Positions 1 to 64,000 of a DNA stretch of 64,000 nt are shown piece after piece (positions within the stretch are counted from its first letter, which is position 1; each line of letters opens with the position of its first letter). This DNA comes from a virus (lineage: Duplodnaviria > Caudoviricetes): positions 15,082 to 79,081 of the IMG/VR virus record IMGVR_UViG_3300031994_000067, one strand, 5' to 3'. The notes beneath the pieces are model-generated. The model ran no database searches. It saw only the letters and a program-made list of their open reading frames with translations, and was not told where the DNA came from. Both the position numbers and the translations under genes were made by a program.

Positions 1-162
1 GTTAAACGATACAATCGAATGATAAAAATCTCCCGCGATTACAACCATATCAAGTTCGTGAGTTTTCAGATACCCTAAGAAAATTGAGTTGAGTTGCTCA
101 TACAGTTTATCAGGTTTAACCGCGTTGAAATGAACGTCTGCTAATGTTGCTATTCTCAACAT
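1..162 (-). CDS. Metallophosphoesterase, SbcD/Mre11-like nuclease (N-terminus only; runs off the window edge)
   Basis: Manual translation MLRIATLADVHFNAVKPDKLYEQ...DMVVIAGDFYH contains the DxH and GDF motifs of calcineurin-like phosphoesterases. Not in the supplied ORF track. Confidence 0.7.
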   Translation of the reverse strand, partial: MLRIATLADVHFNAVKPDKLYEQLNSIFLGYLKTHELDMVVIAGDFYHSIVSFN

Positions 163-173
163 AAGGCATTACC

Positions 174-857
174 TCACCAATAAACTTCATTTGCAATTTT
201 GTTCCACGATGTGTAAAGCTCAAACGCCTGTTGAAATACAGGAATGAAGTGTTTCTCCATATCCTTCTTATTGATGAACTTGTAGATCTCTTCTTTGCGC
301 ATAGTGATTACTCCGAATGCCTGTACTCTTTCATAAGTTTCCGGCATCAATTCTTGTAACAATAACGCATATCCCGCAAGCTGCACGAAGAAGTCGTGAT
401 ATACTTTTTTAGCAGTTTTGTAATCGATTACTGTAAGTGCACCGTCAACTTCACCTATGGCATCAATCGTTCCACCAAATCTTTCACCAACCAAAGATTG
501 TTCATGAGCAAAAACCTTGTAATGATGATTTTCAGCCCATACCATAAAACGTTTAAACATATCAATCGATTCTTTGAAATGGGTTCCACCAACTTGCTTG
601 CCAGACATGTAGTCTTCGACCATTTTGTGGAAATCTGTACCGATACTCGCTCGTTCATCAAGAAACTGTTCGTATCCCACATTATTGAGTCCGAGCATAT
701 TCGCCCACTTAGCAAGTCCTGGTTTGTTCATAATTCCTATGATTGTAGTAACGGAAGGAACTCTGACACCGGTTGGATTGGTGTAAATATGATTGCCATT
801 TTCAGTTTCCATCATAGCCAATGTTATCACTTTCCTTTCTTTTCGGCAATAAACCAA
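174..857 (-). CDS. PD-(D/E)XK exonuclease (Cas4/lambda-exonuclease-like)
   Basis: PSVTTII, GTDFH, GGTIDAI and IDYKT motifs typical of phage PD-(D/E)XK nucleases. Confidence 0.75.
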   Translation of the reverse strand: MVYCRKERKVITLAMMETENGNHIYTNPTGVRVPSVTTIIGIMNKPGLAKWANMLGLNNVGYEQFLDERASIGTDFHKMVEDYMSGKQVGGTHFKESIDMFKRFMVWAENHHYKVFAHEQSLVGERFGGTIDAIGEVDGALTVIDYKTAKKVYHDFFVQLAGYALLLQELMPETYERVQAFGVITMRKEEIYKFINKKDMEKHFIPVFQQAFELYTSWNKIANEVYW

Positions 858-935
858 TTATGTTTCTTATAATGCAGTCTTTAATTAGGTTCATTATAAC
901 GCCTTTCACAACTTTCTAAAAGGAGGAAGATTGTT

Positions 936-1616
936 ATGCTTATGACTGCTGAAGATTACCTTAACTTGGTAACTGTGAATAAAGACATTCAACTCGGCAA
1001 GTATGTGCCTGATTATTCGATGGCTCTTTTCAGAGATGTTCTCGAAAATCGAATCGGCGAAACATTCCAAATCAAACAATGTCGAGAAATGTTCGACGCT
1101 ATTTATGAGCATCTCGATAAGACTGGAACGATAAACTTTACCAATGTCGAGATTCACTTTGCGATTCAACCGGAATCTATGGTTCAATACGTAAGTCCGT
1201 ATAATAAGAATTATAAAGTCGGCAATACCGCAAAGTTTATTCATGAAAAAATTGTTTGGGTTTACAGACCAGAAGCCGTTCATGCGGGCTACATCAACGA
1301 AACTACTTACACCGATAGCAACGGAAAACGCGAAAACAATTCTCACAAATTCGGTACTGTAGATGAAATGTGGAATGTCGTGGTTCTTCATACTCACGAG
1401 AAGAATGATACGTCAAAAGAACACACAGAATTCTCAACGATTCATATCGCTATTTACTATCCCGTCAGCAAAATATTCTTCAAAGAAATATCTGATCTCT
1501 ACCATGCAAGACAAATCACTCAGAAAAGAATCGAAGAGAATCGTCAGACGATGCTGACTAAATCGAAGAAGATTAAAAAGCCTAGGTTCAAGTTAAAACA
1601 TCACAAAACGAAATGA
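936..1616 (+). CDS. Hypothetical protein
   Basis: 226-aa ORF with AGGAGG RBS and a CACA-N6-TA motif at 907-918. Confidence 0.7.
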   Translation: MLMTAEDYLNLVTVNKDIQLGKYVPDYSMALFRDVLENRIGETFQIKQCREMFDAIYEHLDKTGTINFTNVEIHFAIQPESMVQYVSPYNKNYKVGNTAKFIHEKIVWVYRPEAVHAGYINETTYTDSNGKRENNSHKFGTVDEMWNVVVLHTHEKNDTSKEHTEFSTIHIAIYYPVSKIFFKEISDLYHARQITQKRIEENRQTMLTKSKKIKKPRFKLKHHKTK

Positions 1617-1709
1617 AATCATTTGAGGCGAGTGTTCGTAACTCAACGAATACTCGCCATTATGCACGAAAAAGACAAAGTGATAAAAACAGAAAGGATG
1701 AGGACTGAT

Positions 1710-2648
1710 ATGATGCAGAATATGAAGTCGCTTCGAGATACATTTATCTTTTCTCAGATGAATGAAGGCGGCTATATAGATAAAAAACTGGAATTGTTTA
1801 TGAATCCAAATTCGGCTATTGTGGCTACAAGTTCGATGCTCGAAGAACCTCTGATGCGTATCAATAAGACCTTTAAATACCCGGCTAAGATGGCGGTATT
1901 AGAAGGTTTCAAAAACGGTGCATTGGTTCCACTGGTTCTTCAAAAAGGTGTCAACGATAGAATGCCTATATCGATTCCGTTCTTGGTTAATAAAGACAGA
2001 ACTAAGGCATTGGTATTCATTGACAACTATGCCCAACCAAATAGTCAAGGTGACATAAACATCGACCACAAGAAGCTGTATTGTCTCATGGAAAGTGCAT
2101 ATTTTGCGTTGCAGGGAATTCCGAGAAACAACAGCATCATTATCAACAAAGGTAGCCTTATCTGGGCTCACATTTTCACAAAAGTTCTCAATAAGAAGTT
2201 CGCTTTAAATACGGATAAAAATGCGCTTAACAAAGTCATTTTCCTCGCCAGCAAGTATTTCTTAACCAATATTATCGGAATGAAAGACCAGAACACCGTT
2301 TTCAATTATGCGCTGAAAAATTGCAACTCTGCTACTGAAATCTTGATGAAAGATATTGATGCGGAGTTTACACCAGATACATTTGAGAACATAGCTACGT
2401 TTCTCACTAAACTTGCTAACGTTCCTTTCAAATTCGTATCTGGTTTCGAAAAGATTACGGTGCGAGATTACATTTCGTCTTTCGCTGAAATGTATGGTCA
2501 ATCCACTCTCTTTGCTCTGGAAACATTAGAGTATTTCGTATTCATGATTTCTTCTGTCGTAATCGGAGCATATCTGAATAACCAAACTACTCTCGAAGAT
2601 ATGGTGGATACAGATGGAGCCAAATTATACTTTGAATTGGGGAGGTGA
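1710..2648 (+). CDS. Hypothetical protein, probably virion-associated
   Basis: Long ORF; start moved to ATG 1710 because of the upstream AAAGGA/GAGG RBS. Co-oriented with the next large gene. Confidence 0.6.
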   Translation: MMQNMKSLRDTFIFSQMNEGGYIDKKLELFMNPNSAIVATSSMLEEPLMRINKTFKYPAKMAVLEGFKNGALVPLVLQKGVNDRMPISIPFLVNKDRTKALVFIDNYAQPNSQGDINIDHKKLYCLMESAYFALQGIPRNNSIIINKGSLIWAHIFTKVLNKKFALNTDKNALNKVIFLASKYFLTNIIGMKDQNTVFNYALKNCNSATEILMKDIDAEFTPDTFENIATFLTKLANVPFKFVSGFEKITVRDYISSFAEMYGQSTLFALETLEYFVFMISSVVIGAYLNNQTTLEDMVDTDGAKLYFELGR

Positions 2649-2654
2649 GTAGAA

Positions 2655-5513
2655 GTGGACAATTACACCAGAGAAACTGTTAATCCGCTGATTGTAGAAG
2701 GTAAAGTTGATTTGGAAACAGTCGGAGAAACTTTGGAAGACCTGAAGAAATTTGCTTATTCATATCTCTTTGACCTTCAGAAAGACATTGTCGGATTTCG
2801 TAAACTTCATTTGAAATATGAAGACTTTGATGTCAAACGGGATTTCATCTTCACACATATAGACTTGAATAAAATCATGCAGTATAACGTATCGATTCCG
2901 TTCATTCATCACAATAACAGACTCAAGTTCCGTCGCAGTAAGTTGTACAATGTTTCGATAACCAATGATGACATCGAAGAAAACCGCGACCTCTTTGTGT
3001 ATTCATACTTCGTATTCATCAATGGGTATCTCGATTATAGTGCGAGACTTAAATGTCGTGAAGAACTTACTTCGGTTTGTCTTCGTAAAGAAGCAATGAC
3101 ACCCAAATTACGCGAACAGTTTAAACCCGGAACGGACATCGATATTCTTTTCTTGCCTGATATCGGAATTGAAACTCTTGAAGCGACAAAAGAAGATTTG
3201 GAAACAAACTCGCTTACGTTTAAAACCAGCAGCACAATCAAGTTCCGAGATCATGTATATGCGTTCGTTAGTTGTGGCGATAGTTTGGTTAAGATGTACC
3301 AAACAGAAGTCATTGATGGAAAAGTGGTAGTTCCAGAAGAATCTATCGCTGAATATGAAGATGATGATGTGATCAAGATTATGATCACGATTCTTCCAAA
3401 CTTCCACGAGCAAAAAGTTTGTGAACCCGGCATTGATTACTTCGAAAATTCAGTAACTCCGATGCCGGTGCCTGCTGAAAACATTCTCACATTGACTAAA
3501 AATGAGGATGGGAGTTTCAGATTCGATAACGGAATTGACATCGAGAAGAAATACCCAAATGTTTTCAAACTTCCGGAAGGTCATACGGATACAATCTATG
3601 CAAACATCTATTACTGGCAAAATAGTAGTAACAGCCATCTTAAACATGGATTTGATACTGATATTTATGCCACTGCAATAAATATCCTTGACGAATATAG
3701 GAATGGAACCATTAATGAAAACATCGATAAATATATTCCGTTCTTGTACGATTACGACCTTACAAACTTCCATAAATCACACGATAAAGATCATCAAATT
3801 GAGTCTGTCGTCTATAAAGTCAACAGACTCTTTGAAACGTTTAAACTCTGGAGTTTTGCTTCTCAGCTGTATTACGAGAATCTTAGCAAAGAAATCAACG
3901 GATATATCATCGATACCACCAGGCTTAATATGCGTGAGAAAGTTCGTCGAAATAACCGTCAAGAAATTCGTTTTGAAGGTCACTATCAGGACTTTAAAGA
4001 AGACCGTTATCTCTTCATCTTTGTTAACAAAATCAGCAATAGACCTCTCCCATACAAATATTGGATTGATGGGGTACATTATATTCCTGATGAAGTTTAT
4101 CGAGATGGTGCTCTTGAATACGTATATATCCCGTGCTCTCTATTTAAAGAAACCGGATCTAGAATCGAAATTGAAAAGAGTAACGATGTAGCGTGGAAAA
4201 CTAGTTTCATACCTAGCGATGAAGGAAACATTATCGATTTGAGACTTGGTAAAGGCGTTATTCCGGTACATTCGTTGTTCGTGGTAAACCAAAATCACGA
4301 ATTTATAGACCCGTCAAAATACAAACTCGTCGTCTCTAAGAACGGTAAAGAAATTGGAGAACCTAGCGGAAACAGCAAACTCTTGCTCACTGAAAATCAT
4401 GTCGTTAAGTTCTTCCCGATCGATGAAAATCTCAAGGGTAATAAAGTTACCATTGGTTACTACGAAAGACCGATTCAATACGAAGTTGATCTCAATCAAC
4501 TCAATTTCATGATGCGAAACGTGAATTATCAGCATCATATCAATAACATCAAACCCAAGTCGAACTGTATTCGTGTGTTCCGTGAAGGTCGTTTACTTCC
4601 TCAATGCATGTATACAGTAACACCTCCGGATAAATTGAGTGATGAATGGAAAATCGACCTTGATGGATTTGGTTCATTCTATTCGTACCAAGTTGATTAC
4701 ATTCCGGAAGGTTACAATGAAATCTACTCGCAAGAAACTGTAAACGAAAAAGGCATTGTTGACCTCGCAGGAAAAATCGACAAGCCGTTCAGCGTTAAAT
4801 ACTTCGACGTTTATATCAACGGGTACAGATTACTCCCGAATCAAATCAAGAAATTATCTGACTTCACTATTCAAATTTCAGATGTTAACACTCTTCATAA
4901 TCTTTATATCTATGAAAAAGATGTTACTACCGATGGTCTCTATTCTCTCGAACTTGAAGACGCTCAGAAGTTCTTAGCGGAGCAACTCATCGAACACGAC
5001 GAAGAATTCATAGAGAAAATCAAGGAACACATCAAAGATATTATTGAGGATCAAGACATCACCGATATTACAGATATTGACAATGCTATCAAGATTATCT
5101 TCAACGAGCTTATCGATTTCATCGAAAAAGGTGGAGTTCTTTCCACAATGGAAATCACTGATTACATCTATATCAAGTATCGCAGTTTCTTCGAAAGTGA
5201 TGAAGTATTCTTCATCGACCCGAATAAAATCTATGATGACTTGAATGAAGAAGATGAAGTTTACTATATTGCTCCGAGAAGACCTGAAGAAATTCCGAAT
5301 ATCAACGACCCGAAATATGTTGAAGAATTCGGTAAACTCATGAAAGTTTTGTCCGCAGGAAAATTCATTGACCCGAATGGTGAACGCGAATCTCTTGGTA
5401 AAGGATTCGATGATGTTGAGGAAGATTCAGCTGATGATGTGCTTATGGTTTCTGGTAACTATTACACAAAACGTTACAAATCAGAAGCGAAAAACCTCAA
5501 TACAAATAATTAA
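2655..5513 (+). CDS. Large putative virion structural protein
   Basis: 952-aa ORF with GGAGG RBS, rich in beta-strand-like segments; no enzymatic motif recognised. Confidence 0.55.
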   Translation: MDNYTRETVNPLIVEGKVDLETVGETLEDLKKFAYSYLFDLQKDIVGFRKLHLKYEDFDVKRDFIFTHIDLNKIMQYNVSIPFIHHNNRLKFRRSKLYNVSITNDDIEENRDLFVYSYFVFINGYLDYSARLKCREELTSVCLRKEAMTPKLREQFKPGTDIDILFLPDIGIETLEATKEDLETNSLTFKTSSTIKFRDHVYAFVSCGDSLVKMYQTEVIDGKVVVPEESIAEYEDDDVIKIMITILPNFHEQKVCEPGIDYFENSVTPMPVPAENILTLTKNEDGSFRFDNGIDIEKKYPNVFKLPEGHTDTIYANIYYWQNSSNSHLKHGFDTDIYATAINILDEYRNGTINENIDKYIPFLYDYDLTNFHKSHDKDHQIESVVYKVNRLFETFKLWSFASQLYYENLSKEINGYIIDTTRLNMREKVRRNNRQEIRFEGHYQDFKEDRYLFIFVNKISNRPLPYKYWIDGVHYIPDEVYRDGALEYVYIPCSLFKETGSRIEIEKSNDVAWKTSFIPSDEGNIIDLRLGKGVIPVHSLFVVNQNHEFIDPSKYKLVVSKNGKEIGEPSGNSKLLLTENHVVKFFPIDENLKGNKVTIGYYERPIQYEVDLNQLNFMMRNVNYQHHINNIKPKSNCIRVFREGRLLPQCMYTVTPPDKLSDEWKIDLDGFGSFYSYQVDYIPEGYNEIYSQETVNEKGIVDLAGKIDKPFSVKYFDVYINGYRLLPNQIKKLSDFTIQISDVNTLHNLYIYEKDVTTDGLYSLELEDAQKFLAEQLIEHDEEFIEKIKEHIKDIIEDQDITDITDIDNAIKIIFNELIDFIEKGGVLSTMEITDYIYIKYRSFFESDEVFFIDPNKIYDDLNEEDEVYYIAPRRPEEIPNINDPKYVEEFGKLMKVLSAGKFIDPNGERESLGKGFDDVEEDSADDVLMVSGNYYTKRYKSEAKNLNTNN

Positions 5514-5567
5514 ATTTAATCATTCGGTTAAACTGTCTTCAGGAAAAAGGTCGAGAATAATTTATTT

Positions 5568-5591
5568 TAGCGCTAACTTCGGTTAGCGCTA
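5568..5591 (+). terminator. Intrinsic terminator hairpin (TTCG loop)
   Basis: TAGCGCTAAC-TTCG-GTTAGCGCTA followed by T-rich sequence. Confidence 0.75.
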
Positions 5592-5650
5592 TCTTTCGTT
5601 TTCACGGTTTTTCTCACAGCTTTATAATCTGAATAAAGGAGGCAGCGGTA

Positions 5651-7582
5651 ATGGCAATATTTACCACCGAATGGAAAAATGTGGCGCGAGAAAAAATCAA
5701 AATGTCACGTCCAGACTTATCCGATAAAGAAATCGATACATATCTGGATAATGTCATTGAAACTCGTATGACGAATCCACCATGCGAACTCGACAATAAC
5801 TATTGCAATAAAACAATTAGCAGCAATCTTTTAGCGATATATGATTGGATTACCACATCCAAACCAATAATTGGTGGTTATGGAGTTCTTTTCAGAAACC
5901 AACAGCAATCCATCAATAACATTGCGAAAATGATTGCAAAGTTTTTGGAAACACGTTCAGCTATTAAGACGAGAATGAAACAGAACCTCGAACTTTATGG
6001 ACCCGATAGTTACGAATATAAACAAGACGACAGGCTTCAGGGTGCGGAAAAAGTTAACGCAAACGCGTGTTATGGAGCAGGTGGCTCTTCGGTTTCGTTC
6101 TCTTATAATCTTTATGCGGCAGCGGCTACGACAGCAACTGCCCAATCGTTAATCAGCACAGCTTGCGCAGCATTTGAGTCTTTCATGACTAATAATACCA
6201 AATTCTATGATTTAGATGAAATTCTCACATTCATTCAGAACGTTTGTAATGAGAAAACTAAACTTGGATTTGATGGTATCAAAATGCGGAGTCTTTCAGA
6301 AGTCAGAAGAAAACTTCTTGCAGGGTGTTTCAATCCGGAAAAGATTAATGTGAAACATCTCGATTCTGTTCTTGAGAATCTCACTGTTGAAGAATTGACT
6401 CGAATCTTCTACAAGAATAATATCTTCATATTCACAGTCTCTTGTCAGGAGGTAATGAAGCGACTTCGGAAGATAATGCGAAATACTGAATCGTTCAGAG
6501 CTCCGGAAAAGAAATTCATAACACCAGAACTCGATAAAGAATTGAAAAAAGTCTGGAAGTATTATAGGGAATTTGTGCATTACAACCATCCAACCTATAA
6601 CCGAATCTTCAGACTTAAGACATCACCTCGTAAATCGGTGTTGGTCATAGATACAGATTCCAATATGATTCTTATTCGAGACTGGATTGATATGATTCTC
6701 GAAGCATTTGTAGATTCGGACATCGAACGGTCTAAAGAGGAAAACATTTATACTGCGGCTTCACTGATTGGAGTGTTCATCAGTTATATGATTCGAGATA
6801 CACTCGATTTGTATTGTAAGAACGCGAATGTCCCACAAGAATTCTGGAAACGAATCGATATGAAAAACGAGTTCTTCTTCGAAACGTTAATAACCAGCAC
6901 GGTCAAGAAGAACTATATGGGAAAAATGCTTCTGCGTGAAGGAAGACCTATGAACGGAAAGATTGATATCAAAGGTCTCAGTTTCGTCAAATCCGGAATC
7001 AGTGAAGAAATCGGCGAATACATGAAGAGTATTATCAAGAACGATATAATGGGAGAAAAGATTAACTTCAGAGGAGTTCTTCATAAACTCAACGATTTAG
7101 CTAACACGATTCGAGATAGTCTTCTCTCTGGCAATCCGACTTTCACAAAACCGATGGCGGTTAAAGACTTCACGATGTATAGAGACCCGTTAAGTGAAAT
7201 GGGAATACGTGCGGTATTGTGTCACAACTATGTGTATCCAGAAGACCCAATTCAACTTCCTGATCACATTCGTGCAATCAAAGTCAAGATGACCAAAAAG
7301 AAAGACATTGAATCTCTGAGTTCTTCTCATCCAGTAATTTACGAACGCATAATCTCAAACATGTTTGAAAATTCGAATCCGAGATTAACTAAGGGCGTCA
7401 ATTCCATAGCGATTCCACAAACAATGGAAAAAATTCCGGATTGGATAATTCCATACATCGACATCGACACAATCGTCGAAGATAATATGAAATCTTTCTT
7501 TCCGGTATTGAAAGCTCTTGGATTTGAGATAATTAACACACGATCTAACAACACAATGTTTTCTAACATAATTCAGCTCTAA
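5651..7582 (+). CDS. Family B DNA polymerase, split subunit (fingers, motifs B and C, thumb)
   Basis: KVNANACYG (motif B) and VIDTDS (motif C) are present. No exonuclease domain or DxxSLYPS motif A was seen, as in the split PolB of phiKZ-like phages. Confidence 0.85.
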   Translation: MAIFTTEWKNVAREKIKMSRPDLSDKEIDTYLDNVIETRMTNPPCELDNNYCNKTISSNLLAIYDWITTSKPIIGGYGVLFRNQQQSINNIAKMIAKFLETRSAIKTRMKQNLELYGPDSYEYKQDDRLQGAEKVNANACYGAGGSSVSFSYNLYAAAATTATAQSLISTACAAFESFMTNNTKFYDLDEILTFIQNVCNEKTKLGFDGIKMRSLSEVRRKLLAGCFNPEKINVKHLDSVLENLTVEELTRIFYKNNIFIFTVSCQEVMKRLRKIMRNTESFRAPEKKFITPELDKELKKVWKYYREFVHYNHPTYNRIFRLKTSPRKSVLVIDTDSNMILIRDWIDMILEAFVDSDIERSKEENIYTAASLIGVFISYMIRDTLDLYCKNANVPQEFWKRIDMKNEFFFETLITSTVKKNYMGKMLLREGRPMNGKIDIKGLSFVKSGISEEIGEYMKSIIKNDIMGEKINFRGVLHKLNDLANTIRDSLLSGNPTFTKPMAVKDFTMYRDPLSEMGIRAVLCHNYVYPEDPIQLPDHIRAIKVKMTKKKDIESLSSSHPVIYERIISNMFENSNPRLTKGVNSIAIPQTMEKIPDWIIPYIDIDTIVEDNMKSFFPVLKALGFEIINTRSNNTMFSNIIQL

Positions 7583-7647
7583 AAGGGAAAAAGAATCCCG
7601 TGCGAAATATATGAAATTCGCACGGGATTATAAATCCGATTTTTCTT

Positions 7648-7869
7648 TTAGCGCTTGATGAACGGATGCGGTGTGCCGGGCGGAATATCGCCGGGGACAA
7701 ATGTGTTGCGATTGAGATAGGACTCGGATCCGCAAATATCGCATTTGACGACGATGTTGTCCCGGATAACGGGATGGTCCGGATCGACGCCGATTGCTTT
7801 AAGCGCGAGCTCACGGCAAACAGGGCAGCGAGACTTTTCAAGTTTGACTTGGGTTGTGTACTCCAGCAT
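7648..7869 (-). CDS. Small Zn-ribbon protein
   Basis: CPVC...CDIC pattern in 73 aa; overlaps the end of the upstream gene. Confidence 0.55.
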   Translation of the reverse strand: MLEYTTQVKLEKSRCPVCRELALKAIGVDPDHPVIRDNIVVKCDICGSESYLNRNTFVPGDIPPGTPHPFIKR

Positions 7870-8911
7870 TTTCTTTCTCCTCCACAGTCCTCTTCCTAAT
7901 GATAGGAAGATGATTCAAGTTGACGACGATTTCATCGTTATCTTTAATAAGAATGTCGTCGCCGCTGTTGGTGAATTTGAAAGTATATTTACCTTCGTAA
8001 ACTTTCTTTGCGATTTTGCAAACCGAATCGATGTCTTGCTCAAGAACGTAGAAGCATCCATATTTGTCAAAATGCCCAATTCCTTCTTGAAGACAAGCTA
8101 CGGCAACAAATCCGCCGAAACGAGAAGATTTGTAATCGTCGCCGAACGGATCGCAGTCATAATAATGCGAGTTCAGTTTCGAGAGAGGTTTCAATATTTT
8201 CCACTTTTCGTCACCGGATCTGGTTGGTGCAAATATCACTTCGATACCTTTCTCTTCGAGATGCGTTGTGAGCAAGAAAGGTACCAATTCGTAAGCGTCG
8301 CTGATTGTAGCCACGATTGTGCTTCTGACATGAATGTCGCCCTTGTGAGATTTGACGTATTTTGTCATCGCCTGTTCTATTCCGCGGCTGTAAACGTTTT
8401 GTATGACACGCACGATTCGATCTCCGCTTAAATCGTCTTCCGTGAAGAATCCCTTTTTGACGAGTTTATTGCAAGTCTCGTAATTCTCACGGAAATTTTT
8501 GACGATTGCTTGAGCGAGAACAAGTTTGTCCTCTGTCATCGGTGCATCCGGAAAGAACATTTTGAAGACGATTTTCTCCATGACGTTCATGTCCGCGATG
8601 TTTAACCGCTCAACTTCACCGGTTGCAAATGAAACGATCGCCACGTCGCCGGTTTTAAAATCGCGATACACTTCATTGCATTTTGCGCCGATTTTTTCGC
8701 TGCCGTTGATAACGTCGTCAGGTTTCCCGTAGTAACCGTGAATCAATCCGAAATTTGTGTCGTTTCTGAACGAATCACTCCAATGATCTCTGTTGAGATA
8801 CTCGTAGATGTGAGAACGTGTGAGTGAGAACAGAACCGGAACAGTTTCGGAGGAATCGATATCACCAAACAGAAAAACCAACCGAACGTCGGCATTTCCA
8901 TACCTCTTCAT
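7838..8911 (-). CDS. Hypothetical protein
   Basis: 357-aa ORF with AGGAGG RBS and a TATATATTAT motif at 8983-8992. Confidence 0.7.
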   Translation of the reverse strand: MKRYGNADVRLVFLFGDIDSSETVPVLFSLTRSHIYEYLNRDHWSDSFRNDTNFGLIHGYYGKPDDVINGSEKIGAKCNEVYRDFKTGDVAIVSFATGEVERLNIADMNVMEKIVFKMFFPDAPMTEDKLVLAQAIVKNFRENYETCNKLVKKGFFTEDDLSGDRIVRVIQNVYSRGIEQAMTKYVKSHKGDIHVRSTIVATISDAYELVPFLLTTHLEEKGIEVIFAPTRSGDEKWKILKPLSKLNSHYYDCDPFGDDYKSSRFGGFVAVACLQEGIGHFDKYGCFYVLEQDIDSVCKIAKKVYEGKYTFKFTNSGDDILIKDNDEIVVNLNHLPIIRKRTVEEKENAGVHNPSQT

Positions 8912-8992
8912 GAGGCATCTCCTCCTTTAAAATGTGAAACGATTTATCCGTAATCGAAGTCATAGTGACCTCAATCACGGATATAATATATA

Positions 8993-9514
8993 TCAGAAAT
9001 TTCTCCTAAATAATTCGCCTTTAAGACCTTCGGATTTAGTAACCCAATCTTTTAATCCGGCATTAGCGCAAGCCGGTTCACAAAGCGCACAAGGTTTCGC
9101 CTCAATAAATCTTCCGGTAACACAATCGTATCCTACCAGATAAAGAGTTGCACCTTTCAAATCTGTAGGATTACCACGGATTAACGCATTCATTTCGCTG
9201 TGAATAGCACGACAAAGTTCGTATCTTTCTCCATGCGGAACATTGAGTTTCTCTCTGAAACATCCTTCATCAAGACAATGTGGCGAACCCGTCGGAGGAC
9301 CGTTGTACCCAGCAGAAATGATATGGTTGTCCTTCACAATAACCGATCCGTATTTGCGACGAATGCATGTGGAACGTAGGGAAACGACCGCCGCAATTAA
9401 CAGAAAATAATCGTCCCAACTAATCCGTTCATCAGATTTAGTCGGAAGATTCATCTGATAAAAGATATTGAAATGAGCAGTCTTCAAATTTGAAAAATCC
9501 GGCATCGAAATCAC
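8993..9514 (-). CDS. dCMP deaminase (ComEB/DCTD family)
   Basis: GYNG, IHSEMNAL (HxE) and PCALC zinc-binding motifs. Confidence 0.92.
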   Translation of the reverse strand: MISMPDFSNLKTAHFNIFYQMNLPTKSDERISWDDYFLLIAAVVSLRSTCIRRKYGSVIVKDNHIISAGYNGPPTGSPHCLDEGCFREKLNVPHGERYELCRAIHSEMNALIRGNPTDLKGATLYLVGYDCVTGRFIEAKPCALCEPACANAGLKDWVTKSEGLKGELFRRNF

Positions 9515-9550
9515 TCCCTTTCATTACAGAAGTGTGTCTGAGCGATTAAA

Positions 9551-9560
9551 TATATATTAT
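9551..9560 (+). promoter_or_regulatory. Early-type promoter motif TATATATTAT (representative of 11 exact copies found)
   Basis: Other copies at 8983(-), 12923(+), 34734(-), 37655(-), 43436(-), 44885(-), 45435(-), 56175(-), 62299(-) and 62475(+), each oriented toward a nearby start codon. Confidence 0.75.
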
Positions 9561-9604
9561 AGCTGAGACACAATCAGTAATTGTATCTGAAAGGAGTTGG
9601 TTCT

Positions 9605-11065
9605 ATGAATGACCTTGACAATATGGAACGTCTGGTTCCCGAGATTGTCATGAGTGACTTTGGACCTAGGCTTGTAGTTGTTAACTGGGACACTGCGTGC
9701 GCGGTCCAGATGTTCACGGGAAAAGGTTTTCCAATCAGAAAACGCAAATCGTTCGACAATAAACAGAAGAAATACATCGACGGAATTCATTCGCCGCTGT
9801 TCGGAAGTTCGTGGGAAGACGAGGATGCGTTTAAAGACCGCTTCAGTTGTGAATGCGGCTATCGCCAAGGGACGATTTATGAAGGTGAGATTTGTCCTGA
9901 ATGCGGTACGCGGGTCGGGTATGTCGATGTAGACTTGGAGAAGTTCGGATGGATTCAGTTAAACACGCGTTACAAGATAATCAATCCGGCGATGTATGCG
10001 TTACTTCAAAAATTCATCGGCAAAACAACGCTCGACAAAATGCTTCGGTGGGATAAAGAAATGGATACAAACGCCCATTATATCGATACTGCTAATCCGA
10101 AAGATAAGTGGGTGTCGATAGGTCTCACCGGATTCTACAAACACTTCACCGAAATAATGGAACACTTTTACCAAAAGCGGAAGAAGTATGAAAATTATTA
10201 CTGGGAAATTCTTAAGAAATGGGATTGTGTCTTTGCCAGTAATATTCCGGTCTATTCATCAGTACTCAGACCGATTTTCACTTCACCTGCGGAGTACCAT
10301 TACACCAAAGCGGAACAAGCTTACAACGTCATCACCGGTTGCATGAACAAACTCAACCAATACAAAGGCGAGATCGATGAGACCAATATCGAGGCAATAA
10401 ACAGTCTCTTGTATCAGATTCAAACGAAGATACTTGACATCGATGAAATCGTCTTCAAAGCGCTAGACAAAAAGACCGGTCATATACACGATGCGATATT
10501 CGGAGGTCGCATGGATTTCTCGGCGCGCGACGTTATTGTTCCGAATCCGACACTTAGGGCAGATGAAATAATTCTGTCTTACCTTGCGGTGTTGGAGCTT
10601 TACAAACTGGAGATAATCAACTTAATAGTGAAGATTCATGGTTGCACATATACTGTGGCTCTGAAATATTGGTTCGATGCACATCTCCAGTTCAGTCCGT
10701 TCGTTTACGAGATCATGGAATACTTGCGCGAAAACTCGAAAAATGGAATGATCTGTTTAATCAATCGCAATCCAACCATAGATTTCGGGTCATTCATTTG
10801 CGTAAGAATCGTCGGTATCACGAAGAGTTACGATAACATGACCATGTCGATTCCAATACAGGTGCTCGGAAAATTGAATGCGGATTTCGATGGCGACAAT
10901 CTTAACATTTTCAGCCTGAAGACGAATCACTTGAAAAAGACATTTAATCGAATTCTTAACCCGACGAAATCAATGTTCATCTCAAGAAACGACGGATTCC
11001 TTGATAATCAAAACTTTTTGAAGAAGGATCAGTTCATCGGATTACATGCGTTCTGTACAATGTAA
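9605..11065 (+). CDS. rpoC: Multisubunit RNAP beta-prime, N-terminal subunit (probably non-virion RNAP)
   Basis: Catalytic NADFDGD, zinc-binding CECG...CPEC and INRNPT motifs. RBS AAGGAG precedes ATG 9605; early-type TATATATTAT at 9551-9560. Confidence 0.92.
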   Translation: MNDLDNMERLVPEIVMSDFGPRLVVVNWDTACAVQMFTGKGFPIRKRKSFDNKQKKYIDGIHSPLFGSSWEDEDAFKDRFSCECGYRQGTIYEGEICPECGTRVGYVDVDLEKFGWIQLNTRYKIINPAMYALLQKFIGKTTLDKMLRWDKEMDTNAHYIDTANPKDKWVSIGLTGFYKHFTEIMEHFYQKRKKYENYYWEILKKWDCVFASNIPVYSSVLRPIFTSPAEYHYTKAEQAYNVITGCMNKLNQYKGEIDETNIEAINSLLYQIQTKILDIDEIVFKALDKKTGHIHDAIFGGRMDFSARDVIVPNPTLRADEIILSYLAVLELYKLEIINLIVKIHGCTYTVALKYWFDAHLQFSPFVYEIMEYLRENSKNGMICLINRNPTIDFGSFICVRIVGITKSYDNMTMSIPIQVLGKLNADFDGDNLNIFSLKTNHLKKTFNRILNPTKSMFISRNDGFLDNQNFLKKDQFIGLHAFCTM

Positions 11066-11161
11066 TAAAGACAACCCTTTTGAATTATTCACATTTTCGC
11101 GGCACATTTATAGCCGCATATTTTTTCCGCTTTTTACATTGATTTAAAGGTGGTGATATAA

Positions 11162-12451
11162 ATGGTTCAATTAGGTAATCACGCTATCTATGCCCCATCA
11201 ATGGCATATACTGTCGGAAATGTAGTGTTTAAGACAACCAATCTTGTAAAAAACCTGTTCGGGAAAAATTTCTTCAAGCATGTTCATATAGATACTAGAA
11301 TGGCATATACCGAATTTGCTATAAACTCAAATAAAGAATTCATTCACAAAAACAAACCTGTTCTCGGTATCAAGCCTGTGATAGAACTGTTAAACGATGA
11401 CATATTTCTGTCGGGTTCTTATCTTACAACCAATATGTTTCCTATGACCTTTGATAACATCGGTGGAGGTAATTTCAACTTTATACCATTTTTCGCCGAT
11501 AGAAAGAATGGTAACTCTGCCGGTTATCTATTAGACAGAATCAGAATTGGGTTTGGGATATTTATGAACTTCAATACGGTCGTTGAACAAATGAACATGT
11601 TTTCCATATTGACATCGATGTGGACTCAAGAAAAACAAATTCCGAGAAAGACTGCAATCGAGATTCATTTACCTAAACCGTTACTACAAATGATTTCCGT
11701 CGATAGTGGAGTTCCTATGAGGGACGAAAATGGTTCAGTTGAGAAATTCTTGGATTACATGAATAAGCATTGCAGTAGACCAATAACATATCAAATGAAA
11801 CCTTCGTCCGGTAACGATGAATTTTTCATGTATTATCCGTTGACTATCGAATATACTCCGACAGATTATTCGATGGATTCTGTTGAAAAAATTGGTCAAA
11901 CAATACATTCTGCACCAATCACATTCACACTTACAGCAGAATTTAACACGATTCAATTGTTTGACTATGCTCCACCGAGAGGAAAAGAAATGAATCTTGA
12001 TGCGTACGATATTTCGATTGAAGATAGAACGAATAATGGTTTGGGCAAATTCATGGTACCGATATGTACGTTCGACAATCTTTTTAACGAAAGAAACGAT
12101 GAAGGTTGGAGATTCTTTACTACCCGTATGTATAAAGTCGATCATGAACCGGGTCAAACGGAAGACAGGCTCGATCTGAAAGAGTTGTTTAAGAACACCA
12201 ATATCAAAGAAATCATCGAATACCACAATAAGTATGGAATCGATAATCACATCTTCTTCAATATACAGGTTTGGGGTTTGGACAAACAACTCAAAGAGGG
12301 CAGAGATTATGACTTCGATTTCAATACATTGACGTTGATTACAAAGAAACTTAATAAACGAATAACCTATAGATTCGTCATATACATTGACGACGGTTAT
12401 ATCAATGATTTAGTTGTTAAATTGCGTCCCGAAGAATTCACTTATAGATAA
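11162..12451 (+). CDS. Hypothetical protein, possibly virion structural
   Basis: 429-aa ORF with GGTGG RBS and TACA-N6-TA at 11135-11146. Confidence 0.6.
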   Translation: MVQLGNHAIYAPSMAYTVGNVVFKTTNLVKNLFGKNFFKHVHIDTRMAYTEFAINSNKEFIHKNKPVLGIKPVIELLNDDIFLSGSYLTTNMFPMTFDNIGGGNFNFIPFFADRKNGNSAGYLLDRIRIGFGIFMNFNTVVEQMNMFSILTSMWTQEKQIPRKTAIEIHLPKPLLQMISVDSGVPMRDENGSVEKFLDYMNKHCSRPITYQMKPSSGNDEFFMYYPLTIEYTPTDYSMDSVEKIGQTIHSAPITFTLTAEFNTIQLFDYAPPRGKEMNLDAYDISIEDRTNNGLGKFMVPICTFDNLFNERNDEGWRFFTTRMYKVDHEPGQTEDRLDLKELFKNTNIKEIIEYHNKYGIDNHIFFNIQVWGLDKQLKEGRDYDFDFNTLTLITKKLNKRITYRFVIYIDDGYINDLVVKLRPEEFTYR

Positions 12452-12454
12452 GAG

Positions 12455-12868
12455 GTGATAATGATGATACTCGGAACAGGAATACATCTGATTTCGGCAG
12501 ATTGTGATAATAATCGCACATTGTTTACACTTGGGGATATGGTGACCGTTAAGAAAAGAGATTACCTTGTCGATAATGGTTATACCGAATATACCGGAAG
12601 AATCGATTCCATTCTTGTTAATACAAACGAAATAAGACTGGATATTTCACAAACAAACGATAGTAATTATGTCACTATTGGATTCGGTCAGATTATGGAA
12701 ATCGAACGATATATAGACCCAGATGCTGAAATTGGAGACGATGACGAGGTAACATTTGACATGAAAACGAAACGCATGATAATGGAAACCATTCCATCAA
12801 TGCTTCAAGAGATTTTGGTTAAACTTTCAGCAATCCAATCTAACTGCGAAAAATGTCACGAAGAATGA
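12455..12868 (+). CDS. Hypothetical protein sharing a domain with the N-terminus of 28421..29980
   Basis: GDMVTVKKRDYLVDNGYTEYTGRI...LDISQTNDSNYVTI aligns by eye with GDVVENLRYVDNGEIVIVSGRI...IDASSEYNSKIVTI. Confidence 0.55.
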   Translation: MIMMILGTGIHLISADCDNNRTLFTLGDMVTVKKRDYLVDNGYTEYTGRIDSILVNTNEIRLDISQTNDSNYVTIGFGQIMEIERYIDPDAEIGDDDEVTFDMKTKRMIMETIPSMLQEILVKLSAIQSNCEKCHEE

Positions 12869-12982
12869 AACAACCTAATGGGTATGACGCTCAGTCATAC
12901 CCATTTTAATATCTTTTTTCTTTATATATTATATACGAGTACAAAAGGTTTTAATCACGCTATGCACTTAAGGGGTGATTCT

Positions 12983-14998
12983 ATGAAAGTGATTGACCGA
13001 GAACTCAGTTGGTTAAGTTTTAACTACAGATGTTTGGATAATGCGGCAAGAAGTAACAATCCTTTGCTCGAACGTCTGAACTTCTTGGGAATAACAGATT
13101 CCAACTTGAGTGAATTCATCTCGGTCAGATTTTCTTATGTACTCGGAGGGTTTCTGAGTAACAAGAAGATTCTGGATGACTTGGGTAAAAAGAACTTTGA
13201 AAAGAAGTACGAAAACCTGTTAGAAGGAATCCTCGAGTTCAAAAATGAACAGTATGTCGTATATCGGTCATTGATGAAAAGTTTGAAAGAAGAACTTGGA
13301 GTCGTACTGATAGACGATTATGACGAACTTCCGAGTAAACACAAGAAATTCTGCGAGAAATATTTCGAAGAAAACGTTCTACCGCTGTTGACGCCAGTGG
13401 CATACGATTCGACCAAAGAACTTCCCGTGTTGGCTGATGACGAGTTGCACTTCTTGATTCAAGTTTCTGATAAGAAGAAGTCGGCAATCTGTCTTATGGC
13501 TGTTCCGAAACAAGTCGAACGGGTCGTGCAACTCAGCGATAAAAAGTTCGTTCTGGTCGAAGAACTCATCGGTCACAACATCCATCGACTTTTCGTTGGG
13601 AAACATATAGAGGGATTCGTTCAATTCAAGACCTATCGTTATATTTCGAATATCGAGATTGACGAAGAAGAATTTATCTTGGATAAGGTTAAGCGTTACC
13701 TGACTGAACGAGACCTCTCGAACAACGCGGTGTTTCTCGATGTAAGAGCGTCCAAGAAAGACCAAGACTTAGTCAAGGTTTTATATAAACTCATGGACGT
13801 TTACAAGAGACACATTTTCGTCACACCTCGACCGTTACTTCTGAACTTCCTGAGTTCGCGGTTTTATGAAGACCCGAAATATCAATACAAACCGTTTAAG
13901 CCTCAGGAAGTCAATGAAGTCATCGGCGACAGAGGTATCATGAAATACCTTCAGAAAGAGGATCTGCTTATTCATCATCCGTACGAGTCCTTCGAAACGA
14001 TTATCGACCTAATCAGGGAAGCTGCGGAAGATTCGGAAGTCATTTCGATTAAGCAGACTCTTTATCGTGTTTCGTCTAATCACTCTGCATTGATAAAAGA
14101 GTTGTGCAAAGCGTCACAAAATGGCAAGAACGTCGTAGTGATGTTGGAGTTAAAAGCACGATTCAGTGAGAAGAAAAATATCTCGCTTATTGAAACTCTC
14201 AAATCTGCCGGGGTGACAATCGTCTATGGTTTCACAAATTTGAAGGTTCATTCCAAACTTCTGATAATCATGAAGAAGACGAAAAAAGAACTTCGCATTT
14301 TCTCTCACATTGGCACAGGAAATTATAATGAAGAGACCGCGAAGATTTACACAGACATTTCGTTCTTAACTTCGAACAAGAAGATTGGAAAAGAACTGAA
14401 CGATTTATTCAACATGATTTCGGGGTTTTCAGCGCCTGGAAAAACAGAGCACATTTATTACTCCCCGAAGGGAATTCGTTCACAATTGTGCAAACTTATA
14501 AAGCGTGAGATCGCACATGCAAAAGACGGTAACGACGCGCATGTATGGATTAAGGTCAACGCCATCTGCGATAAAGAAATGATTGAAATCATTTACGAAG
14601 CCGCGAAAAAAGGTGTCAAGTTTGACATTATCTGTCGCGGAATCTGTTCGATAGTGGCGACGAAAAACATCAAAATCAAATCGGTTGTCGGTCGGTATCT
14701 CGAACATTCCAGGATTTACGGGTTTTACAATGATGGAAAACCGACATTGATGATCAGTAGCGCGGACTTGCTTACTCGAAACCTTGACCATCGCGTTGAA
14801 CTGATGGTTCCAATCAAGGATAAGAAATGCAAGAATAAACTCGCGAAAATCTTTGATGTTACATGGGACGACGAAAAAAACAGTTACTGGATGATGAGTG
14901 AAGATGGGAAATTTGCCCGTGCGCACGGCAAGAAGGATTGTCATCAAATGTTTATCGATCACAGTCTGGAATCCCTGAAAGCTCGAAAGAAAAAGTGA
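12983..14998 (+). CDS. ppk1: Polyphosphate kinase 1
   Basis: RELSWLSFN, LLIHHPYESF, KQTLYR, ELKARF, KVHSK (phospho-His), HIGTGNYN, RYLEHSR, SADLLTRNL. RBS AGGGGTG precedes ATG 12983. Confidence 0.95.
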   Translation: MKVIDRELSWLSFNYRCLDNAARSNNPLLERLNFLGITDSNLSEFISVRFSYVLGGFLSNKKILDDLGKKNFEKKYENLLEGILEFKNEQYVVYRSLMKSLKEELGVVLIDDYDELPSKHKKFCEKYFEENVLPLLTPVAYDSTKELPVLADDELHFLIQVSDKKKSAICLMAVPKQVERVVQLSDKKFVLVEELIGHNIHRLFVGKHIEGFVQFKTYRYISNIEIDEEEFILDKVKRYLTERDLSNNAVFLDVRASKKDQDLVKVLYKLMDVYKRHIFVTPRPLLLNFLSSRFYEDPKYQYKPFKPQEVNEVIGDRGIMKYLQKEDLLIHHPYESFETIIDLIREAAEDSEVISIKQTLYRVSSNHSALIKELCKASQNGKNVVVMLELKARFSEKKNISLIETLKSAGVTIVYGFTNLKVHSKLLIIMKKTKKELRIFSHIGTGNYNEETAKIYTDISFLTSNKKIGKELNDLFNMISGFSAPGKTEHIYYSPKGIRSQLCKLIKREIAHAKDGNDAHVWIKVNAICDKEMIEIIYEAAKKGVKFDIICRGICSIVATKNIKIKSVVGRYLEHSRIYGFYNDGKPTLMISSADLLTRNLDHRVELMVPIKDKKCKNKLAKIFDVTWDDEKNSYWMMSEDGKFARAHGKKDCHQMFIDHSLESLKARKKK

Positions 14999-15005
14999 CC
15001 ATAAA

Positions 15006-15034
15006 GGGTTGCGGATACAAAAAATCCGCAACCC
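15006..15034. terminator. Bidirectional terminator hairpin
   Basis: GGGTTGCGGAT-N7-ATCCGCAACCC between convergent genes. Confidence 0.75.
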
Positions 15035-15045
15035 TGTTTTTTCTT

Positions 15046-15441
15046 TCATTTTTTCTCATCTTCGGAATCATCTTTCGACTTATGAGCCGAATCCTTGGTG
15101 AGAGTTGTATGTAAATTCTTCAGACCAAGAAGCGTTTTCTTAAGTCCGTTTATTGTACATATTCGGCTGAATAACTCCCAGCCAATAACTCCGAGTATGA
15201 ATGTGATCGCTATCTCCAAATCATCGTTCAAATAACCTCTTGCCGCAAATATTAAAAAGGTGCTGAGAGTTGTTGATACAAAAATTCGTCTAATTTCGAT
15301 CTTAGGTCTTGTTCCAGAAACTGTATCGTATATATCTTTAACAAAAGCACCAATCATAGCTATCAAGAAATATGTTGCACCATCCAGAAAGAATATTGAA
15401 GATGTTTGGAGTTTGGCATACAATATTTCCATTAAATTCAC
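15046..15441 (-). CDS. Small membrane protein, holin-like
   Basis: Two to three hydrophobic segments and a charged C-terminal tail in 131 aa. Confidence 0.45.
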   Translation of the reverse strand: MNLMEILYAKLQTSSIFFLDGATYFLIAMIGAFVKDIYDTVSGTRPKIEIRRIFVSTTLSTFLIFAARGYLNDDLEIAITFILGVIGWELFSRICTINGLKKTLLGLKNLHTTLTKDSAHKSKDDSEDEKK

Positions 15442-15456
15442 CTACTTTTCGTGATT

Positions 15457-16485
15457 TCATGACTCATTGTCTTCGTCAGATTTGTTATCCGGATTTTCAG
15501 TTCCATGAAACACGACATTATTGAATATCATCATGAAATACGTGAGTATCACTATCAAAATAACAGCGATTATCACGATAAAAGCATGTTCGATGAGAGA
15601 CACCTTATTCTCATTAATCAACTTAGTTCTGAATACGTCAAACTTTTCAAGTTCACCGTAGTGTCTCGACATCAACTGTTCATAGAGATTGAACGTTTGA
15701 ATCACGACGATCTTGTGATTATTCGTCACTGTCCCTCTAACACTAATATCTTCGACTCCAAATATATCACCGGTGTCAGTTATATATGCTGGAGCTAGAA
15801 ACTGTACATGTTTCAAACCTCCCACCCCATATTGCATATAAACTTCACGCAATGCATCTATGGAAGGACTCGAAGGCAATCTCGGCAATTTTTCATCAGT
15901 GATGTGATACATATGATGTTCCCAATAAACCATATTTGTGGAATGATTAAACAGCAAAGCCACCGCATTTTTTGACAATGACGGATTTACACTTCTGCTG
16001 TAAATCGAACCCCAATCACTTTGACTTGAAGCTGTCGATGTAGACAAGTCCATGATTATACCCTTTCTGTTACATACAAAAAGATCGTTTTCATCATTAT
16101 CGATTCTTTGAAAATAAACTCCTTGTATGGACTGCTTAATTATCCTGAGATATTCCGGGTCGTCAATCTCTTGAGGGTGCTCAAATTCATACTTCATAAT
16201 TTGCATGTCTGGGTATGCCAATTTAAGTTTCGACATTATATCTTCAGCGACAACTTTAGCCTGATTTCCTGCTGCAAGATAATCTTCGTATATGACCGCT
16301 TCGATGAAATTCCATTCCAGTTCCGCAACGTCTTTACTCACATCGTCTGCATTCTTCATATTGTGTATGAATATGGAGCGGAAGTTTCCAACGAATGCAC
16401 ACAATCCGATTAGAACCACTAAAATGAAAAACGGAAATACCATGCGAAGAGTCTTAGAGCTAATTTTCTTTTCCATTTCCTTCAA
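15457..16485 (-). CDS. Two-transmembrane protein with a large extracytoplasmic domain
   Basis: Hydrophobic segments near the N- and C-termini enclose about 270 aa of soluble sequence; the cytoplasmic tail is very short. Confidence 0.6.
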   Translation of the reverse strand: MKEMEKKISSKTLRMVFPFFILVVLIGLCAFVGNFRSIFIHNMKNADDVSKDVAELEWNFIEAVIYEDYLAAGNQAKVVAEDIMSKLKLAYPDMQIMKYEFEHPQEIDDPEYLRIIKQSIQGVYFQRIDNDENDLFVCNRKGIIMDLSTSTASSQSDWGSIYSRSVNPSLSKNAVALLFNHSTNMVYWEHHMYHITDEKLPRLPSSPSIDALREVYMQYGVGGLKHVQFLAPAYITDTGDIFGVEDISVRGTVTNNHKIVVIQTFNLYEQLMSRHYGELEKFDVFRTKLINENKVSLIEHAFIVIIAVILIVILTYFMMIFNNVVFHGTENPDNKSDEDNES

Positions 16486-16492
16486 CTCGCTT

Positions 16493-17113
16493 TCAGTCAG
16501 CGTAATCTCTTAAATCGATTTCGTATAGCGAATCCGGACATGTGCAATCAGTAATACTATAAAGCATACTATCCACTATATTAGTGAGAAAGTAATCTCT
16601 ATCAGTATTATACACCGATAATGCTTCATATCCTAAACATAACGCGAGTATTACAGAAGGTATCGACTCTTCCCTCTTCATACCAATATCTTCTTCTTTC
16701 GAAATAGATTTTTCAAATAATCGCTTTTCCTCTGTGGAATTATCAGTCATCTTGTCCAGCCGATTAACAAGACAACTCGATATCTCAAGAGACATACTTG
16801 AATTCTCCATGAAAAATTGAACTGCCGCCCAGCTATATTCTTTCTCCGGTTTAGTAATAACCCTTGAAGAAATGAATAAATCTGAGCCATACTCACAAGC
16901 ATCTTTGTATGCTCGGGAGATGTCAGGATTGTAAATCGTCTTGATATTCCCGCCCATACTTTTAAGCTTTGCAGTCAGATACTCGAGTATCTCTTGAGAG
17001 ATGTTTTTGGCGATTACATTTTCATCTTCTTCATCATCATGTATCTCGAGCCGATATTCGAATGGAATATCTATGATAATTCGTATGTCATTCAATGAAT
17101 CTTCAAGTTCCAT
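16493..17113 (-). CDS. Amidase_3-fold protein lacking the catalytic zinc ligands
   Basis: Motif spacing matches amidase_3 (IIID.., L..KL..MG, SDLFISS, PSVIL), but GH is replaced by PF, SIH by SSR and VE by AL. Confidence 0.45.
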   Translation of the reverse strand: MELEDSLNDIRIIIDIPFEYRLEIHDDEEDENVIAKNISQEILEYLTAKLKSMGGNIKTIYNPDISRAYKDACEYGSDLFISSRVITKPEKEYSWAAVQFFMENSSMSLEISSCLVNRLDKMTDNSTEEKRLFEKSISKEEDIGMKREESIPSVILALCLGYEALSVYNTDRDYFLTNIVDSMLYSITDCTCPDSLYEIDLRDYAD

Positions 17114-17215
17114 AACTAATCTCCCCTTTCATTGTATTATCAGATTGTCACAAAGCGGCGTCAAGGGTGTGAAACATGAAGTTTCACACCCAATTTATAT
17201 TCTAGCGAGTTGAAA

Positions 17216-17548
17216 TTACTTAAACGTTTCCGAACCGCTTGCAAAAATTCCAACAACATCTGCTTTGGTTGTAGCAACTGCAATACTGTCGCCAGGTTCG
17301 AGCACCATGTACCATTCATTACCAACCAGCAACGAATCTTTCGGAGCGATTTTTGTATCGATAAACGGAATATCGTTAATGTACAAAATGAATCCGACAT
17401 CCGAGTTCTTGTCAGAATTATGAACCATCAGTTCACGAACAACAGAAGCACCGTGTTTGCCGTCATTAGGAACCGTATAAATAGTGTTTTTAATCGCGGA
17501 CACAGTTCCGCAGAAAAACTTTTTCAGTGATGCGTATTCCATTATCAT
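17216..17548 (-). CDS. Small putative virion protein
   Basis: 110-aa beta-rich ORF with GGAGG RBS, in a structural-type operon. Confidence 0.55.
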   Translation of the reverse strand: MIMEYASLKKFFCGTVSAIKNTIYTVPNDGKHGASVVRELMVHNSDKNSDVGFILYINDIPFIDTKIAPKDSLLVGNEWYMVLEPGDSIAVATTKADVVGIFASGSETFK

Positions 17549-17559
17549 TTCCTCCTTTC

Positions 17560-17880
17560 TTACAGACCAAGTAAACGAGCGACATTGAAGTTATTTGTAT
17601 TCGCAAGTGCCTCATACTGGCTATAGAGAATATTGCAGACTTTCCAGTCATCGATGTTAAACTCGCCGGTAATACCGTTATATTTCGCAACGAGAATAGA
17701 AGTCGCTCCATTTTCATAAGTATAAGTAATGCAATCTCCTGCGTTAAAAACCTCGTCTTCATTGTACTGTTTAGGAGGCTCATAATTTCCCCCATAGAGC
17801 ACAGCCGTTTCAACTTGATCGATAGTGAGGTGACGTTTAGTCACATCGGTCTGAATATTTCCCATAGATGTAAGTTTCAT
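17560..17880 (-). CDS. Small putative virion protein
   Basis: 106-aa ORF with GGAGG RBS in the same operon. Confidence 0.55.
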   Translation of the reverse strand: MKLTSMGNIQTDVTKRHLTIDQVETAVLYGGNYEPPKQYNEDEVFNAGDCITYTYENGATSILVAKYNGITGEFNIDDWKVCNILYSQYEALANTNNFNVARLLGL

Positions 17881-17886
17881 GATAAT

Positions 17887-18537
17887 TTACACCTCCTGGA
17901 ACGCGATGAACAATGAATGCAGAATGATTTTATAATTAACCGCTTCATATTCACTCGGCAATGAGAATGATATCGATTTGATATGGAATTTAGTTTCAAC
18001 GTCATCTGACAAGAAACCGATATAATCAGGTTCAAACACTCTAGTGTTCAAATCCGTCACGGAATTAGTAACAGTAATTACCTTGTCCTCTTCGGTTTCT
18101 TCTTTATGAGCGAGACCTATAGTCATTTTAACAATCGGGTCAATGTCGAAATTAATCAAACCAGTCTTGTTACTTACAACGTCAACGTCGAAGTAGAACT
18201 GGAAGAATTTCAATTTGTTAGAGGTTATGACAAGAGATTCCGGAGAATAAGATTTATCACTCTCGACCGCAAACGGACCGATATAATCACCGATATCGAG
18301 CTTGACAATCTCACCAGAACGACCAACTGCCGACAGCGTGTTTTTGAAGTCAAAAAGGCTCTTCTTCAACTTGGAAATGTATTCGTAAGAGATGACTTTA
18401 TCACTTGAATCTTCCGAGCCTTCATATGACTTAACTCCGAAAACACCGAGTTTCGAGTCAACCATAATCTCGCCGGGAAGAGCTTCTTTTTGTCTGCTAA
18501 ATTCAATAGCCCCTACGCCCCATCTAGCTTTAGACAT
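17887..18537 (-). CDS. Putative virion protein
   Basis: 216-aa ORF with AGGA RBS and AACA-N6-TA at 18565-18576. Confidence 0.55.
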   Translation of the reverse strand: MSKARWGVGAIEFSRQKEALPGEIMVDSKLGVFGVKSYEGSEDSSDKVISYEYISKLKKSLFDFKNTLSAVGRSGEIVKLDIGDYIGPFAVESDKSYSPESLVITSNKLKFFQFYFDVDVVSNKTGLINFDIDPIVKMTIGLAHKEETEEDKVITVTNSVTDLNTRVFEPDYIGFLSDDVETKFHIKSISFSLPSEYEAVNYKIILHSLFIAFQEV

Positions 18538-18564
18538 AGTTCTTCATTCCTTTCCTGAGTATTT

Positions 18565-18576
18565 TAAATGATTGTT
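18565..18576 (-). promoter_or_regulatory. Late-type promoter motif NACA-N6-TA (representative copy)
   Basis: Also found upstream of starts at 907, 5615, 11135, 17138, 21205, 26233, 28382, 32274, 38717, 44477, 55689, 56645 and 60686. Resembles the AR9 late consensus AACA-N6-TA. Confidence 0.55.
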
Positions 18577-18628
18577 TACAGGGCTGGATAAACCCAGCCC
18601 TGTGTTTTCACGTCAAATAATGACAAAA

Positions 18629-20894
18629 TCAGACAAGCATTTTGTCTGGATTGATTTCGTTTAAATGCATTGATGAATCGTGAAAAGATTTCATCCCGAG
18701 ATTAACGAAGTTCGAACCGATTTTTGCTGCAGTAAGACCAACATTTGTAACTCCGAGTCTATATGGTAAATCTCCGAAACATACGTTGCAGATTTTCTCC
18801 GATGTACAGAACATCGGACTGCGCATATGAACGTGTTTTCCAACGTATGATTTGATCGAAGACGCGGTAAGTTTTACAAGCTTTTTACCTTCCACAATAT
18901 ATCGGTCAATATAATCTTTGTAATTGCTATCGTCTATTAATAATTCGAGTGTCATTAACGAATGGCAGTCACTGCCTTTTGGACCAAGAACAATGTTTTG
19001 GTATTCGGCATAGAACCTCTTTACTGCATAACCCCCTCATATGTTCCCATAGGTTCGCTACTCCTATAGCGTTCTCTTATGAACTGCTTCGTATCACTAC
19101 GAAGTTCAGACTATATCATCACCTACTAATAGGTGCACCCCGTTTCGCTCCGCTTGGAGCTACTCACTTTCGTGATAGTCGTTGAACCTTATTCGAATAT
19201 CTCAACACCTTCATCAATATATGCGCTGTATTGTACAATAGATTCTTGAGTATCAACTTTCTTCTTCCTTTTATTGTACAACTCAGATGCCGCCCGCTTA
19301 TTTAATCCCTGTTTCATGATAATGTCAATTATTTCTTCCTTATCTTTTTCAGCAACAATCGCTCTATCAATCGAGTTGAAATATGAAGAATAATCCGGAC
19401 GTTTCTTGTGTTTCGGAAGTTTCAGAATTTTCTCAAAGTTGTAATCTTGTGACACTTGAATCCATTCCCTACCATCAAGAATGTGCTTAACAGTCGATTT
19501 CGAAACGCTAGTTATCTTAGATATTTCAGAATATGAGTATGATGCTTCTTCGAGCAGACTACACACTTTTCGAATCGTATCTGCCGAGTATTTATTACTC
19601 GGATTTTCTTCACCGTCTTGAATCCTACACAACCCATTATCATGAGCATGTGTGTGTTCTCTTGAGCTGTGCACCATTCAAGATTTCCAATACGGTTGTC
19701 GGTTTTGATACAATTCAGATGGTTCACTTGGGGAAGATTCTCGGGGTTCGGTATGAATGCTTTCGCAACTAATCTATGTATAGACTTGCAGTATTTCTTA
19801 CCTTTGTGATGCATTCCTACTCTGAGATAACCACGAGTCTCTACGGGTTTTATGGACTCACCAGTTTTGGAATTTCGAACATCGCCTTCGTCCGAAACTT
19901 CATAATTGGTCTCTTCACCATCTATAATGATGCGCCTATATTCGGCCATAATAATCACCTCAATTAGATGTATTATGACTTGTGTAATGAAGATGTTTGA
20001 TTCTAATCTTGGCTGCTGATTGTCTCTATTAGAGAGTTTCCAGCAATTAGAGGTGTTTTCTTTATCGATCGCTCAATAAAGCCGCACGGGATCTCATACG
20101 GCAGTTCCGACTGATTTTGGATATTGACCAAGTATGACACCATTAGTAAACTCCGGGATGTTCTCCTTACGAAGACCTTCCGAAAAAGAGTTTGGTGCAA
20201 TTTTATACTTGCCAGTTACTGGGTCGAATACTGGTCCTCGAATTATGTTATTGCATTTATAATTATTATCGAAATTTCCACGTGCTCCCGAATCAAACAA
20301 TTCCATTCCGGGATCACCTTTAAGCTCTTTCTTTGCTTCCTCTATCAATTCGCTTTCAATTTTAACCGCTTCAATAGCATCGCCTTCAGCGAGTTTATCA
20401 GCTTTCTCCTTCAATAACTTTTCCCGTTTAGCGATAACTCCCTTGAGAGGCACTATGGTTTTTTCTGTAAATGAACCACATACCATGGAATGAAGTGAAA
20501 GTATCCATTGAAGACGATTTTGATATTCAGCGTAATCGTTCAAATCGATTATATCGTTCTTCAATCCGTCGTTAATGTTATTCTCGAATTTTCCGAGAGA
20601 TTTTTTGTCGAGTGGTGTATTCCAGTAATCAGTGACATTTTCAAGCAAGTTTTCCACGATGAATTTATTGAAGATGAATAAGCCGACATTGGTGCGTTTG
20701 ATATCTTCTCTATTGTGACATTCACCCTTTTTGAGAGAGAATTCATCCGACCAATTAAATCTGGGTTTTTCAATCTTCTTGGTTTCGGGATTATAATGTT
20801 GAACGAGATTCTGTTCGATGAAATTACGATCTATATCGGTTTGTTTAAGCGAAATCAGAAAAGCTCTATCTTCTTGTGAAAGCATTTTCATCAC
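18629..20894 (-). CDS. rpoC: RNAP beta-prime, C-terminal subunit (probably virion RNAP); 2 exons, 20098..20891 and 18629..19037, about 400 aa
   Basis: Exon 1 ends ...SGARG...FSEGL...GTA-V. Exon 2 reads GGIAVKRF...SDC...MRSPMFC...C..CFG...MKSFH, matching the bridge helix, zinc site and trigger loop of beta-prime. Joining GT to A restores the frame. Confidence 0.88.
19038..20097 (-). mobile_element. Group I intron (td-like, subgroup IA2-like) in the beta-prime C gene, with an HNH ORF in the P6 region
   Basis: Core motifs TAATTGCTGGAAAC, AATCAGCAGCCAAG, TTCAACGACTA and GATATAGTC. P1 GCCGU:GCGGC; P10 UCCCGU:AGGGGG; ends in G (ggaacatatG). Confidence 0.9.
19189..19949 (-). pseudogene. Intron-encoded HNH homing endonuclease, frameshifted near 19648-19658
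   Basis: The N-terminal half (HRLVA...VNH...DNR..NLEWCT) and C-terminal half (HAHDNGL...YFNSIDRAI...YIDEGVEIF) are in different frames. Both align with the intact paralog at 45873..46640. Confidence 0.8.
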
Positions 20895-21190
20895 TCCACG
20901 TCATGTTTGACACGGTCTGCAACTTCCGCTCTTTTTGCGTCATTAAAACGATCTAATGTGCTCAAATAACCGGTAATTCTCGCGATACGTTCGAACGGTT
21001 TATCTTTCGGACGAAAATCCATATCGATACAACCATTCTGATTCTTAACCAGCTTGATCTCAGCAATCGTATCACCGTTTGAATCTTCGCGGGCAAGTTT
21101 AATATACTCACGAATTTCCGCAGTAGACGGTTCGAAACCTTCAACAATGACATTGACTTCATCGACGACAAGTTCACGCATATTAATCAC
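20891..21190 (-). CDS. nrdD: Stand-alone NrdD C-terminal glycyl-radical domain
   Basis: 99 aa ending FERIARITGYLSTLDRFNDAKRAEVADRVKH, which contains the RITGYL glycyl-radical motif. Confidence 0.8.
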   Translation of the reverse strand: MINMRELVVDEVNVIVEGFEPSTAEIREYIKLAREDSNGDTIAEIKLVKNQNGCIDMDFRPKDKPFERIARITGYLSTLDRFNDAKRAEVADRVKHDVE

Positions 21191-21278
21191 TCCTTTAATT
21201 TAGTTAAAAAGGTGTTGAAAGACCTAGTGGAATATTCTTTTCCAACCAGGTCTTTCATATTTCAAGAACGATTCTTTG

Positions 21279-22145
21279 TCAATTTGTAAAGATTCTGTAA
21301 CGGAATGTGATTTCCTTGTTCTCCAACATCTCGTTGCCGAAATTGAGTTTCGTAACCATTCCAACGTGTGAGTAGTCGTACTTACCGGATTCGTATTCGA
21401 CTTTGATACCAGTACACAAAGCGATTGAATTGATTCTCGCTTTCTCAATTTCTCCAAGAAGATTAAAGTACTCACGTACATCTTTTTTGCTCAAGAAGAG
21501 ATTGATTTCTGCAAAGACTTCAATGTTACTTTTGATAGTCGTGTTATAAACATCGGCTGTAACTTCAGTTCCATCTTCGTCATCAATACCATCGTCAAAA
21601 TAAGCCTTGATAACAGGTTGCGTTTGGAATGCTTTGAGATAGTATGCAGTATTACCTTCTCCCAAATCTTTATGGAAGAAATACTTTTCTTTATCCGAAG
21701 CCGAAAGTTCACTCTCTACAACACGGAACGGAACCATCTCCGTACTATTACCGTTGCTACCAATTTCACGTTCGAAAAAGTTGACAGCTTTAGTGGAACC
21801 GATTGTATCACCGCAACCACCAATGCCAACACCCCAAAGACAAATAAAATGATCTTTAGGGATAATATCATCAACAGTGAAAACCGGATTATCGGTCATT
21901 ATTCCCATTATAGAGTTCAAATCTTCAATTTGCAGAGATGCACGTACGTTCAAAAGTTTTTCAAGCACATAGATAGATCCGCCCAACACAACGTTGTTTT
22001 GTGCTTTGGAGAATAAGATGTTCCCAAATTGGTCAACTGCGTCTATAGATGTGCGAAAAGTTTTATTTTGTTTGCCGGCGATAAGATCTTTTTTGATGCC
22101 AAGCTTATCATCGAGCTTTATAAACTTCTGGTTCATGCTCGTCAC
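21279..22145 (-). CDS. Putative virion (tail/baseplate) protein
   Basis: 288-aa ORF with N-terminal QNNVVLGG...LEKL, directly downstream of the large structural gene. Confidence 0.5.
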   Translation of the reverse strand: MTSMNQKFIKLDDKLGIKKDLIAGKQNKTFRTSIDAVDQFGNILFSKAQNNVVLGGSIYVLEKLLNVRASLQIEDLNSIMGIMTDNPVFTVDDIIPKDHFICLWGVGIGGCGDTIGSTKAVNFFEREIGSNGNSTEMVPFRVVESELSASDKEKYFFHKDLGEGNTAYYLKAFQTQPVIKAYFDDGIDDEDGTEVTADVYNTTIKSNIEVFAEINLFLSKKDVREYFNLLGEIEKARINSIALCTGIKVEYESGKYDYSHVGMVTKLNFGNEMLENKEITFRYRIFTN

Positions 22146-22185
22146 CCATTCCTTTCTTTCGCGTAATTTTAAGATTATGTCTTAC

Positions 22186-25100
22186 TCACGAAGCTCCCAG
22201 CTTAGTTAACGTCTCTTTGAAAGTAAACTTATCCGAAACATTTCGTTTCGAACTTCTTGTGAGAGACAATCTTGGGAATTCCAAATTCGTTCGATTAACC
22301 AAAAATCTGCTAATGTCAGTAGATAATCCGATATCAATGTCATATTCCACCTGAACTGATTTCATAGCGTCACGAAATTTCTCAGATACTGTCGAAATAA
22401 CGTCTTTTGCAATCATTCTGTAGATGAAACTTTCGATATGAAGTTTTGAATTCGAATAAACTCCGGCGATAATCTTTTCGATTTTCTCCGTTAAGTCAGC
22501 TTTAACCGACTGAGTTATCGATAATTTCCATTCATCTGTATCAGCAAATTCCAGTATTTGAGATGTAAACCTCGTAACGTTCACATCAATATCATTCGCA
22601 ATCGTTCTTGTGGATTTCAGTAACGCATCAATATAACGCGTTCTGTTAATAACATCAAATTTCTGAATATCTTTCTCGAAAAAGACTCCGGATACATCTC
22701 TACAATAATCCAGTGCTTTCAGTAGTTTATCTCGTTTAGCAGATAATACCTCGATATAAGTCTTATTCATTATCTGAAAGATGATCAAAAAGTTCTCTGC
22801 TAAATCAATCTTATCAACTACAGATCTTCTGATTAATTCGGAAATTCTATCGTGGTGAGCCCTGTAAAAATCCGTTTTGATAATAGAATCGATTGATTCA
22901 GAATCTATCTTATTTATCAGTTTAACTTGTGAATCAGAGAGAAATCTGACAAATAAATCTCCGAGTTTTCCGATAAATTTGCTTACGGTTGCAGTTATCT
23001 TATTAACACTCGGACATATCAACTCGACGCTATATACAGTAGATTTGAGGTAACTTGAAACTTCTGGAACCAATTCAGTCATAAGTTTCATATGATCACT
23101 TTCGGAAACGGAACCATTCACGTAAACCAATCTATCGATAAACTTCATTACTTCGTCATCGATAAACCTAATAGATGATTCCCATTTATCCATCATCTTA
23201 GGTATAAGATTGGTCTTTATTTCATCGCGTACAATCTGAATTGTTTCATCGTTGATATTGATCTTCTCGTCGATAATATATCGAACCATCATATCAACTA
23301 TCTGATCGACAATAGTAAGTCTATGTTTGAGAATATTCTTAACCAAAGTCGTAAAAGCATCCGAATACTGATTCAAAATCCTTACCATAATCGTCATGCC
23401 AACGTCAGTCGTCATAGTTTCACGATTCACCAACTTCTCGCGAACCATAGCGACAATCATGTGGAGAAAACACTCTTTAAGATTCAGCTTGTTATCGTGA
23501 GTCATATCGACAGAAGCATTGATATCATCGGAGTATTGATTGAGAAGCTTCTCCATTTTTTCTGCAAGTATTGTGACATCTAAACTTTCTGAAAAGATAA
23601 ATTTATCGGAGAAATATATCTTCGTCATGAAATCAGCAATAACATCACACAACCGAATTCTGTCAGAATCGGGAATACTCATAAGAATACTGAAATTGTC
23701 TGAATATTCTCCAAGAATTTTAGTACCAGCATCTGTTCGGATACAAGCAGACAAATCGTCTTTGATAGAGATATCACCATTAATCAAAAATTCGCCAACG
23801 AAATCAGAAATTTGCGTAACAATTTTGATATAGTCTTTGTTATTCGGGTCAATGTCTAATGCCAAAGTATCAGCGTATTGATTAAGAATGTGCGAGCCTG
23901 TTCCTCCCATATCAATATATTCTGCAAGACTATAATCAAGATTTAACTTGGACGATACGCTCGCAACCACGTAAGAATACAAGTCTTCTAAGAATTGAAT
24001 CTTCTCTTTATCACTGAATTCAATATCGACACCAGATATCGCATCATAATAATACTTAATAAAACCATCGTACATCCACCAAGTTATATCTGTTTGCCAA
24101 ATCATGTCGAGAATCTTTAACATATTGAAATATCTATCGTCGAATAAGTATAACAAACCTGCATGAGACAAATCGACCGTATATGACTTAAAGAAATTGA
24201 TCAGTCTCAGAAGAACAACTACCAATGCAGATGCATCAACTGCTGTATGAAGATATTTCAATTCGTTACATAAAGTTTCAAGTTTATATAACAGATGAAT
24301 CATTATCTCATCAGTGTCTTTAACCGATGTAGTGTCGAAATCGTCCACGAAGAAATAGAGTTCAATATCGAGGTCTTTCAACAAATCAAAATAATCCGTC
24401 GCATAACTTCCATCATTTTTCTGATAGACTACCTCTTTATCTTCGACTACAAGAATCGAGTTATACAGTTTTTTGTAAGCTCTGTATACTTCAATATCTT
24501 TAGTAGATGCCATCTGCTCAACAATGAAATCCTTAAGAGCTTTGATATTATGGTAGATTCTATCAACGTCTTTATTGCTGGTGACTGTGAAATTCAGCAT
24601 ATATTGAATGACATCTTCATCAAGATATTTGCTGTCGACTACATCAGCAATTATCTGAGCCATATCTGCATGAAAATTGAATCCATATACTGAAGCTACA
24701 GCGGCAGGTCTCAACGGAATCTCTCCTGTGAAACCATAACGTTTACAGAAAAACGCACATAAAAAGATTATGAACGAATATAAATCGTGTGGTCTTGGAG
24801 AAATTTTTGGTGCTATCAAATACACCTTACGAAACTCATCGTTGTTATCAATTACCATTCTGAAGAAATGATTTATCTCGTACATCATTGCCGTGATCTT
24901 AAACATGATATCGATACTGATATACTTCGATTCTATGTAATTCAGACCAGCCGTATAAATCTTTTCACGAAGTTCATCATCGTCAACCCAGTAAATATCT
25001 CCCGAAGTCATATCGGTATATTCCATTCGATTAGTTCTATCAACCAATGCAGTGTTAATATCCTTAGACTTCAAATTGACTCTCTGGAAGTATATCTCAA

Positions 25101-26202
25101 ACATCTTCTCATAATCAGGACCTGATGTGATAGTGCCATCACCATTTACAACTGTCTTAGTAGGAAATATTGGTTTGCCTGTTACAGAACTATGAACATG
25201 ATTCCGAACCAAAAGATATTTGTAAATTGAGACATTAGTGAATCCGAACACTGCACATAAATCGAACAGAACTTTGTCAGACGATTTAAACGCAAGAAAG
25301 ATATTGAGATTCTTAGCCAATAATTTCATCTGGTCTATAGTCATATCTCCAATATACGGTATACTGTATGAATTAAACAGATACCTCAGTAACTGTGTAT
25401 CATAAAAATCCCTCGTTATACCTTCACGAAATACGGAAGAAAATAAACGTTGGATTGCCATTATGAGAATACAGAATCCGATGAAGTTATCGTAATATTT
25501 GTAGCTTTTAGCGATATTCGGATTGTATATGGCAATCATATAATAATCACGTGCGTTATTGTAGAACTTCTTAAAGTCGAGCTGGATATTATCCGGATTA
25601 GTGGGACGACTGAAAAGGAGTTCATAATTCAACGCTTTTCTTGCCTTATAACAGTCGATTGATCTATCCCCGATATAATTCAGATACAATTTGTCCGGGT
25701 GAGCTTCAATCAACTTTGCCATTATTCCGGTAGACGCTAATCGACCAACACTACCAATATCCAATGAATGTACAGGGATATCAGTTCTAACATCAACCGT
25801 ATTTTCAGGTGCATAGATGTAATCTGTATCATCTACATCGGGTAAACCCATAAGCATTCTATAATAATTATTTCGTTCGACGTAGTTTTCCAAGATATAC
25901 TCTCTTTGCAATTTCAACAATGCTGCTCGAATACCATAAGGTATTTTCTGTTTATCCAAATTATACTCGGTTATATTAGCAGGAGAAACGCCTGCTGCAC
26001 GATAAACTTCATAATTGAAAGTGTTATACGAACTGAAATCATCGATTCCATCTTTAACCATTATATACATTTCGGCATCGCGCATTGTATCGACCGTTTC
26101 ATACTTAGCCGCTTCGTTTCCTCGTTTAACGATCATAGAACGTAAAAGAGTTTTAAGTTCACGAATGAATATATCCATCTGCAAACCTTGATACATCATC
26201 AT
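22186..26202 (-). CDS. Large putative baseplate/virion structural protein with ~57-aa C-terminal repeats
   Basis: 1338-aa ORF with N-terminal NNYYRMLMGLP; repeated (I/L)L(N/G)(Q/E)Y(A/S)D every 56-58 aa; TACA-N6-TA at 26233-26244. Confidence 0.6.
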   Translation of the reverse strand: MMMYQGLQMDIFIRELKTLLRSMIVKRGNEAAKYETVDTMRDAEMYIMVKDGIDDFSSYNTFNYEVYRAAGVSPANITEYNLDKQKIPYGIRAALLKLQREYILENYVERNNYYRMLMGLPDVDDTDYIYAPENTVDVRTDIPVHSLDIGSVGRLASTGIMAKLIEAHPDKLYLNYIGDRSIDCYKARKALNYELLFSRPTNPDNIQLDFKKFYNNARDYYMIAIYNPNIAKSYKYYDNFIGFCILIMAIQRLFSSVFREGITRDFYDTQLLRYLFNSYSIPYIGDMTIDQMKLLAKNLNIFLAFKSSDKVLFDLCAVFGFTNVSIYKYLLVRNHVHSSVTGKPIFPTKTVVNGDGTITSGPDYEKMFEIYFQRVNLKSKDINTALVDRTNRMEYTDMTSGDIYWVDDDELREKIYTAGLNYIESKYISIDIMFKITAMMYEINHFFRMVIDNNDEFRKVYLIAPKISPRPHDLYSFIIFLCAFFCKRYGFTGEIPLRPAAVASVYGFNFHADMAQIIADVVDSKYLDEDVIQYMLNFTVTSNKDVDRIYHNIKALKDFIVEQMASTKDIEVYRAYKKLYNSILVVEDKEVVYQKNDGSYATDYFDLLKDLDIELYFFVDDFDTTSVKDTDEIMIHLLYKLETLCNELKYLHTAVDASALVVVLLRLINFFKSYTVDLSHAGLLYLFDDRYFNMLKILDMIWQTDITWWMYDGFIKYYYDAISGVDIEFSDKEKIQFLEDLYSYVVASVSSKLNLDYSLAEYIDMGGTGSHILNQYADTLALDIDPNNKDYIKIVTQISDFVGEFLINGDISIKDDLSACIRTDAGTKILGEYSDNFSILMSIPDSDRIRLCDVIADFMTKIYFSDKFIFSESLDVTILAEKMEKLLNQYSDDINASVDMTHDNKLNLKECFLHMIVAMVREKLVNRETMTTDVGMTIMVRILNQYSDAFTTLVKNILKHRLTIVDQIVDMMVRYIIDEKININDETIQIVRDEIKTNLIPKMMDKWESSIRFIDDEVMKFIDRLVYVNGSVSESDHMKLMTELVPEVSSYLKSTVYSVELICPSVNKITATVSKFIGKLGDLFVRFLSDSQVKLINKIDSESIDSIIKTDFYRAHHDRISELIRRSVVDKIDLAENFLIIFQIMNKTYIEVLSAKRDKLLKALDYCRDVSGVFFEKDIQKFDVINRTRYIDALLKSTRTIANDIDVNVTRFTSQILEFADTDEWKLSITQSVKADLTEKIEKIIAGVYSNSKLHIESFIYRMIAKDVISTVSEKFRDAMKSVQVEYDIDIGLSTDISRFLVNRTNLEFPRLSLTRSSKRNVSDKFTFKETLTKLGAS

Positions 26203-26273
26203 ATCTCAAGCCCCTCCTTTCTTAGGCACAATTAACTAAATGTAAATCGCGTAAAAACTAGCGCAGAATCGAG

Positions 26274-26933
26274 GTGAGAAGAATGGAAGACATAATTCAT
26301 GTGAATAATGAATCTGCTGTAGTAAAGTCAAATCTTTTACCGTTTGAAATCAGCTATGAGAAAGATCAAAGTTTCTTCATGGTTTTAGAGAACTACGTAT
26401 CGTTCATAAAGGGATGCGAGAATTTCATTAGACGTTCCAAAGATTATGTCAATTACGTAGCAACACTCAAAGAAATGGGATTGACACATTGTCAAGTTCT
26501 TGGAAACGTGGACAGTTCACTTGGAATTCAAGGTCATGAAGTCAGTGTCGAAATGCATCACGGTCCGATATTTACACTATTCGATTACTGCAGTTGTCTT
26601 ATAATGTATCTGTTGAAGAATGATTATACAGTCAATACTCCAAGAATAGCAAAGATCATTATGAATGAGCATTGGGCTGGAAATATTCAAACTGTAATGT
26701 TATCGACCACAGTTCATCAAGCTGTAGATAGTGGCAAACTGTTCATAAGTCTCAATCAAGCCCATGGAAACCTCAATGCTTTTCTCAAGAAATATTCTGA
26801 GGGGTTAACTACTCATCAATGCGAAAAAATAAACAAGTATATCGAACTCAGTAAGAAATATAAATCGACCGATAATGGTTTGTTCGATATCAAAGAAACC
26901 ATACACGATTGGTCTAAACGAAGAATTTACTGA
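26274..26933 (+). CDS. Hypothetical protein with an ExHH..FTLFD motif (paralog of 38034..38708)
   Basis: R.S..Y..Y...L...C.V and VEMHHGPIFTLFD are shared with 38034..38708. Confidence 0.6.
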   Translation: MRRMEDIIHVNNESAVVKSNLLPFEISYEKDQSFFMVLENYVSFIKGCENFIRRSKDYVNYVATLKEMGLTHCQVLGNVDSSLGIQGHEVSVEMHHGPIFTLFDYCSCLIMYLLKNDYTVNTPRIAKIIMNEHWAGNIQTVMLSTTVHQAVDSGKLFISLNQAHGNLNAFLKKYSEGLTTHQCEKINKYIELSKKYKSTDNGLFDIKETIHDWSKRRIY

Positions 26934-26942
26934 AAAAACAAA

Positions 26943-26966
26943 GGGTGTCACGATACCGTGACACCC
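26943..26966. terminator. Bidirectional terminator hairpin
   Basis: GGGTGTCACG-ATAC-CGTGACACCC between convergent genes. Confidence 0.75.
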
Positions 26967-26976
26967 ATAAATACGT

Positions 26977-27276
26977 TCAATTTCTGATTATACAGCTTAA
27001 CAACTGATTTCCGTAAATGTCTTGATGATGACCGAGAATCCGGTACTCGATATTGACGTGGAGAAACTCACGTGCCAGTTCAGCGAGTCTGTTTTGTTTG
27101 AGATGTGGTGCAAGTGTTACCTGCACAACCCATTTTATATCTTTCGGGTGAGTACTCATCGTTCGCCTGATTTGATCAAGTGCTGGTTTGTATTCTCCTG
27201 CGGCGTCTTCTTCCAAGCATTTTTGATGCAGTAAGAACGTCCCGTAGTCGTCAAAGTTTGGTTTCAATTTATTCAA
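26977..27276 (-). CDS. Hypothetical protein
   Basis: 99-aa ORF overlapping the stop codon of the upstream MYG1-like gene. Confidence 0.5.
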   Translation of the reverse strand: MNKLKPNFDDYGTFLLHQKCLEEDAAGEYKPALDQIRRTMSTHPKDIKWVVQVTLAPHLKQNRLAELAREFLHVNIEYRILGHHQDIYGNQLLSCIIRN

Positions 27277-28309
27277 CTGGCATCATCGCCAAATCGCCAA
27301 TTGCTGCGTTAACCGCCTGCATGACATGTTCAAACGTGTCCCATTTAGCCATGAACCCGGTCTTATGACAGAAAATTGCCCCATCAATTCCGGAAACTTT
27401 CGAAAGTTCTTCGCCACGCAATCCTTCCCATTTACTCGGAAGCGGGAATTTGATCTCGAACGAATTGGGTTCTTTCGGAATCGTTCTGAGGACGTATCCC
27501 TCTTTGGAAAGAGTATCCTCAAAAACGATGTAACGAATGAGTTCGCACAAATCGCGATTATTGAAGTAGAAGTCTTGCCACGGAATCGCTTTCTCGAAGA
27601 AGAGCACGTTTCTGAAATCCGGGTTAGTCCTCGATGTATAGAGAGCATCAGTAAAGACTTTCAAAGCATTTCCGTGTGCGACCGCTTCCCTGAAGACTCT
27701 GGCGAGAATTTGTTTAGTGATGGTAACGCATATACCAAACATCTTATCAGAGTCATAGTTCTCTTCTTCAAATGCCGGATTGAAATTTTTAACCCAAGCG
27801 AGTTTGTGTTCGAGTACGTCGAGTTCCTGACCGTTATCCGCAGCCTCAATCGGGTAGAGAAGTTTTGTACGGACATATTCGAGAACTGCGTCGTTAAATT
27901 TCGCCGATTTATTGAAGAGAATGTCGAACACTTTTCCACAAGCCGCAAGCTTGATTCCATTTTCCGGGTAAACGCCGCTGTCCGTCTGATGATGGTCGAG
28001 GTAAAGAGTCTTCCCGTCAAATTCGTCGCAGTTGCCAACATCGACAACGAACTGCTTGTTTTCGATGTCTTCGATTTTGCGAGTGCGTTCACAGCGGATG
28101 ACTTCGAATTTCATCTCTTTATTACCGTAAACGATGAAGAACGCTTCGATAAGAGCGACCGACATAACATCATCGGCATGCATGATGCCACCGTGAGTGA
28201 CGATAGTGACTTTATCCGACTTCTTGATGTCTTCGATGAACTCCAGAATGTCGACCATCTCTTCGTTGTTAAAGAGGTTAAGTTCAGTTCCCATAAATAA
28301 ACCCTCCAA
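27269..28309 (-). CDS. MYG1-family (DHH-related) exonuclease
   Basis: THGGIMHADDV, VDVG, DHHQ, D(A)ADNG and FCHKTGF motifs. Confidence 0.88.
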   Translation of the reverse strand: MEGLFMGTELNLFNNEEMVDILEFIEDIKKSDKVTIVTHGGIMHADDVMSVALIEAFFIVYGNKEMKFEVIRCERTRKIEDIENKQFVVDVGNCDEFDGKTLYLDHHQTDSGVYPENGIKLAACGKVFDILFNKSAKFNDAVLEYVRTKLLYPIEAADNGQELDVLEHKLAWVKNFNPAFEEENYDSDKMFGICVTITKQILARVFREAVAHGNALKVFTDALYTSRTNPDFRNVLFFEKAIPWQDFYFNNRDLCELIRYIVFEDTLSKEGYVLRTIPKEPNSFEIKFPLPSKWEGLRGEELSKVSGIDGAIFCHKTGFMAKWDTFEHVMQAVNAAIGDLAMMPVE

Positions 28310-28420
28310 TTCTGTGATTACTAATAACGTTCGTTGCTCCGTAATAAATACGTGAAAATTAAACCATTAAATTGCGTATAAGACAAATACCTAAACTTAT
28401 AATGAAAGGAATGGTCTAAA

Positions 28421-29980
28421 ATGGCTCGCATGATTAAAAATGTTAAGTCAATGACCCTTGGTGTAGATCTGGTGACAGTGTTCGAAAACGACACTAAAAC
28501 AATCAGACCTTTCAAAATTGGAGATGTAGTGGAGAATCTTCGCTATGTTGATAATGGAGAAATTGTCATTGTGTCTGGTCGAATAACTGATCTCACTTAT
28601 ACCATGGCTACAAAACTCGCATGGAATAAGAAGACTCCGACCGATTCTCTCGCAAAAGACATGACGTTGGTTAACATCACTATCGATGCTTCTTCGGAAT
28701 ACAATTCAAAAATTGTTACTATTCCGCTCAAAGAAGTTGTCGAGTTTGAAGAAGAGACTGGCGTCGCTCGCATGAAATTTGTTCCGTTCATCACATACGA
28801 TATGGAACTTCATTATTCCGATTATCGAGTCGAAAGAGTTAGTGTTCAAAGCGGCGATAAATTTGATAACGTTCGCATTATCAACCCCGCAAATGTTGGT
28901 GTCGACTTCACCGGGAAATATCAAGTTATTGGATTCGCATATAATGTCGTTGGTGGTGTCATTAACGTCACTGGTATCGCATTCCATAATCTTGAAACTG
29001 ATGAAAATTTGGTTACTGATTTTGAGTATATCCTTGCTCTTAATGAGGTATATATCTACCAAATTAACAGTCCGGAAGCTATTGCTGAAGTTATCGGAAA
29101 TCTTTCAGAAGGCGATACTATTGAAATCAGTAACGTCGTCGATACTACTGGCAACGCGATCGTCATCAACAAACCTAACATCGAAATTGCTATGAATGAT
29201 GCTATTACTACTGATGGCTCTAGCACATCGGGCATCCGTGTTACTAACGGTAGTCTTACACTCACCGGCAACGCTCAAGTTGTTAACAACACGGCATACG
29301 ATAAGAATCATGGCAGCGGTGTCATTGGTGTCAAAGCTGGTGGCGAAATCATATTCAACGGCAGCGGTGTTTCTGCTGTTATTGAAGATGATCCTGTTAA
29401 CAAAGGTCAATTCGGTGTATGTGTCCATGACAATGGTAAAGTCACTGTTAATGACGGTATATTCGAGACTGGTTGGTATTGCATCTCTGGTAATGGTTCA
29501 ACCACTAACGCAGATTCTGTTATCAAAATCAATGGTGGTGAATTCGTATCTGTTGCAGATTATGCGATTTATCACCCGCATCCTGGTAAACTCATCATCA
29601 ATGGTGGTTCCTTCTCGGGTGCTGCAGGTGCGATTGCTGCTAACAACGGTATTATCGAGATCAACGGCGGTGAATTCTCAGTTCTTGGTGGTGGTAACAC
29701 TGGAAACTGGAGCGATGGAACCAGTGGTCTGCAAGATGTAGCTGTTAACCTCAACGCTAGGTATGGAGACATCACTTGCCGTATTACTGGCGGTATTTTC
29801 AATGCGACTGCGGCTGGTACTATCTTGATTCAAACCGGTACGGCTCATAACGTCGATATTAAGATTTCCGGTGGTAAATTCTCTTCCAAACCCAACGTTG
29901 AATGGATTGCGGAAGGATATTCAGTTTCAAACGAAGCAGATAGCGAAGGATATTACACCGTTACTAAGAACGAAGCGTGA
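28421..29980 (+). CDS. Putative virion fibre/adhesin with a C-terminal parallel beta-helix
   Basis: Repeated INGG.F / I.GG.F strands rich in G, N, T and V; GACA-N6-TA at 28382-28393. Confidence 0.65.
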   Translation: MARMIKNVKSMTLGVDLVTVFENDTKTIRPFKIGDVVENLRYVDNGEIVIVSGRITDLTYTMATKLAWNKKTPTDSLAKDMTLVNITIDASSEYNSKIVTIPLKEVVEFEEETGVARMKFVPFITYDMELHYSDYRVERVSVQSGDKFDNVRIINPANVGVDFTGKYQVIGFAYNVVGGVINVTGIAFHNLETDENLVTDFEYILALNEVYIYQINSPEAIAEVIGNLSEGDTIEISNVVDTTGNAIVINKPNIEIAMNDAITTDGSSTSGIRVTNGSLTLTGNAQVVNNTAYDKNHGSGVIGVKAGGEIIFNGSGVSAVIEDDPVNKGQFGVCVHDNGKVTVNDGIFETGWYCISGNGSTTNADSVIKINGGEFVSVADYAIYHPHPGKLIINGGSFSGAAGAIAANNGIIEINGGEFSVLGGGNTGNWSDGTSGLQDVAVNLNARYGDITCRITGGIFNATAAGTILIQTGTAHNVDIKISGGKFSSKPNVEWIAEGYSVSNEADSEGYYTVTKNEA

Positions 29981-30088
29981 GCTTATAAACTGACGAAAAA
30001 CAGGAGATTCCTAATATAGGGAATCTCCTTTAGTGCGTTTAAAATTTTTTAAACTGACATTACATAAGGGGAAGGAAGTGTTTACCAA

Positions 30089-30628
30089 ATGAGTATAGAA
30101 TACGGAATGACATTACTTACTATAATCGGAATATTCGGTGGAATGATCTATTGTGGAAAAAATATATTCAATAGACTTCTTGAACACCACAAAGAAATCA
30201 CCAAGATAAAGTCTGAGGCTATAAAAAATGCGATGATTAATTCCGCCGATGTTATTTCAAGCGGTATTCTGGATGCTACGTCTGGAATAGTAAATACATT
30301 CGGCAAAGATTACATTCTTGCCACAAAGGTCATGAATACTTCATTAAACGACCACATGAATGCGTTGAATCAACTCATATCGACCGAATTCTATAATGCA
30401 ATTTTGCTTCCAAGAGCAGGAACGGTAAATAAACCACCGATTGAAGATGTTAAAGCCAGTACAGATATGATTGCGAATCGAATTCTTTCTGGATTGGAAC
30501 CGGAATTCTTTAATATATTCAAGGCACATGGAATATCTGAAGAATTTATCATGGGTTACATAACCCGCGAGTTATTTGCCAAACTTATTGAATTCACAAG
30601 AACCAACAGAAAAAAGGAAACGATATAA
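30089..30628 (+). CDS. Membrane-anchored hypothetical protein
   Basis: N-terminal hydrophobic helix followed by a helical soluble region. Confidence 0.55.
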   Translation: MSIEYGMTLLTIIGIFGGMIYCGKNIFNRLLEHHKEITKIKSEAIKNAMINSADVISSGILDATSGIVNTFGKDYILATKVMNTSLNDHMNALNQLISTEFYNAILLPRAGTVNKPPIEDVKASTDMIANRILSGLEPEFFNIFKAHGISEEFIMGYITRELFAKLIEFTRTNRKKETI

Positions 30629-30639
30629 AGCCGAGTTTA

Positions 30640-30664
30640 GGGTGACGAGGAAAACTCGTCACCC
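30640..30664. terminator. Bidirectional terminator hairpin
   Basis: GGGTGACGAG-GAAAA-CTCGTCACCC between convergent genes. Confidence 0.75.
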
Positions 30665-30666
30665 GT

Positions 30667-31443
30667 TTAAACCAAAATTTGATACATCGGAATTATGTAA
30701 TGCGTATAGTTGTATGATATATCGAGATACTTCAAATCGAGATTGAAGTCTGTATAACCCAAAGTGTTTTCCATTATTGCTATTCGAGCTATTGGTCTAA
30801 AGAGAGATTGATTATTCAATTCTCTATAATATCCTGATTCAAGTTTCTTATTTCGATAAGCAACAGCAACTTCTTTGATAAACTCAAGTTGTTTAGATGT
30901 ATTGGATAGTCTCAGAAGATTAACATACTCGGTTATCAAGTCAAGCATATAATCTCGATGTAATGGCAGTAATTCGTCTTTGATTCCTTTGCACGCCAAT
31001 TCATCTTCTCCAATATAGAATTCGCAGTCATTCAGATAGATATAAGAATGAAACGTGTGCTTTGGAACAAACTCAATGTATTTACCAAACCGAAGATGTT
31101 CATAACGTTTACCAATAATGAAAATTGCGTCTTTCTTAATAGAGAGGATGTCATCATCAGTAACGTTGTTATATCTGAAAAAAGCTTCTCTACATTTTGC
31201 AAACCCTTCTTTGAGTTTTTCGGAGAGAGTTTTATCTTCCCGCTGAAGTTTTCCTATTGCAACATGTCGTTCTTTCTTATCAAGTTCTTCCAATTCGCGT
31301 ATTTTTTCTTCAGGCAATAAACCGAATTGTTTACAGATATTAAATCCTGCCGATCTTATATCGTATTCAATAACTCCTTCACCTGCGATATATTGAATCG
31401 CTTTATTGGTATAAAGAGTCCGTTCATGGAGTATTGATGACAT
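30667..31443 (-). CDS. Small divergent DNA-polymerase-palm-like protein
   Basis: IEYDIRSAG (motif A-like) and LSIKKDAIF (motif C-like) within only 258 aa. Confidence 0.5.
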   Translation of the reverse strand: MSSILHERTLYTNKAIQYIAGEGVIEYDIRSAGFNICKQFGLLPEEKIRELEELDKKERHVAIGKLQREDKTLSEKLKEGFAKCREAFFRYNNVTDDDILSIKKDAIFIIGKRYEHLRFGKYIEFVPKHTFHSYIYLNDCEFYIGEDELACKGIKDELLPLHRDYMLDLITEYVNLLRLSNTSKQLEFIKEVAVAYRNKKLESGYYRELNNQSLFRPIARIAIMENTLGYTDFNLDLKYLDISYNYTHYIIPMYQILV

Positions 31444-31771
31444 TATCGTACCACTTCTTTCCCCATTTCCATAACCACTTCTTAAATTTCATCAAATCAT
31501 ATACGGCGAATTTAATCATGTACACTATTATACATATTCCCATTAACAGCCAAAGTATTGTGAGAGCTTTATCTTGATGAGAAAATACTGCCACACCTTT
31601 AAACACAGCAAAACCTATTGCTATTACAGCAACCAGAGGAACCGAAAAGTATGCTAATCCAACAATCACAGGAACCAGTAATTTTGCCAATATAAACGGG
31701 ATATATACTACAACCGCTATACCACCGAATATATAACCTAGAATTTTCTTCATTTTTTCCATACGATTCAT
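31424..31771 (-). CDS. Small membrane protein
   Basis: Three hydrophobic segments in 115 aa. Confidence 0.55.
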   Translation of the reverse strand: MNRMEKMKKILGYIFGGIAVVVYIPFILAKLLVPVIVGLAYFSVPLVAVIAIGFAVFKGVAVFSHQDKALTILWLLMGICIIVYMIKFAVYDLMKFKKWLWKWGKKWYDNVINTP

Positions 31772-31834
31772 CTCCCTTATTTAACGTCGTCAAACAGGTA
31801 GAAGCCTACAGCAGCTTCTACCTGTATTTTGCGT

Positions 31835-32257
31835 TCAAATAATCTTAGGGTCGGGATACATCTGAACTACTATCCCATCCGTCGCAATTTGTCTCGCAGT
31901 CAATCCCACCGATTTAATCTCTCCACCATTATCACGGAACGTAAAGGAAATCATCGAACGAGTACATTTCACAATTATTCCGTGAATGATATTGATAGAA
32001 TCAGGTTTCTTATGATAAGCAAAAATCACTCTGCCGGGTTCAAATACTTCCGGATTCACAATGCGAAATTCATAAGGTTGCATTGACCTCGGAATATCGT
32101 TTTTAGCAACAATCATAGGTTGAGGATAATTGTATTTATCAGTTACCGTGCAATGGAAATGATCTTTATCACATTCGTACATCAGACGGTAAATCTTTCC
32201 GTTCATCTTAAACGCGTCATTTGTATTCAAGAATCGCTCAATCTGCAAATCGATCAT
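31835..32257 (-). CDS. Hypothetical protein
   Basis: 140-aa ORF with AGGAGG RBS and CACA-N6-TA at 32274-32285. Confidence 0.65.
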   Translation of the reverse strand: MIDLQIERFLNTNDAFKMNGKIYRLMYECDKDHFHCTVTDKYNYPQPMIVAKNDIPRSMQPYEFRIVNPEVFEPGRVIFAYHKKPDSINIIHGIIVKCTRSMISFTFRDNGGEIKSVGLTARQIATDGIVVQMYPDPKII

Positions 32258-32328
32258 TTTACATTCCTCCTTTTATAAAACTGTGAGAAAAAACAAGCTG
32301 GAGACAAACTCTCCAGCTCAACGGATAT

Positions 32329-32835
32329 TTATCCGAGTATTTCAATCGACTCATCGAATTTATTCATCATTTGCGCCACGTGTTTATCAAATTTCTCCCG
32401 AGTCTCTTTGTCGAACTTCTTATTCTTGCCCGCGTAGTTTTTGTATTTCACCACATATTTTTTCGGGATTTCGAGATTCTCGATAATGAAATGACGCAAG
32501 AATTTCGGATACAACATCTCGCTCTCCATCTTGGAATAGCACATGAATGTCACTTCCGAATCGATTCCGTCTGACGCAATTATCTCAAGGTTGAGAAAAT
32601 GGCAGATGCGCGGCGACGAAAGAAAGCGATAATAATTCTCGCGGTATTTTTGTTTGTCGCCAGTGTTGCAATAACAGGTAAACGCACTAACCGGCGGAAG
32701 CAACCATGAACCGTCGGCCATTCCGGGAACTTCCAGAAGGTCGCTTGAAATCGCGAGATACTTGGCGTTCTCTTGGTATTGTTTCATGCATTCCTCGAGT
32801 TCGCCAGATTCAACGAAAACCAGCAAATTAACCAA
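32329..32835 (-). CDS. Hypothetical protein
   Basis: 168-aa ORF in a tightly packed operon. Confidence 0.6.
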   Translation of the reverse strand: MVNLLVFVESGELEECMKQYQENAKYLAISSDLLEVPGMADGSWLLPPVSAFTCYCNTGDKQKYRENYYRFLSSPRICHFLNLEIIASDGIDSEVTFMCYSKMESEMLYPKFLRHFIIENLEIPKKYVVKYKNYAGKNKKFDKETREKFDKHVAQMMNKFDESIEILG

Positions 32836-33658
32836 CCTCCTTAGATTTATTGATTTTCAACATCGGAACTGAGTCTTTTTCAGATTCCGCGACCCAGTCA
32901 TAACCCGCCTCGAAACTCACTTCGACCTGTTCTTTCTTTTCAAACATTCTCGATCTCGTTTCGTCATCGGTTTCCATTAACGTTTTGATATCGTGAATTC
33001 TGAACACTCGGCCGCAATGAGAACACAGCATTTGATCATAATCGGAATCGTATCCTATCGAGTGCTGACAATATGTGCAGCGCAACAGGTTCTCATCTCT
33101 TAAGAAGACATAACCGTAGTCGATGAAACGCAGTTCGTGTTTGTCATCCCAACCCCAGTTTCGAAAGTTCTTATCGATGCAACCGAGATCGGCGAAGAGA
33201 TATTTCCTCGACATCCACTTGAGAATCTCACGAATCTTTTCTTTGTTGGCATGGAACTCAACCTTCGACATGACGTTTACGTACTGCGCCACTGCGATGA
33301 GACCGTTCGTTTCGTAAGTCTTTGTCGCCCCGTAGTCGAGAAGCTGTTTGCTCATCTTGAATTCCGTCTCGTTATCGTCAAACCCATAATGGTCGAGTGA
33401 AAACTTGAAGACGTAATTATCCTTGAGCATCGCGTAACGATTTGTACCAGCACCAAGCTCCATAAATCCGCGAGGAATCAGCATGTAATTGATGTGGTCA
33501 ACTTTCTCGTTATTATCGGCGAAACGATTCGACAGACAAATCTCGTACAAGATTTCCAAATCGTGAACGGTGAAATTTTCTTTGATTCGACTGCGGAGTT
33601 TTCGAGGTTGAATTCGGTCATCCGAGTCAAATACCAATGAACGGAGTTGCATAGACAT
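32828..33658 (-). CDS. Protein-kinase-fold protein with a C-terminal Zn ribbon
   Basis: LGAGTNR (Gly loop), VFKF (Lys), N..E (helix C), DLG....N (catalytic loop), IDYG, then CxxC...CxxC. Confidence 0.65.
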   Translation of the reverse strand: MSMQLRSLVFDSDDRIQPRKLRSRIKENFTVHDLEILYEICLSNRFADNNEKVDHINYMLIPRGFMELGAGTNRYAMLKDNYVFKFSLDHYGFDDNETEFKMSKQLLDYGATKTYETNGLIAVAQYVNVMSKVEFHANKEKIREILKWMSRKYLFADLGCIDKNFRNWGWDDKHELRFIDYGYVFLRDENLLRCTYCQHSIGYDSDYDQMLCSHCGRVFRIHDIKTLMETDDETRSRMFEKKEQVEVSFEAGYDWVAESEKDSVPMLKINKSKEVG

Positions 33659-33664
33659 CCCTCC

Positions 33665-34696
33665 TTATGAGTCCATACCTGAATAGCGTTTTGCTGCGGT
33701 GAAAGTTTGCATTTCTCTCTGCCATGCGCCGAATGAAGTTCCGAAATCAGACGAGCCACTACTTCCGGAATGTTTGTCGAGAAAAGCATCAAATTCGTCC
33801 TGCTCTTCCTTCTTCTTTTTGTCTTTCTTTTTCGGTTTCTTGTCAGAACGAACCATCTTCCTCAACTTCTTCGAATCGATAGTCTGAGTTACCGCTCCGA
33901 TATCAAATCCGGCTGCTTCGAATCCTTTCGCAACTTCAATCGAGTTGAAGTCGTCGTACGGTATCAAGATTCCCCTGTAGAACCTCATACCTTCGTGTTC
34001 TTCCGGAATTAAACCGTTACATTCGTCTTCGTACTGTTGCACGATCTTTCCAAATGATAACGGCTGTCTCGCTTTTTCAAGAGCCTTTTTGCGACGTTTT
34101 GTTTCCTTTGCCAGACTGCGCGATTTCTTTCCTTTCTTCTTGCCTTCAAATTCACGAGCCTGTTCTTCGCTATAAGCTTCAAGAATTTCAAGTTCTCTCG
34201 CGATTGTATTGGCGTCATCTATCGCTTTGGATATTTCTTCTTCCTGCACAGACACCGGCAAATAAATCAAATGTCCTTCACGAACTTCCATACCATCACC
34301 GAAATCGACGGACGCGTCGCTCACACGCTGCATAAACTCGTCGGAAAGCTCGTAATCTTGTTTGTCTTGGTTGCATTTGCTGATATAGCAACCATAGCGA
34401 GCTTGCAAGAGATTCTGTTCGGTCTTACGGAATTTCGGCATCGGAGGTATAAATTCTGTGATTGCTCCCATATCATACAACCACAAGAAATTTTCCTTTC
34501 CGTACTTTTCCGCTAATTCCTCCAGATACTCTGTAATAACGCTGACTGCGTCGAGATAATCATTGTAGTTCCGATATTTGCGACGGATTTTACGAATCGC
34601 TTCATTCGCTTTACCGTACAGCACATCATCGGGTTTGTGATAATCGTCGTCGAAGTCGTTGATTTTCGGCTCGAATTTTCCATAATCTTCTTCCAT
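33665..34696 (-). CDS. Hypothetical protein
   Basis: 343-aa ORF with GAGGTGG RBS and TATATATTAT at 34734-34743. Confidence 0.7.
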   Translation of the reverse strand: MEEDYGKFEPKINDFDDDYHKPDDVLYGKANEAIRKIRRKYRNYNDYLDAVSVITEYLEELAEKYGKENFLWLYDMGAITEFIPPMPKFRKTEQNLLQARYGCYISKCNQDKQDYELSDEFMQRVSDASVDFGDGMEVREGHLIYLPVSVQEEEISKAIDDANTIARELEILEAYSEEQAREFEGKKKGKKSRSLAKETKRRKKALEKARQPLSFGKIVQQYEDECNGLIPEEHEGMRFYRGILIPYDDFNSIEVAKGFEAAGFDIGAVTQTIDSKKLRKMVRSDKKPKKKDKKKKEEQDEFDAFLDKHSGSSGSSDFGTSFGAWQREMQTFTAAKRYSGMDS

Positions 34697-34731
34697 GAGC
34701 CAAAACCACCTCTATTCTTGTTTGATTACCC

Positions 34732-35727
34732 TTATAATATATACTCGAAACCATGTATAAGATTTATGAACAGTGTAAGCCAAGAATCCGGTTTGAATTT
34801 TTCCACATTGAAAGTTTCCGATGTGAAAATTGGTATCTTCTTGTTAAAACGATTCCGAATATCAACTGTATCAGGAACCGGTTTAACTGAATACAATAAG
34901 AGCTCTTTTCCTTCTTCAAGTTTTGCGTCAAACAATGCTTTCGAATCAATCTGGAAAGGATAACATCTTCCAATATGGTAATAAGAAATAGATGTCTCCT
35001 CAGATTTTGCAATGGTATCGAATGTGATGTATCCGAGCTTATTACCGGCTTCTTTAAGACATTCTTTGTACGGGAAGTTATCTGGAGTATATTTGATCGC
35101 ATTCGGATTAACCCCGAGTTCTTCAACCGATTCTCTAAATGCCGTATTGACACATTGATTATCTAACCAAGAAACTTGATTAGTCCCTTCGTAACGAACA
35201 TGACCACCTATCATCGTAGCATGACCAGCAAGGTCAGAACGACTTTCTCGTACGAAAACAAATATCGGCGGAGAATTAGGTTCAAGTATATAAGGAACTG
35301 CCATTGCAACAAGCTGGATATATTCTGGATTATATTCGATTTCAGCTCTCTGTCGATACAGGAGATTAGATTGTTTCGCGTCATCTCTCTTAAAACAAGC
35401 GATGAACTCATTCTTATCATTTCCGTAATAACGAAGAGCAATAATCTTTTTAGCCCACTCGAACGCTTCTGAATCTTGCGGGAAATGAGTAAATGCAAAA
35501 AGAATGAATTCAGATTCTGAATCTACAATGCTACGCGATTCAACAACCATATGCAAATCACCGAGCATCGCTTGCACAAAAGATTCGTAATCGATTTTAT
35601 TAGGTAAATCGTGAAACATTACGTTCCAGTAATCATTATAAAGCTTTTCAGTATCTTTCCATCTCATATAAACTCCTCCAATGATGTAAAAAAGAGCCGG
35701 CGAACAAATGAGATTCGCCAGCCCCAA
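34732..35727 (-). CDS. Nudix hydrolase domain protein
   Basis: GGHV...AFRESVEELG Nudix box with an insertion. True start is probably the internal MRWKD ATG. Confidence 0.65.
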   Translation of the reverse strand: MGLANLICSPALFYIIGGVYMRWKDTEKLYNDYWNVMFHDLPNKIDYESFVQAMLGDLHMVVESRSIVDSESEFILFAFTHFPQDSEAFEWAKKIIALRYYGNDKNEFIACFKRDDAKQSNLLYRQRAEIEYNPEYIQLVAMAVPYILEPNSPPIFVFVRESRSDLAGHATMIGGHVRYEGTNQVSWLDNQCVNTAFRESVEELGVNPNAIKYTPDNFPYKECLKEAGNKLGYITFDTIAKSEETSISYYHIGRCYPFQIDSKALFDAKLEEGKELLLYSVKPVPDTVDIRNRFNKKIPIFTSETFNVEKFKPDSWLTLFINLIHGFEYIL

Positions 35728-35739
35728 GTTGGATCCTGT

Positions 35740-36696
35740 TTATCTTTCTTTAATACGGAGCCGATAACACTCCTCTATCTCATCTTCTGTCACTCTGCAG
35801 AGAATCGTAACGGATTTTTCGCTGTTGTTGAGTTCTTCGAAGCCTTCCCCGATTAATCGCTGAATTTCCGCATTGTAAACTTCGACCGCTTCCTGTTCAT
35901 CTCGAGTTTCTAAGAGAACGGTCGTCGGACCAACGCTGACATCATATCCCGGGAACACAGACTCGATGAGAACGCAGTATTCTTTTTCACGTTTGTCCGG
36001 ATCGACATTGATAATGAATTCTTCTGCCGCCCAACCAGCTGTGACATTTCCGACAAAGTTGAAATATCTTGGAAATTCGGTGTTGTCACTGAACTCAGCA
36101 CGTTGTTCTTCCGGAATTTTATTGAGCCAATCTTCTGATTCGTTCATCAAGAAGTCGTGGCAATCCTTCGCACTGTAACCGAGAAGTTTCCCGAGAAGTG
36201 CTTCGCGTATAACCGCGTCGCGCTGAATTTCGTATTGGTTTATCAGCGTTTGAATGACCGGCTCGCGATAGATGAAGAACGAGGTAATCTCTCCTTCATG
36301 CAAAAGTTCGCAGGATTTGAACACTCTGAGTCCGTAGGATTCAACGAAGCGTTTTGCCGTTTCGAAGAAACGTGTGTCGATTGCTTCGAGTGCACAATCG
36401 CGAACGCCGTGCGAAACCAAATAACAATTTTCATTGATGGTGTTCAAATCCGCAATGACGATTGTCATTCTGAAATTCCCGCTGGAATCGACGCTCGGTT
36501 TAATCATGAGCTCGCTGTGGCAGTTGTCGGAAAACGTTTCAAATTCTTCCATGAATTTAGCAACGTCTTTGGTCTCGACCGCAAACGTGACGAAACCGAT
36601 ATTGTCATCGTAATTAAGTGCATCGACGAAAGTCTTTCCGAGAGTTTCCGCGATGTACTTCTTCATTGTGTACTTCATTACTCTTCTTTTCTCCAT
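35740..36696 (-). CDS. Hypothetical protein
   Basis: 318-aa ORF in the operon following RNase H. Confidence 0.65.
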   Translation of the reverse strand: MEKRRVMKYTMKKYIAETLGKTFVDALNYDDNIGFVTFAVETKDVAKFMEEFETFSDNCHSELMIKPSVDSSGNFRMTIVIADLNTINENCYLVSHGVRDCALEAIDTRFFETAKRFVESYGLRVFKSCELLHEGEITSFFIYREPVIQTLINQYEIQRDAVIREALLGKLLGYSAKDCHDFLMNESEDWLNKIPEEQRAEFSDNTEFPRYFNFVGNVTAGWAAEEFIINVDPDKREKEYCVLIESVFPGYDVSVGPTTVLLETRDEQEAVEVYNAEIQRLIGEGFEELNNSEKSVTILCRVTEDEIEECYRLRIKER

Positions 36697-37298
36697 TCGT
36701 TGTCTTTACCCATTTGCGCTCGTCCATGTACAAGCGCGTCGCATTGTTCGTTAAGCACTCGGAACTTAGTGAATAACGTATATGAACATATGTAGTCATT
36801 TCGTTTTTGAAACTTCTTGTATTCTTTCATATACGAATCTCTATTCATATGCGAATGAATCTTCAAGAAAGTTCCACCGTTCCGTAAGCTGTAGAAGAGG
36901 TCGTGCGCCTTACGAATCAAATCGTAGTTCTTGATTGGCGTTCCCTCTTTGGTCATCGGTCGCTTCCCTGTACGCAATTCTTTTTCGCGCCAAGACGAAT
37001 ACCATTTTGTGACGCAGTTGATAACGTACTCGGAATCCGATATGATCAGTACCGAACCGTAATCATCGATACCCTTAGAATGAATTTCCTCTAGACCGTT
37101 AATCAGTCCGGTAAACTCCGCTTTGTTGCTGGTTGACCTTCCCAAATACTCCACATCCGAATTTTTGTAGACGAGTTTCTCTTGGTCGTACACCTCGATT
37201 ATAAATCCGCCTGCACAGATGAAAGTATCTCCAGTCGAAGTCCGGTCGTCTCTCAGCGATGAGCCGTCAGTAGCCATTATACTTACCAAGTTCATCAC
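36678..37298 (-). CDS. rnhA: Ribonuclease HI
   Basis: TDGSS, NKAE, SDSEY, W..W, KN.DL, SH and NE.CD catalytic motifs. Confidence 0.9.
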   Translation of the reverse strand: MMNLVSIMATDGSSLRDDRTSTGDTFICAGGFIIEVYDQEKLVYKNSDVEYLGRSTSNKAEFTGLINGLEEIHSKGIDDYGSVLIISDSEYVINCVTKWYSSWREKELRTGKRPMTKEGTPIKNYDLIRKAHDLFYSLRNGGTFLKIHSHMNRDSYMKEYKKFQKRNDYICSYTLFTKFRVLNEQCDALVHGRAQMGKDNEWRKEE

Positions 37299-37329
37299 CT
37301 CCTTCCTTATTCGACTGTGGAAAGGTCGA

Positions 37330-37608
37330 TTATTCGGCGTAGAAGAAATCGGTCAAGTTGACCTGCGGCTGCGGAGACACGTCCTCGAACGAATCCACAA
37401 CCATGAATCTGTATTCGAATCCTCCCGAATGACCCTTGCCCTTATCGGAAGTCGAGACGCGCCACTGCGTTTCCACGGCGAGAGACTCCGCGTACTTCTG
37501 GAGATGCTTGGTCACGTCTTTGCGCTTTTTGAAGACCCCGAACATTCTGATTTCCGGAACGGAATTCCTCTTGTTGAGATCCTTTGTCGAAACGAATACA
37601 ACTTTCAC
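37330..37608 (-). CDS. Small early-type hypothetical protein
   Basis: GGAGGT RBS and TATATATTAT at 37655-37664. Confidence 0.65.
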   Translation of the reverse strand: MKVVFVSTKDLNKRNSVPEIRMFGVFKKRKDVTKHLQKYAESLAVETQWRVSTSDKGKGHSGGFEYRFMVVDSFEDVSPQPQVNLTDFFYAE

Positions 37609-37753
37609 TGTTATCTACCTCCATAGAGTTTATTATTTGAACGTATCCACGGCAATAATATATAAACAAAAGGCGTGACAAAGTATGGAGCCTTATTGGC
37701 TCCATACCATGCCGTATCTATATATAATCCCAACCATCCAACTGCCCGCGCCG

Positions 37754-38077
37754 TTATATAGCAGTTGGATTGAGTAGGGTTCTATAGATATGGAAGGATA
37801 TTGGCAGACTCACATTCTCTTGGTCTCTGCAACGGATGATGATGTCTGGAGGAACGGGTTGCTTTTTCTTACGTTCCATCGCATTTGTATAAGTGAGGTC
37901 GATTTCTTCACGATGTTTTTCATACAGCAAGAAAACACTATCCTCTTTGTCAAATTGCTTCAGATATTCTATTAACCCATCTGAGTCAAATTCGGCAAGC
38001 TTCATCATCATGACACACTTCCTTCCTTTTGGGTTAAGCGATTCGAAGTTCGTTCGGTATACTATCATAACCCTCAT
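37754..38077 (-). CDS. Hypothetical protein
   Basis: 107-aa ORF with GAGGG RBS. Confidence 0.55.
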   Translation of the reverse strand: MRVMIVYRTNFESLNPKGRKCVMMMKLAEFDSDGLIEYLKQFDKEDSVFLLYEKHREEIDLTYTNAMERKKKQPVPPDIIIRCRDQENVSLPISFHIYRTLLNPTAI

Positions 38078-38708
38078 TAGTTATATAGATGTATTTCTTA
38101 TGAAGTATTGAATTCGATTTGAAATTGAATGTCTTGCTAAGCTCAAGTTTCTTCAATAAGACAGCCTCTAAATCACATTCATTAACTTCACGTTTATACT
38201 CATTATAGAAGTTCATAAATCCTTCATCAAGAAATTGCAATGGAATGAATACCTTACCAACGTGTACTAATTGATGAACCGTGTAAGATAACGGAATCAA
38301 TCCAACCATTCCACGAAAGTGAAGTTGCAATACCTCACTTGATATATCGTATTCATTGATTTCGCGTTCTTCATTCATAAACCTTCTGAGAACCACATTA
38401 ACCACATCAAACAAAGTAAATGGTTCATGGTGAATCTCGAGTTTCAATTTCTTAATCAATTCCCTAGAGAGATTTTCGAATACTGAACAGAAATTCATCT
38501 CGCATATATCAGTGAGATATTTAATGTATTCTTTATACTCATAAGAACCTCTGACCATTTTTTCGATGTACTTGATATACTTGGTTTTGTCTTTATCTGT
38601 GGCGAGCAAAAGGACAGGTCTTTCAAGGCTCTCTTTTGGTAAAAAAATCGTCTCTTCAGGAGCGGTTTCTTTATAGGGTTCAATCAACGGAATTCTCATC
38701 TTTATCAC
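38034..38708 (-). CDS. Hypothetical protein with an ExHH..FTLFD motif (paralog of 26274..26933)
   Basis: LEIHHEPFTLFD and HQLVH motifs; CACA-N6-TA at 38717-38728. Confidence 0.65.
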   Translation of the reverse strand: MIKMRIPLIEPYKETAPEETIFLPKESLERPVLLLATDKDKTKYIKYIEKMVRGSYEYKEYIKYLTDICEMNFCSVFENLSRELIKKLKLEIHHEPFTLFDVVNVVLRRFMNEEREINEYDISSEVLQLHFRGMVGLIPLSYTVHQLVHVGKVFIPLQFLDEGFMNFYNEYKREVNECDLEAVLLKKLELSKTFNFKSNSILHKKYIYITNEGYDSIPNELRIA

Positions 38709-38768
38709 CTCTTTCTTAAAAAAATGTGAAAAGAGACGCTCTTATATTTAAAGAGCGTCTCCATTTAT

Positions 38769-39428
38769 TCATTTATTACGTTGACGACGAATGATTCTAT
38801 CCGAATTCTGATTTCCGCCCGTAACATTAAGGTCGAAGAAAAGTTTCTCATATTCGCTCGGTGGAATTACTAATTTTCCTTCTGGAGATACAACGTCCTT
38901 GATTAATAAAGTCGGATTATAACCCAACAAGGCACACAAAATTTCTTCATCTGTATAACCGATATTCCAAATACGAATTCGTAACGCCCGAGTGAAATCA
39001 TTGAGAGTTTTCATTTCAGTAGTCTCTAAGACTTCATTATTGAATGCTCGTAATGAGAAATGAGACCAATTACGAGCTTCGAAAAATGCCGTATGCTTTC
39101 GGTTAATCTGCACAGTATTTGGTCTAAGGAATTCAAATATAGCTCTGAAACTATATCCTCTCTCCGGATCCGGAGCACCGAAAACTTTCACCGGTTTAAA
39201 CCCCATATCAGATATGAACTTAACATACTCGACGATAATTTCACGTCTCTTAGTTTCGTCAAAAATCTCATAATCTGATTGGTTAATACTGCGTATTGCA
39301 AGTTGTCTGTCCTCTCGCCTCAACTGTTCCATTTCTTCTCTAGTTCTGGGACGTTGTTGCGGTATAGGTCTATTATCAGCCAAACTCTCCACCTCCACAC
39401 CTTTCATTGAAATATTCTCTGCAATCAA
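38769..39428 (-). CDS. Hypothetical protein
   Basis: 219-aa ORF in an operon. Confidence 0.6.
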   Translation of the reverse strand: MIAENISMKGVEVESLADNRPIPQQRPRTREEMEQLRREDRQLAIRSINQSDYEIFDETKRREIIVEYVKFISDMGFKPVKVFGAPDPERGYSFRAIFEFLRPNTVQINRKHTAFFEARNWSHFSLRAFNNEVLETTEMKTLNDFTRALRIRIWNIGYTDEEILCALLGYNPTLLIKDVVSPEGKLVIPPSEYEKLFFDLNVTGGNQNSDRIIRRQRNK

Positions 39429-40035
39429 ACAATCCGACTCGATTAGCTATAAACCAATGGTTCAAAGCCGTATCGATGTTTTCATATATTTCATCAGAGC
39501 TCTTAAACCCAAACTTTGATTCGTCTACACTATCCGGGAACTCAGTAAGTATCTTATATAACGCCTTTAATCTCTTGACGGTCTTTTTTACATATGGAGT
39601 ATTACAAAAGCGTTCGAGATTCTCTATGGCATACTGCAAATCATCAAATTCTGTTCCATTCGAATCACACAGGAGTTCATCAAGATAGTCAATTTCAGAA
39701 TCAGAAAATGCGAAGTATTTCTTCTTTATCGGAGACCATGTCTTGTTTATTTCCGTTAATGTCGTGCAATGAGTCCGCAATACTTCAAAGAATTCATCAG
39801 TTACCTCAACCGAATACACATAATATTCGGAAGAATATTTAAATTGCTTTGCATATAATTCGGCAGTATCTTCATCGTCACAGTATCCGAGATAGTACAC
39901 GCCTTTGTATAACGAATCCTCATAGAAAGAATTCATATACGGACATTTCGTGACTAGTACTAACAAAATCCAATCACCACCTTTAGTATTAAGTACGCCC
40001 AATAAAGGAAAATCACGGACTACCCGAACGAACAA
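39376..40035 (-). CDS. Hypothetical protein
   Basis: 219-aa ORF; true start is probably internal. Confidence 0.55.
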   Translation of the reverse strand: MFVRVVRDFPLLGVLNTKGGDWILLVLVTKCPYMNSFYEDSLYKGVYYLGYCDDEDTAELYAKQFKYSSEYYVYSVEVTDEFFEVLRTHCTTLTEINKTWSPIKKKYFAFSDSEIDYLDELLCDSNGTEFDDLQYAIENLERFCNTPYVKKTVKRLKALYKILTEFPDSVDESKFGFKSSDEIYENIDTALNHWFIANRVGLFDCREYFNERCGGGEFG

Positions 40036-40057
40036 AGTCCAGGTAGTCCATTTAGTT

Positions 40058-40666
40058 TCAGTCTAAGTAATGTTTGCGTATATCGTCAAGTTTCGGTAAG
40101 ATGTCTTCGCAACAATTCTGTCTGGCAAATTCGGCAATCTTTCTATACTCTCTGTCGATATTTGATTGAGCCGTCTCTTTGGAACAGTTATTAACAATGA
40201 CATTGCGATATGAGAACAGCACAGTTCCGAGAAAATCGTGTAAGAGTTCCACAATTCGTATAACTTCGTGTTCACAGTGATCCCAGTTAGCAGTTTCATC
40301 AAACGGATAAAATGCGACGTGACTTTCAGCCATTTTCTCGAGAACGTCTTCCGCGAATTCCAGCTTAAAAGCCTCAAACAAATCATTGCCGTTAAGATAG
40401 GTAATCAATTTCGCACAGCGTTCTTTCTCATAACCGTTTTCTCTAAGAACGATATAGAGAGTTGACAGATTATAGATTCTATCATTTCTACTGAAATCTC
40501 CGATGAAGTCATACATGTGACGTGCAACCAACTCTTTGACATTAAAATCCTCGGCATGAAGCCGTTGATAAATGTTAAACACGGCATCGTTTATATCGAG
40601 CTGGTCAATCCGAGTTTTTTCTGCTTGTAACACATTAGCAAGTTCTTCAGTGTCCATCTTTATCAC
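40058..40666 (-). CDS. Hypothetical protein
   Basis: 202-aa ORF coupled to nrdG, with GGAGAG RBS. Confidence 0.6.
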
Positions 40667-41129
40667 TCTCCTTTCTTAAATCGATAATACGTTGATTAGA
40701 CGAACCTCTCCATTGAAGATTTAAGTCTCGCAATTCTAATATAAATGGTCCATCAACCAACACATCAATTTCTTTCAGAAGATTGTTAATAGCTGGGTCT
40801 TTCTTCGCTCGCAATTCTTCAAGAGTATATCCGGTATAACACCACACGGTTCCACCGAGCTTATGAACCCTGCGTGCTAAAATTAACATCGCTTTGGGCT
40901 GCTCCATCGGTTCACCGCCAGTAAGCGTTATACCGGACAACAACGGATTGCTGCGATACTCATGAAGTATAAAGTCTGTACCGGTAACAAAACCACCAGA
41001 CGCGTCCCATGTATGTTGATTGTGACATCCTTTGCAGTGATGAGAACATCCCTGCACAAACACGGCCAATCGGATCCCAGGTCCATCAACAAAACTCTCC
41101 TGAACTATACCGGCACAGCGAAAATTCAT
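40647..41129 (-). CDS. nrdG: Anaerobic ribonucleotide reductase activating enzyme (radical SAM)
   Basis: [17 protein letters not shown] (CxxxCxxC), [17 protein letters not shown]. Confidence 0.95.
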
Positions 41130-41845
41130 ATGAATTTCTCAGTCCTTTCAGGATTGTACCTATCCATGACAAATTTACGTTTGCCACAGTGCATTTTACC
41201 TTCCGGGCAGAATCCGCGATTGTTATAACAGTTCGGACCTACTCTGTTGAAAATAGACGGAAGAACTTCACGACACTTCTGAAGCATATGGTCAGCCAAT
41301 TCATGTATCTCATTCTGTGCACGATTGCAACACCGTAGCCCAAAAATATGGATAAGATTTCTGGCGTTGGTTGTCATGATAAGCTGACTCGTTGTGGCAT
41401 TCGGTAACAGATATCGAGCATCCTCTTTCGGAATATTGAACTCATCGATGAGACGCTTATAACACGCGGCGATTGTATCGAGAGCATATTCGAAAGTCAT
41501 CTTAGCTTCGGTATTGTCTCGGATCGATTCTGGAGCAACATAGTTGTTCAAAAGATCGTCCACCTCTACATATCGCTGACTACGCTGATGGAAAGTGCAA
41601 AGTCTGTGACGAACAAGCTGATGAGTAAGCGCACGAGACACGTCTTCAATCAAGAAAGTGAACGAAATGTGTTCAAGAATGGAATCGTGATGATTATCCA
41701 TTGCAACCTTAATCATTTTATCGATCGTTTCCTGATTAATTTTCTCGAGCATATCGCTGGCTTTATCCGATGTATAACATACTCTAGCCGCAGCAGCGAT
41801 AAGCTCTTCCGCATTTTCAGTATGACGGATCAATTCGACTTTCAT
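41126..41845 (-). CDS. thyX: Flavin-dependent thymidylate synthase
   Basis: [22 protein letters not shown] and ARYLLPNA motifs. Confidence 0.95.
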
Positions 41846-42873
41846 TCTTCATCATCCTCATCGGCTTCATCTTCGATGTACTCGGCAAAACAACTCGGTT
41901 CTATTTCGTTAAACACTGCGACTTTGTAAAGCTCGATGATTGCATCTGCAATACTGTCGTTATTATAACCGAAAGCTGAAACCGGCAAAAGAACAACACC
42001 GTTGTTGGAATGAAAATCGTAGTTTCTCGGAGTTAAGAACTCGCAAGCGCGATGGATGGCGTCCTTGTGTTCGAGGATATCGTCACCTTCGTGTTTAGTT
42101 TCTTTGCGTTTTTCAAGACGTTCAAGAATGTGATGTTCATCCAGAAGAAGCAAGAAATTATAAGGAAACGGAACGCCATTATCCATTTCATACTTATAAA
42201 TTCGCTCGTATTCATCGCGCATTTTGTTGTTGATAAACCGCTCTTTAAAATCACCAAACGGTTCATCATCATAACTCGGGTACATTCTCCACCAAATCTG
42301 TGTCAATTCATCACCGGCGCAATAATCATAAAAAGCATACAGCGCAGAGACATGGTGAATGATATTGCTGTAAGAGAAACGGTCAAACACATAAACCGTG
42401 TCAGGCTCAAGCTCTGCGGTTCTGAAATACTCAATCCGGTTTAACGCGTAGAGACTCATGACGAAACGGATGTCTTTAACAAGGCGTTCGAGACGACCCA
42501 TTGCGATAGAGACCCAATCAATCGCTGTTTCACCAGGAACCGAACTGAGAAATCTCGCATAATTCCCGTATTGACCGTTGAGATACGCTTTAATCATAGT
42601 GCCGGACGGAAGGTCGTATTGAGGGAAATCGACGCGTTTAACTTTGATACCGTCAACTCCCAAACCTTTCTTCTCAATGAGTTGAGTGATCGAACCCTTC
42701 CCCGTGCAATCAACGCCTTCAACCGCCAAGAAGCGATTATTATCATTGAACATGTCCTTTGTCAGAATAATGTCCGTCTCAGTATCCGGCTCATCATCCA
42801 AGGAATAGTGTCCGGGTTTCAACCAATTAACTTCACCTCTCCGGATTTTTTTGTTAGCGACTTGTAAAGCCAT
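41842..42873 (-). CDS. tmk: Thymidylate (dTMP) kinase
   Basis: AVEGVDCTGK P-loop, FPQY and DRFSYS motifs; adjacent to thyX. Confidence 0.85.
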   Translation of the reverse strand: MALQVANKKIRRGEVNWLKPGHYSLDDEPDTETDIILTKDMFNDNNRFLAVEGVDCTGKGSITQLIEKKGLGVDGIKVKRVDFPQYDLPSGTMIKAYLNGQYGNYARFLSSVPGETAIDWVSIAMGRLERLVKDIRFVMSLYALNRIEYFRTAELEPDTVYVFDRFSYSNIIHHVSALYAFYDYCAGDELTQIWWRMYPSYDDEPFGDFKERFINNKMRDEYERIYKYEMDNGVPFPYNFLLLLDEHHILERLEKRKETKHEGDDILEHKDAIHRACEFLTPRNYDFHSNNGVVLLPVSAFGYNNDSIADAIIELYKVAVFNEIEPSCFAEYIEDEADEDDEE

Positions 42874-42886
42874 TTAAGATTCCTCC

Positions 42887-43408
42887 TTAATTATCCTTAG
42901 CGCATTGAGCATAAAACAGGCGATAAAGTTCTCTCTCCTCATAGATAGCTTCAATGCGAGTTGTGGCGATGGATTCTGCAATGCGTCTTTCCGCCTCTTC
43001 ACCAACAAAAGTGCCTTTATACTTCTCGACAATCTTAAGAGCTTTCTTCAGACGTTTTTGTTCTTTTTCGTCTTCAGAAATTTCTGCGAGAGTTTTCAAA
43101 CACTCAATAGTATCAACGAACATTCTTTCATACCTCTCTTTCTCATAATCGAGTTGTTGAAGTTCCTCCGGTGTAAACAAATAACCGGTACGATGTTCGC
43201 ACAAACGAAAATCTTCATACAGACCCATCATATTCTTACGACACCGTTCGACTCGAAATAAATTGCAAAATTTCCACGTCTTCTTTTGAGCTAAATAAAG
43301 AGTGATGTCTTTACGTTTCGGTGAAACGCAAATGACATCGTCTTTATAGTACAGAATAAAGAAGACTTTCTTTCCTGTAAGACAATCCTCCATTGCGATA
43401 CACCTCAC
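42887..43408 (-). CDS. Early-type hypothetical protein
   Basis: 173-aa ORF with GAGG RBS and TATATATTAT at 43436-43445. Confidence 0.65.
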   Translation of the reverse strand: MRCIAMEDCLTGKKVFFILYYKDDVICVSPKRKDITLYLAQKKTWKFCNLFRVERCRKNMMGLYEDFRLCEHRTGYLFTPEELQQLDYEKERYERMFVDTIECLKTLAEISEDEKEQKRLKKALKIVEKYKGTFVGEEAERRIAESIATTRIEAIYEERELYRLFYAQCAKDN

Positions 43409-43469
43409 AAAATCTTCAGATTAGCATTCTGTGCTATAATATATAGACAAAAAACGAGTTAAAGGGGTG

Positions 43470-44470
43470 CGTTAGAAACTCAAAGAAGGTTTTCAATTAA
43501 GTTTCTAACTGCTACCCAAATGACCAAACCCTTGGCTGTCCGACTCCCTTGATTCGCGGAGGCTAACAATTCGAAAATTGCGCCGAACTATCTCAGATAT
43601 ACAAGTCCAATGCACTACATTGAACGAGTCAATACGGACGATTGCTGCCCGGATATGCTGGAATGCGTCTATATACCACTAGGCTCTCAGCGTTCCCCCA
43701 GCGATCAAATCTGGGTTAGGAGCCACAAACGTGCTTTGATGGAATAGACTTCACGGATACTTTTTTGCGTAAGCGAATTCATCATATGAACCCTCTGACC
43801 ATAGCGCGGTCCTGTCGTGTTCAAAGAACGCCAATTATGTTTGTATATCGTCTGGCGGGATTCCACGGAAGCTATCTGTCTGTCATTACAACAGGTTTAA
43901 GTCAGACCTCTTGGATAGGGCGGTACTCGGAATTATCACAACCCAATCGGCCACGCTACTCTACTGACACCGTTTCCATACTGAAGTTCGTTAGAATCAA
44001 TAATAAGAAAAATTCTTTAAACCAGTCGTGGGTGAAATTTTCACGCCTCCTCAACAAGTTGCGGCGAAATACCGACTTCAATCGCAAACCTTTAAACCTC
44101 CTCCATCTATAATAGAATTTCTCAGAGGAAAAAGTTCCTGTCTAAACCACTACATGACATTTTAAAACGTCCTGCGCGGTATATATGTCCATAGGTAATC
44201 TAGGAAAACGCCACCCTCACCCGTCACGTATTTTCCGACCGTATCCCTCTACCGGCTTCTTCTGAGCACTCAAGTTCTTTGCCGTTATTCCGCTGGTTAA
44301 TCAATGACTAGGCAGGGACTGTTATTAACCTTACACATAGTGTAAGTAAGTGAATGCCCAATCTGGAATAAACCAGATTTCTGATATATAGGTATAATTC
44401 CTCCGCAATCTCAATCATGTAACCTGACGCGAAGCGGGGTGTTTTAGCGTTAGCCATCAACCACATATAG
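43470..44470 (-). ncRNA. Candidate large structured non-coding RNA (~1 kb), family unassigned
   Basis: No credible ORF. Multiple hairpins, e.g. AATCTGG-N6-CCAGATT and CTTACAC-N3-GTGTAAG. Preceded by an upstream terminator and CACA-N6-TA (44477-44488), and closed by an inverted repeat at 43471-43509. Strand inferred from these signals. Confidence 0.5.
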
Positions 44471-44562
44471 TCGTGTTAATAGGTTGTGTTTCAAAATCGA
44501 AGAAAAAAAACGCGCCGTATATTTTGATAACGACGCTGATGAGGCAATGCCTCCTCTCTTAA

Positions 44563-44802
44563 TCAATATGCGCGACGATGTGTGTGACGACGTGTGCGAT
44601 TTGCGTAGCGATGTGCGCAGTATGCAACCACGCACTCCACCAGCACTCTCTGAGAGAGCGCGTTCGCCACATCTTCAAATACGACTTCTCCGCTTTTGTC
44701 GAGACCGACAACGACCGGTCGGCCATCGACACCGTATGATATGTCAGCGACAATTTCGTTGTCGCCGACAACGACGAGATATTCGTCTTCAAACTTCATC
44801 AT
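44563..44802 (-). CDS. Small early-type hypothetical protein
   Basis: MMKFEDEYLVVVG...; follows copy 1 of the 90-bp promoter/RBS repeat and is followed by a hairpin plus T-tract. Confidence 0.6.
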   Translation of the reverse strand: MMKFEDEYLVVVGDNEIVADISYGVDGRPVVVGLDKSGEVVFEDVANALSQRVLVECVVAYCAHRYANRTRRHTHRRAY

Positions 44803-44804
44803 TC

Positions 44805-44894
44805 TTATCTCCGTCCTTTCAAAACGGATCGTAGGTTTCTTCATATCAGTAGTGAGTAATCCTACTTAACTCTTCTACGCGGATATAATATATA
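44805..44894 (-). repeat. 90-bp direct repeat, copy 1 (early promoter + leader + RBS)
   Basis: Identical to 45355..45444; contains TATATATTAT and GGACGGAG. Confidence 0.92.
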
Positions 44895-45036
44895 AATATG
44901 GGAGAGGGTAATATCGGATTAAAAATCTCGTCCATACAATAAATTAGAGAAAAAAAGAACCCGCCCGTCAGACAACATGACGGTACCGGGCGCGAGATTG
45001 TTGCCGGTAGTTGCCCTAGGGCGGGGTGTGGGCATT

Positions 45037-45351
45037 TTAGTTGAATTTAACCCACCAGTCTGTCATTTCCACATCACCGGTCTTGGTATCGACACGGTAC
45101 GTGAAAATGACCTTGTTGTACTCGACGAACGGAGAACCATTGGGATAGCAGTCTGTTCCCTTACAGGTCACTCCGCTTGCGACCAACGTGGCAGTTCCGA
45201 CGCCGGGCTTGCCGTAATTGAGGCTGACGCTAATCACGGCATATGACATATCATCACAGCTGCTGCCGTAATGTATGTTTCCGTTCGTCGCGTCGAGTTC
45301 GATTTGCGCAGCAATAGTTTTCTTTGCGCGCTTAACGTTGAAGTGTGTCAT
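45037..45351 (-). CDS. Small early-type hypothetical protein
   Basis: 104-aa ORF lying between the two repeat copies. Confidence 0.65.
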   Translation of the reverse strand: MTHFNVKRAKKTIAAQIELDATNGNIHYGSSCDDMSYAVISVSLNYGKPGVGTATLVASGVTCKGTDCYPNGSPFVEYNKVIFTYRVDTKTGDVEMTDWWVKFN

Positions 45352-45354
45352 TAG

Positions 45355-45444
45355 TTATCTCCGTCCTTTCAAAACGGATCGTAGGTTTCTTCATATCAGT
45401 AGTGAGTAATCCTACTTAACTCTTCTACGCGGATATAATATATA
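45355..45444 (-). repeat. 90-bp direct repeat, copy 2
   Basis: Identical to 44805..44894. Confidence 0.92.
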
Positions 45445-45461
45445 CTTGAAAAGCAAAGCTA

Positions 45462-45494
45462 TAGCGGACTGAATCAATTTGATTCAGTCCGCTA
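45462..45494 (-). terminator. Terminator hairpin after the RNAP beta gene
   Basis: TAGCGGACTGAATC-AATTT-GATTCAGTCCGCTA immediately after stop 45504. Confidence 0.75.
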
Positions 45495-45503
45495 AATGCC
45501 GTT

Positions 45504-48500
45504 TTAATAGAGATCGTCTTTAGGTTTGAAGCTTGGATTATCTTTTTGATACATCTCAAGCCACCTACGTTTTAATTCGACGATAACTTTATTTCCGTAC
45601 ATTGTGCAAAAGATTGATGGGGTCATACGTGCTAACACACCCGCTGGTGCGAAAGTTGACGAAATTTCTTCATCAGGTCTATCTATTGAATATGGTTCTT
45701 GTCCTTTTGCGATGAGCTCCAGTAATCTTCGCATAGGTTCGCTAATCCTATGCCGTTCTATTATGAACTGCTACATGTCTCCATGTAAGCTGAGACTATA
45801 TCATCATCTCATAGAGATGTCTCCCATTTCACTCCGCTTGGAGCTACGCCTTTCGGCTAGTCGTTGAACGTTCTAAAAAATCTCGATTCCTTCATCAATA
45901 TAGACAGTATTTTGTACAATAGAAAGATTGGTGTCAACTATTTTCTTCCTGGTTCTATACAATTTTTTCGCAACTTTTTTAGGAACACCTTTTTCAATAA
46001 GAGTTTTAACAATCTTCTTCTTAGACGTTCCACAAATAATTGCTCTGTCTATAGAGTTGAAATAAGTTCTATAAACCACAAACGAATTCGCAAATTTCAA
46101 ATTCAAACCTTCAGTAAGATATTTATAAACACTTTTTGACTTAATTTTTGATATGGTATCATTAGATACACCGGTTAAATCAGAAATTTCGCTCCGCGTA
46201 TAATCACCAGTTTCTAACAATTCGATCACTTTCTTTATATTGGCGATCTTATATTTGTTATTATGGTGATCTTCACCTTTAGGGAGAGATATGAGATTAT
46301 TATCATATGCGTGCTGAATATTCTCAGATTTTGTACACCATTCAAGATTTTCTAATCGGTTATCTGTTTTAATACCATTTTTATGATTAACATCAGGAAA
46401 ATTTTCGGGATTTGGTACAAACGCTTCCATAATCAATCTGTGAACAAATTTATGCACAGTTTTACGTTTGATATACATACTGTATCTCAAATACCCATGT
46501 TTACTTAAAAACGGTTTAAGAAAATGACCAGTTTTTAAGTTTTGTAATCTCCCATCTCTGTATATCATATAATTCGTGAGTTTGGAATTGACGTATACAA
46601 CTTTTCGATCGTCACTATCCACAAATATCACTTCTCTCATCAAAAAATTAAGAATGTGTTTAGTGGTTAATAGAAATGAGTCTTTAGTTTCGCTGCGGAT
46701 TGTCTCTATTCTCACTCTTTTTACCATACCTGAGTAGTTAATTCAGCCGCGTAATACATTACTGCTTACGTTTGGTAAATGAGACCTAACGAGATGTTCC
46801 CGCAATTAAGGAGATTCTAATATGTAGTCACCTACATATAGGGTCAGTATAGGCCGTTTACATACTTCCAAATATCTTCGCATAGGTTCGCTAATCCTAT
46901 GCCGTTCTCTTATGAACTGCTCTACGTCTCCGCAGAAGTTGAGACTATATCATCATCCATATAGGATGTCCCCCATTTCGCTCCGCTTGGAGCTACTCGC
47001 TTTCGCGATAGTCGTTGAACGTTCCTTCTATAAGAAGGCTTCGCTGCTGATTATCTTTATCTTACCGATTTTTACACTTGGTACGATAAGCATATCAAGA
47101 CTTCCCAGCAATTAAAGGAATTTTATCAATGTTGATTTCTCAACAAAGCCACTATTTGTGTTAATGGCTGTAAAATGGACCAATTTATCCAATAACTTCA
47201 CATAGGTTCGCTAATCCTATGCCGCTACTTAGCTGCTGCATGTCACCATGCAGATGAGACTATATCTTCACCTCAGAGAGGTGTCTCCCATTTCGCTCCG
47301 CTTGGAGCTACTCGCTTTCGCGATAGTCGTTGAACCTTCCTATTACAGGCTTGGCTGCTGATTGTCTCATAATGAGAGTTTCCAGCAATTAGAGAGATTC
47401 ATATCCGTGATCACTCACGGATCGGGCAATAAATTTACCTACATCAAGATAGTCCTTGTATTTGATGAAAAATTTAATCAGAACGCCAAGATGAACTTTA
47501 ACACCCATGATCTTTCCATCTTCTCCACCGTCAACAACCACAGCCTTTTCACTGAATTCCAGACCGTTGACATCTCCACCACGTCTCTTAATCTCAGCTT
47601 CCTGTGCTCTAAGTCTGGCAAAATAAGCATCGACGATCTTCTTCAAAGACGGAGAAAGTTCTTTAGGTTCGACGGTTGTGTATATTCGTATATCTTCAAT
47701 CACTCCAGCATACTTGGATTTAACCGGAATTTTACCCATAAGCGTGATTTCTTCTTTCAACTCTTTACCAATGTTAGCCAACATCTTGTTGAATGAAGCG
47801 TCCTGAGATGAATTATCGTATATAATCAGTGGGTCATTTACATTTACCTGCTGACCTATTTTGACGATGTAATCAACATTCGAGTTCATTCCAACTATAG
47901 CTTCTGCTTCCATACATACTTCAGTTCCTAACTTCTTCGAAAGTTTATCCGTAACGAAATTACCATCTTCGAAGCTGGTATATGTAGCCATGCAAGCCAC
48001 TTTAGTAAGAGTTCCTATGTTGAATCGTACACCTTCAGCCGGAGAACTCGAAAAGTATCTTTCGTTATATGCAAGAACAGAATTTTTCTTAAAATAAGTT
48101 CCCGGTTTAAGTGCGTCTGTATTCATCTTACTGGGCAGGTAAAACCCACCTGCTCCATTTTTGACGACTTTTGAATTAGCGTTAATAACTTGACGTTTCA
48201 ATTTTCCTTGGAGATTCTTATATTCGATTACAATAACCCCGGTCTTATCGTCTCGTGAAATTACCTTACCATCATCTTTCGCTACTATACAGAAATCAGT
48301 AGAAAGATGATAAGGTAAAACTTTTTCAGCACCATTTGATATTAGTACCGGAGACGCATGTTCTACGGGGATGATGTGCTTGCTTTGTTTGACAGCCATT
48401 GAGACACGAATCTGATCATCCCGATTCAATCCTGGGGTAAGCATTTCAGCCATACTAAAAATATTAGAATCATCCAAATCTCGTTCATCCGAAGGTTTTA

Positions 48501-51500
48501 CATACCCACGACCATTGACCACGTTCGGGTTTATAGTCAAACTTTTGGTGATGCCGACATTAGCATCTGGAGATTGCGGAATTGCTATAACTCCAACCAT
48601 GCTCTTGTCGTAACATCTACGTTTCAATGTGTAGGCCTCTTTCAAATTTGTCCCGCTGGGTGTTGTGTTCACATAGGTTCGCTAATCCTATATCGCTCTT
48701 TTAAGAGCTGCTGTGAGTCCCCCCACAGACCAGACTATATCTTCACCTCTATGAGGTGTTCCCTGTTTCGCTCCGCTTGGAGCTACTCACTTTCGTGATA
48801 GTCGTTGAACCTTCCTTCTAATATAGAAGGCTTGGCTGCTGATTGTCTCTATTCTACCGATTGTTACACTTTGGTACGGTAGACCTAACGAGAGTTTCCA
48901 GCAATTAAGGGAATTTTTGTTATATGATTACTCATATAAAGAGCCTCAGTTAACCCTTGTCGGTCAAAAGATGACTTTTCTCAACCTCTACAATAGGACT
49001 GAGTTCAGAAACATCTTCAACAACTTGTGACTGCATTATATCTTTGATAATCGTTCCTTGTGGAATCGAAATCTTCGTCGGATTCTTATTTCCCGAGGTC
49101 ATTCTGTATTTACCGTATGCCTCAGAGATCGCTTTAAACGCATATGCATAAGCCATTTCATTACTACGGATTCTATAGTTTCTCATATCGAGTTCGCTGA
49201 TGTAACTATTATCAGCAAGCAATTTATTTCCTGCTAATAACAACCCCACAAAATCAGTAGGATAATTCAAATCCTCTAGTATCTGAAGAGTTACTGGGTC
49301 AATCATCCAATCATAAAAGTTATCAAGAGCGTTAGCTAACATCCTGGTACCAAACAGTACATCGAATAAGCTAACGTATACATCCTTCGCGTCCATCTCG
49401 GCATACTCAAATCCGCGAGTATCAACCATTCCAAATCCGTTCATCAATAACGAAACTTCTAACGGGAATTTGTCATATACAAGATAACCATCTGAGAATG
49501 GTATAACTCCCTTGTTGACAGCTTCCATTTCTCTAAGACGCGGTCTTGTATCTGAAAATTGGAATTTGACTTCAGCTTTACGTAATACAGTGGTTAAACC
49601 CTCGCAATAAGATAAAAGTAATACAAGTGGAATATCTTTCTTCATTATCTTACAGCGAGTGTACATGAACCGTCTTCCGGATTTAATATCTGCGAATTTC
49701 TGTATATCGATTGAATCTCCAAGATATTGGATAACGTGATCACAAATTCCCATTATTGGTGTAGAATCAACGTTTTCATCTTTGATTACTTCGGGGGTTT
49801 CGACGGATTCTTTGGAAGCAATAAATCGGGAGAGATTAGATCCAATTTCTCCAGATTTTTTTCGAATTGTATTAACGAATCTTTCAAACGGTGTATAAGT
49901 AAGAACTTTACCATCTTCGGAGAATATACACCCTTCAGACTTTTTGATTATCTCAATTTGAGTGAGTCGTTTATCACCATACAGTTTATCGATGAACTCC
50001 AAGTCTGCATCCGTAAAATATCCGTTTCGAATAATTAGTCGTCTTTCATCTTTTTTTCTAGACACGAGATTCATTCCATAAATTTGTCGATTACCTAGCA
50101 TTATCATATAGAAGAAATCACGCATTCTTTTAGTATATTTATCAGCCGCCTGTTCATATGTGAGAAAAGGACCTGAAGTATCGTTAAATATACCTCCATA
50201 GCTGAATATATAAACTCCGGACTTACGACGAACCATTGTTACAAAGTGTGAGACACATTGCATAGTTGCAGATGAACCGTTCTCTACATTAAAGAATCGA
50301 GCAAATCTGTAGATTCTAGCAGGGATGTTATTTCGTTTAAAGAAATAATATGCAAATATTGCTTGGTCAAAACAATTTCCGATTTTTTCTCGTAAAATAT
50401 CTTCTGGCCAATGAACTTCACCTAACCATTGTACTGGTCCATAATTGTTGCGTTCTTTGTATTCCGGCCACTTGATGTGATTAGCTTGAAACCAGGTGAC
50501 CAAATCTTCGAAAGTCTTAAATTGTTTGCAGAAATCATCAAGAGTTTTGTATTTCTTAGTATAAACAGAAATCTTGTAATCTTCTTGAACTGGTTCCAAT
50601 TCTCCTGATTTTATCAACTCCAGAGCTTCCTTCGCAACCTTCTTTTCTTTCGGAGTCTGGTATTGCTTAGACCAAGCAAGCAACTTGTAAAAAACTCCGG
50701 TAATCTTAGGAATTCTGATAAATCTAAAATCTCTAGAGAAGAAGTGAGTAGACCAAAGATTGTCTCCACCATCCGCATACAAGTAATCTTTCTGGACGAT
50801 GTCTTTATTCAGATACTTGTCGAGATGTTCGGTTTCGGAGTATTCTTGCACTGACCATTCTGTACTATCTGAGACTGGAGCGTCAAATCCTTTATTTGGA
50901 CTTGATAACAGTAATACTTTGTAGAATTCGGTAACTTGTCCAGCTGCATCATACCAACTTTTGTACGGTCCAGTGATAATTCCATGACCAGGTCCGATGT
51001 AAAGCCAAGCATAAACATATTTTCCACGTTTAAACAACGGGAATATATGACCAGCTGAGGTTCCGTTTTCGAGTCGTATGGTGAACAGCGCCATACGATG
51101 TTCAATATGCCGTTTCTTGAAAAAGAAGTGCATCATGACAGACTGGTCGAGACAATTCCCTTTACGTTCTTTAACCAGTGTGTCAGGCCATCTCATTTTA
51201 TCATTATTGGCTTTATCGTTCCAAACGACCTTGTTGGCTATAAACCAATTCATCGCATCTTCTGGGGTTTTACATTCGTCACAAAATTCCTTAAAGTTTT
51301 TAGCCTTAGAAGATTTGAATTGTTTAGCCGATTCTTCTATCACTTCCAACATTTCCTTGACTTTTGTAGGAGGCGGTTCCGTCAAGAAACAACACCAATG
51401 AAGTTTACCAGATTCATCAAGTTCCATTTCCTCGTAAAAGTTTTCGATACCTTTCTCTGTTTCTTTGATGATAGTTCGTTCATATGGTTCAAAATCGGTT

Positions 51501-54500
51501 CGTCTTTTCGGTATTGCACCAAACAACTTCGTATTGTAGAATAATTCGAAATGTAGATGCGGGTGTGATGAATTACCAGTGTGACCAAGTTTTCCAATAA
51601 CTTGACCACGCCTCACATTATCACCTATTTTCACACAAATGGAATTGTCTACCATATGCCCGTACATAGAATAGAACTTACCATTTTCGTGTTCTAAAAT
51701 GACAGCGTTTCCGAATGCCATTATGTTTTCTTTAAATCCTTTTGTTAAATCGAAATGTTCTTTGTGAACATCAAACGTGCCGTCTTTATTGATTATTGCA
51801 ACAACCGTTCCATCATTACACGAGAGAACATCATTTCCCAATGCGCCAAAAGTAAGTGAAGTGCCTTTGAATGCAATAAAGTCCACCGCGTCCAACTGAT
51901 CTTTTAATACCACAGCAATATCTCTAATAACCAATCCAATTGCTTCACAGACTTTCGGTATAGAGCGTACTAAACCAAAAAACGTATCTCCATATTCATC
52001 TTTCGACTTATTAATCGTCGACATTATAAATCCGGAGTATGCATTAATTGTGTTTACGATATGGCTGTTAAAACAGAGAAGTCTCTCACCGGGATTTAAC
52101 TCGAAATTATCCAAATCCAATGGAATAATGTTTTTCTTCCCATTACTGAAGAAACCTTCCTCAACTACCTCAGCCGATTCTTTAACATGTAGCGAATCCT
52201 CAGTGATAAAGAACGCAGTGTCGAATTTTCCGGTCTCGTTCATTTCCATCTTCGAGTCATACGCTGTTTCAAAACTCGACTTTTTAAATGCGTCTATTAT
52301 ACCACCTATTTTTGTACACTTAAAGGGGGCGAATCCAGTATGGTCTATACCCCATCCATAATCTTTCCAAGTAGTACCGCTTGTTTCAAAATGCAGATGA
52401 GGTATTGTACAATCGCCTGTATTCCCAATTCGTCCAATGATTTGACCTCGACGAACCTTGTCACCTTTCTTAACAGTAATCGAATTGTTTGCCAAATGAG
52501 CATAAAGTGTGACAGTCTTATTGTCATGCGCGATTATTACAGTATTTCCTTGAGGACCTACTGTATCGCGTAAACGATTAACGATGCTGGCTTTTCCGAT
52601 ACCATCTTGAACTTCAACGACGGTTCCATCGTCACACGATAACACTGGGAATCCATCCAAATCCGGTGTTAGAACCTGTTCTCTATTTACAGACACTATG
52701 TCCATAGCCGCTACAGATTTTCCATATGTCATGTATAAGTCAAAACCTTCCCATCCCATGTTTGTTAGAAAATCGTGTTTTTCACCGTACTTATAAGATT
52801 TATAAGCGGTTGAGATGGTTCTTCCTACTCCTTTAAGAGCGGTAATTGTAGCATGAGGATTAAAACAAAGAACACGTGTTCCAGGACTGTTATATTTGCT
52901 TAAATCAACTGGAATTATCTTATTACCAATAACCCGATCGTTGGACTCTTCAACGATTTCCATAGAATCCATGTGTTCAATAAACGAATCGATGTCTGTA
53001 GATTCGGTAAAAAAACTAAGCGCCTTGTCTTTCACTCGCCGTATACCGTAACGAATGATGACTCCGAGAATAGCGGTGCGAACTCTGAGATATTCGAAAT
53101 ATTTCTTCTGTTCAACAGGTTTTATTTTGCCCTCTTTGTACTCTTTAAACACAGCGTCTGCTTCGGGAAAATATTTCTCACTGAACTCATCTCTGTCTTT
53201 TACCGGCGTATTGTAAAACTTGTCCCAGATCTTCTGTTCATCTTCCGAATAGATGTAATAACCAGATTTAGTCTCGTATCCGACATTTTGCTTTCGCCCC
53301 CATAATTGAAGCAATTCATTCATATCATCAACATACTGGTCAACAGAATCAAATGGACCTTCGATAACGTTTCCGTTTTTCTGCCTGTAAGGTTGTGGAT
53401 CGAATTCATACCAACGTCCATCTTTCTCGAACAACGTTATGATATGACCGCAATAACTCTGTTCGGTTTTACCAGTCTTATCATCATGATCTATAAGAAT
53501 AACGTATGAAGAAACTTGCTTGTTAGGTATACCCTTTCTATTGCAGAAATAATGCATGAACAGAGCATGATCGTAACAGTTACCAATTTTATGCTTGATA
53601 ATATCGTTCGGCCACCTAAATGGGTGATCAGAACCGGTTTCACCAGGAGGCCAAATGACATGATTCTTTGAATACCATGTGGCAACTTCTTCTGGTGTTT
53701 GAATGTATTCACAAAACTCGTCGAAATCTTTGTATTTTTGAGTATATATTGAAGCCTCTTCAATGACTTCCATCGACTCTAAAGATATCCCCTGATGTGG
53801 GTCGATTCGCAGTTCTTCGAACTCCCATATAGGGTACCAATCACCTTTTTGTGCCAAAGAATCTTGGTCAACTTTATCAACCTTTTTCTTGTAAGGTCCA
53901 TCATAATCGGCTGTGAAGACAAAAGTAATTGCGCCAACGTACTTTAATCCAATAGGCCACAGTATGCGTTTATGCCACTCCGGAATTGTTTTCGGGTCAT
54001 ATTTGACGATATAATACTTGCCAGTGTAGTGAACGTTTTTAACTTTCGCCAATATCTCTTCGTTAACCTCACATTCAGCTTGCTCCGCCAACGATTTGTC
54101 AGGCTCGACCGAACCACCTGGAAGTTTGTACATTGAACCATAGTGTGAGATTTCTTTCTTCTTTTCGAAGAATACGCAACTTGTACCGTTTACTTCTCGT
54201 TTAACGATGGTTTCTACCCTGACTCTGTATTGCTGACCGTCAATAAGATATACTCCGTTTGCTATTCCGTCATTATCATAAATGAATTCCATATTCTTCT
54301 TAACGTCAGCATACGTGAGTTTCTTGTCGATATATTGATGAGATTCTTCCACAGCATTTTCGTTTACAGCTTCGATAGAGACTGGCTGGTATGATGCGAA
54401 GTTAGCTTCGAGATTATCAGTAGTGAATCCATTCTCTTTATCGTTAAGAGTCCGCATTCTCATACCTACCTGAGTATCATCAAAGCAGTATGACCCATCA

Positions 54501-55666
54501 CCTAAATCTTTGACAAAGATTCTTGTGGGGTAGCCAGGAACTGTATCACCGGGAAGTATTTCTGTCGTAACTGATTCGACAGTACCTTTTGGGTTTGTAG
54601 GTAGAAATTTCATAGGGTCATTTTCGTTCACCCGAATAAACTCATGAGAATCGTTTACATATTTCAACAAATCGTGTTGAAGTCTCTTGTCAGAAATACT
54701 CGCTTCTACTTCCATATTATCGTCCTGATCAAATATCCAATAATTCAATTCAGTTCTCTCACCAACAATTTTTTCCACCCTCGGTCTGAAAAACTCCATC
54801 TCCATACGTACAATTTCATCAGGTTTTGTGTCGAAATAGGATATGATTTCTCCGGAGGGGTGTTTATCTTGTTCAGTAACAAACCGAAATGCATAGTATT
54901 TATTGTTGTATTTCCAAAACGCAAATAAGTGTCCAAATGAGCTTTCGCCGTTTTTGTACAAAAATTTCATCCATGCGATTTCCCCGAAACATTTTTTCTT
55001 TAAATTTCGCGACCGCTTACAAATTTCATACACAGCTAAAGCTATATCAACACAATTAGCACGTTTGCTTTTCTCGATGTCTTCCAAAGATTGAATCGGA
55101 TTCGAATTGTTGTTTCCGTTTGAACTTTCTGTGGTTTTGATAACCTCATTTTTCATCCAATTCATGAAAGTCCATGGTGTTTTGAATTTTTCACGCAAAA
55201 AGAGCCTGACACCTTTCATGCATTGATCATACTCGTCTTTGCTCATCTCACCCATTTTCTTTCTGAATTCTATCTCAGATATTGGAAAAAAGACAGAGCC
55301 ACATGAAAAACTCGGTTTTGTAAACCCATAGCGGTTCCAGTTCTTGATAGTGTAGTTGTATTCGATTACTTGAGCACGTAGTTTGCTTTCCTTATCTTTT
55401 TCAACCGAACTACACATCAAAAATCTAAGATCGCCGTTTCCTAAATCGATTATGATTCCCCAACGAAACTTCATATCGTCCGCAAAATTAAAAAAAGGAA
55501 AGCCTGCGTGATAGACTTCCCCAACTTTCACAGACGAAAGATTCACCGATTCGGAAACAGCGTCGTTCGAATTTGCATATAATGCGTCGAGTTCCTCGTC
55601 GTCATATATCGGGTTTGACGCTTCCAGTAACGAAACCCATTCTTCATCGTAATTATCCAGACTCAT
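45504..55666 (-). CDS. rpoB: Cargo polyprotein fused to the RNAP beta C-terminal half (probably virion RNAP). Five exons: 48953..55666, 47437..48660, 47164..47189, 46853..46868, 45504..45719; about 2730 aa
   Basis: Spliced product reads DKG/PSGTN (fork loop 2), SPDANVG, AVKQSKH, KVVKN, DVG/DKL..TAM/KYVNG/ELI and ARMTPS. Upstream ~1950 aa hold MazF-like, four Cys-His papain-like, Nudix and two M23 domains. RBS GAGGTG and AACA-N6-TA (55689-55700) precede ATG 55666. Confidence 0.85.
45720..46852 (-). mobile_element. Group I intron D with an HNH endonuclease; 5' splice site appears non-canonical
   Basis: TAATTGCGGGAAC, AATCCGCAGCGAA, TTCAACGACTAG and GATATAGTC; 3' end gaagattactG with P9.0 UC:GA and AG:CU. 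5' boundary inferred from protein conservation. Confidence 0.8.
45873..46640 (-). CDS. Intron-encoded HNH homing endonuclease (NUMOD4-like + HNH + HTH)
   Basis: [29 protein letters not shown]. Start uncertain; the in-frame extension to 46727 overlaps the intron core. Confidence 0.88.
   Translation of the reverse strand: [255 protein letters not shown]
46869..47163 (-). mobile_element. Group I intron C (ORF-less, 295 nt)
   Basis: Core motifs present. P1 AGCCAU:GUGGCU with a U.G pair; ends gaagatatttG with P9.0 UC:GA and AA:UU. Confidence 0.85.
47190..47436 (-). mobile_element. Group I intron B (ORF-less, 247 nt)
   Basis: Core motifs present. P1 GGU:GCC; P10 UUUAUU:GAUAAA; td-like P9 CTGCATGGTGACATGCAG. 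Splicing restores the conserved GDK. Confidence 0.9.
48661..48952 (-). mobile_element. Group I intron A (ORF-less, 292 nt), apparently ending in A instead of G
   Basis: Starts TAACTGAGGC, like T4 td. P1 AAGGGU:GCUCUU; core motifs present; 3' end tgaacacaacA precedes CCCAGC. Confidence 0.82.
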
Positions 55667-56189
55667 CTCTTTCACCTCTTTCTTCAAGTAATTTGATGTT
55701 CCATTTATCATCGAATATCGATTCTGCATTCTCAGATTCCCTAACTTCAATAATCATGTCGCCGTTTTGCATGACAAGATTCCGTTGCAATGAGTTGGAA
55801 TAATTATCATCTGAAGTTCCTTCCCAAGGCAATGCAATGTAGCAATTCGAATCGTCTTCAAATATCAAATCGACGTGAGTAATATCACACCATTTCAGCA
55901 AATGATCAAAGGGTTTCATTGGTTCATTTATATCCAACCAACGCTCTATGACATTTGCCGATTTCTTAAGTATGCAGAACATCCCTTTTTTCGCTTTGAA
56001 CTTTTCGTAAAACGTTTTGTGAGGTTCGTAATACGAGTAATTGCGTACGATTTCAAACAAATCAAAATCATGGAGGTCATCGGATGTAAATCGAAGTGTT
56101 GAGCATCCTTCAGTAACGAAATCGATAAACTTAATACGCGCTTTCTTCATCATTATCAAACTCCTTTCGAGAAGATAATATATATCCAC
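55653..56189 (-). CDS. Early-type hypothetical protein
   Basis: AAAGGAG RBS before the internal MMKKARI start; TATATATTAT at 56175-56184. Confidence 0.65.
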   Translation of the reverse strand: MDIYYLLERSLIMMKKARIKFIDFVTEGCSTLRFTSDDLHDFDLFEIVRNYSYYEPHKTFYEKFKAKKGMFCILKKSANVIERWLDINEPMKPFDHLLKWCDITHVDLIFEDDSNCYIALPWEGTSDDNYSNSLQRNLVMQNGDMIIEVRESENAESIFDDKWNIKLLEERGERDESG

Positions 56190-56347
56190 GATTTACTTTA
56201 GAATACCTTTGATTATCGTTCTGTCTCATACGTAACTTCCCTGTTAAAAAAGGACTTCTTTCAATTAAGATCGCTAACGCAATTAGGTAATCTTAAACAA
56301 ATTAAGACCTTTATAAAAAAATGCTACCCCTACATAAAAAGTAAACA

Positions 56348-56555
56348 GGGACATTGGGGAGGGCGGTCGGGAGAGATGTGACACTAGAGAGAAGAAGAGA
56401 GGAAGGGAGAAGAGAAATAGAAAAGGAATAAATAAATGAAACAAAGGTAATTGATTAGATAAAAAAGATTTTGATAATGTAATTAAAAGAAAGCGAAGAA
56501 AAAAGAGAGAAGCGAAGAGGAATGGAGGGGATGGGGGGTTATAGGGGGGAAGGGG
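56348..56555 (+). other. Strand-biased purine-rich tract bounded by two G-quadruplex-type motifs
   Basis: GGG-ACATT-GGGG-A-GGG-CGGTC-GGG (56348-56371) and GGGG-AT-GGGGGG-TTATA-GGGGGG-AA-GGGG (56527-56555). Confidence 0.7.
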
Positions 56556-56681
56556 ATCTGTACTACGAAACCTCTGAAAAACGTCAAAAAAGTTGAAAAC
56601 AGAGACAAAAATCGTCTCTGTATAAACACGCTTTTTACACCATTCACAGAACTATAACTACGCAAAGAAAGGAGAAACAAA

Positions 56682-59600
56682 ATGATTACGATAGATAAAC
56701 TGAAAGACTTCAAATTGTATAAAGAACGATTTATTGTTCCAGTAGACAAAGAAGATATTCATAAATCAAGTTGTGTCATTCTGTTTACAAGACACCAAGA
56801 CTCAATCTTATCAGTTTTAAACAATTCATTCATGGATGATAAAAATCTCTTCAAATATGTGTACAGAGAAAGAGATATAACCTTAAGACTTAAGACTGAT
56901 AAAATCGTTGAAAAAGGAACACGAATGCGTAATGAATACTACGAAATGTGTAGAGAAAAACTCAAACTCTCCGGTATTATTGCTACATCAAATCTTGGTG
57001 AAAAGAATTTCTACTTCGATACATACAGAGAACATGAACTCTTCTTAGACAATACCAAGAAGTTAAATAAATTAACGAAAACTTCAGAATATCTTACAAT
57101 ACTTAATGCAAATTTCTTTGATATACCGATGATCAAGGAATATAAAGTCAAGACGGTATTGATTCAATTAGAAGACTGGATTGATAATATTTCTGAAGAT
57201 AATCCGGCAAGTTTGTTACATTATGCAAGCTGGAAACTCTTCGATAAATTCAAAGATCTCGGGGATATAGATTTTGTATTTATCACCAAAGAATCAGTGT
57301 TTAAGATGAACCCATCAAGGTGTACGAACACTTCCCATGTCGAATTCTTGAAAGCACTGAAAACGTTAAACAAGACTATCGTATTACCAGATAACGAAGA
57401 TGGCAATGTTACTGATATGATTAACTCAGAGATTGCTATGGATGACGATGATGATTCAATTGATGATGAATTAGCTGAAAAAATTCAAAAGCAGGAAGAA
57501 CAGGGCAAGACATCTGATGAAATTGCTGAAGACATAATTAATGACCCTGAAGAAGCTAAGAAAATTGCGGATAAGGTTCTTGAACCCATCATTATCAAGA
57601 AAGATGCAATTTCTAAACGCGACATGGAACTCAGAGAAAAACAAAAAAGTCTTAAGATGAATGGGATTACTATGAGTGAGTTGCATGATAAAAAGGTCGA
57701 TTATGCTGAAATTCCGGTAAATGATGTATCTGGTTCTGTCAATACTTTGAATAAGAATATCACAAGAGTTCAATTCGTCAATTTTCCTGAAACGTACAAT
57801 GAGCATTACTATCAGAAAGACATTATGTCTATAGCTGATGCGATGAAAGATAAATCGATTCCTGTATTTGTACGAGATATGAAAAAGGAAGATACTTCGG
57901 ATTCTCTTAACCAAAAAGAAACTTACACTTTCTATCTTGAAGATTCTAACCGCGGAAGACATACATTGAAATTTGATATGCCTAAATTCATCGAAGGAAA
58001 GTATATGTATCTCAACGGTCATAAAAAGCAATTCAATAATCAAAGAATTGCAAAACCGCTGATTAAAACCGGTCCTGATACAGTGCAGGTGGTTACCAAT
58101 TACAATAAGATTTTCATGACTCGTCATGGTGAAAAAGTTGAAGCATTATATGAGAAGTTTAAAGAGTTGGTTATTAGTGACCCTAAACACTTCTCATATA
58201 AACGTGGTGATTGTTCCAGATTGAATACCGAATATAAAACGACGATCGAATACGATACCTTGGCTAAACAATTTGCGGAGATCACTGTTAAACCTCCTAA
58301 GGGAGATAAACTTCACCTTATATTTAGCCAACCAAGGTTAAAGGAAATCTGTTGTACAAAACTCGGAGCTGAAGGACTTTGGAAAAAAGTTCAAGATGAA
58401 GGTACTCAGATGGTTGCTGGGTATTATGAAGGATTGAAGAAAAGTTCTTTATATATCTTGGATTTGAACGCATCCGAAATAACTCCATCTGTTACAACCG
58501 AATCTGTTGGTGATGCATTTCCGAGCATGGACTACATTGAAAATTCGAATAATGCAATTATGGATTCATTAAACAGAACGCAATACAATATTGATATTGC
58601 TGAATCAAATATTGAGAAAGTAATTGAATATTGTCGATTAGAACCTTCAGAGATTTACTTTGATATTCAAACAGAAGATGCTGTGCATGAAGGAATTCTT
58701 TCATCAGTATGGAAAGGAATAAAATCTCTGGTCAAAAATCTTCTAAAGTTAGTTCTCAAAATTTGGAATGGAGTAATGTCGATATTTAAGTTCATCTTCA
58801 AGAAAATATCAAATTTCTTCAGCGGTAGTTCTTCAGGTGTTTCTAGCACCAGTTTTGTTCCTCAAGAAGTTTCGTTTATCTCTTTAGAATCGGCTAAGGT
58901 GGAAACGGTCGAGGTTAGTTCTCAGAAAGAACTTCAGGAAATAATTGTAGAACATATTGAATCTATCAGCCGCGAAATAAGAGAACGGAGTCGAATTCAA
59001 ATAGAAGCTACCAAAGAAATGGAAGAATTAGTATCTAACGAGAAAGCTGTTCAGGAAAGAGTCGTAATAGGTGGAGAGTTAGATTTACGAGATGAATCTG
59101 GACCTGGTAGTGGCGACGACTACCTGTTTTCATTTCCCAGCAGGGATATGGTTTCATCTAAACAACTCGTGACTCCAAGCAGATTTGATAAAAAGTCGTT
59201 CGATCTTATAAGCAAAGCTAATGATATGGCAAAAGCATATAATGATTGGATAGATTTGGATATTGAAAGAATAATGCGAACTGACTATAAGCCTCAACCA
59301 TCTGGTGCTACTAATCCGGATGAATCTGGCAACGAATTCTTTGTACAGATTGCGGTTGCAGGTTTATTACAAGAAGGATGGAAAGAAAAAGAAATTTCTG
59401 ATTATATTAAAGGCAAATTCTATCGTGTACCTGATAACCCGGAAGATATAAAACGACTTGTAAACATCAGACTGAACTACAATAAAAGAATTTGTAGCAT
59501 TTTGGAAAACATGCTCCGAATAAATTACTCAATGCTTGGTGTAACAGTTGAAACTTCCAATCAGATTATTGAGCGTTTACGCGAAGGAGATACTGAAGCC

Positions 59601-60260
59601 ATTAGTCGTGTGAATGAAATCATCGAAAAGAATAAATCCAAATTTGTCAAGGAATTGATACATAATGGTTTTCATCACAATTATTTGGATTTTACTCCTA
59701 TTGGTGGTGGTATATGCTATTATACACATAATGATTTGGCTAATATTAAAGAAATTTTCCTCGGTAACACCGAACGATTTTTTAGTTTAGCATTACGATT
59801 CGATTATGTGATATTAGGACACGGCGGTGTAGGTCGAAAAGGTTCTGTTAAGGACAAACTTTTTGATGAAAATTCAGAATACAGAGAACTTGAATATGCT
59901 CGTTCCGATATCGAATTTGACGTATCCAGTGGAAACCCTGTAAAACGAGACCCGAGTTCATTTACAGAAGATGAAATGAAAGAATTGCAACGAATACGTA
60001 CTAAGTTGAATGAAATTGAAGATCGAGCAGGTATCCGATATTGGAGTATACAACCAGTTGCTACACAAAATTTCCCATCTACAGATGATGTGAACGAACT
60101 TCTCAGGAATGTTATCGAAGAAGGAAGAATGGCAGGAAAAACTCGTATTAAGATTTTTCTACTCTGCTGCAATGGCGGTCATTTTGTTCTTGACGATAAT
60201 GTCCGTAATGCTAAAGGAGTAGCCATTGTCTGTGCGTCTAATAAGATGCTTGCTGATTAA
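56682..60260 (+). CDS. rpoB: RNAP beta N-terminal half (probably virion RNAP) fused to a ~590-aa C-terminal cargo
   Basis: KFDMPKF..GKYMYLNG.KK..NQ...P..K..P..VQ..NYNKIF corresponds to the beta F.ING.E.V..Q region. After VTTESV the sequence becomes a head-protein-like amphipathic helix plus an HG...CCNGG domain. CACA-N6-TA at 56645-56656. Confidence 0.78.
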   Translation: MITIDKLKDFKLYKERFIVPVDKEDIHKSSCVILFTRHQDSILSVLNNSFMDDKNLFKYVYRERDITLRLKTDKIVEKGTRMRNEYYEMCREKLKLSGIIATSNLGEKNFYFDTYREHELFLDNTKKLNKLTKTSEYLTILNANFFDIPMIKEYKVKTVLIQLEDWIDNISEDNPASLLHYASWKLFDKFKDLGDIDFVFITKESVFKMNPSRCTNTSHVEFLKALKTLNKTIVLPDNEDGNVTDMINSEIAMDDDDDSIDDELAEKIQKQEEQGKTSDEIAEDIINDPEEAKKIADKVLEPIIIKKDAISKRDMELREKQKSLKMNGITMSELHDKKVDYAEIPVNDVSGSVNTLNKNITRVQFVNFPETYNEHYYQKDIMSIADAMKDKSIPVFVRDMKKEDTSDSLNQKETYTFYLEDSNRGRHTLKFDMPKFIEGKYMYLNGHKKQFNNQRIAKPLIKTGPDTVQVVTNYNKIFMTRHGEKVEALYEKFKELVISDPKHFSYKRGDCSRLNTEYKTTIEYDTLAKQFAEITVKPPKGDKLHLIFSQPRLKEICCTKLGAEGLWKKVQDEGTQMVAGYYEGLKKSSLYILDLNASEITPSVTTESVGDAFPSMDYIENSNNAIMDSLNRTQYNIDIAESNIEKVIEYCRLEPSEIYFDIQTEDAVHEGILSSVWKGIKSLVKNLLKLVLKIWNGVMSIFKFIFKKISNFFSGSSSGVSSTSFVPQEVSFISLESAKVETVEVSSQKELQEIIVEHIESISREIRERSRIQIEATKEMEELVSNEKAVQERVVIGGELDLRDESGPGSGDDYLFSFPSRDMVSSKQLVTPSRFDKKSFDLISKANDMAKAYNDWIDLDIERIMRTDYKPQPSGATNPDESGNEFFVQIAVAGLLQEGWKEKEISDYIKGKFYRVPDNPEDIKRLVNIRLNYNKRICSILENMLRINYSMLGVTVETSNQIIERLREGDTEAISRVNEIIEKNKSKFVKELIHNGFHHNYLDFTPIGGGICYYTHNDLANIKEIFLGNTERFFSLALRFDYVILGHGGVGRKGSVKDKLFDENSEYRELEYARSDIEFDVSSGNPVKRDPSSFTEDEMKELQRIRTKLNEIEDRAGIRYWSIQPVATQNFPSTDDVNELLRNVIEEGRMAGKTRIKIFLLCCNGGHFVLDDNVRNAKGVAIVCASNKMLAD

Positions 60261-60268
60261 AAGCGTAA

Positions 60269-60300
60269 TATAGAGAGAACGTTTGAATGTTCTCTCTATA
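60269..60300. terminator. Bidirectional terminator hairpin
   Basis: TATAGAGAGAAC-N8-GTTCTCTCTATA between convergent genes. Confidence 0.75.
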
Positions 60301-60679
60301 TTTGACCATTTTTACCCAGATAAATCTCATACTGTTTCTCTACTAAAGCGACATATAAGTCTATCACCTTATCGACCAATTCGTATAGTATTGGTTTACT
60401 AAATGTGAGCTCCGGTAATCCATATATGCCGTATTCTTTTTCTTCGGTTATTGCAATAATGCTTTTATCGAGAAGATTGACTAACACGTGACCGTGAAAT
60501 ATTCGAGGTTCAGTCCACATCTCGAACGAAAATTCACCATTAAACCACCCGAGATTATTCCAATTATTTGGAGATTTGGTTATACGCACATCATATCCTT
60601 TATATGTGAAATGATGATATTCTTCACGAAGTTGACGTAATCCAATTGGAAGTCTGCAAGGTTCAATCATTTTAATCAC
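60296..60679 (-). CDS. Hypothetical protein
   Basis: 127-aa ORF with GGTAGGTG RBS and CACA-N6-TA at 60686-60697. Confidence 0.6.
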   Translation of the reverse strand: MIKMIEPCRLPIGLRQLREEYHHFTYKGYDVRITKSPNNWNNLGWFNGEFSFEMWTEPRIFHGHVLVNLLDKSIIAITEEKEYGIYGLPELTFSKPILYELVDKVIDLYVALVEKQYEIYLGKNGQI

Positions 60680-60794
60680 CTACCTTATAAGCTTGTGAAA
60701 AAGACGAGCAATTCGGCATCCACACTGTATACGTGCAGATACCGAATTTATAACATCACAATGAACTCATCATCTTGTAATATCGTTAGCAGAG

Positions 60795-61988
60795 TTAGAG
60801 AAGAAATGTGAATATCACGAGACCCGCAGTATAGCAACAAGTTGCGACAACTCTATTGTTGCCTTCTTTCTCATATAACAACTTGATTTTGTCGACAATT
60901 GTATCTTCTCTGAGAGATGGAAATTTCTCGAATGGGACAACGACACTCACGGTCCTATCATCTTCATAAGTTCCAGTGATGACTTGATCTTTAGTGCGCA
61001 AACGTCCATTGATGTAATCGAAAACTGACTGGAATTTAATCTTGAAATCAAAATCCATATCTTTAACTCCATATAGATGGTTGAGTTCTTGAACGTCACA
61101 CAACTTCATGAACGGAATTTGGTCAACAAAGTGTGGTGTCATGTCGGTCGTTTTGACACTCGGAATAGACGATCTACCAATTTCAGTGGCATTTATCAAT
61201 TCCTCATAGTTGACATTATCATTTTGAGAGAAAAAGATCGGAGTGCTGAATATCCACTTGATGAAGCTATCATCTTTCGATTTACCGGAGAGTATTTCGT
61301 ATTTGACCGATTCGTATCCGGTGTTAATCTCTAACCATTTAGTTAAAAGATCATGAATGCCCTTATTCTTAATAAGATGATCTGGAGCTTCGGCCAAATT
61401 TTTGATTAGGAAATCCTGTGCGTAATTAGATCCCTCTTTGTCGTCATATGATTCGGTCATTTCATTAACCAACGAAGTTCTCACAATCAACTCCAATGAA
61501 ACCGGATCGATTTTTGTCTTTATATCGACAGAACCGTTATTTTTGGAAACCTCTTCAGAGATCTTTGCGTAGAAGTAATTGAACAGTAGAGTTGAGTCAG
61601 AGGAATTCTCTTTATCACATTTCGGATTTCGCTTGATATTCAGGATATTATCAATGATGAATTCATATCTCAACGAGTCCTGAATAATCTTTCCCTTCTT
61701 CTTGGCAATATCGCAGACTGATACATTAACCTCGGAAAAGATCGTGTTATTCTTCAAGTACAGTTCGATTTCTCTTAACGCATTTTTAGACATCTGAGAG
61801 TGAAACTTTAAACCCGGATTGGTTTCTTTCGAAATCTTAGAAACTAACTGAGCACAGTGGTCATAATCCGAGTTATTTTGTTGAAGATTGATAATGAGTT
61901 GCCGTTGTTTTGTCAATGAGTAGTTTCGGATACGAGTCTCAAGTCGTTCCCGGACAAACTTGTTTGAGACTTTTGTTGTAAAAAACAA
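60795..61988 (-). CDS. Hypothetical protein
   Basis: 397-aa ORF with upstream GGAGGTG. Confidence 0.65.
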   Translation of the reverse strand: MFFTTKVSNKFVRERLETRIRNYSLTKQRQLIINLQQNNSDYDHCAQLVSKISKETNPGLKFHSQMSKNALREIELYLKNNTIFSEVNVSVCDIAKKKGKIIQDSLRYEFIIDNILNIKRNPKCDKENSSDSTLLFNYFYAKISEEVSKNNGSVDIKTKIDPVSLELIVRTSLVNEMTESYDDKEGSNYAQDFLIKNLAEAPDHLIKNKGIHDLLTKWLEINTGYESVKYEILSGKSKDDSFIKWIFSTPIFFSQNDNVNYEELINATEIGRSSIPSVKTTDMTPHFVDQIPFMKLCDVQELNHLYGVKDMDFDFKIKFQSVFDYINGRLRTKDQVITGTYEDDRTVSVVVPFEKFPSLREDTIVDKIKLLYEKEGNNRVVATCCYTAGLVIFTFLL

Positions 61989-62025
61989 ACCGCATCACCT
62001 CCTGTTTGTTTTTTCTCGACCACAG

Positions 62026-62247
62026 TTAGCGAATCGAACGATTGATAATACTATCGACGCTTCCGTATGCTTCCTCTTTGACGTACTTTGCGACTTTCTT
62101 CCAGATTTTCTCGACAGCTCCGGGACCGTACTTCAGCGAGTTACGCAGCAGTTCTTTACCGACAGCTTCGACCAACGTCGGGTCATCGGCGAGAGCGCTA
62201 CGAATGTACTTGAAGCGTTTCTTGAGTTTCTTCGTCTTACTATCCAT
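62026..62247 (-). CDS. Small early-type hypothetical protein
   Basis: GGAGGTG RBS and TATATATTAT at 62299-62308. Confidence 0.65.
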   Translation of the reverse strand: MDSKTKKLKKRFKYIRSALADDPTLVEAVGKELLRNSLKYGPGAVEKIWKKVAKYVKEEAYGSVDSIINRSIR

Positions 62248-62528
62248 ATAGATTCACCTCCTTAATGGATAACACAATTGACTCACACTCACCAAGCTAT
62301 AATATATATCTCAGTATCGTGTTTATCTTACGTTCCTCAGAAAATTAAAAAGCGGAAAAGAACCAGACTTTTTCAAGTCTGGTAACGTATTTTCAGCGTT
62401 GGGTAATCGAGCAATGAAGTACAAATTTCATTCAAACTATTGTAAACTCATGGAATTATGAAAATGTAATCGAGTATATATTATATTTTCGTAGTGCGGG
62501 CTACAATCAAAATGTTAAAGGAGGATGA

Positions 62529-63191
62529 TTGGTTGTGAAAGATGACCACTATCGCATGAATTGCTACCAGCGATTAGCAGCACTGTCATATCTGTCACAA
62601 CTCAAAAGACCGGAACTTTGTCACGATTTAAACTACGTCGTTGGATTTGATCGTGAGTCGGGTGCAACTTGCATCACCGGAGAGGCAGCGGACAGCGGCG
62701 TCGCAATTCGCGTCATTGAGAAATACAGTGATGTGATGATTGAGGTTTCGGACATTGACAGGCCGACAGCGGAATGGAAAGAATTGAAGATGTATGGTAG
62801 GATTCGTCTGAAATACGGCGATACTAACAAACTCTTCGAAATCATCAAAGAGAGCGCGTACATGCTCGATCCAGCGCAAGTTATTGCGGACACATTCGTT
62901 CAAGTCACTCACGCAATCTTCGACTATGCGTTGCATAACATCTGTTACACCGATTTTGTCGGAGAAGAGTACGGTTTTGACGACGCGGTCGTTATCAAGG
63001 TCATCGGAATGATGAATATTGAGAAGATGGTATACGGGGTCATGCGCGGTAAAATGACGATCATTGCGTTTCCGAAATATGACTACGTTACCAAAGAACA
63101 GATCATCGAGGAACTTTCGGAAAACATTTTCGTGTTTGACAGCGTTTACGCGTTCATCGACAGTATTCGCATCGCGGATTTCGAAGGTTGA
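62529..63191 (+). CDS. Early-type hypothetical protein
   Basis: AGGAGG RBS and TATATATTAT at 62475-62484. Confidence 0.7.
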   Translation: MVVKDDHYRMNCYQRLAALSYLSQLKRPELCHDLNYVVGFDRESGATCITGEAADSGVAIRVIEKYSDVMIEVSDIDRPTAEWKELKMYGRIRLKYGDTNKLFEIIKESAYMLDPAQVIADTFVQVTHAIFDYALHNICYTDFVGEEYGFDDAVVIKVIGMMNIEKMVYGVMRGKMTIIAFPKYDYVTKEQIIEELSENIFVFDSVYAFIDSIRIADFEG

Positions 63192-63275
63192 AACTACTCA
63201 TCAAAATCATTTTACAACTCGGAGATTGTTTAATCCGGGTTCTTTTTTATCTTTTTTTGCACACTTCAAAAAGAG

Positions 63276-63833
63276 GTGACGTACATGAAAACGTTTTTTA
63301 TTGACAATTTTTCTTATAAGCACGTGTTTATTTGCAATGATGAGTATAATCCTGCTGGATTTATCACCAATATCGCACACTATAAAGCCGTTACGTTTCC
63401 TGATATACTCACTGATATTTTTAACGGTAAGTATGGCAATCATTTTCCTGAAGGCGTTGTCATTAGTTATACAGCGAATCAAACACAGATTGTGAATCTT
63501 CATGTCGATTCATTTAACATTACTGATACCGTTAATGAATCGAATCTCATCTATGTGATTGGTACAGAGGATGATTTCAAATTAGTGAAGAGTTATCTCA
63601 TGCGAAATATTCGAACCGGTTTCTTAATCAAACCTTTTTACCCGACAGAAGAAGATATCGAAATAATTAAAAGCACTGCGGGTCATCCGATGTTGTTAAA
63701 AGATAAACTTGGTATAAAAGATACGAATCTGTTGCTCCAAGTTATGCGAGGACCTGCTGGTGGTTTCTGCATATGGGATTTGCTTAGTAATAGAATTTTT
63801 GCTACAGAGGATGGGGGTAAGCACAATGCTTGA
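63276..63833 (+). CDS. Hypothetical protein
   Basis: 185-aa ORF with GAGGTG RBS. Confidence 0.6.
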   Translation: MTYMKTFFIDNFSYKHVFICNDEYNPAGFITNIAHYKAVTFPDILTDIFNGKYGNHFPEGVVISYTANQTQIVNLHVDSFNITDTVNESNLIYVIGTEDDFKLVKSYLMRNIRTGFLIKPFYPTEEDIEIIKSTAGHPMLLKDKLGIKDTNLLLQVMRGPAGGFCIWDLLSNRIFATEDGGKHNA

Positions 63834-64000
63834 TATTACTAGTACATCAGGTCTTCTCGATTTCCACAAACTTCCTTCTGGTTCTAAGTATTACATCGCG
63901 AATAATACCATAGTCTTCTTTGATATGAATAAGAAGACGGTAGAAGATGTAATAGCGATGCTCGATTCTGGTGAACTTGATAACTTTCCTTTGATGAGCA
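63826..64000 (+). CDS. Hypothetical protein (partial; runs off the window edge)
   Basis: Open frame MLDITSTSGLLDFH... overlapping the previous stop codon, with GGGGG RBS. Confidence 0.5.
   Translation, partial: MLDITSTSGLLDFHKLPSGSKYYIANNTIVFFDMNKKTVEDVIAMLDSGELDNFPLMS

What the first reader, a model, noticed from the sequence alone, without database searches (positions are those of the whole stretch)
43470..44470. About 1 kb ORF-free structured region with its own promoter and terminator: candidate giant ncRNA
Seen: an otherwise gene-dense genome leaves ~1 kb with no credible ORF. It appears GC-richer than other intergenic DNA (not computed) and has several hairpins. It starts just after a terminator plus CACA-N6-TA and ends at a 10-bp inverted repeat. 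It lacks the group I core motifs found in the neighbouring introns. Established: Bacillota phages encode large ornate RNAs such as GOLLD and ROOL. Inference: a member of such a class or a new one, late-expressed from the minus strand.
Basis: partly seen in the sequence, partly recalled or inferred. Interest (0 to 1): 0.7.

Follow-up and report, generated by a model that had tools for sequence, protein, structure and literature searches.

The report
New giant non-coding RNA, jumbo phage
The 1.15-kb gene-free gap in this uncultured AR9/PBS1-like giant phage most likely holds a late-transcribed gene for a folded non-coding RNA of about 1 kb that matches no described RNA family; shorter relatives sit at the same spot in distantly related phages, and its job is unknown.

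Summary
Observation confirmed. Window 43409-44562 is the longest non-coding stretch of the 79-kb contig. No frame has coding signal, and GC is 0.44 against 0.38-0.39 elsewhere.

It has its own promoter-like site. CACA-N6-TAA occurs 13 times in the contig; 12 copies precede a ribosome-binding site and an ORF, and the 13th precedes this gap. The unit ends in a 20-bp hairpin plus U-run. An AR9-type early promoter for the next gene follows.

A relative whose neighbouring protein is 71% identical (L003) keeps the whole unit. Nucleotide identity is 75%, against 66% in the adjacent genes, with identical blocks up to 66 nt. Substitutions show no 3-base periodicity, and compensated pairs are in excess (22 against a shuffle mean of 9.5).

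ORF-free units of 0.4-0.75 kb lie upstream of homologues of the same 168-aa protein (25-34% identity) in three or four deeper lineages. They share a 5' GGUUGA motif, and three of them a GUGGCUY...RAGCCUAG hairpin.

Rfam has no match, so it is not GOLLD, ROOL, OLE, an intron, RNase P or tmRNA. Expression was not tested, the global fold is not established, and profile searches do not link the deep lineages. This scan has reported other new large jumbo-phage RNAs on other DNA; I found no sequence link to them.

The parts
44563..44844 (-). Upstream orphan gene (93 aa). It is not conserved: L003 has an unrelated 111-aa gene here, behind the same early promoter and leader.
44503..44545 (-). Terminator-like end of the upstream gene: short GC hairpins followed by a T8 run at 44510-44503. 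It separates that gene from the RNA unit.
   Evidence: sequence; D4; T-runs at the same place in L003 and L053
44476..44488 (-). Late-promoter-like motif CACA-N6-TAA. The predicted start is the A at 44477.
   Evidence: 13 copies in the contig, 12 followed by SD + start + ORF of at least 50 codons; this is the 13th. Conserved in L003. AR9 late consensus is AACA-N6-TA/G (PMC5312081).
44466..44477 (-). Second, overlapping late-promoter-like motif AACA-N6-TA. The alternative start is the A at 44466, 4 nt before GGUUGA, the same spacing as in L037, L053 and L056.
43449..44477 (-). Predicted non-coding RNA, 1029 nt (1018 nt from the second start).
44457..44462 (-). 5' family motif GGUUGA. In the short relatives it pairs with YAUACC about 100 nt downstream to close a 5' domain.
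44158..44209 (-). 52-nt block identical in L003. It holds GACAUAUAUACCG, the proposed 3' strand of the helix with GGUUG, and a hairpin built on the palindrome GACGUUUUAAAAUGUC.
   Evidence: (I1)
43679..43726 (-). 3' family element: outer stem GGCUC/GAGCC around an inner hairpin CCCAG/CUGGG. It is directly followed by GGUAUAUA (43677-43670), which is complementary to UAUAUACC in the 52-nt block.
43601..43666 (-). Longest block identical in L003 (66 nt). It lies in a 3' extension of about 200 nt that only the window and L003 have.
43465..43517 (-). Terminal 20-bp hairpin. Across window, L003 and L002 it has 3 doubly compensated pairs and 4 A-U/G-U changes.
   Evidence: (I2)
43449..43454 (-). U6 run 10 nt after the hairpin. 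The tail UAAC..UUUUUU recurs in L003, L002, L053 and L056. This is the predicted 3' end.
43421..43445 (-). Promoters of the next gene: AR9-type early motif TATATATTAT-N6-G (43445-43429) overlapping a CACA-N6-TAA (43433-43421).
42887..43393 (-). Downstream 168-aa gene of unknown function. It is the one constant neighbour of the RNA unit across the family.
   Evidence: AF2 model pLDDT 91 with no clear PDB fold match

Best explanation
The gap is a stand-alone gene for a structured non-coding RNA of about 1.03 kb. The phage's non-virion (late) RNA polymerase transcribes it from the minus strand, starting at a CACA-N6-TAA / AACA-N6-TA promoter (start at 44477 or 44466). Transcription ends at a long hairpin plus U-run (43517-43449).

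The RNA belongs to an uncatalogued family found in an uncultured clade of AR9/PBS1-like jumbo phages. Family members share two features:
- a 5' domain closed by GGUUG pairing with YAUACC;
- a 3' hairpin GUGGCUY...RAGCCUAG.
Between and after these, lineage-specific domains take the RNA from about 0.4 kb to 1.0 kb. The window's version is the largest.

Most likely mode of action (inferred, about 35%): a trans-acting architectural RNA made late in infection. It would work through its fold, as an RNA-only or RNA-protein assembly in the manner proposed for ROOL and GOLLD. The adjacent 168-aa protein is the obvious candidate partner.

Shown here: absence of coding, purifying selection on the nucleotide sequence, local covarying helices, promoter-class membership by sequence, and synteny across deep lineages.

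Inferred: the transcript itself, its ends, its global fold and its function.
For: 1. No coding signal in any frame. Mismatches against L003 are not 3-periodic (50/60/65) and most indels are not multiples of 3.

2. Identity to L003 is 74.9% with gaps counted, against 66.3% in the adjacent coding genes. Seven blocks of 25-66 nt are identical. The upstream gene has been swapped for an unrelated one.

3. RNAalifold on window + L003 gives z = -3.9 against column shuffles. There are 22 doubly compensated pairs; the shuffles give a mean of 9.5 and a maximum of 13. The antisense strand gives z = -3.3 and is 40 kcal/mol weaker. A coding control gives z = -2.2 with no excess of compensated pairs (20 against 19.7).

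4. The terminal hairpin in three sequences has 3 compensated pairs and 4 A-U to G-U changes. The latter would be A-C mismatches on the other strand.

5. Of 13 CACA-N6-TAA sites, 12 precede SD + ORF; the remaining one precedes this unit. The AR9 late consensus and start site are taken from PMC5312081.

6. ORF-free gaps of 537-814 nt lie upstream of the 168-aa homologue in L037, L039-42, L043, L053/54 and L056. All but L043, whose contig starts inside the gap and shows no promoter motif, have the same layout: late-like promoter, then GGUUGA, then a terminator, then TATATATTAT.

7. The GTGGCTY-N5-40-RRGCCTAG element occurs only in the gaps of L037, L039-42 and L053/54/56 (not L043) and in the window, and nowhere else in 517 kb x 2 strands of held DNA. 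Its inner hairpin covaries.

8. No iterons, no tRNA, no Rfam family.
Against: Only one full-length close homologue exists, so the global fold is unproven. When the single-sequence MFE structure is transferred to L003, only 35 of 74 changed pairs are kept, little better than slid controls.

nhmmer and a covariance model built from L053/L056 do not connect the deep lineages. Family-wide homology therefore rests on short motifs that I chose after seeing the sequences, plus synteny.

The unit is absent at this spot in a 67% relative (L005-8), and a protein gene replaces it in the P0017 lineage. It is therefore dispensable or replaceable.

Nothing points to a specific function.
Confidence: 0.72

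Rival explanations
1. It is a cis-acting leader. The late promoter drives a giant structured 5' region that controls late expression of the downstream 168-aa / nucleotide-metabolism operon by regulated read-through of the terminal hairpin.
For: The unit is always directly upstream of the 168-aa gene and on the same strand, across lineages with only 25-34% protein identity. The hairpin's U-run lies 10 nt away from the stem, which is not a textbook intrinsic terminator.
Against: The downstream gene has its own early and late promoter motifs between the hairpin and its start codon. A length of 0.4-1.0 kb far exceeds known leaders. Relatives keep the gene without the unit.
Confidence: 0.1
2. It is a DNA-level element, such as a replication origin, a packaging site or a recombination hotspot, and not an RNA gene.
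For: It lies among replication and nucleotide-metabolism genes. Assemblies of four relatives break inside or just beside it (L002, L005, L006, L008).
Against: No iterons or tandem repeats. It is GC-richer than its surroundings, not AT-rich. It is bracketed by a promoter motif and a hairpin plus U-run. The G-U-type changes in helices fit only one transcribed strand.
Confidence: 0.06
3. It is decaying or selfish DNA: the eroded remnant of a protein gene, homing-endonuclease cassette or intron, without a present function.
For: The neighbourhood is rich in group I introns and an HNH endonuclease. The P0017 lineage has a 185-226-aa gene at the equivalent spot. The element is missing in L005-8.
Against: It is more conserved than the flanking genes, with identical blocks up to 66 nt. 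Compensatory changes are in excess. No intron model matches. The single PHROGs scan, of the 115-aa plus-strand ORF, found nothing.
Confidence: 0.05
4. It encodes one or more small proteins, for example the 53-codon GTG ORF at window 43705-43866 on the minus strand, which is open in both the window and L003.
For: An ORF of the same length is open at the same place in both sequences.
Against: There is no Shine-Dalgarno sequence. The codon score is negative. Two compensating 1-nt indels rewrite 14 internal residues. Substitutions have no 3-base periodicity. The ORF lies in blocks that are conserved at every codon position.
Confidence: 0.03

Closest known systems
ROOL and GOLLD RNAs (large 'ornate' RNAs of phages and prophages, function unknown; cryo-EM shows RNA-only multimers, bioRxiv 10.1101/2024.12.08.627333 / PMC12286853)
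   Same: A phage-borne, protein-free gene of 0.4-1 kb. It has many helices, long invariant stretches, lineage-specific expansions, and no known function. Several contig and sample names of the relatives look to me like gut or rumen metagenome studies (not verified), which is where ROOL was first found.
   Different: No match to either Rfam covariance model, even at E<=10. There are no tRNA genes nearby. It is driven by an AR9-type late promoter of a phage-encoded multisubunit RNA polymerase. It is tied to one conserved protein gene. Multimerisation was not tested.
Late transcription units of Bacillus phage AR9 (PMC5312081)
   Same: Promoter grammar: early AAATATATATTAT-N6-G and late AACA-N6-TA/G. 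This contig has 16 TATATTAT sites. Its gene-start-linked late motif is NACA-N6-TA.
   Different: AR9 late promoters were described in front of protein genes and one tRNA gene. The paper reports no large non-coding late transcript. The preferred first base here is C (CACA).
phi29 pRNA (packaging RNA)
   Same: A phage-encoded structured RNA that acts in trans as part of a virion-assembly machine. It is a precedent for an architectural RNA in phages of Bacillota.
   Different: pRNA is about 170 nt. I know of no sequence or structural relation (not tested beyond Rfam).
Other new large RNAs of jumbo phages noted earlier in this scan (e1-5511235, e1-5635735, e1-312573 and others)
   Same: The same kind of object: an ORF-free unit behind a late-type promoter in an uncultured jumbo phage, with no Rfam family.
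   Different: No shared sequence words with this RNA or with its relatives from L040 and L053. Those notes concern other phage groups (RaK2-like, T4-like and others). A relationship was not tested beyond that.

Membership tests
GOLLD / ROOL / OLE / raiA / HEARO (Rfam large RNAs) | Match to the family covariance model (sequence plus secondary structure) | tested here: not met
   cmscan of the whole window at gathering thresholds, of 43200-44900 at E<=10, and of relatives L003, L037, L042 and L043 at E<=1. No hit in the ORF-free units.
Group I intron | Match to Intron_gpI, i.e. the conserved catalytic core | tested here: not met
   Three hits at 46920-48962 only. Nothing in 43200-44900 at E<=10.
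Group II intron, RNase P RNA, tmRNA, 6S, SRP RNA | Match to the Rfam models; for tmRNA and tRNA also ARAGORN | tested here: not met
AR9-type late transcription unit | NACA-N6-TA motif at the 5' end, with the last A as the start site | tested here: met
   CACA-N6-TAA at 44488-44476 and AACA-N6-TA at 44477-44466, both conserved in L003. In this contig 12 of the 13 CACA-N6-TAA sites precede genes. The consensus comes from PMC5312081.
AR9-type late transcription unit | Transcript appears late and depends on the non-virion RNA polymerase | not testable with these tools
Structured non-coding RNA (general) | Statistically supported covariation over the whole fold | tested here: inconclusive
   For: alifold z = -3.9 and 22 against 9.5 compensated pairs; the terminal hairpin and the 3' element covary. 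Against: only 2-3 close sequences exist, and the single-sequence structure transfer is weak.
Proposed new family (GGUUGA ... GUGGCUY-RAGCCUAG RNAs) | Both motifs in order, inside an ORF-free unit upstream of the 168-aa gene | tested here: met
   Met by the window, L003, L037, L039-42, L053/54 and L056. L043 has only a looser version. Profile and covariance-model searches do not confirm homology between the deep lineages.

The most novel reading that the evidence does not exclude
This is a previously unknown family of modular giant RNAs (0.4-1.0 kb) specific to AR9-like jumbo phages. It has co-inherited with a 168-aa protein of novel fold over very deep divergence. Together they form a late-infection ribonucleoprotein or RNA cage with a dedicated role, for example in genome packaging, virion assembly or neutralising a host defence. 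It would be a new functional class, not a relative of ROOL or GOLLD.
Probability: 0.3. Interest if true: 0.8.

Novelty: new variant of a known kind. Interest (0 to 1): 0.62.

Why it matters
Large structured RNAs without a known function are rare, and most were found in bacteria or prophages. This one has several useful properties.

- It is among the largest such RNAs and sits in a lytic jumbo phage that brings its own RNA polymerases.
- It has a readable promoter class, which predicts when and by which enzyme it is made.
- It has natural size variants from 0.4 to 1.0 kb, which delimit a minimal core.
- It has a constant protein neighbour, which gives a first hypothesis for a partner.

If confirmed, it adds a family to the short list of giant RNAs suitable for cryo-EM. 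It would also show that AR9-like phages spend late transcription on a non-coding product.

Tried and rejected
Close DNA relatives:
- blastn of the region against 50,697 phage records found no match.
- Five exact or degenerate pattern scans of IMG/VR found nothing. The 18-mer and 15-mer hits were chance, as blastn showed.
- One pattern scan of JGI metagenomes and two of GTDB genomes found nothing.

Relatives through flanking proteins in IMG/VR and JGI metagenomes: none beyond the query itself. The family alignment was too diverse for that tool. tblastn of family proteins against cultured phages found no match.

Linking the deep lineages by profile: nhmmer gave nothing at E<=1 and at best E about 0.05-0.2 pairwise. 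Covariance model R1, built from the L053/L056 3' core, gave no hit at the expected places.

I did not try another way.

Neighbouring 168-aa protein: PHROGs found nothing. The AF2 model is confident (pLDDT 91), but Foldseek against the PDB gave no match at E<=0.001. VIA-align gave only generic helical-hairpin matches with Z<=7.4.

Readings rejected:
- A leaderless ORF starting at the second predicted start site is open for 52 codons in the window but stops after 18 codons in L003.
- An origin of replication does not fit, because there are no iterons.

Full report
WHERE WE ARE

The window is part of a 79-kb IMG/VR viral contig that CheckV rates 32% complete. Its multisubunit RNA-polymerase beta fragment is 35% identical to those of Staphylococcus jumbo phages and of PBS1/AR9. 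The beta gene carries three group I introns. The contig uses AR9's promoter grammar. TATATTAT occurs 16 times, mostly between genes. This matches the AR9 early consensus AAATATATATTAT-N6-G, and the AR9 late consensus is AACA-N6-TA/G with the last base as the start site (PMC5312081).

Between the minus-strand genes 42887-43393 (168 aa) and 44563-44844 (93 aa) lie 1154 nt without a credible ORF.
- A codon-usage log-odds score trained on 44 long ORFs of the contig is negative in all six frames across about 43400-44500. Real genes score +0.27 +/- 0.11 bits per codon.
- It is the longest non-coding stretch of the contig; the median gap is 68 nt.
- The unit has GC 0.439, against 0.390 for coding and 0.383 for other intergenic DNA.
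- There are no iterons or tandem repeats, no tRNA or tmRNA, and no Rfam family even at E<=10.

ITS OWN PROMOTER AND TERMINATOR

CACA-N6-TAA occurs 13 times in the 79 kb. Twelve copies are followed within 60 nt by a Shine-Dalgarno sequence, a start codon and an ORF of at least 50 codons. The thirteenth is at 44488-44476 on the minus strand, in front of the ORF-free stretch. An AACA-N6-TA overlaps it at 44477-44466. Control tetramers show no such link to gene starts. A T8 run (44510-44503) follows the upstream gene.

At the other end a 20-bp hairpin (43517-43465) is followed after 10 nt by a U6 run (43454-43449). The early and late promoter motifs of the 168-aa gene follow (43445-43421). The predicted product is 1029 nt, or 1018 nt from the second start.

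CONSERVATION

No relative was found in cultured phages, IMG/VR, JGI metagenomes or GTDB genomes, by DNA or by peptide patterns.

The 168-aa protein has relatives at 91%, 71% and 67% identity on Logan contigs.
- The 71% relative (L003) has an ORF-free gap of 1149 nt at the same place, and this gap aligns over its whole length.
- Identity is 74.9% with gaps counted. The two adjacent protein genes reach only 66.3%.
- Seven blocks of 25-66 nt are identical. They are interrupted by short variable segments that carry indels, mostly not multiples of three. Mismatches fall evenly on the three phases (50/60/65).
- The upstream gene is an unrelated 111-aa ORF in L003, placed behind a 52-nt promoter and leader that is 96% identical.
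- Selection therefore acts on the nucleotide sequence of the gap itself.

STRUCTURE

RNAalifold on the pair predicts 250 pairs. Of these, 22 are changed on both sides and 15 on one side, and none is broken.
- Against 25 column shuffles that keep the gap and conservation pattern, the energy z-score is -3.9. The shuffles reach a mean of 9.5 and a maximum of 13 compensated pairs.
- The antisense strand is 40 kcal/mol weaker (z = -3.3).
- A coding control of equal length shows z = -2.2 and no excess of compensated pairs (20 against 19.7).

The terminal hairpin can be read in three sequences (window, L003, L002). It has three doubly compensated pairs and four A-U/G-U exchanges, which would be A-C mismatches on the other strand.

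A stricter test was to fold the window alone and ask whether L003 keeps the pairs. This gives only a weak signal: 35 of 74 changed pairs are kept, similar to slid controls, though pairs changed on both sides number 12 against 4-8. So local helices are supported, but the global fold is not established.

A WIDER FAMILY

An exhaustive HMMER search found homologues of the 168-aa protein at 25-34% identity. Where contigs could be fetched, most have an ORF-free gap directly upstream on the same strand:
- L037: 686 nt.
- L039-42: 763 nt.
- L043: 814 nt, cut by the contig end.
- L053/54: 537 nt.
- L056: 578 nt.

Apart from L043, which shows no promoter motif and only a looser GUUUGA, each gap has the same layout. 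A NACA-N6-TA motif comes first, with GGUUGA 4-6 nt after the predicted start (22 nt in L039-42). A structured body follows, then a hairpin terminator, then TATATATTAT, then the gene.

The element GTGGCTY-N5-40-RRGCCTAG is present in L037, L039-42 and L053/54/56 and in the window and L003 (L043 has only a looser version). Its outer stem is kept. Its inner hairpin differs in sequence but not in pairing: CCCAG/CUGGG, CCGAGAC/GUCUUGG, ACCG/CGGU. In the 0.4-kb forms the inner hairpin is reduced to a loop.

In L053, L056 and L037 the 5' GGUUG pairs with YAUACC about 100 nt downstream and closes a 5' domain. The window has the same two strands 270 nt apart.

Caveats:
- I chose these motifs after seeing the sequences.
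- nhmmer and a covariance model built from L053/L056 do not link the deep lineages.
- The unit is missing in the 67% relative (L005-8).
- A protein gene takes its place in the P0017 lineage.

WHAT IT IS NOT

It is not GOLLD, ROOL, OLE, raiA, HEARO, a group I or II intron, RNase P, tmRNA or any other Rfam family, as far as covariance models can tell.

It is not a small-protein gene. A 53-codon ORF is open in both the window and L003, but it has no Shine-Dalgarno sequence, a negative codon score, and 14 residues rewritten by two compensating frameshifts. An ORF starting at the second predicted start site is cut to 18 codons in L003.

It is not origin-like.

HOW IT MOST LIKELY WORKS

My best reading is a stand-alone late transcript that acts as RNA. 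A conserved core with lineage-specific expansion domains is the pattern of architectural or catalytic RNAs. I put about 35% on a trans-acting scaffold or assembly of the ROOL/GOLLD kind, possibly with the 168-aa protein. Smaller shares go to a cis-acting leader (10%), a decoy against host defence, or a ribozyme.

The 168-aa protein gives no hint. Its AlphaFold model is confident (pLDDT 91), but there is no convincing PDB fold match.

Expression could not be examined.

EARLIER NOTES OF THIS SCAN

Several other new large RNAs of jumbo phages have been reported on other DNA. Word look-ups with this RNA and with two relatives found no link to them.

Noticed in passing
whole contig; e.g. window 907, 5615, 9536, 32285, 37319, 38728, 43433, 56645, 60697: CACA-N6-TAA, preceded by a T-rich stretch, is an almost perfect predictor of gene starts: 12 of 13 sites. 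It looks like this phage's version of the AR9 late promoter (AACA-N6-TA). GACA and TACA variants also precede genes.
   Followed up: partly
window 44850-44894 and 45400-45444 (minus strand): Two copies of an identical 35-nt early promoter plus leader (TATATATTAT followed by the same 25 nt) head two different small orphan genes. The same leader is 96% identical in L003, where it heads an unrelated 111-aa gene. This looks like a promoter cassette that accepts swapped cargo.
   Followed up: partly
window 42887-43393 (minus strand) and alignment A5: The 168-aa protein family has no Pfam or PHROG hit. Its AF2 model is confident (pLDDT 91): an N-terminal alpha/beta part plus a four-helix C-terminal part. 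There is no clear PDB match. It is the one constant neighbour of the RNA unit.
   Followed up: partly
L002:1, L005:1, L006:1, L008:1: Assemblies of four relatives from different runs end within or next to the RNA unit or its equivalent. This may reflect strain-level variability or a coverage anomaly at this spot.
   Followed up: no
window 40647-42873 (minus strand): A nucleotide-metabolism cluster: an anaerobic ribonucleotide reductase small-subunit / radical-SAM-like gene, a ThyX-type thymidylate synthase (Thy1) and a thymidylate-kinase-like gene. This is notable in a relative of the uracil-DNA phages AR9 and PBS1 and may bear on which base the genome uses.
   Followed up: no
window 45873-48962 (minus strand): Three group I introns (Rfam 96-101 bits) lie within the RNA-polymerase beta C-terminal region, next to an HNH endonuclease ORF (45873-46727). 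L003 has a group I intron at 11700-11956.
   Followed up: no
window 44156-44172 (minus strand): An invariant near-palindrome, GACGUUUUAAAAUGUC, lies inside the RNA. It could form a hairpin with a self-complementary UUAA loop, or an intermolecular duplex, which makes it a possible dimerisation site.
   Followed up: no

Follow-up and report, generated by a model that had tools for sequence, protein, structure and literature searches.

A split, cargo-bearing and partly inverted gene for the beta subunit of a putative virion RNA polymerase in an uncultured jumbo-phage relative

Results

The window, a 64,000-nucleotide stretch of DNA from an uncultured phage, contains two long genes that face away from each other across a divergent control region (Table 1). 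The plus-strand ORF encodes betaN, the N-terminal part of an RNA polymerase beta subunit, followed by a module that we term cargoA. The minus-strand gene starts at ATG 55666, which corrects the TTG start listed for it, and extends through four group I introns to 45504; it encodes the multi-module cargoB followed by the remaining ~775 aa of beta. The 167-aa gene that heads the minus-strand operon shares its last 14 nt with the start of the cargoB-beta gene, and its homologues precede the cargoB-beta gene in the related contigs L019, L020 and L022. The plus-strand gene is isolated, as had been noticed earlier, being the sole credible gene on its strand between about 30.7 and 62.5 kb, and the GC skew flips sign across it.

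Table 1. Features of the split beta locus (coordinates are those of the window).
Feature	Position	Strand	Basis or remark
Exon 5, 71 codons plus stop, beta C-terminus	45504..45719	-	G001 beta 1374-1444, 72% identity
Group I intron 4, 1,133 nt	45720..46852	-	RF00028 42.8 bits, below gathering score
Exon 4, 16 nt, ...MKYVNG	46853..46868	-	homology-set borders
Group I intron 3, 295 nt	46869..47163	-	RF00028 96.4 bits
Exon 3, 26 nt, DKLVHFTA...	47164..47189	-	colinear with intronless relative's ...VGDKLVHFTAMKYVNAE...
Group I intron 2, 247 nt	47190..47436	-	RF00028 101.2 bits
Exon 2, 408 codons	47437..48660	-	phrog_14872 positions 920-1315; G001 beta 950-1359
Group I intron 1, 292 nt	48661..48952	-	RF00028 100.2 bits
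Beta-mid, end of exon 1, after the split loop	48953..49798	-	phrog_38251, five-relative alignment, G001 658-949
CargoB, ~1,956 aa polyvalent cargo, about nine modules	49799..55666	-	Pfam, PHROG, relatives' linkers
167-aa gene, operon head	55653-56156	-	ORF and RBS
Divergent control region	56157..56681	.	upstream region homologous to L020
Plus-strand ORF, 1,192 aa, betaN plus cargoA	56682-60260	+	
BetaN, first ~607 aa of virion-type RNAP beta	56682..58502	+	PHROG profiles, tblastn to AR9/PBS1 vRNAP beta, L020, G001
CargoA, ~585 aa fused to the betaN C-terminus	58503..60260	+	homologues in G001, L019
17-bp inverted repeat, 94% complementary, candidate two-way terminator	60267..60302		between the convergent plus-strand gene and the 127-aa minus-strand gene

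As judged from its homologues, the broken gene is that of the beta subunit of a multisubunit virion RNA polymerase (vRNAP) of the AR9/phiKZ type, in an uncultured relative of jumbo phages; that it belongs to the virion rather than the non-virion enzyme (nvRNAP) is a putative assignment taken from its best matches, which are annotated as virion RNAP. PHROG beta profiles match betaN, beta-mid and exon 2, and a single RNAP-beta profile, phrog_38251, aligns at its positions 307-614 with aa 258-560 of the plus-strand ORF and at positions 660-938 with aa 1988-2266 of the minus-strand ORF. By tblastn, both halves match one gene in AR9, PBS1 and the Staphylococcus jumbo phages, 20-66 aa apart and with 30-39% amino acid identity. 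When the contiguous 1,444-aa beta of the relative G001 is taken as the reference, the betaN gene corresponds to residues 28-641 and the pieces of the minus-strand gene to residues 658/683-949, 950-1359 and 1374-1444, such that the two parts cover the contiguous protein once, in order and with zero overlap. The earlier note had placed the N-terminal part of beta on the plus strand up to ~58500 and the remainder on the minus strand from ~49810, with cargo at both new ends, and had taken the halves to be complementary. The alignments to contiguous G001 and AR9-type homologues, colinear and non-overlapping, bear this out: betaN ends near 58502 (...SVTTE↓SVGDAFP, the arrow marking the border), beta-mid starts near 49798 (...ESVE↓TPEV), and the cargo comprises aa 608-1192 of the plus-strand ORF and the ~1,956 aa that head the minus-strand gene. 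BetaN shares 82% amino acid identity with a stand-alone 623-aa betaN in L020. A search of the whole plus-strand ORF against viral contigs returned no closer relatives, and a metagenome scan for such relatives returned only those at the 30-38% level.

The site of the break was located on an AlphaFold2 model of the contiguous relative's beta that covers aa 230-950 (pLDDT 76.6). Residues 654-680 of beta (model residues 425-451) have a pLDDT below 50 and are flanked by confidently modelled segments, in keeping with the earlier proposal of a break inside an internal loop of beta. The fission point is a surface loop predicted to be disordered, and beta is now encoded by two genes facing away from each other, with cargo on each. 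The best fold matches of the model were chain c of the AR9 nvRNAP core (E 1.2e-7) and chain E of the phiKZ nvRNAP (each a single chain, of 484-488 aa), and bacterial beta came next. Searching PDB chains with the sequence of the contiguous beta gave no match, whereas the fold search did.

The apparent stop of the minus-strand ORF at 48950 consists of the first three bases of intron 1. Introns 1-3 lie above the Rfam gathering score for RF00028 (50 bits), and the 3′ tail ...CATAGGATTAGCGAACCTATG... is common to all four introns. Intron 4 holds an ORF for an HNH homing endonuclease (45873-46727), PF13392 (HNH_3) being matched on the identical gene of L021. We placed the intron borders by colinearity with the intronless relative P0008. 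Group I introns are expected to follow a U at the 5′ splice site and to close with a G; at the borders placed by homology, the last base of intron 1 is an unusual A, and a C precedes the 5′ splice site of intron 4. Predicted splicing gives one ORF of 2,731 aa, colinear with P0008 and with residues 683-1444 of the G001 beta, and restores ...VGDKLVHFTAMKYVNG..., colinear with intronless relatives, a stretch that may belong to the catalytic double-psi beta-barrel region with its conserved lysines. The Pfam family RNA_pol_Rpb2_6 was matched on the relatives only.

CargoB contains two Peptidase_M23 domains above the Pfam cut-offs and a Transglut_core domain (aa 687-785) above the curated cut-off, together with a weak DUF553 match (aa 1751-1809), a weak, sub-threshold Nudix match and an N-terminal module with weak likeness to MazF/PemK; two more Cys...His modules were recognised by eye and by internal similarity. 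It thus joins several unrelated enzymatic domains in one polypeptide, as defines a polyvalent protein (Iyer et al. 2017). The polyproteins P0004-P0008 of relatives are 49-72% identical to cargoB and each is fused to beta; GNAT or P-loop kinase modules are found among the relatives' cargo. CargoA has a hydrophobic helical N-terminal part; its C-terminal domain contains a His and a Cys that are nearly invariant (H447 and C563 in the alignment). Its homologues are a stand-alone 630-aa gene in G001 and a fused form in L019 (60%). No Pfam family matched cargoA, PHROG gave weak tape-measure-like matches only, and fold searches (Foldseek, VIA-align) returned no convincing match; a caspase-like assignment, guessed from the His/Cys pair, is unsupported. 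The dN/dS of cargoA is about 0.16, and all parts of both genes are conserved (dN 0.09-0.34, dS saturated).

In the window's two genes, the linker ME[VI][VI]EE↓[SAG] occurs four times, alongside AVEE↓S, SVTTE↓S and ESVE↓T. These linkers are kept in relatives at module borders, at the end of betaN and at the start of beta-mid, and three transglutaminase-like modules of cargoB start directly after one. Moreover, the stand-alone betaN proteins of relatives stop a few residues past the motif, and the loop of contiguous relatives itself carries Glu↓Ser/Ala motifs (for example ...EVVSE↓SMEVVVED↓T...). Glu↓Ser/Ala/Gly motifs at the loop and the module borders would, as expected, fit a prohead protease of the T4 gp21 type, and from these motifs the linkers are predicted to be cleaved. 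The SPN3US protease gp245 cuts after A-X-E, with a preference for Val at P4 and Ser at P1′ (PMC10052503). The vRNAP beta of 201phi2-1 has a propeptide removed at TFE-275, and in SPN3US the vRNAP has to be assembled ahead of its entry into the prohead; the SPN3US beta is reported to be unprocessed (PMC5694885), so not every vRNAP beta is processed. A search for PF03420 (Peptidase_S77) in the 79-kb fragment, rated 32% complete, gave no match, and the control genomes gave none either; an S77 protease gene is present in the relatives L019 and G001.

Within the control region, 56315-56675 is homologous to the sequence upstream of betaN in L020, G-rich tracts and TAAACACGCTTTTTAC included. The conserved TAAACACGCTTTTTAC element lies at 56623-56638, ahead of the plus-strand gene, whose RBS is AAAGGAG. 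On the minus strand, ahead of the 167-aa gene, 56174-56186 matches the AR9 early promoter consensus ATATATATTAT-N6-G (PMC5312081). This early-type motif is enriched in the window; the AR9 late consensus AACA-N6-TR is not (75 matches versus 93 expected), and we rejected it here. The earlier note had credited each half with its own late-type motif and RBS, a claim that holds in part. An AACA-N6-TA does lie 21 nt before ATG 55666, but the motif is not enriched; for the plus-strand gene the RBS and the conserved element stand, and the operon motif is of the AR9 early rather than the late type. This being the nearest conserved promoter motif of the operon, it counts against late expression.

The split and the cargoB-beta fusion were also found in the contigs of five relatives, with both genes on one strand in all five. 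The conserved arrangement of these co-directional contigs is a 397-aa gene and a 127-aa gene, betaN, the 167-aa gene and cargoB-beta. In a quick-search tree, which is not the finished one, the split forms group as a single clade with an SH-aLRT of 99, in which the co-directional L020/L022 are the sister group of the window. Since the window is nested inside this clade, the fission would be old, and the betaN gene would have been inverted recently. On this sequence comparison the split came first and the inversion appears as a late, terminal event, which agrees with the earlier suggestion of a break and an inversion, co-directional split relatives surrounding the window in the quick tree. The inversion takes in the betaN gene plus its upstream region and is peculiar to this phage. 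A second contig, 99.989% identical, with different ends and extending 7 kb farther, shows this divergent arrangement too, which speaks against misassembly.

The cargo after betaN varies by lineage (none, a P-loop kinase or cargoA), as do the module sets before beta-mid, so much of the cargo was added or exchanged after the fission. The related idea that cargo built up in the loop of beta gains support from the unsplit relatives P0017 and P0018, which have inserts of 195-230 aa in the same loop, but an unsplit gene with large enzymatic cargo was not found: the search for a long, unsplit, cargo-bearing relative gave only P0159, a contiguous beta with a C-terminal extension, which is weak evidence. 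If an intact beta gene and a divergent cargoB-cargoA gene had undergone a reciprocal inversion, both fusions would follow from one step; we rejected this because the relatives' cargoB-beta and betaN genes share a strand, with or without cargoA. Inversion by crossover at flanking inverted repeats in the window was likewise rejected, there being no such repeats. In L020, betaN is bracketed by imperfect inverted repeats (146 nt and 55 nt), of which the window keeps one element copy.

Discussion

We read the locus as a split, cargo-laden and partly inverted beta whose parts and modules would be released by the prohead protease, and give this reading a probability of roughly 0.6. Both fusion proteins would be made late, and the beta parts would combine with the remaining vRNAP subunits into a complex that takes the cargo with it into the prohead. 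There, a T4 gp21-type (S77) prohead protease would cut after Glu in the hydrophobic-x-Glu↓Ser/Ala/Gly linkers, releasing betaN, beta-mid/C and single modules. The polymerase and the modules (cell-wall peptidases, papain-like enzymes, Nudix and others) would finally be ejected into the host with the DNA, a fate that the covalent fusion to a piece of the virion RNAP suggests for cargoB. We propose that fission, cargo swapping and inversion were tolerated because a nicked loop leaves continuity, gene order and strand unconstrained.

It is unlikely, in our estimation, that the split and inversion are real while the cargo stays attached, the polymerase working with some 2,500 aa suspended on a surface loop. 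The N4 vRNAP is indeed packaged as an unprocessed giant protein (PMC5512222), the SPN3US beta is not processed either (PMC5694885), and at a surface loop the cargo need not block folding; however, a linker motif stands at every module border and is kept across relatives that are only 49-72% identical, the same motif is found in the loop of contiguous relatives, and the stand-alone betaN of relatives ends shortly after it. We consider it rather improbable that release is instead the work of the cargo's own cysteine-protease-like domains, either the transglutaminase/papain-like modules or the cargoA His/Cys domain. The Transglut_core match above cut-off, the weak DUF553, the two further Cys...His modules, the position of three transglutaminase-like modules directly behind a linker and the nearly invariant His and Cys of cargoA would suit such self-release, but Glu at P1 followed by a small residue at P1′ is characteristic of prohead proteases of the gp21 type (PMC10052503), the linkers are conserved in L020 and L022, which are without cargoA, and no fold match marks cargoA as a protease. 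It is very improbable that the divergent layout reflects misassembly, or a programmed invertible segment of the Gin/Hin/Cin type caught in one of its states. The contig does end 3.7 kb away from the locus, and the L020 repeats could drive flipping, but the second contig repeats the layout, the window lacks inverted repeats on the flanks of the gene, the two flanking genes scanned (127 aa and 397 aa, with 220-aa and 185-aa genes lying beyond them to the right) have no Pfam family and hence include no invertase, a coherent terminator hairpin and a single upstream-element copy are present at the junctions, and the gene's own upstream region would drive it in either orientation.

Release by a prohead protease, as we favour, has counterparts in phiKZ (gp175), SPN3US (gp245) and T4 (gp21), where x-x-Glu↓small motifs likewise recur, and in 201phi2-1 the vRNAP beta subunit is itself a protease substrate, as is predicted here from motifs. 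Those known cases remove N-terminal propeptides, whereas the cuts proposed here would free about ten enzyme-sized modules and fall inside a loop of the beta fold. The virion RNAP beta gene of AR9/PBS1 (NC_031039.1 149146-155764, six joined pieces) and those of the Staphylococcus jumbo phages are homologous over both halves, and the AR9/PBS1 gene is similarly interrupted by introns with HNH homing endonucleases, but there the halves lie in one gene that is not inverted and has no cargo between them. In the canonical splits of phiKZ/AR9-type enzymes, beta is in two pieces in the nvRNAP and three in the vRNAP (PMC7824862, PMC7598289). Both these and the split described here encode the catalytic subunit as pieces that need reassembly; the latter differs in lying within a stretch that solved nvRNAP structures show as one betaN chain and in bearing cargo at both new ends. 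As contiguous close relatives exist, it represents a datable, lineage-specific extra fission. N4-like virion RNAPs are fused to peptidase, ART and lysozyme modules as polyvalent proteins (PMC5512222), and the virion RNAP of Thermus phage P23-45 is fused to the tape-measure protein (PMC10770324). These are single-chain enzymes (that of N4 is T7-like), whereas the carrier here is a piece of a multisubunit enzyme, its cargo sits at an internal break, and its gene is split and partly inverted.

On how and why jumbo-phage RNAP genes came to be piecewise, reviews offer no more than speculation on introns and rearrangements (PMC7598289). Related genomes hold intermediate states, namely a contiguous gene whose disordered loop bears a protease-like motif, genes that are unsplit but have loop inserts of about 200 aa, split co-directional genes with variable cargo and a split gene with one half inverted, which makes this route to split subunits testable. 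Tentatively, and with somewhat less confidence than in the release mechanism, the vRNAP beta may serve across the clade as a carrier for capsid targeting and ejection of exchangeable host-attack enzymes, loaded at the N-terminus, the C-terminus and the nicked loop, the nicking having permitted split, reloading and inversion. If so, the locus would be a living example of how split jumbo-phage RNAP subunits can arise, and the role of virion RNAPs as polyvalent cargo carriers would extend from the N4-like and P23-45 enzymes to multisubunit ones. The injected set indicated includes M23 peptidases, papain-like domains, Nudix, GNAT, kinase and MazF-like modules, and their delivery would be tied to the first transcription event of infection. 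The window also contains a second beta-like gene (9581-11065, phrog_2987), which probably belongs to the non-virion enzyme.

The putative virion RNA polymerase β subunit is divided between two divergent genes

The IMG/VR virus fragment whose last 64 kb form the window measures 79,081 bp and is rated 32% complete. Its two long ORFs each match part of RNA polymerase (RNAP) β. In searches with PHROG RNAP β profiles, positions 307-614 of phrog_38251 match residues 258-560 of the plus-strand ORF and positions 660-938 match residues 1988-2266 of the minus-strand ORF. These pieces belong to two divergent genes in the window, whereas tblastn places both in one gene, 20-66 aa apart, in AR9, PBS1 and Staphylococcus jumbo phages; the AR9 gene is annotated as the virion RNAP β subunit and consists of six joined pieces around homing-endonuclease introns. 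The remainder of both ORFs is non-polymerase. In the minus-strand ORF, Pfam searches identified a transglutaminase-core domain and a pair of M23 peptidases; a further transglutaminase-like match there is weaker, and a Nudix match is weak and below threshold. The last ~585 aa of the plus-strand ORF (cargoA) have no Pfam family match.

The earlier note had described the two β halves as complementary, and comparison with a contiguous homologue bears this out. The relative G001 (IMGVR_UViG_3300045988_098660), a 194.7-kb genome with terminal repeats that is largely syntenic with the window's fragment, encodes β as one 1,444-aa ORF without cargo. Residues 28-641 of this protein correspond to the plus-strand gene, and residues 658/683-949, 950-1359 and 1374-1444 to the minus-strand gene. 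In an AlphaFold2 model of G001 β residues 230-950 (mean pLDDT 76.6), model residues 425-451 (G001 β 654-680) have pLDDT values below 50 between flanks above 85; as modelled, the stretch covered by neither half is a loop. Structurally, the model is closest to two non-virion RNAP chains, chain c of AR9 and chain E of phiKZ (both single chains, 484-488 aa long); bacterial β comes next. The break thus falls within a region that forms one N-terminal β (βN) polypeptide in the solved phage enzymes, and is an additional split.

Gene models and introns

The minus-strand gene starts at ATG 55666, the start also called in the near-identical contig L021, and its first 14 nt also form the end of a 167-aa gene equipped with an RBS of its own. 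The apparent stop of the ORF, at 48950, is the beginning of a group I intron. Three group I introns exceed the Rfam gathering score; a fourth, bearing an HNH ORF, scores 42.8 bits. A common 3′ tail, ...CATAGGATTAGCGAACCTATG followed by 11-12 nt, is present in all four. Exon borders were set by homology to the intronless relative P0008. Predicted splicing of the five exons would give a single 2,731-aa frame, the last 760 aa of which can be aligned over their full length both to P0008 (74% identity) and to residues 683-1444 of a contiguous β (57%). Two of these homology-defined borders are unusual, with intron 1 terminating in A rather than G (48661) and the exon preceding intron 4 in C rather than U (46853). 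Downstream of the β gene lies a stretch of ~1.1 kb with raised G+C and without a convincing ORF, for which an Rfam search at E up to 0.1 returned zero family matches.

Positions of features in the window
Feature	Positions	Strand	Remark
Long ORF 1	56682-60260	+	1,192 aa
Long ORF 2	55750-48950	-	2,266 aa as listed
Exon 1 of minus-strand gene	55666-48953	-	P0008 as guide
Exon 2	48660-47437	-	P0008 as guide
Exon 3	47189-47164	-	P0008 as guide
Exon 4	46868-46853	-	P0008 as guide
Exon 5	45719-45504	-	P0008 as guide
167-aa gene	55653-56156		own RBS
Copy of L020 repeat element	56315-56675		between the divergent genes
TATATATTAT(A/C)	8982-8992, 9551-9561, 34733-34743, 43435-43445, 44884-44894, 45434-45444, 56174-56184, 62298-62308, 62475-62485 and others		early-type motif
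phrog_2987 gene	9581-11065	+	RNAP β-like
phrog_20751 gene	22186-26202	-	1,338 aa
Raised G+C stretch	43410-44560		downstream of β gene

Order of events and the inversion

A search with the cargo part of the minus-strand gene retrieved the polyproteins P0004-P0008 (49-72% identity), all of which have the cargo fused in front of the same β piece. On their contigs βN is a separate gene, located upstream on the same strand. The βN gene is 623-626 aa in L020 and L022, which lack cargoA and have a 307-311-aa gene between βN and the cargo-β gene; it is 626 aa in L023 and L024 (truncated where the L024 contig stops), with a 719-aa M23 gene in between. L019 has a 1,174-aa βN-cargoA fusion and three intervening small genes. 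Compared with the kept flank order (397-aa gene, 127-aa gene, βN, homologue of the 167-aa gene, cargo-β gene), only βN-cargoA and its upstream region are reversed in the window. A quick maximum-likelihood search on the βN region gave a tree in which the split forms make up a single clade (SH-aLRT 99) that excludes the contiguous forms; the co-directional L020 and L022 are sister to the window. On this basis the tree places the fission as old and the inversion as a terminal event. All parts are conserved (dN 0.09-0.34, with dS saturated).

The divergent layout is also present in L021 (Ga0247608_10000550, JGI 3300028805; 59 kb), which is 99.989% identical to the window over 19 kb. Its ends differ from those of the window's contig, past whose end it extends by 7 kb. 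Each big gene of L021 contains one frameshift (L021:5408-8985, 459+725 aa; L021:10001-16716, 1,471+767 aa), either a sequencing error or a real variant.

No inverted repeats were found flanking the βN-cargoA gene in the window; where the convergent genes end, they are separated by a 17-bp hairpin with 94% complementarity. Upstream of βN, 360 nt share homology with the corresponding region of L020, and G-rich tracts and TAAACACGCTTTTTAC are among the shared features. The stand-alone βN of L020 lies between imperfect inverted repeats, one pair of 146 nt (71%) and one of 55 nt (85%), which include G-rich tracts (L020:6263-6652 and L020:8630-8913). The occurrence of this element on both sides of βN in L020 and as a single copy in the window suggests that repeat-driven recombination may have had a part in the inversion.

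Promoter motifs

The window contains 13 matches to the motif TATATATTAT(A/C) versus 2.9 expected, an enrichment. Several copies are just upstream of genes, and the motif agrees with the core of the AR9 early (vRNAP) promoter consensus, AAATATATATTAT-N6-G (PMC5312081). The copy in front of the 167-aa gene reads ATATATATTAT-N6-G and fits this consensus. Another (9551-9561) precedes a second RNAP β-like gene (phrog_2987), which is probably a non-virion RNAP piece. The two β genes had also been credited with a late-type motif each. This is plausible for the minus-strand gene, which has AACA-N6-TA 21 nt upstream of its ATG, and approximate for the plus-strand gene (AACA-N7-TA), but the window shows no enrichment of the late-type motif and the assignment is thus unproven.

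Linkers and proposed working

Cargo module borders carry a recurrent linker in which ME(V/I)(V/I)EE precedes Ser, Ala or Gly, as well as AVEE|S; both are kept in relatives. βN terminates with SVT(T/M)E|S(V/I)GD in split forms, and ESVE|(T/Q)PE precedes the middle part of β; similar sites occur in the loop of contiguous relatives, for example EVVSE|SMEVVVED|T in G001. A Peptidase_S77 (T4 gp21-type) prohead protease is encoded by L019 and G001. The homologous SPN3US protease cleaves after A-X-E and favours Val at P4 and Ser at P1′ (PMC10052503). [quoted passage not shown] We propose that the two fusion proteins would join via their β parts to form the vRNAP and bring their cargo along into the prohead, where the prohead protease would cut the linkers, and that DNA ejection would carry polymerase and modules out together. 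Provided that the loop is cut in any event, neither the continuity nor the orientation of the gene would be constrained.

Split β and β′ in jumbo-phage RNAPs (PMC7824862, PMC7598289), prohead protease processing of giant-phage head proteins (PMC10052503, PMC5694885), polyvalent proteins, N4-like vRNAP fusions among them (PMC5512222), and fusion of virion RNAP to tape-measure (PMC10770324) have already been described. Our literature search turned up no account of a polyvalent enzyme train on a piece of a multisubunit vRNAP, of a split at the window's site or of an inverted half.

Labile cargo

The C-terminal cargo of βN is labile, being absent in L020 and L022, a P-loop kinase in P0011 and cargoA in L019 and the window; in G001 the cargoA homologue has a gene of its own (630 aa) at a distance of 70 kb. 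Elsewhere, MazF-like and papain-like modules precede βN (P0020), Nudix and DUF6582 precede contiguous β (P0153), and P0159 has a C-terminal extension of ~790 aa. The unsplit P0017 and P0018 carry inserts of 195-230 aa in exactly the split loop. These vRNAP β architectures (P0020, P0011, P0153, P0159, P0017 and P0018) are metagenomic. Among other virion proteins of the window, only the first ~730 aa of a 'virion structural protein' (phrog_20751) align with a 969-aa G001 protein, and its last ~600 aa may represent a further addition specific to the lineage.

Follow-up and report, generated by a model that had tools for sequence, protein, structure and literature searches.

We analysed a window of 64,000 nt from IMG/VR record IMGVR_UViG_3300031994_000067, which is metagenome-derived (79 kb; CheckV completeness estimate 32%) and is a fragment of the genome of an uncultivated AR9-like jumbo phage. 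A single minus-strand frame stays open without interruption from 55750 to 48950 and joins, from the N-terminus to the C-terminus, an acidic leader, a MazF fold, a Cys protease, a small domain, a Nudix domain, a second Cys protease, two M23 peptidases, two further Cys proteases and a piece of an RNA polymerase (RNAP) beta subunit. The payload ahead of the beta piece consists of nine modules, counted as five families and one unassigned module. A preliminary description made from the sequence alone had proposed this single frame with a payload of about 1950 aa; the frame was borne out, the payload measured 1,962 aa, and profile and predicted-structure searches agreed with the module identities given for MazF, Cys protease and M23 and, less firmly, for Nudix. 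All of the modules it named were present, but its list left out the small domain at residues 385-466. Residues are numbered on the translation of the ORF (P0001), in which Met29 corresponds to position 55666. The features of the cargo gene and its upstream region were as follows.

56168–56185, minus strand: early-type (virion RNAP, vRNAP) promoter motif, ATATATATTAT-N6-G, preceding the small gene at 56153-55653
55653–56153, minus strand: small gene (PHROG 2349), whose stop overlaps the cargo gene start by 14 nt
55689–55700, minus strand: match to the AR9 late-promoter consensus AACA-N6-TA (PMC5312081)
55673–55679, minus strand: Shine-Dalgarno sequence AGAGGTG, 6 nt before the ATG at 55666
55666 to 48953, minus strand: cargo-beta ORF (exon 1), single frame, 2,238 aa
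55538–55666, minus strand: acidic N-terminal leader (residues 29-71), placed by alignment; predicted disordered (pLDDT ~50)
55187–55537, minus strand: MazF/PemK-fold domain (residues 72-188), from structure and profile matches
54611–55186, minus strand: Cys protease module 1 (transglutaminase/papain-like, residues 189-380), with the NCxD Cys and the GH His kept
54353–54598, minus strand: small conserved domain, no family assigned (residues 385-466), preceding the Nudix module
53756–54343, minus strand: Nudix module (residues 470-665), Pfam PF00293
52946–53755, minus strand: Cys protease module 2 (Transglut_core, residues 666-935), Pfam PF01841
52157–52945, minus strand: Peptidase_M23 module a (residues 936-1198), Pfam PF01551, 74.1 bits; HxH present
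51332–52156, minus strand: Peptidase_M23 module b (residues 1199-1473), Pfam PF01551, 68.4 bits; HxH present
50579–51331, minus strand: Cys protease module 3 (residues 1474-1724), Pfam 18.2 bits (below cut-off); paralogue of module 2, blastp E = 1e-18
49781–50578, minus strand: Cys protease module 4 (residues 1725-1990), below Pfam cut-off; paralogue of module 2, blastp E = 2e-23

The ATG at 55666 is likely the start codon. At the other end of the frame, the RNAP sequence continues through a series of exons, and the N-terminal half of the subunit lies in a divergent gene.

56682–60260, plus strand: divergent gene, N-terminal half of the beta-like subunit (piece A, residues ~240-578), PHROG 38251 positions 307-614
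48953–49780, minus strand: vRNAP beta piece B (residues 1991-2266), end of exon 1, PHROG 38251 (E = 3e-48) and tblastn
48670–48952, minus strand: group I intron 1, Rfam RF00028, 100 bits
47437–48669, minus strand: exon 2, beta piece C (flap region), PHROG 14872 (E = 2e-79), colinear with LPJP1 residues 961-1364
47190–47436, minus strand: group I intron 2, Rfam, 101 bits
47164–47189, minus strand: exon 3, 26 nt, from a spliced model colinear with intron-less P0008 and P0010
46869–47163, minus strand: group I intron 3, Rfam, 96 bits
46853–46868, minus strand: exon 4, ~16 nt, from the spliced model; 3' boundary approximate
45720–46852, minus strand: group I intron 4, Rfam 42.8 bits for the 3' part, below cut-off
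46727–45873, minus strand: HNH homing endonuclease ORF inside intron 4, HNH_3 Pfam, PHROG 59
45504–45719, minus strand: exon 5, stop codon and C-terminus of the subunit, tblastn to LPJP1 residues 1384-1434

Three of the introns scored 96-101 bits against an RF00028 gathering score of 50 bits. The first three bases of intron 1 supply the TAA at which the ORF ends; the P1 U.G pair of this intron was visible in the Rfam alignment, and the intron's 3' end could be either 48670 or 48661. The spliced model contained no stops, gave a complete product of ~2,731-2,734 aa from five exons, and reached the GDK...K catalytic loop, which we take to be the equivalent of E. coli beta K1065/K1073. By sequence comparison, the beta-like subunit is split here between the conserved pieces A and B, which adjoin in AR9, Machias and LPJP1; the piece A gene carries its own ~570-aa C-terminal extension, which has homologues. 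The preliminary description identified RNAP beta correctly but missed the four introns and the split, and of the C-terminal half that it placed in the frame, only the first ~276 aa lie there, the remainder being joined through splicing.

To place the beta piece among phage RNAP subunits, we used tblastn. Piece B matched AR9 g189, Staphylococcus jumbo phages and LPJP1, with E values of 1e-43 to 7e-48 for the Staphylococcus jumbo phages and LPJP1. The sole match in AR9 was g189, annotated as a virion RNAP subunit, and the match in Staphylococcus phage DC4 lay within UFVDC4_00067, the product of which LC-MS has identified in virions (PMC10638138). Pieces A, B and C and the tail mapped in order onto LPJP1 residues 415-1434, and in LPJP1 a single 1,436-aa ORF (gp104) spans all three pieces. 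These results support the orthology of the beta piece to virion, not non-virion, RNAP beta, in keeping with the virion-type subunit proposed earlier. Among cultured phages, AR9 g189 and the DC4 beta are the nearest orthologues. The orthology to AR9 g189, LPJP1 gp104 and DC4 UFVDC4_00067 extends over A, B, C and the C-terminus (31-39% identity), and the AR9 g189 gene likewise contains group I introns. However, each of the three is encoded by one gene of ~1,420-1,440 aa in which A adjoins B, and none has cargo.

We then compared relatives of the cargo gene. The cargo-to-beta junction was common to eleven further clusters (90% identity), which come from independent assemblies (ENA, Logan and JGI) and in which the cargo is fused to piece B; the junction and the domain order recurred at 54-86% identity, on contigs that include 92, 101 and 174 kb. 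The fusion is therefore real and conserved and not an artefact, and the recurrence of the junction rules against the misassembly that would have overturned the preliminary description. That the long frame might come from a chimeric contig or a sequencing error, and the protein not exist, has next to no likelihood: the record is metagenome-derived and the gene on a near-identical contig (P0002) carries a frameshift, but the independent assemblies, the even base composition along the whole cargo-beta gene and a frame open for 6.8 kb all argue otherwise. The P0002 frameshift is a 1-nt deletion that truncates the copy after the second M23 module, so the covalent link may be dispensable, or this copy may be defective or mis-sequenced.

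Twelve cargo proteins and P0014 formed one clade (support 100/99). Within it, modules were gained or lost at the linkers, including a GNAT domain, an AAA_18 kinase and an unknown domain, and the numbers of M23 and protease modules varied. As read from the tree and the domain layouts, these results show one origin of the cargo fusion followed by module shuffling, and the whole modules that differ at the same position match the earlier expectation of variable cargo at one site.

The identity of each module was assessed by profile and structure. The MazF-fold domain superimposed on S. aureus MazF 4mzm_A (VIA Z 13.0, rmsd 2.8 Å, 105/115 residues; Foldseek E = 2.8e-5), and a family profile built from alignment A1 matched PDB MazF (E = 5.4e-8), so that both predicted fold and sequence profile place it in MazF/PemK. 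The family consensus retains RP and ITS, aligned to MazF, in place of which P0001 has RW and CSS, and no cognate antitoxin gene was seen adjoining the cargo gene. Cys protease module 1 resembled the CPR-C4 protease 7pjo (Z 11.8) and vasohibin (Z 9.5), and module 2 scored 25.8 bits against PF01841 (cut-off 23). The NCxD Cys and the G/S-H His were found in all four Cys protease modules, each of which, by fold, Pfam match or paralogy to module 2 together with this catalytic pair, can be classed as transglutaminase-like/papain-like. The small domain at residues 385-466 had no Pfam match and was also kept in P0003-P0006. The Nudix module scored 23.8 bits against PF00293 when scanned alone (cut-off 21.1) and 18.3 bits in the whole-protein scan; its Nudix box, read from the sequence, retains E-x2-E-E, with Cys replacing Arg and Lys replacing the first Glu. 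The two M23 modules, well above the PF01551 gathering score of 28.7 bits, were 35% identical to each other; the canonical HxxxD was not found by pattern in either, a conserved CxNxH lies upstream, and the Pfam alignment begins at profile position 11-13. Given the non-canonical M23, Nudix and MazF-like motifs, some modules may be inactive, and every enzymatic activity named here for the cargo is one that we infer.

These motifs, and the observation that propeptides usually exit the head (PMC10052503), would fit a cargo that is an overgrown propeptide or scaffold-like region, cleaved and cleared at maturation, with its enzyme folds as relics. Across relatives, however, the modules were 54-72% identical, retained the catalytic Cys/His and HxH, and were swapped as intact units, which points to selection on folded, functional domains. 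Folded domains of 25-30 kDa would also be unlikely to pass capsid pores, and we regard the relic reading as very improbable.

The junctions between modules share a motif. Every module start in the 12 homologues was preceded by h-x-E-S/A/G, and a linker of this type, hydrophobic-x-Glu followed by Ser, Ala or Gly, stood at almost every module junction of P0001, the Glu and its small neighbour being kept even where the flanks diverge. In P0001, 7/15 motif matches fell within the 173 junction residues, a count reached in 0/2,000 shuffles (binomial p = 6e-5), the junction windows having been drawn partly after the motif was seen. The motif resembles the A-x-E site of SPN3US gp245, with Ser at P1' (PMC10052503), and the linkers are thus candidate sites for a prohead protease of the giant-phage/T4 type. 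A V-x-E-S motif also closes the acidic leader and is kept in free-standing homologues (alignment A1), and the leader is a candidate propeptide or capsid-targeting segment. The free-standing proteins (~350 aa) consist of leader, MazF and protease, have their own acidic leader with V-x-E-S/A after it, and resemble capsid-targeted internal proteins. The occurrence of this unit without beta bears on whether beta is, as the preliminary description proposed, the carrier or instead the passenger, and the stoichiometric delivery set out there is likewise putative.

On this evidence, we consider it moderately probable that the precursor is packaged in the head and cut at the linkers by the prohead protease, and that the modules and beta are ejected with the DNA. 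Packaging and ejection of an uncut precursor, as a giant multi-enzyme vRNAP subunit like N4 gp50 with the linkers as flexible spacers, seems unlikely. The SPN3US vRNAP beta does function with a long N-terminal region retained (PMC5694885), and N4-type vRNAPs are, according to PMC5512222 and PMC13434306, single polyvalent proteins of ~3,500 aa ejected whole. Additionally, no prohead protease gene (PF03420) was found in the 79-kb record, an estimated 32% complete, in a search that also drew none in control genomes; relative L005 does encode a T4 gp21-type protease (Peptidase_S77, PF03420), with 4 kb between it and the homologous gene. Flexible spacers, however, would not call for the Glu and Ser/Ala/Gly kept at nearly all junctions and after the leader of the free-standing homologues, and a 220-kDa appendage on a piece that docks with the separately encoded piece A would seem a hindrance.

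The timing of expression bears on a further reading. The AACA-N6-TA motif was unenriched in the window (75 matches vs 107 expected from shuffles), so the low-information match at 55700-55689 is consistent with a late promoter but unproven. The early-type motif, its consensus likewise taken from PMC5312081, occurred 10 times in the window against 0.78 expected, and no convincing terminator was seen between it and the cargo gene; early expression is thus possible, which fits a virion-only role less well. The late-type promoter and ribosome-binding site described earlier are accordingly upheld for the Shine-Dalgarno sequence but not secured for the promoter. This early-type promoter, together with the presence in one chain of four Cys-His protease modules whose catalytic motifs are intact, would suit a cytoplasmic polyprotein that cuts itself in the manner of RNA viruses, with the released enzymes serving host shut-off, lysis and anti-defence in the cell and only beta being packaged. 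We judge such a course quite unlikely. The M23 peptidoglycan peptidases would lack a cytoplasmic substrate, no signal peptides were evident, and P0008 and P0010 have the same linkers though few protease modules. Glu at P1 is, moreover, not the preference that we would expect of transglutaminase-like proteases. It is typical of prohead proteases (PMC10052503).

The array appears to have the character of a polyvalent protein, its modules falling within the 2-15 effector-type domains that mark this class. Polyvalent proteins include N4-like vRNAPs with peptidase, ART, lysozyme or RNase domains (Iyer et al. 2017, PMC5512222), which similarly combine many unrelated enzymatic domains in one peptidase-rich phage polypeptide with a polymerase delivered with the DNA. 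Those polymerases are of the single-subunit T7/N4 type with extras around one catalytic module, whereas here a multisubunit, cellular-type RNAP supplies the carrier, a fragment of its beta, with the cargo at the gene split and protease-like linkers. Closer in lineage, an HD phosphohydrolase domain is fused to the N-terminus of the C-terminal beta fragment of the AR9/PBS1/BpSp vRNAP (Sokolova et al. 2020, PMC7598289; Iyer et al. 2021, PMC7824862); the phage group and the N-terminal position on a vRNAP beta fragment are the same, but that fusion involves a single domain and a different beta fragment, in contrast to nine modules (~1,960 aa) of variable content on a newly split piece. In 201phi2-1, according to the account in PMC5694885 of Thomas et al. 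2010, the vRNAP beta sheds a 275-aa N-terminal propeptide, cut by the prohead protease at TFE-275. Removal of an N-terminal region of a jumbo-phage vRNAP beta after Glu at head maturation would be common to both, although the cleavage was demonstrated there and is predicted here, and the propeptide, in that account, has no recognised enzymes. The T4 internal proteins and Alt, as PMC5694885 and PMC5512222 describe them, are head-packaged effectors that lose a leader after x-x-Glu and are injected with the DNA, as may happen here; they are encoded by separate small genes, whereas the effectors of the present phage form one chain that is joined to an essential polymerase piece. Thermus phage P23-45 delivers a cellular-type RNAP that is covalently fused to another virion protein (PMC10770324), and the present fusion may likewise achieve delivery, but there the RNAP is joined to the tail tape measure instead of to an array of enzymes, and the phage lineage is unrelated. 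The claim that this architecture had not been described holds as far as we searched, since we found in the literature no cargo array on a multisubunit vRNAP beta, but it has precedents in the N4-type polyvalent vRNAPs, the AR9 HD-beta fusion and the 201phi2-1 beta propeptide.

In the reading that we favour, packaging and maturation cleavage of the precursor would proceed as follows. The precursor would be made late in infection and would enter the prohead either with the pre-assembled vRNAP, as the SPN3US vRNAP assembles ahead of prohead entry (PMC5694885), or by means of its own acidic leader. The prohead protease would then cut the hydrophobic-x-Glu / Ser-Ala-Gly linkers, leaving free enzymes of ~25-30 kDa and a mature beta fragment in the head, all of which would leave it with the DNA; the fusion to a vRNAP subunit suggests such a transfer of the cargo into the host. 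There, the cell wall or host proteins would be attacked by the M23 modules and perhaps also by the transglutaminase-like ones, the MazF-like module would cut host RNA, and the Nudix module would hydrolyse a nucleotide-linked substrate.

The long minus-strand open frame extends from 55750 to 48950 and has a plausible ATG start at 55666, with an AGAGGTG Shine-Dalgarno sequence ahead of it. Its translation, P0001 (Met29 at 55666), was scanned against Pfam and PHROGs as a whole protein and as ten sub-segments, and residues 29-380 were folded on an alignment of 37 homologues (pLDDT 88.7, pTM 0.84). The results are listed below.

Modules of P0001 (residue numbers)
29-71: acidic leader, disordered in the predicted fold
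72-188: MazF fold (Z 13.0, rmsd 2.8 A over 105 residues of S. aureus MazF)
189-380: transglutaminase/papain-like cysteine protease (Z 11.8 to CPR-C4 protease, 9.5 to vasohibin, 7.8 to LapG)
385-466: conserved ~80-aa domain without family match
470-665: Nudix domain (Pfam, above the cut-off when the module is scanned alone)
666-935: second protease, Transglut_core
936-1198 and 1199-1473: two Peptidase_M23 modules, 35% identical to each other
1474-1724 and 1725-1990: two further protease modules, below the Pfam cut-off, paralogues of 666-935 (E 1e-18 to 2e-23)
1991-2266: RNAP beta piece (PHROG 38251, E 3e-48)

On this map, the domain list and order claimed in the preliminary description are correct, as is the length of the payload ahead of the polymerase piece (1,962 aa). 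The MazF-fold domain was also matched by Foldseek (E 2.8e-5) and by a family profile compared with PDB MazF (E 5.4e-8). Searches of the PDB by sequence returned nothing useful for the leader plus MazF segment or for the beta piece. The NCxD cysteine and a histidine are retained in all four protease modules. Both M23 modules carry HxH, the canonical HxxxD was seen in neither, and the Nudix box, as read from the sequence, is partly non-canonical. A complex prediction of the acidic leader with two MazF-like copies scored 0.01, which speaks neither for nor against a cis-antitoxin role.

The beta piece together with the exon that follows it (exon 2) has a single matching place in phage AR9, inside g189, the annotated beta subunit of the virion RNAP (vRNAP), which is joined from six pieces and is a late gene (PMC5312081). 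The match in Staphylococcus phage DC4 falls inside UFVDC4_00067, the one RNAP subunit detected by LC-MS in purified DC4 virions (PMC10638138). Three complete group I introns lie directly 3' of the long frame (Rfam, 96-101 bits), and a fourth, matched by Rfam in its 3' part, carries an HNH homing endonuclease. The stop codon of the long frame is the first triplet of intron 1, and the 5' splice site, set by the conserved U.G pair of P1, falls right behind the last Gly codon. Guided by the intron-less relatives P0008 and P0010 and by Listeria phage LPJP1 gp104, we obtained a five-exon model.

Predicted exons of the cargo-beta gene
55666-48953, minus strand: exon 1
48669-47437, minus strand: exon 2
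47189-47164, minus strand: exon 3, 26 nt
46868-~46853, minus strand: exon 4, ~16 nt
45719-45504, minus strand: exon 5

The spliced model yields an uninterrupted product of about 2,731-2,734 aa, whose C-terminus is colinear with P0008, P0010 and LPJP1 gp104 and includes the GDK...K loop. The beta C-terminal half had been described as part of one continuous frame; this holds for the piece at residues 1991-2266, but the remainder is reached via predicted splicing of the four introns. An intron 1 ending at G 48670 leaves a 3-aa insertion relative to the homologues, and one ending at A 48661 restores the homologue sequence but requires a terminal base other than G, which this intron may have. All four introns lie inside the last ~1.7 kb of coding sequence (45504-48952, minus strand); three are packed into ~42 coding nt, so that the GDK...K catalytic loop contains the two micro-exons (26 and ~16 nt). 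Behind each Rfam-defined intron end stands a further conserved element of ~45 nt with a hairpin, which implies that the true introns are longer than the model.

In AR9, Machias and LPJP1, the preceding segment of the subunit (A) lies immediately upstream of the beta piece studied here (B) within one gene. In the window, A was found in a gene of its own.

56682-60260, plus strand: divergent A-half gene, 1,192 aa, continuing ~570 aa past A

Beta is therefore split at the A/B junction, with extra sequence on both new ends. The A gene of two relatives runs in the same direction, a few kb upstream, and in one of these two it has no extension. The extension occurs in some relatives and is missing from L004. 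The extension (58554-60260, plus strand, residues 625-1192) consists of a Thr-Thr-Glu-Ser linker, an amphipathic/hydrophobic helix, a coiled-coil-like stretch and a C-terminal domain of ~310 aa, in which one His and one Cys are invariant in 8 homologues. The AlphaFold model of this domain (pLDDT 77) gave helical-hairpin matches only in a wide fold search (Z <= 6.3), and a caspase/C13-like protease assignment, with an Atlas score of 0.88, stayed below the trust level and is a weak lead. Between the divergent halves lies a long low-complexity tract (56320-56625), pyrimidine-rich on the minus strand with C-runs; a hairpin comes next, immediately before the plus-strand A-half gene.

A homologue search of 5.8 billion proteins revealed three groups. 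Eleven clusters (P0003-P0013; 1,683-2,613 aa, 36-76% identity), from ENA, Logan and JGI assemblies whose contigs reach 174 kb, carry cargo at the N-terminus, in every case joined to B. About fifty cargo-free proteins (1,370-1,490 aa) carry A, B and the following segment C in one ORF, and a separate set, P0066-P0079 (2,000-2,577 aa), contains inserted P-loop (kinase-like) and Nudix domains close to the N-terminus of an unsplit subunit. Variable cargo at the same beta site, which the preliminary description had put forward for comparison, was observed across the 11 further clusters: modules differ as whole units, with GNAT, AAA_18 kinase or an unassigned domain in some relatives and varying numbers of M23 and protease modules. 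In a maximum-likelihood tree of piece B, the twelve cargo-at-B proteins and P0014 formed one clade (support 100/99), and P0066-P0079 formed a separate long-branched clade (100/100), so that Nudix is cargo on the vRNAP beta-like subunit in two separate lineages. P0014 is unsplit and cargo-free, has no match in the PDB, and carries, precisely at the A/B junction, an acidic insert of ~25 aa that contains the linker motif; the remaining unsplit proteins have no insert at this place. Adjoining the cargo clade in the tree, P0014 may represent an intermediate state, and the sequences suggest that the cargo site arose once and that cassettes were exchanged afterwards.

The relatives show the same cargo-to-B fusion in independent assemblies, and these data, with the tree, exclude an assembly chimera for practical purposes; that the long frame is an artefact of any kind is hardly credible. 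A near-identical 59,450-bp contig lacks one A at 51324-51326, and its 1,471-aa product, P0002, ends past the second M23 module. This single-base deletion separates modules one to seven from the two final protease modules and from the beta piece. It may reflect an error or a defective variant, or may indicate that the covalent link can be dispensed with.

The window belongs to a 79,081-bp IMG/VR virus record with an estimated completeness of 32% (CheckV), whose genes share only 25-39% protein identity with AR9-like jumbo phages of Bacillota. A megablast comparison of 13.5 kb with the phage collection found no match among sequenced phages, hence no close cultured relative. Synteny with L004 (20390-22589) identifies a thymidylate kinase-like gene, ThyX and a radical-SAM activase among the genes that lie downstream of the beta gene (40647-42873, minus strand), and this gene content hints at thymine rather than uracil in the DNA, in contrast to AR9. 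The AR9 early (vRNAP) promoter motif, ATATATATTAT-N6-G, was found 10 times in the window compared with 0.78 expected (8976, 9550, 12922, 37648, 43429, 44878, 45428, 56168, 62292 and 62474). This enrichment fits a vRNAP-dependent early programme, and the phage probably shares the promoter specificity of the AR9 virion polymerase. The claim that the cargo gene has its own late-type promoter and ribosome-binding site stood in part: the Shine-Dalgarno sequence is present and the late consensus AACA-N6-TA occurs 21 nt before it (55700-55689), but the late motif is not enriched in the window, and an early-motif copy (56185-56168) precedes a small gene whose stop overlaps the ATG of the cargo gene. 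A terminator scan from this early promoter to the cargo gene returned two weak matches inside coding sequence, not above chance.

In the twelve cargo proteins, a linker pattern of hydrophobic-x-Glu followed by Ser, Ala or Gly stands within a few residues before every anchorable module start. It is similar to the cleavage site of T4 gp21, L/I-x-E. In P0001, 7 of 15 pattern matches fall inside 173 junction residues of 2,238 (binomial p 6e-5; none of 2,000 shuffles reached 7), the junction windows having been drawn partly after the motif had been seen. The pattern also resembles the sequence cut by the SPN3US prohead protease, which is A-x-E with a preference for Ser at P1' (PMC10052503). A gene for a gp21-family protease (Peptidase_S77) lies near the homologous gene in one relative (locus L005, 21625-22509). 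None was found in the 79,081-bp, 32%-complete record, but the search gave no match in the control genomes either and is therefore uninformative. About 45 clusters of free-standing proteins of ~350 aa (P0085-P0127) combine an acidic leader, a MazF-like domain and a transglutaminase-like protease, the equivalent of the first 350 residues of the cargo protein and a two-domain unit that recurs. Their leader ends in V-x-E-S/A, as in the cargo protein, which is the layout of capsid-targeted internal proteins, and they are probably head-internal phage proteins. Set beside these linkers and leaders, a giant beta subunit that keeps its cargo uncut is unlikely. A cytoplasmic, self-processing polyprotein, for which the four protease modules of the array would speak and against which the likeness of the linkers to a prohead protease site speaks, is rather improbable.

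Experimental precedents for packaging and cleavage lie in other jumbo phages: a 275-aa N-terminal propeptide of the 201phi2-1 vRNAP beta is removed after a Glu (as cited in PMC5694885), and the SPN3US vRNAP is assembled before prohead entry (PMC5694885). That the cargo is likewise a propeptide and is discarded seems quite improbable. The best-supported reading, held with a little better than even confidence, is that the precursor would be loaded into the prohead and cut at the linkers by the maturation protease, and that the freed enzymes would remain in the head alongside the mature beta fragment and be ejected with it and the DNA. The beta piece could itself be the passenger, since the cargo has its own leader.

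More tentatively, and with doubt, we propose that the A/B junction is a protease-cleavable insertion hotspot in this phage clade, with accretion, split and in-capsid maturation. Beta would first have been a single chain with a short cleavable linker, a state that P0014 resembles; the site would then have gained exchangeable effector cassettes and finally been split into two genes, so that a polymerase half and a customisable enzyme set would be made as one polyprotein. This would mature only inside the capsid, polymerase half and enzymes would be delivered together, and the MazF-type toxin would be harmless until leader and neighbours were cut away in the head.

The preliminary description knew of no earlier account of this architecture, and full-text literature searches, including a 2026 jumbo-phage review, found no multisubunit vRNAP subunit with a multi-enzyme array; its elements, however, have precedents. 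Polyvalent proteins include N4-type vRNAPs fused to peptidase, ART, lysozyme or RNase domains (PMC5512222), the C-terminal beta fragment of AR9-group vRNAPs bears a fused HD domain (PMC7598289, PMC7824862), the 201phi2-1 propeptide is a third case, and an RNAP is fused to the tape measure in Thermus phage P23-45 (PMC10770324). If the reading is true, the polyvalent principle of many weapons on one injected chain would extend from single-subunit N4-type to multisubunit jumbo-phage vRNAPs, and an essential polymerase subunit would tolerate a new split and a 220-kDa appendage. The family provides a natural catalogue of effectors that are exchangeable and probably packaged in the head (MazF-like, Nudix, GNAT, kinase, M23 and transglutaminase-like proteases). 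For AR9-like phages of Bacillota it yields a candidate code for cleavage by the prohead protease, and it opens a testable way to study how non-structural proteins are loaded and released by jumbo phages.
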